DNA of 64,000 bases from Mytilus trossulus (Eukaryota), in NCBI RefSeq assembly GCF_036588685.1, contig NC_086378.1, positions 33,976,001-34,040,000 of the forward strand. Direction: 5' to 3'. Below are positions 1-64,000 of the stretch, piece by piece. Made by a program: the position numbers and the translations under genes. Numbering within the stretch: position 1 is the stretch's first letter; every line of letters starts with the position of its first letter. A model generated the notes under the pieces. It was not told the DNA's origin. It did no database searches and saw only the letters and a list, made by a program, of their open reading frames with translations.

Positions 1-98
1 AAATATCTGGCTTTCTTTTTAATTAACTTCCTTACTCTTACTCTTGTATTTATTTGAGAATTTATATTTCTGAAGGTTTATGAATACGTTCAAAGATC

Positions 99-156
99 AA
101 GTCCGTGCATTTGCCTACATGAAGAGAGAAAATTTCAAAACAAAATGCACGGACTT
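99..156. repeat. 14-bp perfect inverted repeat with 30-nt spacer
   Basis: AAGTCCGTGCATTT (99-112) and AAATGCACGGACTT (143-156). Confidence 0.9.
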
Positions 157-548
157 TTACACACAAAATCTGTAGATTCTGTTATATTCAATTATAGAGG
201 TTTTTTTTTGCGTGGTTTAAGATTAGGTAATGTTCTTGTTTCCGTGTAAAATAATTCTCGCAATATTTTTTTTCTCTCGAAAAGCAAAAGAAATCGTAAA
301 TTTATCAACTCTATTAATTGGAATGAAAGCACTGTTTTGTTCTTCATGATTTATGTATTTACGCTTTGTAGTTTTGACAGACAAATTAAATGCTACAGAA
401 TGAGTGAAATACACGTATATTTGTTATACAGATAGAAAGAAGAGAAAAGTAACCATATACTATTGAAATAGTTTGAAAGTGGTTATAGCTGGGGTTGGGA
501 TTATAGCTTTGTTTAGAAGTTTGACATTGATGTACAACAAATGTAAAT

Positions 549-584
549 TCTTTTTGAAAAATGTTGGTGGCCCTGAAAAGGGCC
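549..584 (-). promoter_or_regulatory. H2B histone 3' stem-loop (569-584) plus HDE
   Basis: GGCCCTTTTCAGGGCC-ACCAA then CAAAAAGA on minus strand. Confidence 0.97.
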
Positions 585-612
585 GTTTGTGAAGTTATAA
601 ACTTCAGACTGT

Positions 613-987
613 TTACTTGCTGCTGGTGTATTTAGTGACGGCTTTGGTACCTTCACTGACAGCGTGCTTGGCCAATTCTCCGGGTAAGAGAAGACGGACA
701 GCGGTCTGGATCTCCCGGGATGTGATGGTAGATCTTTTGTTGTAGTGTGCCAATCGGGAAGCCTCTGCTGCGATTCTCTCGAAGATATCGTTGACGAAGC
801 TGTTCATGATGGACATTGCCTTTGAGGACACTCCGGTGTCGGGGTGAACTTGTCTCAAGACTTTGTAGATGTAGATAGCATAGGATTCACGTCTCTTCCT
901 CCTCCTTTTCTTATCACCGCCGGGTCTGGCAGTCTTTGCCTTGGTGACGGCCTTCTTGGCTCCTTTAGTTCCTACTTTGGGTGGCAT
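613..987 (-). CDS. H2B: Histone H2B (124 aa; true start MPPKVGTK)
   Basis: [19 protein letters not shown]...[10 protein letters not shown]; ATG at 987, the ORF-track extension to 1035 starts at a non-ATG codon in the 5' flank. Confidence 0.99.
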
Positions 988-1641
<654 letters not shown>

Positions 1642-1674
1642 AAAGTGGATATATCGGATTACTCACTTAACAAC

Positions 1675-1710
1675 GGCCCTTTTCAGGGCCACCAATATTT
1701 TTCAAAAAGA
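1675..1710 (+). promoter_or_regulatory. H2A histone 3' stem-loop (1675-1690) plus HDE (1703-1710)
   Basis: 6-bp stem, 4-nt loop SLBP site GGCCCTTTTCAGGGCC; purine-rich CAAAAAGA (U7 pairing site by analogy). Confidence 0.97.
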
Positions 1711-2267
1711 GTCTAAAATTGTTGTACATCTTAGTAATACTTTATTCCCCATACATAATTGAAAAAAATATATTCTACTACATAACAAATAAAAAATGTC
1801 TAAAATATAAATGTCCCTTCTTCCGTGATTCTTCTTTTCTTCTCTCTCTAACGCATCCCATTTAAGTACAGTTCTTATAGCATAACACTAAGTCTAGTAA
1901 CTTTTTCAGTCTTCTTCATCAGAACATTTATTGTCGTACTTTCTGACTCTTTGAACCCACAAGTAGCTCAGTTAAATCATATAATGTTTGTCGGGGGGAA
2001 AAAAAACCACTGATAGTATTTATATTTAATACTAGTCTGCTCTCTTCTTTCTCTCTCTTGGTTATTGATGCGAGCATGCTTAGATTCATCTGAGAAGGTG
2101 TGTGGTTTTTTTTTATTATTATAATTATTTATAGTTTTTGTTAACATTATCTCTTTCGTCAACACTTTTATATATGATATGTACTTTCCATTCTTTTCCT
2201 TTTTCCATTTTTTTCAGCATCTCTCTCTCTGTCTTTCTGTCTTTATTTAGTTATTGTTTGTGTATTA

Positions 2268-2362
2268 AAGATGTGGAATTGATGTAAGCACACCGACAAT
2301 CAGACAATGTGACAAATGTGCCCAGCCCAAATGAAAATCATACCACATCTTCTTTTTTTATA
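2268..2362. mobile_element. Possible short non-autonomous transposon relic
   Basis: AAGATGTGG...CCACATCTT inverted arms, internal degenerate GACAAT repeats; end ATCATACCACATCTTCTTTTTT resembles an abundant mussel interspersed repeat (recalled, not searched). Confidence 0.4.
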
Positions 2363-2732
2363 TTAAATATACATAAATATGACATAATACAACAATAAAG
2401 AAACTCAGCCGATCCGCACAATGTCATGTCGGGAATGTGTAATTCCATTTGTTTCTGTTTTTTTATTTTTATTTCGCTTTGTTTGTGTTATAACTGCATT
2501 TTATTTTTATTTTTTCCTGTTTTTATTTTTCGTTCCTTTCCTTAATGTTTCTGCATGTATTTTGACCTTTTTTCATTATTATTATTTTTCTTCTTCAGAT
2601 TTATCATATTGAAACCGTGACACTAATTTACTATTGTTGAGCTATGAGGGATGATCAGAAACTGTAATTATGAATGAAAAAAGGGGGCATTTTTACTGTC
2701 AGCTTGGGTTGAGCAGTTTTTCAGTAAAAAAT

Positions 2733-3338
<606 letters not shown>

Positions 3339-3367
3339 GAAGTGTGATTTTTTCACCAAAACATAAC

Positions 3368-3403
3368 GGCCCTTTTCAGGGCCACCAATATTTTTCAAAA
3401 AGA
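3368..3403 (+). promoter_or_regulatory. H3 histone 3' stem-loop (3368-3383) plus HDE
   Basis: Same stem-loop and CAAAAAGA. Confidence 0.97.
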
Positions 3404-4509
3404 ATCTATAAATTGTTGTACATGAAAATTAGAAACATAGCCGAACCCCTCTTTTCCCCATCTCTCTCTCTCTCTTTTATTTCTTCTTGTTGAATCCATC
3501 TATATGCAAAGCAATACATAGACAAAAAATAAATTTTATGATATATATATACACACAAGTCTCATCACAAAAAAAAGGGGGGTGTTTGTTTATCATGGTA
3601 CATGTATGTCCTTGTGTGTAGAATATTAAATAGTACATTATATAAAAAAAGATCAACATATAAATGTTTCTATCTGTACTTCTGTTCTTTTCTTTTCTTC
3701 GCTTGTTTTGTCTTGTCTTCTTTTGATGTATTATTTACACCAGTAGTCTAGACCAAAGAAAGAGAACCACCAACTGGCCAAAATATAACCTTTTTTTTTA
3801 AGTTAGAGTTTAAATATCTTGTATAATTCATTAATTTGAATATTTCTTTTAGAAAAGCTGATATTACAGGGTACTTTTATCAAAAATTTAGAGCTCTTTT
3901 TCAGTCAGAATTGTAAAGAATTTTTTTATCATGTATGTAGTAATATATTTTGTCCACTTTAGAGTCTTGTCTTGCTGCTAGTTAACAAAATCATGAAATT
4001 TCTATTTAAATTAATATAATTTCGGTACGGGTCCAAGTAGTCCCCACAAAATTTCAATGTAGGAAGTCCATGTAAGCATATATCTTGCACTTATAAGCTT
4101 TTTTATATGATAAAAAGTGGTTTTCAGACTTATTATAAACTTTTCTGGCTAAAAGAAGTCTTCAGAATAGTAAGTACATGTGTGCGCATTAACATTTTTA
4201 TTGGATTGGCTGATGAAATTGTCATCGTCATACTGTGGATAAATATAGAATGGCGTTTAAAAATAAAATTGAAAGGAAGATGCACACATAAGAAGTTTTA
4301 CCCGCAGTCAGGGGCATCTCTTTTCTTCACTGTAATACCTAGAAAAAAAAATCTTTAATAGTAATAACAGTAACAGTTTTATTCATACATTCTCCCATTT
4401 ATGATCTGAAGTACCTGCAGCAGATCGTTGATGGATGGCAAGCACAGCTTTGACAGATGATGTTGAGTTATGAAAGACAGGTAGAAAACTGCAAGCATGT
4501 AAAATCCTG

Positions 4510-4536
4510 TGATGTATCCAATTTCTGGATACATCA
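4510..4536. repeat. 11-bp perfect hairpin, 5-nt loop
   Basis: TGATGTATCCA atttc TGGATACATCA. Confidence 0.9.
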
Positions 4537-4877
4537 AATAGACAAATAGATAACCAGTATTCCTAGATATGTCTGTGAGGTTTATTTTTTCCCCAACTAA
4601 ATTCCATTCCATTAAGTTGAAATGTGTATTGTCATTGAATGAAAATGTCTGTTCAGAGAAAGCAAATAATTATCTTTATAATTTTGACTGTCTAAAGTGA
4701 TTTTCATTTATCATTTATTTATCATACTATTCTATCTTAAAATGAAAACTTTTCAACATTTTGGAACTTTTTTTGTCTCCTTCAGTCATTTTTATTCCGA
4801 TTGAAATAATAGTTTTTTCTTAAAAATTTACTGTCTGATATGAATTATTATATTTTTCAGACCTAGAATGAAAAAGT

Positions 4878-5373
<496 letters not shown>

Positions 5374-5399
5374 ACAGCCACCCAGCTAATATCAACAAC

Positions 5400-5435
5400 G
5401 GCCCTTTTCAGGGCCACCAACATTTTTCAAAAAGA
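5400..5435 (+). promoter_or_regulatory. H4 histone 3' stem-loop (5400-5415) plus HDE
   Basis: Same stem-loop and CAAAAAGA. Confidence 0.97.
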
Positions 5436-5587
5436 ATCTTAGATTTGTTGTACATCGTTTTAAACAAAATCTTGAAATCAAAGCTTGCTCCCACTTCTAT
5501 TCTTTTCTCTAATGTTCATGAATTTTTCAACCGTTTTTCTTGTTTTCCCTGATCCTGATCCGCAACTATTTTCTCTCTCTCGTTATA

Positions 5588-5614
5588 CCCCCCCCCCCCC
5601 CCCTTTTTTTTTTT
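5588..5614. repeat. C16-T11 homopolymer tract between convergent H4 and H2B 3' ends
   Basis: Direct reading; length varies by 1-2 nt among units. Confidence 0.95.
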
Positions 5615-6226
5615 AAATATCTGGCTTTCTTTTTAATTAACTTCCTTACTCTTACTCTTGTATTTATTTGAGAATTTATATTTCTGAAGGTTTATGAATA
5701 CGTTCAAAGATCAAGTCCGTGCATTTGCCTACATGAAGAGAGAAAATTTCAAAACAAAATGCACGGACTTTTACACACAAAATCTGTAGATTCTGTTATA
5801 TTCAATTATAGAGGTTTTTTTTGCGTGGTTTAAGATTAGGTAATGTTCTTGTTTCCGTGTAAAATAATTCTCGCAATATTTTTTTTCTCTCGAAAAGCAA
5901 AAGAAATCGTAAATTTATCAACTCTATTAATTGGAATGAAAGCACTGTTTTGTTCTTCATGATTTATGTATTTACGCTTTGTAGTTTTGACAGACAAATT
6001 AAATGCTACAGAATGAGTGAAATACACGTATATTTGTTATACAGATAGAAAGAAGAGAAAAGTAACCATATACTATTGAAATAGTTTGAAAGTGGTTATA
6101 GCTGGGGTTGGGATTTATAGCTTTGTTTAGAAGTTTGACATTGATGTACAACAAATGTAAATTCTTTTTGAAAAATGTTGGTGGCCCTGAAAAGGGCCGT
6201 TTGTGAAGTTATAAACTTCAGACTGT

Positions 6227-6601
6227 TTACTTGCTGCTGGTGTATTTAGTGACGGCTTTGGTACCTTCACTGACAGCGTGCTTGGCCAATTCTCCGGGTA
6301 AGAGAAGACGGACAGCGGTCTGGATCTCCCGGGATGTGATGGTAGATCTTTTGTTGTAGTGTGCCAATCGGGAAGCCTCTGCTGCGATTCTCTCGAAGAT
6401 ATCGTTGACGAAGCTGTTCATGATGGACATTGCCTTTGAGGACACTCCGGTGTCGGGGTGAACTTGTCTCAAGACTTTGTAGATGTAGATAGCATAGGAT
6501 TCACGTCTCTTCCTCCTCCTTTTCTTATCACCGCCGGGTCTGGCAGTCTTTGCCTTGGTGACGGCCTTCTTGGCTCCTTTAGTTCCTACTTTGGGTGGCA
6601 T
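6227..6601 (-). CDS. H2B: Histone H2B
   Basis: Identical translation to first copy. Confidence 0.99.
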
Positions 6602-6871
6602 GTTACTGGTTTGATAATCAAATAAGTAATGGTGAAAAATTATTTTCAATTTGTTTATATACTGGGCAAAACGGATTGAAAGATTTTATTAAACGCGAAC
6701 CTCGGAGAGAGCACCCATAACATGTTGAATGTTCGGTAGCCTAACTGCTCGCAGAGAGCTTCGTTCTGATTGGTGTATAATAAAAACATCGTTCAATCCG
6801 TTTAGTGGGTATATAAGCTAAATTTTGAAGAAAAATTGTATCACTTTACTCAGTGTCGATCAACCAAATAG

Positions 6872-7255
<384 letters not shown>

Positions 7256-8436
7256 AAAGTGGATATATCGGATTACTCACTTAACAACGGCCCTTTTCAG
7301 GGCCACCAATATTTTTCAAAAAGAGTCTAAAATTGTTGTACATCTTAGTAATACTTTATTCCCCATACATAATTGAAAAAAATATATTCTACTACATAAC
7401 AAATAAAAAATGTCTAAAATATAAATGTCCCTTCTTCCGTGATTCTTCTTTTCTTCTCTCTCTAACGCATCCCATTTAAGTACAGTTCTTATAGCATAAC
7501 ACTAAGTCTAGTAACTTTTTCAGTCTTCTTCATCAGAACATTTATTGTCGTACTTTCTGACTCTTTGAACCCACAAGTAGCTCAGTTAAATCATATAATG
7601 TTTGTCGGGGGGAAAAAAAACCACTGATAGTATTTATATTTAATACTAGTCTGCTCTCTTCTTTCTCTCTCTTGGTTATTGATGCGAGCATGCTTAGATT
7701 CATCTGAGAAGGTGTGTGGTTTTTTTTTATTATTATAATTATTTATAGTTTTTGTTAACATTATCTCTTTCGTCAACACTTTTATATATGATATGTACTT
7801 TCCATTCTTTTCCTTTTTCCATTTTTTTCAGCATCTCTCTCTCTGTCTTTCTGTCTTTATTTAGTTATTGTTTGTGTATTAAAGATGTGGAATTGATGTA
7901 AGCACACCGACAATCAGACAATGTGACAAATGTGCCCAGCCCAAATGAAAATCATACCACATCTTCTTTTTTTATATTAAATATACATAAATATGACATA
8001 ATACAACAATAAAGAAACTCAGCCGATCCGCACAATGTCATGTCGGGAATGTGTAATTCCATTTGTTTCTGTTTTTTTATTTTTATTTCGCTTTGTTTGT
8101 GTTATAACTGCATTTTATTTTTATTTTTTCCTGTTTTTATTTTTCGTTCCTTTCCTTAATGTTTCTGCATGTATTTTGACCTTTTTTCATTATTATTATT
8201 TTTCTTCTTCAGATTTATCATATTGAAACCGTGACACTAATTTACTATTGTTGAGCTATGAGGGATGATCAGAAACTGTAATTATGAATGAAAAAAGGGG
8301 GCATTTTTACTGTCAGCTTGGGTTGAGCAGTTTTTCAGTAAAAAATGGATTGAAAACTGTCAAAGTCCCTTACAAATCAGTCCAATCAGATTTAAGATAT
8401 GCGGACCAATCAACGCCAGCTTTATGTAAGTGGTGA

Positions 8437-8952
<516 letters not shown>

Positions 8953-10669
8953 GAAGTGTGATTTTTTCACCAAAACATAACGGCCCTTTTCAGGGCCACC
9001 AATATTTTTCAAAAAGAATCTATAAATTGTTGTACATGAAAATTAGAAACATAGCCGAACCCCTCTTTTCCCCATCTCTCTCTCTCTCTTTTATTTCTTC
9101 TTGTTGAATCCATCTATATGCAAAGCAATACATAGACAAAAAATAAATTTTATGATATATATATACACACAAGTCTCATCACAAAAAAAAGGGGGGTGTT
9201 TGTTTATCATGGTACATGTATGTCCTTGTGTGTAGAATATTAAATAGTACATTATATAAAAAAAGATCAACATATAAATGTTTCTATCTGTACTTCTGTT
9301 CTTTTCTTTTCTTCGCTTGTTTTGTCTTGTCTTCTTTTGATGTATTATTTACACCAGTAGTCTAGACCAAAGAAAGAGAACCACCAACTGGCCAAAATAT
9401 AACCTTTTTTTTTAAGTTAGAGTTTAAATATCTTGTATAATTCATTAATTTGAATATTTCTTTTAGAAAAGCTGATATTACAGGGTACTTTTATCAAAAA
9501 TTTAGAGCTCTTTTTCAGTCAGAATTGTAAAGAATTTTTTTATCATGTATGTAGTAATATATTTTGTCCACTTTAGAGTCTTGTCTTGCTGCTAGTTAAC
9601 AAAATCATGAAATTTCTATTTAAATTAATATAATTTCGGTACGGGTCCAAGTAGTCCCCACAAAATTTCAATGTAGGAAGTCCATGTAAGCATATATCTT
9701 GCACTTATAAGCTTTTTTATATGATAAAAAGTGGTTTTCAGACTTATTATAAACTTTTCTGGCTAAAAGAAGTCTTCAGAATAGTAAGTACATGTGTGCG
9801 CATTAACATTTTTATTGGATTGGCTGATGAAATTGTCATCGTCATACTGTGGATAAATATAGAATGGCGTTTAAAAATAAAATTGAAAGGAAGATGCACA
9901 CATAAGAAGTTTTACCCGCAGTCAGGGGCATCTCTTTTCTTCACTGTAATACCTAGAAAAAAAAATCTTTAATAGTAATAACAGTAACAGTTTTATTCAT
10001 ACATTCTCCCATTTATGATCTGAAGTACCTGCAGCAGATCGTTGATGGATGGCAAGCACAGCTTTGACAGATGATGTTGAGTTATGAAAGACAGGTAGAA
10101 AACTGCAAGCATGTAAAATCCTGTGATGTATCCAATTTCTGGATACATCAAATAGACAAATAGATAACCAGTATTCCTAGATATGTCTGTGAGGTTTATT
10201 TTTTCCCCAACTAAATTCCATTCCATTAAGTTGAAATGTGTATTGTCATTGAATGAAAATGTCTGTTCAGAGAAAGCAAATAATTATCTTTATAATTTTG
10301 ACTGTCTAAAGTGATTTTCATTTATCATTTATTTATCATACTATTCTATCTTAAAATGAAAACTTTTCAACATTTTGGAACTTTTTTTGTCTCCTTCAGT
10401 CATTTTTATTCCGATTGAAATAATAGTTTTTTCTTAAAAATTTACTGTCTGATATGAATTATTATATTTTTCAGACCTAGAATGAAAAAGTGGATTGAAA
10501 GTGTACACAGTTTAAGGCAGTACAGAGTTACCTCCCGGAATAAAACAACGTAAGCCAATCAGACAACAGTTAACTGAAAATGTGTGATACTTCTTTTACG
10601 GCCGCGTTGGTGATATATAAAGAGTCGCTGTTAGACGGAAAGTATTATTTAACTAATCACCACAAATAG

Positions 10670-10987
<318 letters not shown>

Positions 10988-11842
10988 ACAGCCACCCAGC
11001 TAATATCAACAACGGCCCTTTTCAGGGCCACCAACATTTTTCAAAAAGAATCTTAGATTTGTTGTACATCGTTTTAAACAAAATCTTGAAATCAAAGCTT
11101 GCTCCCACTTCTATTCTTTTCTCTAATGTTCATGAATTTTTCAACCGTTTTTCTTGTTTTCCCTGATCCTGATCCGCAACTATTTTCTCTCTCTCGTTAT
11201 ACACCCCCCCCCCCCCCCCTTTTTTTTTTTAAATATCTGGCTTTCTTTTTAATTAACTTCCTTACTCTTACTCTTGTATTTATTTGAGAATTTATATTTC
11301 TGAAGGTTTATGAATACGTTCAAAGATCAAGTCCGTGCATTTGCCTACATGAAGAGAGAAAATTTCAAAACAAAATGCACGGACTTTTACACACAAAATC
11401 TGTAGATTCTGTTATATTCAATTATAGAGGTTTTTTTTGCGTGGTTTAAGATTAGGTAATGTTCTTGTTTCCGTGTAAAATAATTCTCGCAATATTTTTT
11501 TTCTCTCGAAAAGCAAAAGAAATCGTAAATTTATCAACTCTATTAATTGGAATGAAAGCACTGTTTTGTTCTTCATGATTTATGTATTTACGCTTTGTAG
11601 TTTTGACAGACAAATTAAATGCTACAGAATGAGTGAAATACACGTATATTTGTTATACAGATAGAAAGAAGAGAAAAGTAACCATATACTATTGAAATAG
11701 TTTGAAAGTGGTTATAGCTGGGGTTGGGATTTATAGCTTTGTTTAGAAGTTTGACATTGATGTACAACAAATGTAAATTCTTTTTGAAAAATGTTGGTGG
11801 CCCTGAAAAGGGCCGTTTGTGAAGTTATAAACTTCAGACTGT

Positions 11843-12217
11843 TTACTTGCTGCTGGTGTATTTAGTGACGGCTTTGGTACCTTCACTGACAGCGTGCTTG
11901 GCCAATTCTCCGGGTAAGAGAAGACGGACAGCGGTCTGGATCTCCCGGGATGTGATGGTAGATCTTTTGTTGTAGTGTGCCAATCGGGAAGCCTCTGCTG
12001 CGATTCTCTCGAAGATATCGTTGACGAAGCTGTTCATGATGGACATTGCCTTTGAGGACACTCCGGTGTCGGGGTGAACTTGTCTCAAGACTTTGTAGAT
12101 GTAGATAGCATAGGATTCACGTCTCTTCCTCCTCCTTTTCTTATCACCGCCGGGTCTGGCAGTCTTTGCCTTGGTGACGGCCTTCTTGGCTCCTTTAGTT
12201 CCTACTTTGGGTGGCAT
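11843..12217 (-). CDS. H2B: Histone H2B
   Basis: Identical translation. Confidence 0.99.
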
Positions 12218-12487
12218 GTTACTGGTTTGATAATCAAATAAGTAATGGTGAAAAATTATTTTCAATTTGTTTATATACTGGGCAAAACGGATTGAAAGAT
12301 TTTATTAAACGCGAACCTCGGAGAGAGCACCCATAACATGTTGAATGTTCGGTAGCCTAACTGCTCGCAGAGAGCTTCGTTCTGATTGGTGTATAATAAA
12401 AACATCGTTCAATCCGTTTAGTGGGTATATAAGCTAAATTTTGAAGAAAAATTGTATCACTTTACTCAGTGTCGATCAACCAAATAG

Positions 12488-12871
<384 letters not shown>

Positions 12872-14052
12872 AAAGTGGATATATCGGATTACTCACTTAA
12901 CAACGGCCCTTTTCAGGGCCACCAATATTTTTCAAAAAGAGTCTAAAATTGTTGTACATCTTAGTAATACTTTATTCCCCATACATAATTGAAAAAAATA
13001 TATTCTACTACATAACAAATAAAAAATGTCTAAAATATAAATGTCCCTTCTTCCGTGATTCTTCTTTTCTTCTCTCTCTAACGCATCCCATTTAAGTACA
13101 GTTCTTATAGCATAACACTAAGTCTAGTAACTTTTTCAGTCTTCTTCATCAGAACATTTATTGTCGTACTTTCTGACTCTTTGAACCCACAAGTAGCTCA
13201 GTTAAATCATATAATGTTTGTCGGGGGGAAAAAAAACCACTGATAGTATTTATATTTAATACTAGTCTGCTCTCTTCTTTCTCTCTCTTGGTTATTGATG
13301 CGAGCATGCTTAGATTCATCTGAGAAGGTGTGTGGTTTTTTTTTATTATTATAATTATTTATAGTTTTTGTTAACATTATCTCTTTCGTCAACACTTTTA
13401 TATATGATATGTACTTTCCATTCTTTTCCTTTTTCCATTTTTTTCAGCATCTCTCTCTCTGTCTTTCTGTCTTTATTTAGTTATTGTTTGTGTATTAAAG
13501 ATGTGGAATTGATGTAAGCACACCGACAATCAGACAATGTGACAAATGTGCCCAGCCCAAATGAAAATCATACCACATCTTCTTTTTTTATATTAAATAT
13601 ACATAAATATGACATAATACAACAATAAAGAAACTCAGCCGATCCGCACAATGTCATGTCGGGAATGTGTAATTCCATTTGTTTCTGTTTTTTTATTTTT
13701 ATTTCGCTTTGTTTGTGTTATAACTGCATTTTATTTTTATTTTTTCCTGTTTTTATTTTTCGTTCCTTTCCTTAATGTTTCTGCATGTATTTTGACCTTT
13801 TTTCATTATTATTATTTTTCTTCTTCAGATTTATCATATTGAAACCGTGACACTAATTTACTATTGTTGAGCTATGAGGGATGATCAGAAACTGTAATTA
13901 TGAATGAAAAAAGGGGGCATTTTTACTGTCAGCTTGGGTTGAGCAGTTTTTCAGTAAAAAATGGATTGAAAACTGTCAAAGTCCCTTACAAATCAGTCCA
14001 ATCAGATTTAAGATATGCGGACCAATCAACGCCAGCTTTATGTAAGTGGTGA

Positions 14053-14568
<516 letters not shown>

Positions 14569-16285
14569 GAAGTGTGATTTTTTCACCAAAACATAACGGC
14601 CCTTTTCAGGGCCACCAATATTTTTCAAAAAGAATCTATAAATTGTTGTACATGAAAATTAGAAACATAGCCGAACCCCTCTTTTCCCCATCTCTCTCTC
14701 TCTCTTTTATTTCTTCTTGTTGAATCCATCTATATGCAAAGCAATACATAGACAAAAAATAAATTTTATGATATATATATACACACAAGTCTCATCACAA
14801 AAAAAAGGGGGGTGTTTGTTTATCATGGTACATGTATGTCCTTGTGTGTAGAATATTAAATAGTACATTATATAAAAAAAGATCAACATATAAATGTTTC
14901 TATCTGTACTTCTGTTCTTTTCTTTTCTTCGCTTGTTTTGTCTTGTCTTCTTTTGATGTATTATTTACACCAGTAGTCTAGACCAAAGAAAGAGAACCAC
15001 CAACTGGCCAAAATATAACCTTTTTTTTTAAGTTAGAGTTTAAATATCTTGTATAATTCATTAATTTGAATATTTCTTTTAGAAAAGCTGATATTACAGG
15101 GTACTTTTATCAAAAATTTAGAGCTCTTTTTCAGTCAGAATTGTAAAGAATTTTTTTATCATGTATGTAGTAATATATTTTGTCCACTTTAGAGTCTTGT
15201 CTTGCTGCTAGTTAACAAAATCATGAAATTTCTATTTAAATTAATATAATTTCGGTACGGGTCCAAGTAGTCCCCACAAAATTTCAATGTAGGAAGTCCA
15301 TGTAAGCATATATCTTGCACTTATAAGCTTTTTTATATGATAAAAAGTGGTTTTCAGACTTATTATAAACTTTTCTGGCTAAAAGAAGTCTTCAGAATAG
15401 TAAGTACATGTGTGCGCATTAACATTTTTATTGGATTGGCTGATGAAATTGTCATCGTCATACTGTGGATAAATATAGAATGGCGTTTAAAAATAAAATT
15501 GAAAGGAAGATGCACACATAAGAAGTTTTACCCGCAGTCAGGGGCATCTCTTTTCTTCACTGTAATACCTAGAAAAAAAAATCTTTAATAGTAATAACAG
15601 TAACAGTTTTATTCATACATTCTCCCATTTATGATCTGAAGTACCTGCAGCAGATCGTTGATGGATGGCAAGCACAGCTTTGACAGATGATGTTGAGTTA
15701 TGAAAGACAGGTAGAAAACTGCAAGCATGTAAAATCCTGTGATGTATCCAATTTCTGGATACATCAAATAGACAAATAGATAACCAGTATTCCTAGATAT
15801 GTCTGTGAGGTTTATTTTTTCCCCAACTAAATTCCATTCCATTAAGTTGAAATGTGTATTGTCATTGAATGAAAATGTCTGTTCAGAGAAAGCAAATAAT
15901 TATCTTTATAATTTTGACTGTCTAAAGTGATTTTCATTTATCATTTATTTATCATACTATTCTATCTTAAAATGAAAACTTTTCAACATTTTGGAACTTT
16001 TTTTGTCTCCTTCAGTCATTTTTATTCCGATTGAAATAATAGTTTTTTCTTAAAAATTTACTGTCTGATATGAATTATTATATTTTTCAGACCTAGAATG
16101 AAAAAGTGGATTGAAAGTGTACACAGTTTAAGGCAGTACAGAGTTACCTCCCGGAATAAAACAACGTAAGCCAATCAGACAACAGTTAACTGAAAATGTG
16201 TGATACTTCTTTTACGGCCGCGTTGGTGATATATAAAGAGTCGCTGTTAGACGGAAAGTATTATTTAACTAATCACCACAAATAG

Positions 16286-16603
<318 letters not shown>

Positions 16604-17455
16604 ACAGCCACCCAGCTAATATCAACAACGGCCCTTTTCAGGGCCACCAACATTTTTCAAAAAGAATCTTAGATTTGTTGTACATCGTTTTAAACAAAAT
16701 CTTGAAATCAAAGCTTGCTCCCACTTCTATTCTTTTCTCTAATGTTCATGAATTTTTCAACCGTTTTTCTTGTTTTCCCTGATCCTGATCCGCAACTATT
16801 TTCTCTCTCTCGTTATACCCCCCCCCCCCCCCTTTTTTTTTTTAAATATCTGGCTTTCTTTTTAATTAACTTCCTTACTCTTACTCTTGTATTTATTTGA
16901 GAATTTATATTTCTGAAGGTTTATGAATACGTTCAAAGATCAAGTCCGTGCATTTGCCTACATGAAGAGAGAAAATTTCAAAACAAAATGCACGGACTTT
17001 TACACACAAAATCTGTAGATTCTGTTATATTCAATTATAGAGGTTTTTTTTGCGTGGTTTAAGATTAGGTAATGTTCTTGTTTCCGTGTAAAATAATTCT
17101 CGCAATATTTTTTTTCTCTCGAAAAGCAAAAGAAATCGTAAATTTATCAACTCTATTAATTGGAATGAAAGCACTGTTTTGTTCTTCATGATTTATGTAT
17201 TTACGCTTTGTAGTTTTGACAGACAAATTAAATGCTACAGAATGAGTGAAATACACGTATATTTGTTATACAGATAGAAAGAAGAGAAAAGTAACCATAT
17301 ACTATTGAAATAGTTTGAAAGTGGTTATAGCTGGGGTTGGGATTTATAGCTTTGTTTAGAAGTTTGACATTGATGTACAACAAATGTAAATTCTTTTTGA
17401 AAAATGTTGGTGGCCCTGAAAAGGGCCGTTTGTGAAGTTATAAACTTCAGACTGT

Positions 17456-17830
17456 TTACTTGCTGCTGGTGTATTTAGTGACGGCTTTGGTACCTTCACT
17501 GACAGCGTGCTTGGCCAATTCTCCGGGTAAGAGAAGACGGACAGCGGTCTGGATCTCCCGGGATGTGATGGTAGATCTTTTGTTGTAGTGTGCCAATCGG
17601 GAAGCCTCTGCTGCGATTCTCTCGAAGATATCGTTGACGAAGCTGTTCATGATGGACATTGCCTTTGAGGACACTCCGGTGTCGGGGTGAACTTGTCTCA
17701 AGACTTTGTAGATGTAGATAGCATAGGATTCACGTCTCTTCCTCCTCCTTTTCTTATCACCGCCGGGTCTGGCAGTCTTTGCCTTGGTGACGGCCTTCTT
17801 GGCTCCTTTAGTTCCTACTTTGGGTGGCAT
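17456..17830 (-). CDS. H2B: Histone H2B
   Basis: Identical translation. Confidence 0.99.
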
Positions 17831-18100
17831 GTTACTGGTTTGATAATCAAATAAGTAATGGTGAAAAATTATTTTCAATTTGTTTATATACTGGGCAAAA
17901 CGGATTGAAAGATTTTATTAAACGCGAACCTCGGAGAGAGCACCCATAACATGTTGAATGTTCGGTAGCCTAACTGCTCGCAGAGAGCTTCGTTCTGATT
18001 GGTGTATAATAAAAACATCGTTCAATCCGTTTAGTGGGTATATAAGCTAAATTTTGAAGAAAAATTGTATCACTTTACTCAGTGTCGATCAACCAAATAG

Positions 18101-18484
<384 letters not shown>

Positions 18485-19665
18485 AAAGTGGATATATCGG
18501 ATTACTCACTTAACAACGGCCCTTTTCAGGGCCACCAATATTTTTCAAAAAGAGTCTAAAATTGTTGTACATCTTAGTAATACTTTATTCCCCATACATA
18601 ATTGAAAAAAATATATTCTACTACATAACAAATAAAAAATGTCTAAAATATAAATGTCCCTTCTTCCGTGATTCTTCTTTTCTTCTCTCTCTAACGCATC
18701 CCATTTAAGTACAGTTCTTATAGCATAACACTAAGTCTAGTAACTTTTTCAGTCTTCTTCATCAGAACATTTATTGTCGTACTTTCTGACTCTTTGAACC
18801 CACAAGTAGCTCAGTTAAATCATATAATGTTTGTCGGGGGGAAAAAAAACCACTGATAGTATTTATATTTAATACTAGTCTGCTCTCTTCTTTCTCTCTC
18901 TTGGTTATTGATGCGAGCATGCTTAGATTCATCTGAGAAGGTGTGTGGTTTTTTTTTATTATTATAATTATTTATAGTTTTTGTTAACATTATCTCTTTC
19001 GTCAACACTTTTATATATGATATGTACTTTCCATTCTTTTCCTTTTTCCATTTTTTTCAGCATCTCTCTCTCTGTCTTTCTGTCTTTATTTAGTTATTGT
19101 TTGTGTATTAAAGATGTGGAATTGATGTAAGCACACCGACAATCAGACAATGTGACAAATGTGCCCAGCCCAAATGAAAATCATACCACATCTTCTTTTT
19201 TTATATTAAATATACATAAATATGACATAATACAACAATAAAGAAACTCAGCCGATCCGCACAATGTCATGTCGGGAATGTGTAATTCCATTTGTTTCTG
19301 TTTTTTTATTTTTATTTCGCTTTGTTTGTGTTATAACTGCATTTTATTTTTATTTTTTCCTGTTTTTATTTTTCGTTCCTTTCCTTAATGTTTCTGCATG
19401 TATTTTGACCTTTTTTCATTATTATTATTTTTCTTCTTCAGATTTATCATATTGAAACCGTGACACTAATTTACTATTGTTGAGCTATGAGGGATGATCA
19501 GAAACTGTAATTATGAATGAAAAAAGGGGGCATTTTTACTGTCAGCTTGGGTTGAGCAGTTTTTCAGTAAAAAATGGATTGAAAACTGTCAAAGTCCCTT
19601 ACAAATCAGTCCAATCAGATTTAAGATATGCGGACCAATCAACGCCAGCTTTATGTAAGTGGTGA

Positions 19666-20181
<516 letters not shown>

Positions 20182-21898
20182 GAAGTGTGATTTTTTCACC
20201 AAAACATAACGGCCCTTTTCAGGGCCACCAATATTTTTCAAAAAGAATCTATAAATTGTTGTACATGAAAATTAGAAACATAGCCGAACCCCTCTTTTCC
20301 CCATCTCTCTCTCTCTCTTTTATTTCTTCTTGTTGAATCCATCTATATGCAAAGCAATACATAGACAAAAAATAAATTTTATGATATATATATACACACA
20401 AGTCTCATCACAAAAAAAAGGGGGGTGTTTGTTTATCATGGTACATGTATGTCCTTGTGTGTAGAATATTAAATAGTACATTATATAAAAAAAGATCAAC
20501 ATATAAATGTTTCTATCTGTACTTCTGTTCTTTTCTTTTCTTCGCTTGTTTTGTCTTGTCTTCTTTTGATGTATTATTTACACCAGTAGTCTAGACCAAA
20601 GAAAGAGAACCACCAACTGGCCAAAATATAACCTTTTTTTTTAAGTTAGAGTTTAAATATCTTGTATAATTCATTAATTTGAATATTTCTTTTAGAAAAG
20701 CTGATATTACAGGGTACTTTTATCAAAAATTTAGAGCTCTTTTTCAGTCAGAATTGTAAAGAATTTTTTTATCATGTATGTAGTAATATATTTTGTCCAC
20801 TTTAGAGTCTTGTCTTGCTGCTAGTTAACAAAATCATGAAATTTCTATTTAAATTAATATAATTTCGGTACGGGTCCAAGTAGTCCCCACAAAATTTCAA
20901 TGTAGGAAGTCCATGTAAGCATATATCTTGCACTTATAAGCTTTTTTATATGATAAAAAGTGGTTTTCAGACTTATTATAAACTTTTCTGGCTAAAAGAA
21001 GTCTTCAGAATAGTAAGTACATGTGTGCGCATTAACATTTTTATTGGATTGGCTGATGAAATTGTCATCGTCATACTGTGGATAAATATAGAATGGCGTT
21101 TAAAAATAAAATTGAAAGGAAGATGCACACATAAGAAGTTTTACCCGCAGTCAGGGGCATCTCTTTTCTTCACTGTAATACCTAGAAAAAAAAATCTTTA
21201 ATAGTAATAACAGTAACAGTTTTATTCATACATTCTCCCATTTATGATCTGAAGTACCTGCAGCAGATCGTTGATGGATGGCAAGCACAGCTTTGACAGA
21301 TGATGTTGAGTTATGAAAGACAGGTAGAAAACTGCAAGCATGTAAAATCCTGTGATGTATCCAATTTCTGGATACATCAAATAGACAAATAGATAACCAG
21401 TATTCCTAGATATGTCTGTGAGGTTTATTTTTTCCCCAACTAAATTCCATTCCATTAAGTTGAAATGTGTATTGTCATTGAATGAAAATGTCTGTTCAGA
21501 GAAAGCAAATAATTATCTTTATAATTTTGACTGTCTAAAGTGATTTTCATTTATCATTTATTTATCATACTATTCTATCTTAAAATGAAAACTTTTCAAC
21601 ATTTTGGAACTTTTTTTGTCTCCTTCAGTCATTTTTATTCCGATTGAAATAATAGTTTTTTCTTAAAAATTTACTGTCTGATATGAATTATTATATTTTT
21701 CAGACCTAGAATGAAAAAGTGGATTGAAAGTGTACACAGTTTAAGGCAGTACAGAGTTACCTCCCGGAATAAAACAACGTAAGCCAATCAGACAACAGTT
21801 AACTGAAAATGTGTGATACTTCTTTTACGGCCGCGTTGGTGATATATAAAGAGTCGCTGTTAGACGGAAAGTATTATTTAACTAATCACCACAAATAG

Positions 21899-22184
<286 letters not shown>

Positions 22185-22284
22185 NNNNNNNNNNNNNNNN
22201 NNNNNNNNNNNNNNNNNNNNNNNNNNNNNNNNNNNNNNNNNNNNNNNNNNNNNNNNNNNNNNNNNNNNNNNNNNNNNNNNNNNN
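22185..22284. other. Assembly gap (100 N)
   Basis: Exactly 100 Ns, a typical unknown-size scaffold placeholder. Confidence 0.99.
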
Positions 22285-22414
22285 ATATTTTTTTCAATTA
22301 TGTATGGGGAATAAAGTATTACTAAGATGTACAACAATTTTAGACTCTTTTTGAAAAATATTGGTGGCCCTGAAAAGGGCCGTTGTTAAGTGAGTAATCC
22401 GATATATCCACTTT

Positions 22415-22798
<384 letters not shown>

Positions 22799-23068
22799 CT
22801 ATTTGGTTGATCGACACTGAGTAAAGTGATACAATTTTTCTTCAAAATTTAGCTTATATACCCACTAAACGGATTGAACGATGTTTTTATTATACACCAA
22901 TCAGAACGAAGCTCTCTGCGAGCAGTTAGGCTACCGAACATTCAACATGTTATGGGTGCTCTCTCCGAGGTTCGCGTTTAATAAAATCTTTCAATCCGTT
23001 TTGCCCAGTATATAAACAAATTGAAAATAATTTTTCACCATTACTTATTTGATTATCAAACCAGTAAC

Positions 23069-23443
23069 ATGCCACCCAAAGTAGGAACTAAAGGAGCCAA
23101 GAAGGCCGTCACCAAGGCAAAGACTGCCAGACCCGGCGGTGATAAGAAAAGGAGGAGGAAGAGACGTGAATCCTATGCTATCTACATCTACAAAGTCTTG
23201 AGACAAGTTCACCCCGACACCGGAGTGTCCTCAAAGGCAATGTCCATCATGAACAGCTTCGTCAACGATATCTTCGAGAGAATCGCAGCAGAGGCTTCCC
23301 GATTGGCACACTACAACAAAAGATCTACCATCACATCCCGGGAGATCCAGACCGCTGTCCGTCTTCTCTTACCCGGAGAATTGGCCAAGCACGCTGTCAG
23401 TGAAGGTACCAAAGCCGTCACTAAATACACCAGCAGCAAGTAA
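23069..23443 (+). CDS. H2B: Histone H2B
   Basis: Identical translation. Confidence 0.99.
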
Positions 23444-24295
23444 ACAGTCTGAAGTTTATAACTTCACAAACGGCCCTTTTCAGGGCCACCAACATTTTTC
23501 AAAAAGAATTTACATTTGTTGTACATCAATGTCAAACTTCTAAACAAAGCTATAAATCCCAACCCCAGCTATAACCACTTTCAAACTATTTCAATAGTAT
23601 ATGGTTACTTTTCTCTTCTTTCTATCTGTATAACAAATATACGTGTATTTCACTCATTCTGTAGCATTTAATTTGTCTGTCAAAACTACAAAGCGTAAAT
23701 ACATAAATCATGAAGAACAAAACAGTGCTTTCATTCCAATTAATAGAGTTGATAAATTTACGATTTCTTTTGCTTTTCGAGAGAAAAAAAATATTGCGAG
23801 AATTATTTTACACGGAAACAAGAACATTACCTAATCTTAAACCACGCAAAAAAAACCTCTATAATTGAATATAACAGAATCTACAGATTTTGTGTGTAAA
23901 AGTCCGTGCATTTTGTTTTGAAATTTTCTCTCTTCATGTAGGCAAATGCACGGACTTGATCTTTGAACGTATTCATAAACCTTCAGAAATATAAATTCTC
24001 AAATAAATACAAGAGTAAGAGTAAGGAAGTTAATTAAAAAGAAAGCCAGATATTTAAAAAAAAAAAGGGGGGGGGGGGGGGTATAACGAGAGAGAGAAAA
24101 TAGTTGCGGATCAGGATCAGGGAAAACAAGAAAAACGGTTGAAAAATTCATGAACATTAGAGAAAAGAATAGAAGTGGGAGCAAGCTTTGATTTCAAGAT
24201 TTTGTTTAAAACGATGTACAACAAATCTAAGATTCTTTTTGAAAAATGTTGGTGGCCCTGAAAAGGGCCGTTGTTGATATTAGCTGGGTGGCTGT

Positions 24296-24613
<318 letters not shown>

Positions 24614-26330
24614 CTATTTGTGGTGATTAGTTAAATAATACTTTCCGTCTAACAGCGACTCTTTATATATCACCAACGCGGCCGTAAAAGAAGTATCACA
24701 CATTTTCAGTTAACTGTTGTCTGATTGGCTTACGTTGTTTTATTCCGGGAGGTAACTCTGTACTGCCTTAAACTGTGTACACTTTCAATCCACTTTTTCA
24801 TTCTAGGTCTGAAAAATATAATAATTCATATCAGACAGTAAATTTTTAAGAAAAAACTATTATTTCAATCGGAATAAAAATGACTGAAGGAGACAAAAAA
24901 AGTTCCAAAATGTTGAAAAGTTTTCATTTTAAGATAGAATAGTATGATAAATAAATGATAAATGAAAATCACTTTAGACAGTCAAAATTATAAAGATAAT
25001 TATTTGCTTTCTCTGAACAGACATTTTCATTCAATGACAATACACATTTCAACTTAATGGAATGGAATTTAGTTGGGGAAAAAATAAACCTCACAGACAT
25101 ATCTAGGAATACTGGTTATCTATTTGTCTATTTGATGTATCCAGAAATTGGATACATCACAGGATTTTACATGCTTGCAGTTTTCTACCTGTCTTTCATA
25201 ACTCAACATCATCTGTCAAAGCTGTGCTTGCCATCCATCAACGATCTGCTGCAGGTACTTCAGATCATAAATGGGAGAATGTATGAATAAAACTGTTACT
25301 GTTATTACTATTAAAGATTTTTTTTTCTAGGTATTACAGTGAAGAAAAGAGATGCCCCTGACTGCGGGTAAAACTTCTTATGTGTGCATCTTCCTTTCAA
25401 TTTTATTTTTAAACGCCATTCTATATTTATCCACAGTATGACGATGACAATTTCATCAGCCAATCCAATAAAAATGTTAATGCGCACACATGTACTTACT
25501 ATTCTGAAGACTTCTTTTAGCCAGAAAAGTTTATAATAAGTCTGAAAACCACTTTTTATCATATAAAAAAGCTTATAAGTGCAAGATATATGCTTACATG
25601 GACTTCCTACATTGAAATTTTGTGGGGACTACTTGGACCCGTACCGAAATTATATTAATTTAAATAGAAATTTCATGATTTTGTTAACTAGCAGCAAGAC
25701 AAGACTCTAAAGTGGACAAAATATATTACTACATACATGATAAAAAAATTCTTTACAATTCTGACTGAAAAAGAGCTCTAAATTTTTGATAAAAGTACCC
25801 TGTAATATCAGCTTTTCTAAAAGAAATATTCAAATTAATGAATTATACAAGATATTTAAACTCTAACTTAAAAAAAAAGGTTATATTTTGGCCAGTTGGT
25901 GGTTCTCTTTCTTTGGTCTAGACTACTGGTGTAAATAATACATCAAAAGAAGACAAGACAAAACAAGCGAAGAAAAGAAAAGAACAGAAGTACAGATAGA
26001 AACATTTATATGTTGATCTTTTTTTATATAATGTACTATTTAATATTCTACACACAAGGACATACATGTACCATGATAAACAAACACCCCCCTTTTTTTT
26101 GTGATGAGACTTGTGTGTATATATATATCATAAAATTTATTTTTTGTCTATGTATTGCTTTGCATATAGATGGATTCAACAAGAAGAAATAAAAGAGAGA
26201 GAGAGAGATGGGGAAAAGAGGGGTTCGGCTATGTTTCTAATTTTCATGTACAACAATTTATAGATTCTTTTTGAAAAATATTGGTGGCCCTGAAAAGGGC
26301 CGTTATGTTTTGGTGAAAAAATCACACTTC

Positions 26331-26828
<498 letters not shown>

Positions 26829-28026
26829 TCACGGTGACGATTGGATCACCACTTACATAAAGCTGGCGTTGATTGGTCCGCATATCTTAAATCTGATTGG
26901 ACTGATTTGTAAGGGACTTTGACAGTTTTCAATCCATTTTTTACTGAAAAACTGCTCAACCCAAGCTGACAGTAAAAATGCCCCCTTTTTTCATTCATAA
27001 TTACAGTTTCTGATCATCCCTCATAGCTCAACAATAGTAAATTAGTGTCACGGTTTCAATATGATAAATCTGAAGAAGAAAAATAATAATAATGAAAAAA
27101 GGTCAAAATACATGCAGAAACATTAAGGAAAGGAACGAAAAATAAAAACAGGAAAAAATAAAAATAAAATGCAGTTATAACACAAACAAAGCGAAATAAA
27201 AATAAAAAAACAGAAACAAATGGAATTACACATTCCCGACATGACATTGTGCGGATCGGCTGAGTTTCTTTATTGTTGTATTATGTCATATTTATGTATA
27301 TTTAATATAAAAAAAGAAGATGTGGTATGATTTTCATTTGGGCTGGGCACATTTGTCACATTGTCTGATTGTCGGTGTGCTTACATCAATTCCACATCTT
27401 TAATACACAAACAATAACTAAATAAAGACAGAAAGACAGAGAGAGAGATGCTGAAAAAAATGGAAAAAGGAAAAGAATGGAAAGTACATATCATATATAA
27501 AAGTGTTGACGAAAGAGATAATGTTAACAAAAACTATAAATAATTATAATAATAAAAAAAAACCACACACCTTCTCAGATGAATCTAAGCATGCTCGCAT
27601 CAATAACCAAGAGAGAGAAAGAAGAGAGCAGACTAGTATTAAATATAAATACTATCAGTGGTTTTTTTTCCCCCCGACAAACATTATATGATTTAACTGA
27701 GCTACTTGTGGGTTCAAAGAGTCAGAAAGTACGACAATAAATGTTCTGATGAAGAAGACTGAAAAAGTTACTAGACTTAGTGTTATGCTATAAGAACTGT
27801 ACTTAAATGGGATGCGTTAGAGAGAGAAGAAAAGAAGAATCACGGAAGAAGGGACATTTATATTTTAGACATTTTTTATTTGTTATGTAGTAGAATATAT
27901 TTTTTTCAATTATGTATGGGGAATAAAGTATTACTAAGATGTACAACAATTTTAGACTCTTTTTGAAAAATATTGGTGGCCCTGAAAAGGGCCGTTGTTA
28001 AGTGAGTAATCCGATATATCCACTTT

Positions 28027-28410
<384 letters not shown>

Positions 28411-28680
28411 CTATTTGGTTGATCGACACTGAGTAAAGTGATACAATTTTTCTTCAAAATTTAGCTTATATACCCACTAAACGGATTGAACGATGTTTTT
28501 ATTATACACCAATCAGAACGAAGCTCTCTGCGAGCAGTTAGGCTACCGAACATTCAACATGTTATGGGTGCTCTCTCCGAGGTTCGCGTTTAATAAAATC
28601 TTTCAATCCGTTTTGCCCAGTATATAAACAAATTGAAAATAATTTTTCACCATTACTTATTTGATTATCAAACCAGTAAC

Positions 28681-29055
28681 ATGCCACCCAAAGTAGGAAC
28701 TAAAGGAGCCAAGAAGGCCGTCACCAAGGCAAAGACTGCCAGACCCGGCGGTGATAAGAAAAGGAGGAGGAAGAGACGTGAATCCTATGCTATCTACATC
28801 TACAAAGTCTTGAGACAAGTTCACCCCGACACCGGAGTGTCCTCAAAGGCAATGTCCATCATGAACAGCTTCGTCAACGATATCTTCGAGAGAATCGCAG
28901 CAGAGGCTTCCCGATTGGCACACTACAACAAAAGATCTACCATCACATCCCGGGAGATCCAGACCGCTGTCCGTCTTCTCTTACCCGGAGAATTGGCCAA
29001 GCACGCTGTCAGTGAAGGTACCAAAGCCGTCACTAAATACACCAGCAGCAAGTAA
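28681..29055 (+). CDS. H2B: Histone H2B
   Basis: Identical translation. Confidence 0.99.
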
Positions 29056-29907
29056 ACAGTCTGAAGTTTATAACTTCACAAACGGCCCTTTTCAGGGCCA
29101 CCAACATTTTTCAAAAAGAATTTACATTTGTTGTACATCAATGTCAAACTTCTAAACAAAGCTATAAATCCCAACCCCAGCTATAACCACTTTCAAACTA
29201 TTTCAATAGTATATGGTTACTTTTCTCTTCTTTCTATCTGTATAACAAATATACGTGTATTTCACTCATTCTGTAGCATTTAATTTGTCTGTCAAAACTA
29301 CAAAGCGTAAATACATAAATCATGAAGAACAAAACAGTGCTTTCATTCCAATTAATAGAGTTGATAAATTTACGATTTCTTTTGCTTTTCGAGAGAAAAA
29401 AAATATTGCGAGAATTATTTTACACGGAAACAAGAACATTACCTAATCTTAAACCACGCAAAAAAAACCTCTATAATTGAATATAACAGAATCTACAGAT
29501 TTTGTGTGTAAAAGTCCGTGCATTTTGTTTTGAAATTTTCTCTCTTCATGTAGGCAAATGCACGGACTTGATCTTTGAACGTATTCATAAACCTTCAGAA
29601 ATATAAATTCTCAAATAAATACAAGAGTAAGAGTAAGGAAGTTAATTAAAAAGAAAGCCAGATATTTAAAAAAAAAAAGGGGGGGGGGGGGGGTATAACG
29701 AGAGAGAGAAAATAGTTGCGGATCAGGATCAGGGAAAACAAGAAAAACGGTTGAAAAATTCATGAACATTAGAGAAAAGAATAGAAGTGGGAGCAAGCTT
29801 TGATTTCAAGATTTTGTTTAAAACGATGTACAACAAATCTAAGATTCTTTTTGAAAAATGTTGGTGGCCCTGAAAAGGGCCGTTGTTGATATTAGCTGGG
29901 TGGCTGT

Positions 29908-30225
<318 letters not shown>

Positions 30226-31942
30226 CTATTTGTGGTGATTAGTTAAATAATACTTTCCGTCTAACAGCGACTCTTTATATATCACCAACGCGGCCGTAAA
30301 AGAAGTATCACACATTTTCAGTTAACTGTTGTCTGATTGGCTTACGTTGTTTTATTCCGGGAGGTAACTCTGTACTGCCTTAAACTGTGTACACTTTCAA
30401 TCCACTTTTTCATTCTAGGTCTGAAAAATATAATAATTCATATCAGACAGTAAATTTTTAAGAAAAAACTATTATTTCAATCGGAATAAAAATGACTGAA
30501 GGAGACAAAAAAAGTTCCAAAATGTTGAAAAGTTTTCATTTTAAGATAGAATAGTATGATAAATAAATGATAAATGAAAATCACTTTAGACAGTCAAAAT
30601 TATAAAGATAATTATTTGCTTTCTCTGAACAGACATTTTCATTCAATGACAATACACATTTCAACTTAATGGAATGGAATTTAGTTGGGGAAAAAATAAA
30701 CCTCACAGACATATCTAGGAATACTGGTTATCTATTTGTCTATTTGATGTATCCAGAAATTGGATACATCACAGGATTTTACATGCTTGCAGTTTTCTAC
30801 CTGTCTTTCATAACTCAACATCATCTGTCAAAGCTGTGCTTGCCATCCATCAACGATCTGCTGCAGGTACTTCAGATCATAAATGGGAGAATGTATGAAT
30901 AAAACTGTTACTGTTATTACTATTAAAGATTTTTTTTTCTAGGTATTACAGTGAAGAAAAGAGATGCCCCTGACTGCGGGTAAAACTTCTTATGTGTGCA
31001 TCTTCCTTTCAATTTTATTTTTAAACGCCATTCTATATTTATCCACAGTATGACGATGACAATTTCATCAGCCAATCCAATAAAAATGTTAATGCGCACA
31101 CATGTACTTACTATTCTGAAGACTTCTTTTAGCCAGAAAAGTTTATAATAAGTCTGAAAACCACTTTTTATCATATAAAAAAGCTTATAAGTGCAAGATA
31201 TATGCTTACATGGACTTCCTACATTGAAATTTTGTGGGGACTACTTGGACCCGTACCGAAATTATATTAATTTAAATAGAAATTTCATGATTTTGTTAAC
31301 TAGCAGCAAGACAAGACTCTAAAGTGGACAAAATATATTACTACATACATGATAAAAAAATTCTTTACAATTCTGACTGAAAAAGAGCTCTAAATTTTTG
31401 ATAAAAGTACCCTGTAATATCAGCTTTTCTAAAAGAAATATTCAAATTAATGAATTATACAAGATATTTAAACTCTAACTTAAAAAAAAAGGTTATATTT
31501 TGGCCAGTTGGTGGTTCTCTTTCTTTGGTCTAGACTACTGGTGTAAATAATACATCAAAAGAAGACAAGACAAAACAAGCGAAGAAAAGAAAAGAACAGA
31601 AGTACAGATAGAAACATTTATATGTTGATCTTTTTTTATATAATGTACTATTTAATATTCTACACACAAGGACATACATGTACCATGATAAACAAACACC
31701 CCCCTTTTTTTTGTGATGAGACTTGTGTGTATATATATATCATAAAATTTATTTTTTGTCTATGTATTGCTTTGCATATAGATGGATTCAACAAGAAGAA
31801 ATAAAAGAGAGAGAGAGAGATGGGGAAAAGAGGGGTTCGGCTATGTTTCTAATTTTCATGTACAACAATTTATAGATTCTTTTTGAAAAATATTGGTGGC
31901 CCTGAAAAGGGCCGTTATGTTTTGGTGAAAAAATCACACTTC

Positions 31943-32458
<516 letters not shown>

Positions 32459-33637
32459 TCACCACTTACATAAAGCTGGCGTTGATTGGTCCGCATATCT
32501 TAAATCTGATTGGACTGATTTGTAAGGGACTTTGACAGTTTTCAATCCATTTTTTACTGAAAAACTGCTCAACCCAAGCTGACAGTAAAAATGCCCCCTT
32601 TTTTCATTCATAATTACAGTTTCTGATCATCCCTCATAGCTCAACAATAGTAAATTAGTGTCACGGTTTCAATATGATAAATCTGAAGAAGAAAAATAAT
32701 AATAATGAAAAAAGGTCAAAATACATGCAGAAACATTAAGGAAAGGAACGAAAAATAAAAACAGGAAAAAATAAAAATAAAATGCAGTTATAACACAAAC
32801 AAAGCGAAATAAAAATAAAAAAACAGAAACAAATGGAATTACACATTCCCGACATGACATTGTGCGGATCGGCTGAGTTTCTTTATTGTTGTATTATGTC
32901 ATATTTATGTATATTTAATATAAAAAAAGAAGATGTGGTATGATTTTCATTTGGGCTGGGCACATTTGTCACATTGTCTGATTGTCGGTGTGCTTACATC
33001 AATTCCACATCTTTAATACACAAACAATAACTAAATAAAGACAGAAAGACAGAGAGAGAGATGCTGAAAAAAATGGAAAAAGGAAAAGAATGGAAAGTAC
33101 ATATCATATATAAAAGTGTTGACGAAAGAGATAATGTTAACAAAAACTATAAATAATTATAATAATAAAAAAAAACCACACACCTTCTCAGATGAATCTA
33201 AGCATGCTCGCATCAATAACCAAGAGAGAAAGAAGAGAGCAGACTAGTATTAAATATAAATACTATCAGTGGTTTTTTTTCCCCCCGACAAACATTATAT
33301 GATTTAACTGAGCTACTTGTGGGTTCAAAGAGTCAGAAAGTACGACAATAAATGTTCTGATGAAGAAGACTGAAAAAGTTACTAGACTTAGTGTTATGCT
33401 ATAAGAACTGTACTTAAATGGGATGCGTTAGAGAGAGAAGAAAAGAAGAATCACGGAAGAAGGGACATTTATATTTTAGACATTTTTTATTTGTTATGTA
33501 GTAGAATATATTTTTTTCAATTATGTATGGGGAATAAAGTATTACTAAGATGTACAACAATTTTAGACTCTTTTTGAAAAATATTGGTGGCCCTGAAAAG
33601 GGCCGTTGTTAAGTGAGTAATCCGATATATCCACTTT

Positions 33638-34021
<384 letters not shown>

Positions 34022-34291
34022 CTATTTGGTTGATCGACACTGAGTAAAGTGATACAATTTTTCTTCAAAATTTAGCTTATATACCCACTAAACGGATTGA
34101 ACGATGTTTTTATTATACACCAATCAGAACGAAGCTCTCTGCGAGCAGTTAGGCTACCGAACATTCAACATGTTATGGGTGCTCTCTCCGAGGTTCGCGT
34201 TTAATAAAATCTTTCAATCCGTTTTGCCCAGTATATAAACAAATTGAAAATAATTTTTCACCATTACTTATTTGATTATCAAACCAGTAAC

Positions 34292-34666
34292 ATGCCACCC
34301 AAAGTAGGAACTAAAGGAGCCAAGAAGGCCGTCACCAAGGCAAAGACTGCCAGACCCGGCGGTGATAAGAAAAGGAGGAGGAAGAGACGTGAATCCTATG
34401 CTATCTACATCTACAAAGTCTTGAGACAAGTTCACCCCGACACCGGAGTGTCCTCAAAGGCAATGTCCATCATGAACAGCTTCGTCAACGATATCTTCGA
34501 GAGAATCGCAGCAGAGGCTTCCCGATTGGCACACTACAACAAAAGATCTACCATCACATCCCGGGAGATCCAGACCGCTGTCCGTCTTCTCTTACCCGGA
34601 GAATTGGCCAAGCACGCTGTCAGTGAAGGTACCAAAGCCGTCACTAAATACACCAGCAGCAAGTAA
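34292..34666 (+). CDS. H2B: Histone H2B
   Basis: Identical translation. Confidence 0.99.
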
Positions 34667-35518
34667 ACAGTCTGAAGTTTATAACTTCACAAACGGCCCT
34701 TTTCAGGGCCACCAACATTTTTCAAAAAGAATTTACATTTGTTGTACATCAATGTCAAACTTCTAAACAAAGCTATAAATCCCAACCCCAGCTATAACCA
34801 CTTTCAAACTATTTCAATAGTATATGGTTACTTTTCTCTTCTTTCTATCTGTATAACAAATATACGTGTATTTCACTCATTCTGTAGCATTTAATTTGTC
34901 TGTCAAAACTACAAAGCGTAAATACATAAATCATGAAGAACAAAACAGTGCTTTCATTCCAATTAATAGAGTTGATAAATTTACGATTTCTTTTGCTTTT
35001 CGAGAGAAAAAAAATATTGCGAGAATTATTTTACACGGAAACAAGAACATTACCTAATCTTAAACCACGCAAAAAAAACCTCTATAATTGAATATAACAG
35101 AATCTACAGATTTTGTGTGTAAAAGTCCGTGCATTTTGTTTTGAAATTTTCTCTCTTCATGTAGGCAAATGCACGGACTTGATCTTTGAACGTATTCATA
35201 AACCTTCAGAAATATAAATTCTCAAATAAATACAAGAGTAAGAGTAAGGAAGTTAATTAAAAAGAAAGCCAGATATTTAAAAAAAAAAAGGGGGGGGGGG
35301 GGGGTATAACGAGAGAGAGAAAATAGTTGCGGATCAGGATCAGGGAAAACAAGAAAAACGGTTGAAAAATTCATGAACATTAGAGAAAAGAATAGAAGTG
35401 GGAGCAAGCTTTGATTTCAAGATTTTGTTTAAAACGATGTACAACAAATCTAAGATTCTTTTTGAAAAATGTTGGTGGCCCTGAAAAGGGCCGTTGTTGA
35501 TATTAGCTGGGTGGCTGT

Positions 35519-35836
<318 letters not shown>

Positions 35837-37552
35837 CTATTTGTGGTGATTAGTTAAATAATACTTTCCGTCTAACAGCGACTCTTTATATATCACCAAC
35901 GCGGCCGTAAAAGAAGTATCACACATTTTCAGTTAACTGTTGTCTGATTGGCTTACGTTGTTTTATTCCGGGAGGTAACTCTGTACTGCCTTAAACTGTG
36001 TACACTTTCAATCCACTTTTTCATTCTAGGTCTGAAAAATATAATAATTCATATCAGACAGTAAATTTTTAAGAAAAAACTATTATTTCAATCGGAATAA
36101 AAATGACTGAAGGAGACAAAAAAAGTTCCAAAATGTTGAAAAGTTTTCATTTTAAGATAGAATAGTATGATAAATAAATGATAAATGAAAATCACTTTAG
36201 ACAGTCAAAATTATAAAGATAATTATTTGCTTTCTCTGAACAGACATTTTCATTCAATGACAATACACATTTCAACTTAATGGAATGGAATTTAGTTGGG
36301 GAAAAAATAAACCTCACAGACATATCTAGGAATACTGGTTATCTATTTGTCTATTTGATGTATCCAGAAATTGGATACATCACAGGATTTTACATGCTTG
36401 CAGTTTTCTACCTGTCTTTCATAACTCAACATCATCTGTCAAAGCTGTGCTTGCCATCCATCAACGATCTGCTGCAGGTACTTCAGATCATAAATGGGAG
36501 AATGTATGAATAAAACTGTTACTGTTATTACTATTAAAGATTTTTTTTTCTAGGTATTACAGTGAAGAAAAGAGATGCCCCTGACTGCGGGTAAAACTTC
36601 TTATGTGTGCATCTTCCTTTCAATTTTATTTTTAAACGCCATTCTATATTTATCCACAGTATGACGATGACAATTTCATCAGCCAATCCAATAAAAATGT
36701 TAATGCGCACACATGTACTTACTATTCTGAAGACTTCTTTTAGCCAGAAAAGTTTATAATAAGTCTGAAAACCACTTTTTATCATATAAAAAAGCTTATA
36801 AGTGCAAGATATATGCTTACATGGACTTCCTACATTGAAATTTTGTGGGGACTACTTGGACCCGTACCGAAATTATATTAATTTAAATAGAAATTTCATG
36901 ATTTTGTTAACTAGCAGCAAGACAAGACTCTAAAGTGGACAAAATATATTACTACATACATGATAAAAAAATTCTTTACAATTCTGACTGAAAAAGAGCT
37001 CTAAATTTTTGATAAAAGTACCCTGTAATATCAGCTTTTCTAAAAGAAATATTCAAATTAATGAATTATACAAGATATTTAAACTCTAACTTAAAAAAAA
37101 AGGTTATATTTTGGCCAGTTGGTGGTTCTCTTTCTTTGGTCTAGACTACTGGTGTAAATAATACATCAAAAGAAGACAAGACAAAACAAGCGAAGAAAAG
37201 AAAAGAACAGAAGTACAGATAGAAACATTTATATGTTGATCTTTTTTTATATAATGTACTATTTAATATTCTACACACAAGGACATACATGTACCATGAT
37301 AAACAAACACCCCCCTTTTTTTTGTGATGAGACTTGTGTGTATATATATATCATAAAATTTATTTTTTGTCTATGTATTGCTTTGCATATAGATGGATTC
37401 AACAAGAAGAAATAAAAGAGAGAGAGAGAGATGGGGAAAAGAGGGGTTCGGCTATGTTTCTAATTTTCATGTACAACAATTTATAGATTCTTTTTGAAAA
37501 TATTGGTGGCCCTGAAAAGGGCCGTTATGTTTTGGTGAAAAAATCACACTTC

Positions 37553-38069
<517 letters not shown>

Positions 38070-39246
38070 TCACCACTTACATAAAGCTGGCGTTGATTGG
38101 TCCGCATATCTTAAATCTGATTGGACTGATTTGTAAGGGACTTTGACAGTTTTCAATCCATTTTTTACTGAAAAACTGCTCAACCCAAGCTGACAGTAAA
38201 AATGCCCCCTTTTTTCATTCATAATTACAGTTTCTGATCATCCCTCATAGCTCAACAATAGTAAATTAGTGTCACGGTTTCAATATGATAAATCTGAAGA
38301 AGAAAAATAATAATAATGAAAAAAGGTCAAAATACATGCAGAAACATTAAGGAAAGGAACGAAAAATAAAAACAGGAAAAAATAAAAATAAAATGCAGTT
38401 ATAACACAACAAAGCGAAATAAAAATAAAAAACAGAAACAAATGGAATTACACATTCCCGACATGACATTGTGCGGATCGGCTGAGTTTCTTTATTGTTG
38501 TATTATGTCATATTTATGTATATTTAATATAAAAAAAGAAGATGTGGTATGATTTTCATTTGGGCTGGGCACATTTGTCACATTGTCTGATTGTCGGTGT
38601 GCTTACATCAATTCCACATCTTTAATACACAAACAATAACTAAATAAAGACAGAAAGACAGAGAGAGAGATGCTGAAAAAAATGGAAAAAGGAAAAGAAT
38701 GGAAAGTACATATCATATATAAAAGTGTTGACGAAAGAGATAATGTTAACAAAAACTATAAATAATTATAATAATAAAAAAAAACCACACACCTTCTCAG
38801 ATGAATCTAAGCATGCTCGCATCAATAACCAAGAGAGAGAAAGAAGAGAGCAGACTAGTATTAAATATAAATACTATCAGTGGTTTTTTTTCCCCCCGAC
38901 AAACATTATATGATTTAACTGAGCTACTTGTGGGTTCAAAGAGTCAGAAAGTACGACAATAAATGTTCTGATGAAGAAGACTGAAAAAGTTACTAGACTT
39001 AGTGTTATGCTATAAGAACTGTACTTAAATGGGATGCGTTAGAGAGAGAAGAAAAGAAGAATCACGGAAGAAGGGACATTTATATTTTAGACATTTTTTA
39101 TTTGTTATGTAGTAGAATATATTTTTTCAATTATGTATGGGGAATAAAGTATTACTAAGATGTACAACAATTTTAGACTCTTTTTGAAAAATATTGGTGG
39201 CCTGAAAAGGGCCGTTGTTAAGTGAGTAATCCGATATATCCACTTT

Positions 39247-39623
39247 TTACTTGGCAGCTTTCTGGGTCTTCTTTGCAGAAGTACAGCCTGGATGTTTGGT
39301 AAAACACCTCCCTGGGCAATGGTGACACCAGACAAGAGTTTGTTCAACTCTTCGTCGTTTCTGATGGCCAACTGGAGATGACGGGGAATGATTCTGCTCT
39401 TCTTGTTGTCACGAGCGGCGTTTCCTGCCAACTCCAATACTTCAGCTGCTAAGTATTCTAAGACAGCTGCGAGGTACACTGGTGCACCGGCACCAACTCT
39501 CTCGGCATAGTTTCCTTTCCTCAAAAGTCTGTGGATACGACCGACTGGGAACTGAAGTCCGGCACGGGATGACCTAGACTTTGCCTTTGCTTTTGCTTTT
39601 CCTCCTTTTCCTCGTCCTGACAT
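39247..39623 (-). CDS. H2A: Histone H2A with 1-bp deletion frameshift near C-terminus (probable sequencing error)
   Basis: ctttgcag near 39275 versus ctttggcag elsewhere; reads [10 protein letters not shown] instead of [10 protein letters not shown]. Confidence 0.85.
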
Positions 39624-39899
39624 TTTGTACTATTTGGTTGATCGACACTGAGTAAAGTGATACAATTTTTCTTCAAAATTTAGCTTATATACCCACTAAA
39701 CGGATTGAACGATGTTTTTATTATACACCAATCAGAACGAAGCTCTCTGCGAGCAGTTAGGCTACCGAACATTCAACATGTTATGGGTGCTCTCTCCGAG
39801 GTTCGCGTTTAATAAAATCTTTCAATCCGTTTTGCCCAGTATATAAACAAATTGAAAATAATTTTTCACCATTACTTATTTGATTATCAAACCAGTAAC

Positions 39900-40274
39900 A
39901 TGCCACCCAAAGTAGGAACTAAAGGAGCCAAGAAGGCCGTCACCAAGGCAAAGACTGCCAGACCCGGCGGTGATAAGAAAAGGAGGAGGAAGAGACGTGA
40001 ATCCTATGCTATCTACATCTACAAAGTCTTGAGACAAGTTCACCCCGACACCGGAGTGTCCTCAAAGGCAATGTCCATCATGAACAGCTTCGTCAACGAT
40101 ATCTTCGAGAGAATCGCAGCAGAGGCTTCCCGATTGGCACACTACAACAAAAGATCTACCATCACATCCCGGGAGATCCAGACCGCTGTCCGTCTTCTCT
40201 TACCCGGAGAATTGGCCAAGCACGCTGTCAGTGAAGGTACCAAAGCCGTCACTAAATACACCAGCAGCAAGTAA
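39900..40274 (+). CDS. H2B: Histone H2B
   Basis: Identical translation. Confidence 0.99.
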
Positions 40275-41124
40275 ACAGTCTGAAGTTTATAACTTCACAA
40301 ACGGCCCTTTTCAGGGCCACCAACATTTTTCAAAAGAATTTACATTTGTTGTACATCAATGTCAAACTTCTAAACAAAGCTATAAATCCCAACCCCAGCT
40401 ATAACCACTTTCAAACTATTTCAATAGTATATGGTTACTTTTCTCTTCTTTCTATCTGTATAACAAATATACGTGTATTTCACTCATTCTGTAGCATTTA
40501 ATTTGTCTGTCAAAACTACAAAGCGTAAATACATAAATCATGAAGAACAAAACAGTGCTTTCATTCCAATTAATAGAGTTGATAAATTTACGATTTCTTT
40601 TGCTTTTCGAGAGAAAAAAAATATTGCGAGAATTATTTTACACGGAAACAAGAACATTACCTAATCTTAAACCACGCAAAAAAACCTCTATAATTGAATA
40701 TAACAGAATCTACAGATTTTGTGTGTAAAAGTCCGTGCATTTTGTTTTGAAATTTTCTCTCTTCATGTAGGCAAATGCACGGACTTGATCTTTGAACGTA
40801 TTCATAAACCTTCAGAAATATAAATTCTCAAATAAATACAAGAGTAAGAGTAAGGAAGTTAATTAAAAAGAAAGCCAGATATTTAAAAAAAAAAAGGGGG
40901 GGGGGGGGGGTATAACGAGAGAGAGAAAATAGTTGCGGATCAGGATCAGGGAAAACAAGAAAAACGGTTGAAAAATTCATGAACATTAGAGAAAAGAATA
41001 GAAGTGGGAGCAAGCTTTGATTTCAAGATTTTGTTTAAAACGATGTACAACAAATCTAAGATTCTTTTTGAAAAATGTTGGTGGCCCTGAAAAGGGCCGT
41101 TGTTGATATTAGCTGGGTGGCTGT

Positions 41125-41442
<318 letters not shown>

Positions 41443-42591
41443 CTATTGTGGTGATTAGTTAAATAATACTTTCCGTCTAACAGCGACTCTTTATATATCA
41501 CCAACGCGGCCGTAAAAGAAGTATCACACATTTTCAGTTAACTGTTGTCTGATTGGCTTACGTTGTTTTATTCCGGGAGGTAACTCTGTACTGCCTTAAA
41601 CTGTGTACACTTTCAATCCACTTTTTCATTCTAGGTCTGAAAAATATAATAATTCATATCAGACAGTAAATTTTTAAGAAAAAACTATTATTTCAATCGG
41701 AATAAAAATGACTGAAGGAGACAAAAAAAGTTCCAAAATGTTGAAAAGTTTTCATTTTAAGATAGAATAGTATGATAAATAAATGATAAATGAAAATCAC
41801 TTTAGACAGTCAAAATTATAAAGATAATTATTTGCTTTCTCTGAACAGACATTTTCATTCAATGACAATACACATTTCAACTTAATGGAATGGAATTTAG
41901 TTGGGGAAAAAATAAACCTCACAGACATATCTAGGAATACTGGTTATCTATTTGTCTATTTGATGTATCCAGAAATTGGATACATCACAGGATTTTACAT
42001 GCTTGCAGTTTTCTACCTGTCTTTCATAACTCAACATCATCTGTCAAAGCTGTGCTTGCCATCCATCAACGATCTGCTGCAGGTACTTCAGATCATAAAT
42101 GGGAGAATGTATGAATAAAACTGTTACTGTTATTACTATTAAAGATTTTTTTTTCTAGGTATTACAGTGAAGAAAAGAGATGCCCCTGACTGCGGGTAAA
42201 ACTTCTTATGTGTGCATCTTCCTTTCAATTTTATTTTTAAACGCCATTCTATATTTATCCACAGTATGACGATGACAATTTCATCAGCCAATCCAATAAA
42301 AATGTTAATGCGCACACATGTACTTACTATTCTGAAGACTTCTTTTAGCCAGAAAAGTTATAATAAGTCTGAAACCACTTTTTATCATATAAAAAAGCTT
42401 ATAAGTGCAAGATATATGCTTACATGGACTTCCTACATTGAAATTTTGTGGGGACTACTTGGACCCGTACCGAAATTATATTAATTTAAATAGAAATTTC
42501 ATGATTTTGTTAACTAGCAGCAAGACAAGACTCTAAAGTGGACAAAATATATTACTACATACATGATAAAAAAATTCTTTACAATTCCTGA

Positions 42592-42691
42592 NNNNNNNNN
42601 NNNNNNNNNNNNNNNNNNNNNNNNNNNNNNNNNNNNNNNNNNNNNNNNNNNNNNNNNNNNNNNNNNNNNNNNNNNNNNNNNNNNNNNNNNN
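42592..42691. other. Assembly gap (100 N)
   Basis: Exactly 100 Ns; repeat phase is discontinuous across it. Confidence 0.99.
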
Positions 42692-42711
42692 CCTTTTCCT
42701 CGTCCTGACAT
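42692..42711 (-). CDS. H2A: Histone H2A, first codons only (cut by gap)
   Basis: MSGRGK preceded by the H2A/H2B promoter. Confidence 0.9.
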
Positions 42712-42987
42712 TTTGTACTATTTGGTTGATCGACACTGAGTAAAGTGATACAATTTTTCTTCAAAATTTAGCTTATATACCCACTAAACGGATTGAACGA
42801 TGTTTTTATTATACACCAATCAGAACGAAGCTCTCTGCGAGCAGTTAGGCTACCGAACATTCAACATGTTATGGGTGCTCTCTCCGAGGTTCGCGTTTAA
42901 TAAAATCTTTCAATCCGTTTTGCCCAGTATATAAACAAATTGAAAATAATTTTTCACCATTACTTATTTGATTATCAAACCAGTAAC

Positions 42988-43362
42988 ATGCCACCCAAAG
43001 TAGGAACTAAAGGAGCCAAGAAGGCCGTCACCAAGGCAAAGACTGCCAGACCCGGCGGTGATAAGAAAAGGAGGAGGAAGAGACGTGAATCCTATGCTAT
43101 CTACATCTACAAAGTCTTGAGACAAGTTCACCCCGACACCGGAGTGTCCTCAAAGGCAATGTCCATCATGAACAGCTTCGTCAACGATATCTTCGAGAGA
43201 ATCGCAGCAGAGGCTTCCCGATTGGCACACTACAACAAAAGATCTACCATCACATCCCGGGAGATCCAGACCGCTGTCCGTCTTCTCTTACCCGGAGAAT
43301 TGGCCAAGCACGCTGTCAGTGAAGGTACCAAAGCCGTCACTAAATACACCAGCAGCAAGTAA
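42988..43362 (+). CDS. H2B: Histone H2B
   Basis: Identical translation. Confidence 0.99.
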
Positions 43363-44214
43363 ACAGTCTGAAGTTTATAACTTCACAAACGGCCCTTTTC
43401 AGGGCCACCAACATTTTTCAAAAAGAATTTACATTTGTTGTACATCAATGTCAAACTTCTAAACAAAGCTATAAATCCCAACCCCAGCTATAACCACTTT
43501 CAAACTATTTCAATAGTATATGGTTACTTTTCTCTTCTTTCTATCTGTATAACAAATATACGTGTATTTCACTCATTCTGTAGCATTTAATTTGTCTGTC
43601 AAAACTACAAAGCGTAAATACATAAATCATGAAGAACAAAACAGTGCTTTCATTCCAATTAATAGAGTTGATAAATTTACGATTTCTTTTGCTTTTCGAG
43701 AGAAAAAAAATATTGCGAGAATTATTTTACACGGAAACAAGAACATTACCTAATCTTAAACCACGCAAAAAAAAACCTCTATAATTGAATATAACAGAAT
43801 CTACAGATTTTGTGTGTAAAAGTCCGTGCATTTTGTTTTGAAATTTTCTCTCTTCATGTAGGCAAATGCACGGACTTGATCTTTGAACGTATTCATAAAC
43901 CTTCAGAAATATAAATTCTCAAATAAATACAAGAGTAAGAGTAAGGAAGTTAATTAAAAAGAAAGCCAGATATTTAAAAAAAAAAAGGGGGGGGGGGGGG
44001 TATAACGAGAGAGAGAAAATAGTTGCGGATCAGGATCAGGGAAAACAAGAAAAACGGTTGAAAAATTCATGAACATTAGAGAAAAGAATAGAAGTGGGAG
44101 CAAGCTTTGATTTCAAGATTTTGTTTAAAACGATGTACAACAAATCTAAGATTCTTTTTGAAAAATGTTGGTGGCCCTGAAAAGGGCCGTTGTTGATATT
44201 AGCTGGGTGGCTGT

Positions 44215-44532
<318 letters not shown>

Positions 44533-46249
44533 CTATTTGTGGTGATTAGTTAAATAATACTTTCCGTCTAACAGCGACTCTTTATATATCACCAACGCGG
44601 CCGTAAAAGAAGTATCACACATTTTCAGTTAACTGTTGTCTGATTGGCTTACGTTGTTTTATTCCGGGAGGTAACTCTGTACTGCCTTAAACTGTGTACA
44701 CTTTCAATCCACTTTTTCATTCTAGGTCTGAAAAATATAATAATTCATATCAGACAGTAAATTTTTAAGAAAAAACTATTATTTCAATCGGAATAAAAAT
44801 GACTGAAGGAGACAAAAAAAGTTCCAAAATGTTGAAAAGTTTTCATTTTAAGATAGAATAGTATGATAAATAAATGATAAATGAAAATCACTTTAGACAG
44901 TCAAAATTATAAAGATAATTATTTGCTTTCTCTGAACAGACATTTTCATTCAATGACAATACACATTTCAACTTAATGGAATGGAATTTAGTTGGGGAAA
45001 AAATAAACCTCACAGACATATCTAGGAATACTGGTTATCTATTTGTCTATTTGATGTATCCAGAAATTGGATACATCACAGGATTTTACATGCTTGCAGT
45101 TTTCTACCTGTCTTTCATAACTCAACATCATCTGTCAAAGCTGTGCTTGCCATCCATCAACGATCTGCTGCAGGTACTTCAGATCATAAATGGGAGAATG
45201 TATGAATAAAACTGTTACTGTTATTACTATTAAAGATTTTTTTTTCTAGGTATTACAGTGAAGAAAAGAGATGCCCCTGACTGCGGGTAAAACTTCTTAT
45301 GTGTGCATCTTCCTTTCAATTTTATTTTTAAACGCCATTCTATATTTATCCACAGTATGACGATGACAATTTCATCAGCCAATCCAATAAAAATGTTAAT
45401 GCGCACACATGTACTTACTATTCTGAAGACTTCTTTTAGCCAGAAAAGTTTATAATAAGTCTGAAAACCACTTTTTATCATATAAAAAAGCTTATAAGTG
45501 CAAGATATATGCTTACATGGACTTCCTACATTGAAATTTTGTGGGGACTACTTGGACCCGTACCGAAATTATATTAATTTAAATAGAAATTTCATGATTT
45601 TGTTAACTAGCAGCAAGACAAGACTCTAAAGTGGACAAAATATATTACTACATACATGATAAAAAAATTCTTTACAATTCTGACTGAAAAAGAGCTCTAA
45701 ATTTTTGATAAAAGTACCCTGTAATATCAGCTTTTCTAAAAGAAATATTCAAATTAATGAATTATACAAGATATTTAAACTCTAACTTAAAAAAAAAGGT
45801 TATATTTTGGCCAGTTGGTGGTTCTCTTTCTTTGGTCTAGACTACTGGTGTAAATAATACATCAAAAGAAGACAAGACAAAACAAGCGAAGAAAAGAAAA
45901 GAACAGAAGTACAGATAGAAACATTTATATGTTGATCTTTTTTTATATAATGTACTATTTAATATTCTACACACAAGGACATACATGTACCATGATAAAC
46001 AAACACCCCCCTTTTTTTTGTGATGAGACTTGTGTGTATATATATATCATAAAATTTATTTTTTGTCTATGTATTGCTTTGCATATAGATGGATTCAACA
46101 AGAAGAAATAAAAGAGAGAGAGAGAGATGGGGAAAAGAGGGGTTCGGCTATGTTTCTAATTTTCATGTACAACAATTTATAGATTCTTTTTGAAAAATAT
46201 TGGTGGCCCTGAAAAGGGCCGTTATGTTTTGGTGAAAAAATCACACTTC

Positions 46250-46765
<516 letters not shown>

Positions 46766-47946
46766 TCACCACTTACATAAAGCTGGCGTTGATTGGTCCG
46801 CATATCTTAAATCTGATTGGACTGATTTGTAAGGGACTTTGACAGTTTTCAATCCATTTTTTACTGAAAAACTGCTCAACCCAAGCTGACAGTAAAAATG
46901 CCCCCTTTTTTCATTCATAATTACAGTTTCTGATCATCCCTCATAGCTCAACAATAGTAAATTAGTGTCACGGTTTCAATATGATAAATCTGAAGAAGAA
47001 AAATAATAATAATGAAAAAAGGTCAAAATACATGCAGAAACATTAAGGAAAGGAACGAAAAATAAAAACAGGAAAAAATAAAAATAAAATGCAGTTATAA
47101 CACAAACAAAGCGAAATAAAAATAAAAAAACAGAAACAAATGGAATTACACATTCCCGACATGACATTGTGCGGATCGGCTGAGTTTCTTTATTGTTGTA
47201 TTATGTCATATTTATGTATATTTAATATAAAAAAAGAAGATGTGGTATGATTTTCATTTGGGCTGGGCACATTTGTCACATTGTCTGATTGTCGGTGTGC
47301 TTACATCAATTCCACATCTTTAATACACAAACAATAACTAAATAAAGACAGAAAGACAGAGAGAGAGATGCTGAAAAAAATGGAAAAAGGAAAAGAATGG
47401 AAAGTACATATCATATATAAAAGTGTTGACGAAAGAGATAATGTTAACAAAAACTATAAATAATTATAATAATAAAAAAAAACCACACACCTTCTCAGAT
47501 GAATCTAAGCATGCTCGCATCAATAACCAAGAGAGAGAAAGAAGAGAGCAGACTAGTATTAAATATAAATACTATCAGTGGTTTTTTTTCCCCCCGACAA
47601 ACATTATATGATTTAACTGAGCTACTTGTGGGTTCAAAGAGTCAGAAAGTACGACAATAAATGTTCTGATGAAGAAGACTGAAAAAGTTACTAGACTTAG
47701 TGTTATGCTATAAGAACTGTACTTAAATGGGATGCGTTAGAGAGAGAAGAAAAGAAGAATCACGGAAGAAGGGACATTTATATTTTAGACATTTTTTATT
47801 TGTTATGTAGTAGAATATATTTTTTTCAATTATGTATGGGGAATAAAGTATTACTAAGATGTACAACAATTTTAGACTCTTTTTGAAAAATATTGGTGGC
47901 CCTGAAAAGGGCCGTTGTTAAGTGAGTAATCCGATATATCCACTTT

Positions 47947-48330
<384 letters not shown>

Positions 48331-48600
48331 CTATTTGGTTGATCGACACTGAGTAAAGTGATACAATTTTTCTTCAAAATTTAGCTTATATACCCACTAA
48401 ACGGATTGAACGATGTTTTTATTATACACCAATCAGAACGAAGCTCTCTGCGAGCAGTTAGGCTACCGAACATTCAACATGTTATGGGTGCTCTCTCCGA
48501 GGTTCGCGTTTAATAAAATCTTTCAATCCGTTTTGCCCAGTATATAAACAAATTGAAAATAATTTTTCACCATTACTTATTTGATTATCAAACCAGTAAC

Positions 48601-48975
48601 ATGCCACCCAAAGTAGGAACTAAAGGAGCCAAGAAGGCCGTCACCAAGGCAAAGACTGCCAGACCCGGCGGTGATAAGAAAAGGAGGAGGAAGAGACGTG
48701 AATCCTATGCTATCTACATCTACAAAGTCTTGAGACAAGTTCACCCCGACACCGGAGTGTCCTCAAAGGCAATGTCCATCATGAACAGCTTCGTCAACGA
48801 TATCTTCGAGAGAATCGCAGCAGAGGCTTCCCGATTGGCACACTACAACAAAAGATCTACCATCACATCCCGGGAGATCCAGACCGCTGTCCGTCTTCTC
48901 TTACCCGGAGAATTGGCCAAGCACGCTGTCAGTGAAGGTACCAAAGCCGTCACTAAATACACCAGCAGCAAGTAA
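48601..48975 (+). CDS. H2B: Histone H2B
   Basis: Identical translation. Confidence 0.99.
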
Positions 48976-49827
48976 ACAGTCTGAAGTTTATAACTTCACA
49001 AACGGCCCTTTTCAGGGCCACCAACATTTTTCAAAAAGAATTTACATTTGTTGTACATCAATGTCAAACTTCTAAACAAAGCTATAAATCCCAACCCCAG
49101 CTATAACCACTTTCAAACTATTTCAATAGTATATGGTTACTTTTCTCTTCTTTCTATCTGTATAACAAATATACGTGTATTTCACTCATTCTGTAGCATT
49201 TAATTTGTCTGTCAAAACTACAAAGCGTAAATACATAAATCATGAAGAACAAAACAGTGCTTTCATTCCAATTAATAGAGTTGATAAATTTACGATTTCT
49301 TTTGCTTTTCGAGAGAAAAAAAATATTGCGAGAATTATTTTACACGGAAACAAGAACATTACCTAATCTTAAACCACGCAAAAAAAACCTCTATAATTGA
49401 ATATAACAGAATCTACAGATTTTGTGTGTAAAAGTCCGTGCATTTTGTTTTGAAATTTTCTCTCTTCATGTAGGCAAATGCACGGACTTGATCTTTGAAC
49501 GTATTCATAAACCTTCAGAAATATAAATTCTCAAATAAATACAAGAGTAAGAGTAAGGAAGTTAATTAAAAAGAAAGCCAGATATTTAAAAAAAAAAAGG
49601 GGGGGGGGGGGGGTATAACGAGAGAGAGAAAATAGTTGCGGATCAGGATCAGGGAAAACAAGAAAAACGGTTGAAAAATTCATGAACATTAGAGAAAAGA
49701 ATAGAAGTGGGAGCAAGCTTTGATTTCAAGATTTTGTTTAAAACGATGTACAACAAATCTAAGATTCTTTTTGAAAAATGTTGGTGGCCCTGAAAAGGGC
49801 CGTTGTTGATATTAGCTGGGTGGCTGT

Positions 49828-50145
<318 letters not shown>

Positions 50146-51862
50146 CTATTTGTGGTGATTAGTTAAATAATACTTTCCGTCTAACAGCGACTCTTTATAT
50201 ATCACCAACGCGGCCGTAAAAGAAGTATCACACATTTTCAGTTAACTGTTGTCTGATTGGCTTACGTTGTTTTATTCCGGGAGGTAACTCTGTACTGCCT
50301 TAAACTGTGTACACTTTCAATCCACTTTTTCATTCTAGGTCTGAAAAATATAATAATTCATATCAGACAGTAAATTTTTAAGAAAAAACTATTATTTCAA
50401 TCGGAATAAAAATGACTGAAGGAGACAAAAAAAGTTCCAAAATGTTGAAAAGTTTTCATTTTAAGATAGAATAGTATGATAAATAAATGATAAATGAAAA
50501 TCACTTTAGACAGTCAAAATTATAAAGATAATTATTTGCTTTCTCTGAACAGACATTTTCATTCAATGACAATACACATTTCAACTTAATGGAATGGAAT
50601 TTAGTTGGGGAAAAAATAAACCTCACAGACATATCTAGGAATACTGGTTATCTATTTGTCTATTTGATGTATCCAGAAATTGGATACATCACAGGATTTT
50701 ACATGCTTGCAGTTTTCTACCTGTCTTTCATAACTCAACATCATCTGTCAAAGCTGTGCTTGCCATCCATCAACGATCTGCTGCAGGTACTTCAGATCAT
50801 AAATGGGAGAATGTATGAATAAAACTGTTACTGTTATTACTATTAAAGATTTTTTTTTCTAGGTATTACAGTGAAGAAAAGAGATGCCCCTGACTGCGGG
50901 TAAAACTTCTTATGTGTGCATCTTCCTTTCAATTTTATTTTTAAACGCCATTCTATATTTATCCACAGTATGACGATGACAATTTCATCAGCCAATCCAA
51001 TAAAAATGTTAATGCGCACACATGTACTTACTATTCTGAAGACTTCTTTTAGCCAGAAAAGTTTATAATAAGTCTGAAAACCACTTTTTATCATATAAAA
51101 AAGCTTATAAGTGCAAGATATATGCTTACATGGACTTCCTACATTGAAATTTTGTGGGGACTACTTGGACCCGTACCGAAATTATATTAATTTAAATAGA
51201 AATTTCATGATTTTGTTAACTAGCAGCAAGACAAGACTCTAAAGTGGACAAAATATATTACTACATACATGATAAAAAAATTCTTTACAATTCTGACTGA
51301 AAAAGAGCTCTAAATTTTTGATAAAAGTACCCTGTAATATCAGCTTTTCTAAAAGAAATATTCAAATTAATGAATTATACAAGATATTTAAACTCTAACT
51401 TAAAAAAAAAGGTTATATTTTGGCCAGTTGGTGGTTCTCTTTCTTTGGTCTAGACTACTGGTGTAAATAATACATCAAAAGAAGACAAGACAAAACAAGC
51501 GAAGAAAAGAAAAGAACAGAAGTACAGATAGAAACATTTATATGTTGATCTTTTTTTATATAATGTACTATTTAATATTCTACACACAAGGACATACATG
51601 TACCATGATAAACAAACACCCCCCTTTTTTTTGTGATGAGACTTGTGTGTATATATATATCATAAAATTTATTTTTTGTCTATGTATTGCTTTGCATATA
51701 GATGGATTCAACAAGAAGAAATAAAAGAGAGAGAGAGAGATGGGGAAAAGAGGGGTTCGGCTATGTTTCTAATTTTCATGTACAACAATTTATAGATTCT
51801 TTTTGAAAAATATTGGTGGCCCTGAAAAGGGCCGTTATGTTTTGGTGAAAAAATCACACTTC

Positions 51863-52378
<516 letters not shown>

Positions 52379-53561
52379 TCACCACTTACATAAAGCTGGC
52401 GTTGATTGGTCCGCATATCTTAAATCTGATTGGACTGATTTGTAAGGGACTTTGACAGTTTTCAATCCATTTTTTACTGAAAAACTGCTCAACCCAAGCT
52501 GACAGTAAAAATGCCCCCTTTTTTCATTCATAATTACAGTTTCTGATCATCCCTCATAGCTCAACAATAGTAAATTAGTGTCACGGTTTCAATATGATAA
52601 ATCTGAAGAAGAAAAATAATAATAATGAAAAAAGGTCAAAATACATGCAGAAACATTAAGGAAAGGAACGAAAAATAAAAACAGGAAAAAATAAAAATAA
52701 AATGCAGTTATAACACAAACAAAGCGAAATAAAAATAAAAAAACAGAAACAAATGGAATTACACATTCCCGACATGACATTGTGCGGATCGGCTGAGTTT
52801 CTTTATTGTTGTATTATGTCATATTTATGTATATTTAATATAAAAAAAGAAGATGTGGTATGATTTTCATTTGGGCTGGGCACATTTGTCACATTGTCTG
52901 ATTGTCGGTGTGCTTACATCAATTCCACATCTTTAATACACAAACAATAACTAAATAAAGACAGAAAGACAGAGAGAGAGAGATGCTGAAAAAAATGGAA
53001 AAAGGAAAAGAATGGAAAGTACATATCATATATAAAAGTGTTGACGAAAGAGATAATGTTAACAAAAACTATAAATAATTATAATAATAAAAAAAAACCA
53101 CACACCTTCTCAGATGAATCTAAGCATGCTCGCATCAATAACCAAGAGAGAGAAAGAAGAGAGCAGACTAGTATTAAATATAAATACTATCAGTGGTTTT
53201 TTTTCCCCCCGACAAACATTATATGATTTAACTGAGCTACTTGTGGGTTCAAAGAGTCAGAAAGTACGACAATAAATGTTCTGATGAAGAAGACTGAAAA
53301 AGTTACTAGACTTAGTGTTATGCTATAAGAACTGTACTTAAATGGGATGCGTTAGAGAGAGAAGAAAAGAAGAATCACGGAAGAAGGGACATTTATATTT
53401 TAGACATTTTTTATTTGTTATGTAGTAGAATATATTTTTTTCAATTATGTATGGGGAATAAAGTATTACTAAGATGTACAACAATTTTAGACTCTTTTTG
53501 AAAAATATTGGTGGCCCTGAAAAGGGCCGTTGTTAAGTGAGTAATCCGATATATCCACTTT

Positions 53562-53945
<384 letters not shown>

Positions 53946-54215
53946 CTATTTGGTTGATCGACACTGAGTAAAGTGATACAATTTTTCTTCAAAATTTAGC
54001 TTATATACCCACTAAACGGATTGAACGATGTTTTTATTATACACCAATCAGAACGAAGCTCTCTGCGAGCAGTTAGGCTACCGAACATTCAACATGTTAT
54101 GGGTGCTCTCTCCGAGGTTCGCGTTTAATAAAATCTTTCAATCCGTTTTGCCCAGTATATAAACAAATTGAAAATAATTTTTCACCATTACTTATTTGAT
54201 TATCAAACCAGTAAC

Positions 54216-54590
54216 ATGCCACCCAAAGTAGGAACTAAAGGAGCCAAGAAGGCCGTCACCAAGGCAAAGACTGCCAGACCCGGCGGTGATAAGAAAAGGA
54301 GGAGGAAGAGACGTGAATCCTATGCTATCTACATCTACAAAGTCTTGAGACAAGTTCACCCCGACACCGGAGTGTCCTCAAAGGCAATGTCCATCATGAA
54401 CAGCTTCGTCAACGATATCTTCGAGAGAATCGCAGCAGAGGCTTCCCGATTGGCACACTACAACAAAAGATCTACCATCACATCCCGGGAGATCCAGACC
54501 GCTGTCCGTCTTCTCTTACCCGGAGAATTGGCCAAGCACGCTGTCAGTGAAGGTACCAAAGCCGTCACTAAATACACCAGCAGCAAGTAA
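54216..54590 (+). CDS. H2B: Histone H2B
   Basis: Identical translation. Confidence 0.99.
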
Positions 54591-55443
54591 ACAGTCTGAA
54601 GTTTATAACTTCACAAACGGCCCTTTTCAGGGCCACCAACATTTTTCAAAAAGAATTTACATTTGTTGTACATCAATGTCAAACTTCTAAACAAAGCTAT
54701 AAATCCCAACCCCAGCTATAACCACTTTCAAACTATTTCAATAGTATATGGTTACTTTTCTCTTCTTTCTATCTGTATAACAAATATACGTGTATTTCAC
54801 TCATTCTGTAGCATTTAATTTGTCTGTCAAAACTACAAAGCGTAAATACATAAATCATGAAGAACAAAACAGTGCTTTCATTCCAATTAATAGAGTTGAT
54901 AAATTTACGATTTCTTTTGCTTTTCGAGAGAAAAAAAATATTGCGAGAATTATTTTACACGGAAACAAGAACATTACCTAATCTTAAACCACGCAAAAAA
55001 AACCTCTATAATTGAATATAACAGAATCTACAGATTTTGTGTGTAAAAGTCCGTGCATTTTGTTTTGAAATTTTCTCTCTTCATGTAGGCAAATGCACGG
55101 ACTTGATCTTTGAACGTATTCATAAACCTTCAGAAATATAAATTCTCAAATAAATACAAGAGTAAGAGTAAGGAAGTTAATTAAAAAGAAAGCCAGATAT
55201 TTAAAAAAAAAAAGGGGGGGGGGGGGGGGTATAACGAGAGAGAGAAAATAGTTGCGGATCAGGATCAGGGAAAACAAGAAAAACGGTTGAAAAATTCATG
55301 AACATTAGAGAAAAGAATAGAAGTGGGAGCAAGCTTTGATTTCAAGATTTTGTTTAAAACGATGTACAACAAATCTAAGATTCTTTTTGAAAAATGTTGG
55401 TGGCCCTGAAAAGGGCCGTTGTTGATATTAGCTGGGTGGCTGT

Positions 55444-55761
<318 letters not shown>

Positions 55762-57478
55762 CTATTTGTGGTGATTAGTTAAATAATACTTTCCGTCTAA
55801 CAGCGACTCTTTATATATCACCAACGCGGCCGTAAAAGAAGTATCACACATTTTCAGTTAACTGTTGTCTGATTGGCTTACGTTGTTTTATTCCGGGAGG
55901 TAACTCTGTACTGCCTTAAACTGTGTACACTTTCAATCCACTTTTTCATTCTAGGTCTGAAAAATATAATAATTCATATCAGACAGTAAATTTTTAAGAA
56001 AAAACTATTATTTCAATCGGAATAAAAATGACTGAAGGAGACAAAAAAAGTTCCAAAATGTTGAAAAGTTTTCATTTTAAGATAGAATAGTATGATAAAT
56101 AAATGATAAATGAAAATCACTTTAGACAGTCAAAATTATAAAGATAATTATTTGCTTTCTCTGAACAGACATTTTCATTCAATGACAATACACATTTCAA
56201 CTTAATGGAATGGAATTTAGTTGGGGAAAAAATAAACCTCACAGACATATCTAGGAATACTGGTTATCTATTTGTCTATTTGATGTATCCAGAAATTGGA
56301 TACATCACAGGATTTTACATGCTTGCAGTTTTCTACCTGTCTTTCATAACTCAACATCATCTGTCAAAGCTGTGCTTGCCATCCATCAACGATCTGCTGC
56401 AGGTACTTCAGATCATAAATGGGAGAATGTATGAATAAAACTGTTACTGTTATTACTATTAAAGATTTTTTTTTCTAGGTATTACAGTGAAGAAAAGAGA
56501 TGCCCCTGACTGCGGGTAAAACTTCTTATGTGTGCATCTTCCTTTCAATTTTATTTTTAAACGCCATTCTATATTTATCCACAGTATGACGATGACAATT
56601 TCATCAGCCAATCCAATAAAAATGTTAATGCGCACACATGTACTTACTATTCTGAAGACTTCTTTTAGCCAGAAAAGTTTATAATAAGTCTGAAAACCAC
56701 TTTTTATCATATAAAAAAGCTTATAAGTGCAAGATATATGCTTACATGGACTTCCTACATTGAAATTTTGTGGGGACTACTTGGACCCGTACCGAAATTA
56801 TATTAATTTAAATAGAAATTTCATGATTTTGTTAACTAGCAGCAAGACAAGACTCTAAAGTGGACAAAATATATTACTACATACATGATAAAAAAATTCT
56901 TTACAATTCTGACTGAAAAAGAGCTCTAAATTTTTGATAAAAGTACCCTGTAATATCAGCTTTTCTAAAAGAAATATTCAAATTAATGAATTATACAAGA
57001 TATTTAAACTCTAACTTAAAAAAAAAGGTTATATTTTGGCCAGTTGGTGGTTCTCTTTCTTTGGTCTAGACTACTGGTGTAAATAATACATCAAAAGAAG
57101 ACAAGACAAAACAAGCGAAGAAAAGAAAAGAACAGAAGTACAGATAGAAACATTTATATGTTGATCTTTTTTTATATAATGTACTATTTAATATTCTACA
57201 CACAAGGACATACATGTACCATGATAAACAAACACCCCCCTTTTTTTTGTGATGAGACTTGTGTGTATATATATATCATAAAATTTATTTTTTGTCTATG
57301 TATTGCTTTGCATATAGATGGATTCAACAAGAAGAAATAAAAGAGAGAGAGAGAGATGGGGAAAAGAGGGGTTCGGCTATGTTTCTAATTTTCATGTACA
57401 ACAATTTATAGATTCTTTTTGAAAAATATTGGTGGCCCTGAAAAGGGCCGTTATGTTTTGGTGAAAAAATCACACTTC

Positions 57479-57994
<516 letters not shown>

Positions 57995-59175
57995 TCACCA
58001 CTTACATAAAGCTGGCGTTGATTGGTCCGCATATCTTAAATCTGATTGGACTGATTTGTAAGGGACTTTGACAGTTTTCAATCCATTTTTTACTGAAAAA
58101 CTGCTCAACCCAAGCTGACAGTAAAAATGCCCCCTTTTTTCATTCATAATTACAGTTTCTGATCATCCCTCATAGCTCAACAATAGTAAATTAGTGTCAC
58201 GGTTTCAATATGATAAATCTGAAGAAGAAAAATAATAATAATGAAAAAAGGTCAAAATACATGCAGAAACATTAAGGAAAGGAACGAAAAATAAAAACAG
58301 GAAAAAATAAAAATAAAATGCAGTTATAACACAAACAAAGCGAAATAAAAATAAAAAAACAGAAACAAATGGAATTACACATTCCCGACATGACATTGTG
58401 CGGATCGGCTGAGTTTCTTTATTGTTGTATTATGTCATATTTATGTATATTTAATATAAAAAAAGAAGATGTGGTATGATTTTCATTTGGGCTGGGCACA
58501 TTTGTCACATTGTCTGATTGTCGGTGTGCTTACATCAATTCCACATCTTTAATACACAAACAATAACTAAATAAAGACAGAAAGACAGAGAGAGAGATGC
58601 TGAAAAAAATGGAAAAAGGAAAAGAATGGAAAGTACATATCATATATAAAAGTGTTGACGAAAGAGATAATGTTAACAAAAACTATAAATAATTATAATA
58701 ATAAAAAAAAACCACACACCTTCTCAGATGAATCTAAGCATGCTCGCATCAATAACCAAGAGAGAGAAAGAAGAGAGCAGACTAGTATTAAATATAAATA
58801 CTATCAGTGGTTTTTTTTCCCCCCGACAAACATTATATGATTTAACTGAGCTACTTGTGGGTTCAAAGAGTCAGAAAGTACGACAATAAATGTTCTGATG
58901 AAGAAGACTGAAAAAGTTACTAGACTTAGTGTTATGCTATAAGAACTGTACTTAAATGGGATGCGTTAGAGAGAGAAGAAAAGAAGAATCACGGAAGAAG
59001 GGACATTTATATTTTAGACATTTTTTATTTGTTATGTAGTAGAATATATTTTTTTCAATTATGTATGGGGAATAAAGTATTACTAAGATGTACAACAATT
59101 TTAGACTCTTTTTGAAAAATATTGGTGGCCCTGAAAAGGGCCGTTGTTAAGTGAGTAATCCGATATATCCACTTT

Positions 59176-59559
<384 letters not shown>

Positions 59560-59829
59560 CTATTTGGTTGATCGACACTGAGTAAAGTGATACAATTTTT
59601 CTTCAAAATTTAGCTTATATACCCACTAAACGGATTGAACGATGTTTTTATTATACACCAATCAGAACGAAGCTCTCTGCGAGCAGTTAGGCTACCGAAC
59701 ATTCAACATGTTATGGGTGCTCTCTCCGAGGTTCGCGTTTAATAAAATCTTTCAATCCGTTTTGCCCAGTATATAAACAAATTGAAAATAATTTTTCACC
59801 ATTACTTATTTGATTATCAAACCAGTAAC

Positions 59830-60204
59830 ATGCCACCCAAAGTAGGAACTAAAGGAGCCAAGAAGGCCGTCACCAAGGCAAAGACTGCCAGACCCGGCGG
59901 TGATAAGAAAAGGAGGAGGAAGAGACGTGAATCCTATGCTATCTACATCTACAAAGTCTTGAGACAAGTTCACCCCGACACCGGAGTGTCCTCAAAGGCA
60001 ATGTCCATCATGAACAGCTTCGTCAACGATATCTTCGAGAGAATCGCAGCAGAGGCTTCCCGATTGGCACACTACAACAAAAGATCTACCATCACATCCC
60101 GGGAGATCCAGACCGCTGTCCGTCTTCTCTTACCCGGAGAATTGGCCAAGCACGCTGTCAGTGAAGGTACCAAAGCCGTCACTAAATACACCAGCAGCAA
60201 GTAA
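59830..60204 (+). CDS. H2B: Histone H2B
   Basis: Identical translation. Confidence 0.99.
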
Positions 60205-61057
60205 ACAGTCTGAAGTTTATAACTTCACAAACGGCCCTTTTCAGGGCCACCAACATTTTTCAAAAAGAATTTACATTTGTTGTACATCAATGTCAAACTT
60301 CTAAACAAAGCTATAAATCCCAACCCCAGCTATAACCACTTTCAAACTATTTCAATAGTATATGGTTACTTTTCTCTTCTTTCTATCTGTATAACAAATA
60401 TACGTGTATTTCACTCATTCTGTAGCATTTAATTTGTCTGTCAAAACTACAAAGCGTAAATACATAAATCATGAAGAACAAAACAGTGCTTTCATTCCAA
60501 TTAATAGAGTTGATAAATTTACGATTTCTTTTGCTTTTCGAGAGAAAAAAAATATTGCGAGAATTATTTTACACGGAAACAAGAACATTACCTAATCTTA
60601 AACCACGCAAAAAAAACCTCTATAATTGAATATAACAGAATCTACAGATTTTGTGTGTAAAAGTCCGTGCATTTTGTTTTGAAATTTTCTCTCTTCATGT
60701 AGGCAAATGCACGGACTTGATCTTTGAACGTATTCATAAACCTTCAGAAATATAAATTCTCAAATAAATACAAGAGTAAGAGTAAGGAAGTTAATTAAAA
60801 AGAAAGCCAGATATTTAAAAAAAAAAAGGGGGGGGGGGGGGGGTATAACGAGAGAGAGAAAATAGTTGCGGATCAGGATCAGGGAAAACAAGAAAAACGG
60901 TTGAAAAATTCATGAACATTAGAGAAAAGAATAGAAGTGGGAGCAAGCTTTGATTTCAAGATTTTGTTTAAAACGATGTACAACAAATCTAAGATTCTTT
61001 TTGAAAAATGTTGGTGGCCCTGAAAAGGGCCGTTGTTGATATTAGCTGGGTGGCTGT

Positions 61058-61375
<318 letters not shown>

Positions 61376-63092
61376 CTATTTGTGGTGATTAGTTAAATAA
61401 TACTTTCCGTCTAACAGCGACTCTTTATATATCACCAACGCGGCCGTAAAAGAAGTATCACACATTTTCAGTTAACTGTTGTCTGATTGGCTTACGTTGT
61501 TTTATTCCGGGAGGTAACTCTGTACTGCCTTAAACTGTGTACACTTTCAATCCACTTTTTCATTCTAGGTCTGAAAAATATAATAATTCATATCAGACAG
61601 TAAATTTTTAAGAAAAAACTATTATTTCAATCGGAATAAAAATGACTGAAGGAGACAAAAAAAGTTCCAAAATGTTGAAAAGTTTTCATTTTAAGATAGA
61701 ATAGTATGATAAATAAATGATAAATGAAAATCACTTTAGACAGTCAAAATTATAAAGATAATTATTTGCTTTCTCTGAACAGACATTTTCATTCAATGAC
61801 AATACACATTTCAACTTAATGGAATGGAATTTAGTTGGGGAAAAAATAAACCTCACAGACATATCTAGGAATACTGGTTATCTATTTGTCTATTTGATGT
61901 ATCCAGAAATTGGATACATCACAGGATTTTACATGCTTGCAGTTTTCTACCTGTCTTTCATAACTCAACATCATCTGTCAAAGCTGTGCTTGCCATCCAT
62001 CAACGATCTGCTGCAGGTACTTCAGATCATAAATGGGAGAATGTATGAATAAAACTGTTACTGTTATTACTATTAAAGATTTTTTTTTCTAGGTATTACA
62101 GTGAAGAAAAGAGATGCCCCTGACTGCGGGTAAAACTTCTTATGTGTGCATCTTCCTTTCAATTTTATTTTTAAACGCCATTCTATATTTATCCACAGTA
62201 TGACGATGACAATTTCATCAGCCAATCCAATAAAAATGTTAATGCGCACACATGTACTTACTATTCTGAAGACTTCTTTTAGCCAGAAAAGTTTATAATA
62301 AGTCTGAAAACCACTTTTTATCATATAAAAAAGCTTATAAGTGCAAGATATATGCTTACATGGACTTCCTACATTGAAATTTTGTGGGGACTACTTGGAC
62401 CCGTACCGAAATTATATTAATTTAAATAGAAATTTCATGATTTTGTTAACTAGCAGCAAGACAAGACTCTAAAGTGGACAAAATATATTACTACATACAT
62501 GATAAAAAAATTCTTTACAATTCTGACTGAAAAAGAGCTCTAAATTTTTGATAAAAGTACCCTGTAATATCAGCTTTTCTAAAAGAAATATTCAAATTAA
62601 TGAATTATACAAGATATTTAAACTCTAACTTAAAAAAAAAGGTTATATTTTGGCCAGTTGGTGGTTCTCTTTCTTTGGTCTAGACTACTGGTGTAAATAA
62701 TACATCAAAAGAAGACAAGACAAAACAAGCGAAGAAAAGAAAAGAACAGAAGTACAGATAGAAACATTTATATGTTGATCTTTTTTTATATAATGTACTA
62801 TTTAATATTCTACACACAAGGACATACATGTACCATGATAAACAAACACCCCCCTTTTTTTTGTGATGAGACTTGTGTGTATATATATATCATAAAATTT
62901 ATTTTTTGTCTATGTATTGCTTTGCATATAGATGGATTCAACAAGAAGAAATAAAAGAGAGAGAGAGAGATGGGGAAAAGAGGGGTTCGGCTATGTTTCT
63001 AATTTTCATGTACAACAATTTATAGATTCTTTTTGAAAAATATTGGTGGCCCTGAAAAGGGCCGTTATGTTTTGGTGAAAAAATCACACTTC

Positions 63093-63608
<516 letters not shown>

Positions 63609-64000
63609 TCACCACTTACATAAAGCTGGCGTTGATTGGTCCGCATATCTTAAATCTGATTGGACTGATTTGTAAGGGACTTTGACAGTTTTCAATCCAT
63701 TTTTTACTGAAAAACTGCTCAACCCAAGCTGACAGTAAAAATGCCCCCTTTTTTCATTCATAATTACAGTTTCTGATCATCCCTCATAGCTCAACAATAG
63801 TAAATTAGTGTCACGGTTTCAATATGATAAATCTGAAGAAGAAAAATAATAATAATGAAAAAAGGTCAAAATACATGCAGAAACATTAAGGAAAGGAACG
63901 AAAAATAAAAACAGGAAAAAATAAAAATAAAATGCAGTTATAACACAAACAAAGCGAAATAAAAATAAAAAAACAGAAACAAATGGAATTACACATTCCC

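What the first reader, a model, noticed from the sequence alone, without database searches (positions are those of the whole stretch)
1719..1729. Invariant TTGTTGTACAT element 28-29 nt downstream of the stem-loop in all four histone genes, beyond the HDE
Seen: after stem-loop + ACCAAYATTTTTCAAAAAGA, each gene has 8-9 variable nt and then the identical 11-mer TTGTTGTACAT: H2B 530-540 (minus, gap 28), H2A 1719-1729 (gap 28), H3 3413-3423 (gap 29), H4 5445-5455 (gap 29). Sequence diverges immediately afterwards. Established: canonical histone 3' processing uses two cis elements, the stem-loop (SLBP) and the HDE (U7 snRNA). Inference: an identical, positionally fixed third element in four otherwise unrelated 3' flanks implies selection. 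It could be a second pairing site for a 5'-extended U7 (predicted to contain AUGUACAACAA...AUUCUUUUUGAA), a GU-rich CstF64 or UGUA CFIm25 site coupling to the cleavage complex or a polyadenylation fallback, or a DNA termination site (TGTACA is palindromic). Local gene conversion among 3' ends is the alternative explanation.
Basis: partly seen in the sequence, partly recalled or inferred. Interest (0 to 1): 0.72.

Follow-up and report, generated by a model that had tools for sequence, protein, structure and literature searches.

The report
Third histone end-signal shared with transposons
In this mussel a short extra motif sits at a fixed place behind the two known end-signals of histone genes, and behind the same signals on several transposon and other non-histone genes; it is likely the far half of an unusually long docking site for the small RNA (U7) that guides the cutting of histone messages, but that RNA's gene was not found.

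Summary
In detail: all 45 histone stem-loops in the window carry the 11-mer 27-29 nt downstream. It is not local gene conversion. The core UGUUG recurs 8-12 nt behind the HDE at unlinked H1 and PL-II genes, two Tc1-like and three KolobokP-like transposase families, a BEN-domain ORF, a Maverick-like locus and a coiled-coil gene family, including 10 of 10 cassettes found without using the motif. Only the core is invariant; the 11-mer is the core-histone form. HDE, linker and motif form one ~29-nt consensus that stays intact even where the stem-loop is lost. Best reading (0.55): the distal half of a long HDE that pairs with the 5' end of a long U7 guide. An Lsm10 gene is present, but 17 searches found no U7 gene, so pairing is inferred. 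Main rival: a CstF64-type GU site (0.25). This scan had already noted non-histone genes with histone ends in this and other genomes. The distal motif and the Tc1/KolobokP transposase cases did not appear in my three look-ups or my literature searches.

The parts
1264..1641 (+). H2A coding sequence
1675..1690 (+). H2A histone stem-loop (SLBP site); cut predicted after 1695
   Evidence: Rfam RF00032, 40.8 bits; cut site inferred from the known 5-nt rule
1701..1710 (+). H2A HDE core
   Evidence: near-invariant in 36 cassettes
1711..1718 (+). H2A linker, semi-conserved (R-U-Y-U then purine/A); length varies by 1-2 nt between genes
1719..1729 (+). H2A distal element (the finding); core 1719-1725
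3368..3383 (+). H3 stem-loop
3394..3403 (+). H3 HDE core
3413..3423 (+). H3 distal element
5400..5415 (+). H4 stem-loop
5426..5435 (+). H4 HDE core
5445..5455 (+). H4 distal element
569..584 (-). H2B stem-loop
549..558 (-). H2B HDE core
530..540 (-). H2B distal element
1..64000 (.). about 11 tandem ~5.6-kb core-histone repeats, in two orientations, each gene with the same three-part 3' signal

Best explanation
The motif is the distal part of a ~29-nt downstream signal (HDE core, linker, UGUUG core, CAU tail) that follows histone-type stem-loops throughout this mussel genome, and it likely base-pairs with the 5' end of a long mussel U7 snRNA guide. Shown: position, strand, genome-wide linkage to the HDE, presence on non-histone and transposon genes, near-absence from steady-state histone RNA, and an intact Lsm10 gene. 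Inferred: SLBP binds the hairpin, U7 pairs with both the HDE core and the distal motif across a 1-2-nt bulge, and CPSF73 cuts about 5 nt after the stem. The longer duplex would steady an AU-rich guide. Tc1-like and KolobokP-like transposons and other non-histone genes that carry the whole cassette would make tail-less, S-phase-timed mRNAs by the same route.
For: (1) 10 of 10 non-redundant cassettes found without using the motif carry the 5-nt core at +25..+37; background rate 0.0. 27 of 27 own-genome clusters carry it, but many of these were found with it. (2) HDE and motif stay together as a ~38-nt island in a four-copy family whose flanks diverged and whose stem-loop is lost in 3 of 4 copies. 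(3) Several substitutions fit G-U wobble against an RNA partner: C/U 29:7 with no transversions at linker +3, and G/A 33:3 in the core; A-to-G changes in the HDE A-run in 9 of 9 KolobokP derivatives, a single inherited event. (5) Conservation ends at CAU in 18 of 36 cassettes against 9% background, as expected if the duplex stops at an snRNA 5' end; mussel U2 starts AU. (6) Another animal's histone cluster has a different motif, G-Y-U-G, at +29..+31 in 5 of 5 genes (L635); lineage-specific sequence is how a guide RNA behaves. (7) Lsm10 is present: best PDB hit LSm10 at E 1.6e-9, next 6.7e-5. (8) Precedent: Drosophila U7 has a longer guide and can form a 21-bp duplex (PMC5961079 and PMC7026596, passages). 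(9) Sense depth on H2A falls from 178 at 1623 to 1 at 1692 in run X20.
Against: No U7 gene was found by Rfam or by 16 pattern searches. Some of these should have caught a continuous complement of both parts and were inspected in full (38, 53, 57, 64); others were inspected only in part. This also shows that no U7 of any form was found, so the negative does not single out the distal arm. Transitions are the commonest mutations, so the wobble pattern is weak; linker +1 has 6 U among 36, and the A positions before the core vary mostly by transversion. The core is GU-rich and lies 23-25 nt after the predicted cut, where a CstF64 site would be. One ~37-copy array has UUGCUG, which is not wobble-compatible. 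No RNA end was mapped; reads on the non-histone array were too few (12-49 per run) and no reads were laid on a transposon.
Confidence: 0.55

Rival explanations
1. The motif is a protein site, most likely for the CstF64 RRM carried in the histone cleavage complex (or another GU-binding protein), which would clamp the pre-mRNA just beyond a normal short U7 duplex.
For: The core is GU-rich and lies 23-25 nt after the predicted cut. CstF64 is stably in the histone complex with unknown role and prefers G/U-rich RNA (PMC7614891, passages). Spacing varies over 8-12 nt. GUUG-like words at about +30 occur in several unrelated animals. No U7 with a matching arm was found.
Against: CstF64 sites are degenerate, whereas UGUU is fixed here. 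The linker and CAU tail are also conserved. 59 of 65 stem-loop sites from other animals lack the core, although CstF64 is conserved. CstF64 was dispensable in vitro (PMC9756948 and PMC7026596, passages), and CSTF2tau CLIP peaks on human replication-dependent histones lie at the 5' end (PMC5449641, passages).
Confidence: 0.25
2. A second small RNA, distinct from U7, pairs with the motif, in the way Y3** has been proposed to assist histone processing in mammals.
For: It would explain strict sequence conservation and the absence of a single locus complementary to both parts. Y3** precedent seen only as an abstract listing (PMC4841609).
Against: No candidate was found. The linker between the two parts is conserved as well, which fits one continuous guide.
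Confidence: 0.08
3. The motif acts in DNA or on elongating Pol II as a pause or termination site, together with a weak further A/U-AGC-Y element that resembles the U2 3' flank.
For: The weak element lies at +45..+80 in 8 of 27 own clusters (shuffle mean 1.8); U2 genes have a similar word downstream.
Against: The motif is always on the sense strand at a near-fixed distance from the HDE, and the palindromic part is lost in H1 and other carriers.
Confidence: 0.07
4. The motif is a neutral relic of conversion or capture of one histone 3' end.
For: Histone arrays evolve in concert, and transposons can capture host DNA.
Against: Flanks on both sides differ among carriers. The motif is kept in transposase families only 49-62% identical in protein, at unlinked loci, in related species and after loss of the stem-loop.
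Confidence: 0.03

Closest known systems
Histone downstream element / U7 snRNP system (SLBP, Lsm10/11, FLASH, CPSF73; Rfam RF00032, RF00066)
   Same: Stem-loop above the Rfam cut-off, purine-rich HDE 11 nt after the stem, Lsm10 present, RNA depth ending at the stem-loop.
   Different: The conserved span is ~29 nt and bipartite, against ~15 nt in mammals (PMC7026596 and PMC7614891, passages). It is near-invariant rather than loosely conserved. No U7 gene was identified.
Drosophila long-guide U7 (71 nt)
   Same: AU-rich guide longer than the mammalian one; up to 21 bp is possible (PMC5961079, passage).
   Different: Drosophila HDEs pair poorly and in alternative registers; here the distal part is strongly fixed, and the predicted duplex is longer still.
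Canonical GU-rich downstream sequence element bound by CstF64
   Same: GU-rich, downstream of the cut.
   Different: No poly(A) signal is part of the cassette, the sequence is fixed, and it is tied to an HDE.
KolobokP transposons (Kojima and Bao 2022, PMC9587614, passages read)
   Same: L069-L071 are 4.5-kb elements with 464-bp direct terminal repeats, a PF20700 transposase and a His-Me finger nuclease on the other strand.
   Different: The transposase ends 30-42 nt before a histone stem-loop + HDE + distal motif in three families; the paper's main text has 0 occurrences of 'histone' or 'stem-loop' (supplements not read).
Tc1/mariner-like DDE transposons
   Same: DDE_3 and HTH_Tnp_Tc3_2 domains; 19 near-identical cassette copies on 10 contigs.
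   Different: The ORFs end 27-50 nt before a histone-type cassette. Distant Tc1-like elements in other metagenome contigs (23-36% identical) end in stem-loop + HDE with other tails.

Membership tests
Replication-dependent histone 3' end signal | 16-nt stem-loop shortly after the stop codon | tested here: met
Replication-dependent histone 3' end signal | purine-rich HDE 10-15 nt downstream of the stem | tested here: met
Replication-dependent histone 3' end signal | mature RNA ends at the stem-loop | tested here: inconclusive
   depth falls to about 0 at the stem-loop, but the exact end was not mapped
Histone downstream element (distal motif as part of it) | complementary to the 5' end of the species' U7 snRNA | tested here: inconclusive
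   no U7 gene found in 17 searches
Histone downstream element (distal motif as part of it) | U7-specific Sm ring encoded | tested here: met
   Lsm10 ORF in two copies; Lsm11 not tested
Histone downstream element (distal motif as part of it) | mutation blocks cleavage and a compensatory U7 restores it | not testable with these tools
   bench test
CstF64 downstream sequence element | G/U-rich and downstream of a cleavage site | tested here: met
CstF64 downstream sequence element | bound by CstF64 | not testable with these tools
   needs CLIP or binding assay
CFIm25 UGUA site | UGUA kept and upstream of the cut | tested here: not met
   lies downstream; UGUA absent from H1 and about half of the carriers
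KolobokP (for L069-L071) | ~450-bp long terminal direct repeats, DDD/E transposase, His-Me finger nuclease | tested here: met
KolobokP (for L069-L071) | short TIRs inside the LTDRs, target-site duplication, tree placement | not tested
   not run
Tc1/mariner (for L011 and L290 families) | DDE_3 plus Tc3-type HTH | tested here: met
Tc1/mariner (for L011 and L290 families) | terminal inverted repeats and TA duplication | tested here: inconclusive
   no clear TIR; copies compared were rearranged

The most novel reading that the evidence does not exclude
Mussel U7 snRNP reads a bipartite ~29-nt target, about twice the mammalian duplex. DNA transposons (Tc1-like, KolobokP-like) and other non-histone genes have adopted the full host-specific cassette to make tail-less, S-phase-timed mRNAs. 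HDE + distal-motif islands without a stem-loop are SLBP-independent U7 cut sites.
Probability: 0.35. Interest if true: 0.85.

Novelty: new variant of a known kind. Interest (0 to 1): 0.62.

Why it matters
No mollusc U7 snRNA turned up in the literature searches, and U7 is hard to find outside a few groups (PMC5054213, parts 1-2 read). The extended consensus gives a ~29-nt probe for finding it and a direct compensatory-mutation test. The motif also works as a host-specific tag that exposes non-histone users of the pathway. Replication-dependent histone mRNAs are described as the only cellular non-polyadenylated mRNAs (PMC4604434, abstract listing). Transposases timed to S phase by SLBP/U7 would be a new way for selfish elements to use host RNA processing, and this fits the replication-linked model proposed for KolobokP (PMC9587614, passage).

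Tried and rejected
U7 search. Rfam RF00066 gave 11 matches, none over the cut-off; the best (L001, E 0.36) has a shorter U-run, no match to the distal motif and no promoter element at the U2/U11 distance. Pattern searches, inspected k of n: 20 of 30 as loci plus 4 more, the rest the same strings as known families, 31 of 31, 3 by matched string, 36 of 36, 30 of 241 (H1 array; only 100 listed), 34 of 34, 48 of 48, 13 of 13, 48 loci covering the 100 of 101 listed, saturated by one array (100 of 278 listed); strings, 20 fetched, 43 strings, 98 strings, 20 newly fetched, 30 of 189, 50 of 104. All hits inspected were antisense target sites, repeats or chance.

Intramolecular pairing with the cleavage-site flank: rejected. 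CFIm25 and palindrome readings: rejected. IMG/VR gave 4 matches with an 11-nt gap that I did not open and no relative of the coiled-coil family. That family has no Pfam hit, one unnamed Atlas cluster at 0.87 and no fold match at E<=0.001. Reads on its array were too few to place an end.

Not-in-print claims rest on searches. Davila Lopez and Samuelsson 2008, Dominski 2003, Romeo 2014 and Townley-Tilson 2006 were not held. The older Mytilus histone-cluster papers (recalled) were not read and could show this motif in their figures. No supplements were read.

Full report
Observation. The window is a tandem core-histone array at G000:C6:33976001-34040000 in a 1.3-Gb genome. Close protein homologues are named Mytilus, so I call it a mussel. 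All 45 stem-loops have the 11-mer downstream, 28-29 nt away in 43 and 27 nt in 2. The 11-mer alone is common (4799 against 3367 control), but HDE plus distal motif gives 657 matches against 4.

Not local conversion. Patterns meant to find U7 found more targets instead. The same three-part cassette follows: the sperm H1-like PL-II gene on C2; an H1 + 5S array on C1, with a 2-nt shorter motif; two Tc1-like families, 56% identical; three related transposase families, 49-62% identical, two with PF20700 hits, of which one was shown to have 464-bp direct repeats and a His-Me nuclease as in KolobokP; a BEN-domain ORF; an ORF beside a weak A32-type ATPase hit in a Maverick-like stretch; and a family of ~110-aa helical-hairpin proteins in tandem arrays, with 1102 clusters at 50% identity and members in oysters. 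Earlier notes of this scan had already reported such non-histone genes and a Polinton case. I use them as leads only.

How invariant. Of 328 sites held at that point, 57 non-redundant clusters remained; 27 of 27 own-genome clusters have UGUU(G/A) 8-12 nt after the HDE G. Many were found with the motif, so I counted again only those found by stem-loop, HDE or homology: 10 of 10, background 0.0. That filter dropped L366 and L391 (variant HDE; both have the motif), L372 (hairpin only, no HDE, no motif), L426 (degenerate), the C14 array (variant hairpin, UUGCUG) and nine KolobokP derivatives (A-to-G changes in the HDE, motif intact in 8 of 9). In metagenome contigs found by stem-loop + HDE only (78 loci), 11 of 30 metagenome-only clusters have the motif. 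Nine of these I grouped by hand as mussel-like after seeing them, so that 9 of 9 is partly circular. They include histone clusters with different flanks and different 3' tails. In host-derived histone clusters of other animals (67 of 79 loci examined), 6 of 65 sites have the 4-nt core; one host has its own G-Y-U-G word at +29..+31 in 5 of 5 genes. The motif is therefore lineage-specific, and a distal conserved word at this distance is not unique to mussels.

Anatomy. HDE core (1701-1710), linker (R-U-Y-U then purine/A), core (1719-1725) and tail (CAU within 4 nt in 18 of 36 against 9% background) form one ~29-nt consensus with 1-2-nt length play. It has no stable fold of its own and does not covary with the flank near the cut, so it is read in trans. 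In a four-copy non-coding family the HDE + motif block is an island of identity while the hairpin is lost in three copies; this ties the motif to the HDE reader rather than to SLBP. In stranded RNA runs X20 and X22 the histone genes are well covered and depth falls to near zero at the hairpin, so the motif acts on pre-mRNA or DNA. The exact end was not mapped.

Mechanism. Established: U7 pairs with the HDE over about 15 nt in mammals (PMC7026596 and PMC7614891, passages); strong duplexes allow SLBP-independent cleavage in mammalian extracts (PMC3884669, passage); Drosophila U7 can form 21 bp (PMC5961079, passage). An intact Lsm10 gene is present here. I infer that mussel U7 has a longer guide whose 5' end pairs with the motif. 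Wobble-compatible variation, the stop at CAU and lineage specificity favour this, each weakly. Against it, 17 searches found no U7 gene of any kind; several were exhaustive for a continuous complement, others were not (see Tried and rejected). The gene may be missing from the assembly, or its guide may differ from the inferred one. A CstF64-type site is the main rival: the motif is GU-rich, lies 23-25 nt after the predicted cut, and CstF64 is in the complex with no known role.

Transposons. The cassette is internal: in L069 it lies between the transposase and the convergent nuclease gene, about 750 nt inside the right repeat. Distant Tc1-like ORFs in other metagenome contigs end 17-32 nt before a stem-loop (three tested above the Rfam cut-off) and an HDE with different tails. 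This suggests matching to each host's machinery; it is inferred, and no transposon RNA was examined.

What is known. The KolobokP paper's main text does not mention histone ends. A 2026 preprint on the evolution of this pathway has no mollusc or Mytilus mention (10.64898/2026.10.14.759114, passages). A bivalve histone paper notes only hairpin and purine-rich elements (PMC6210712, passage). A 2026 review has no HDE mention (PMC13525598, passages). PMC5011920 (passages) added nothing. Searches gave no report of the motif, of a mollusc U7 or of transposases with histone ends. Older Mytilus papers and Davila Lopez and Samuelsson 2008 could not be read, and no supplements were seen.

Verdict. This is a real, selected element, most likely the far half of a long HDE, and so a new variant of a known system. 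Its main value is as a probe for the missing mollusc U7 and as a tag that shows transposons carrying the host's histone 3' signal. Interest 0.62.

Noticed in passing
L011/L067 (G000:C2:12.57 Mb, 19 copies on 10 contigs) and L290 (C7:1.95 Mb): Two Tc1-like transposase families end in a histone stem-loop + HDE + distal motif.
   Followed up: partly
L069-L071, L273, L366 (arrays at C1:16.0 and 22.3 Mb), L717-L725: KolobokP-like elements carry the cassette after the transposase; shorter derivatives have A-to-G changes in the HDE.
   Followed up: partly
L123, L129, L137, L152, L162 (metagenome contigs): Tc1-like transposases from other hosts end in a perfect histone stem-loop + HDE with no mussel motif.
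   Followed up: partly
L392-L394 (C1:24.04-24.18 Mb, at least 96 copies), L233, L280, L281, L296, L424, L444, L447: Intronless ~110-aa helical-hairpin genes with CCAAT/TATA-like promoter words and histone 3' ends; large unnamed family, weakly expressed in the runs laid.
   Followed up: partly
L445, L446, L157: BEN-domain ORFs ending in the full cassette.
   Followed up: partly
L066:3866-4240 (C5:51.27 Mb), L139: An ORF in a Maverick-like stretch (weak Pox_A32 hit nearby) ends in the full cassette.
   Followed up: partly
L023/L065, L064, L030/L062, L063: Non-coding four-copy family in which HDE + distal motif are kept while the stem-loop is lost in three copies.
   Followed up: partly
L439 (C14:62.28-62.42 Mb, about 37 copies, 3-kb unit): Array with a variant stem-loop, HDE and UUGCUG motif and no ORF of 70 aa or more on that strand.
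   Followed up: no
window 3438-3442, 5481-5485, 505-509 (-); U2 flanks in L105-L110: A weak fourth word (A/U-AGC-Y) 45-80 nt after the stem in 8 of 27 clusters resembles the word downstream of U2 genes.
   Followed up: partly
L105-L110, L543-L545: U2 and U11 genes share an ACC promoter word exactly 58 nt before the start.
   Followed up: partly
L242-L271 (C1:4.77-5.11 Mb): H1 genes form a separate 2.34-kb tandem array, each unit with two 5S rRNA genes.
   Followed up: yes
L084, L215, L348, L365, L373, L391: Dispersed family with the cassette but no ORF before it; run X23 has reads that appear to cross such a site uncut (loose ends at 1672).
   Followed up: no
L635-L648 (host-derived contigs): Another animal's histone quintet has its own distal word at +29..+31 in all five genes.
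   Followed up: partly
window 22185-22284 and 42592-42691; 37508-40318: Two 100-N assembly gaps, an orientation switch near 22.3 kb, and copies with single-base deletions (frameshifted H3 and H2A) around 37.5-40.3 kb.
   Followed up: no
runs X20 and X22: About half of the H2A and H4 reads come from a second histone cluster type, 90-95% identical to this one.
   Followed up: no
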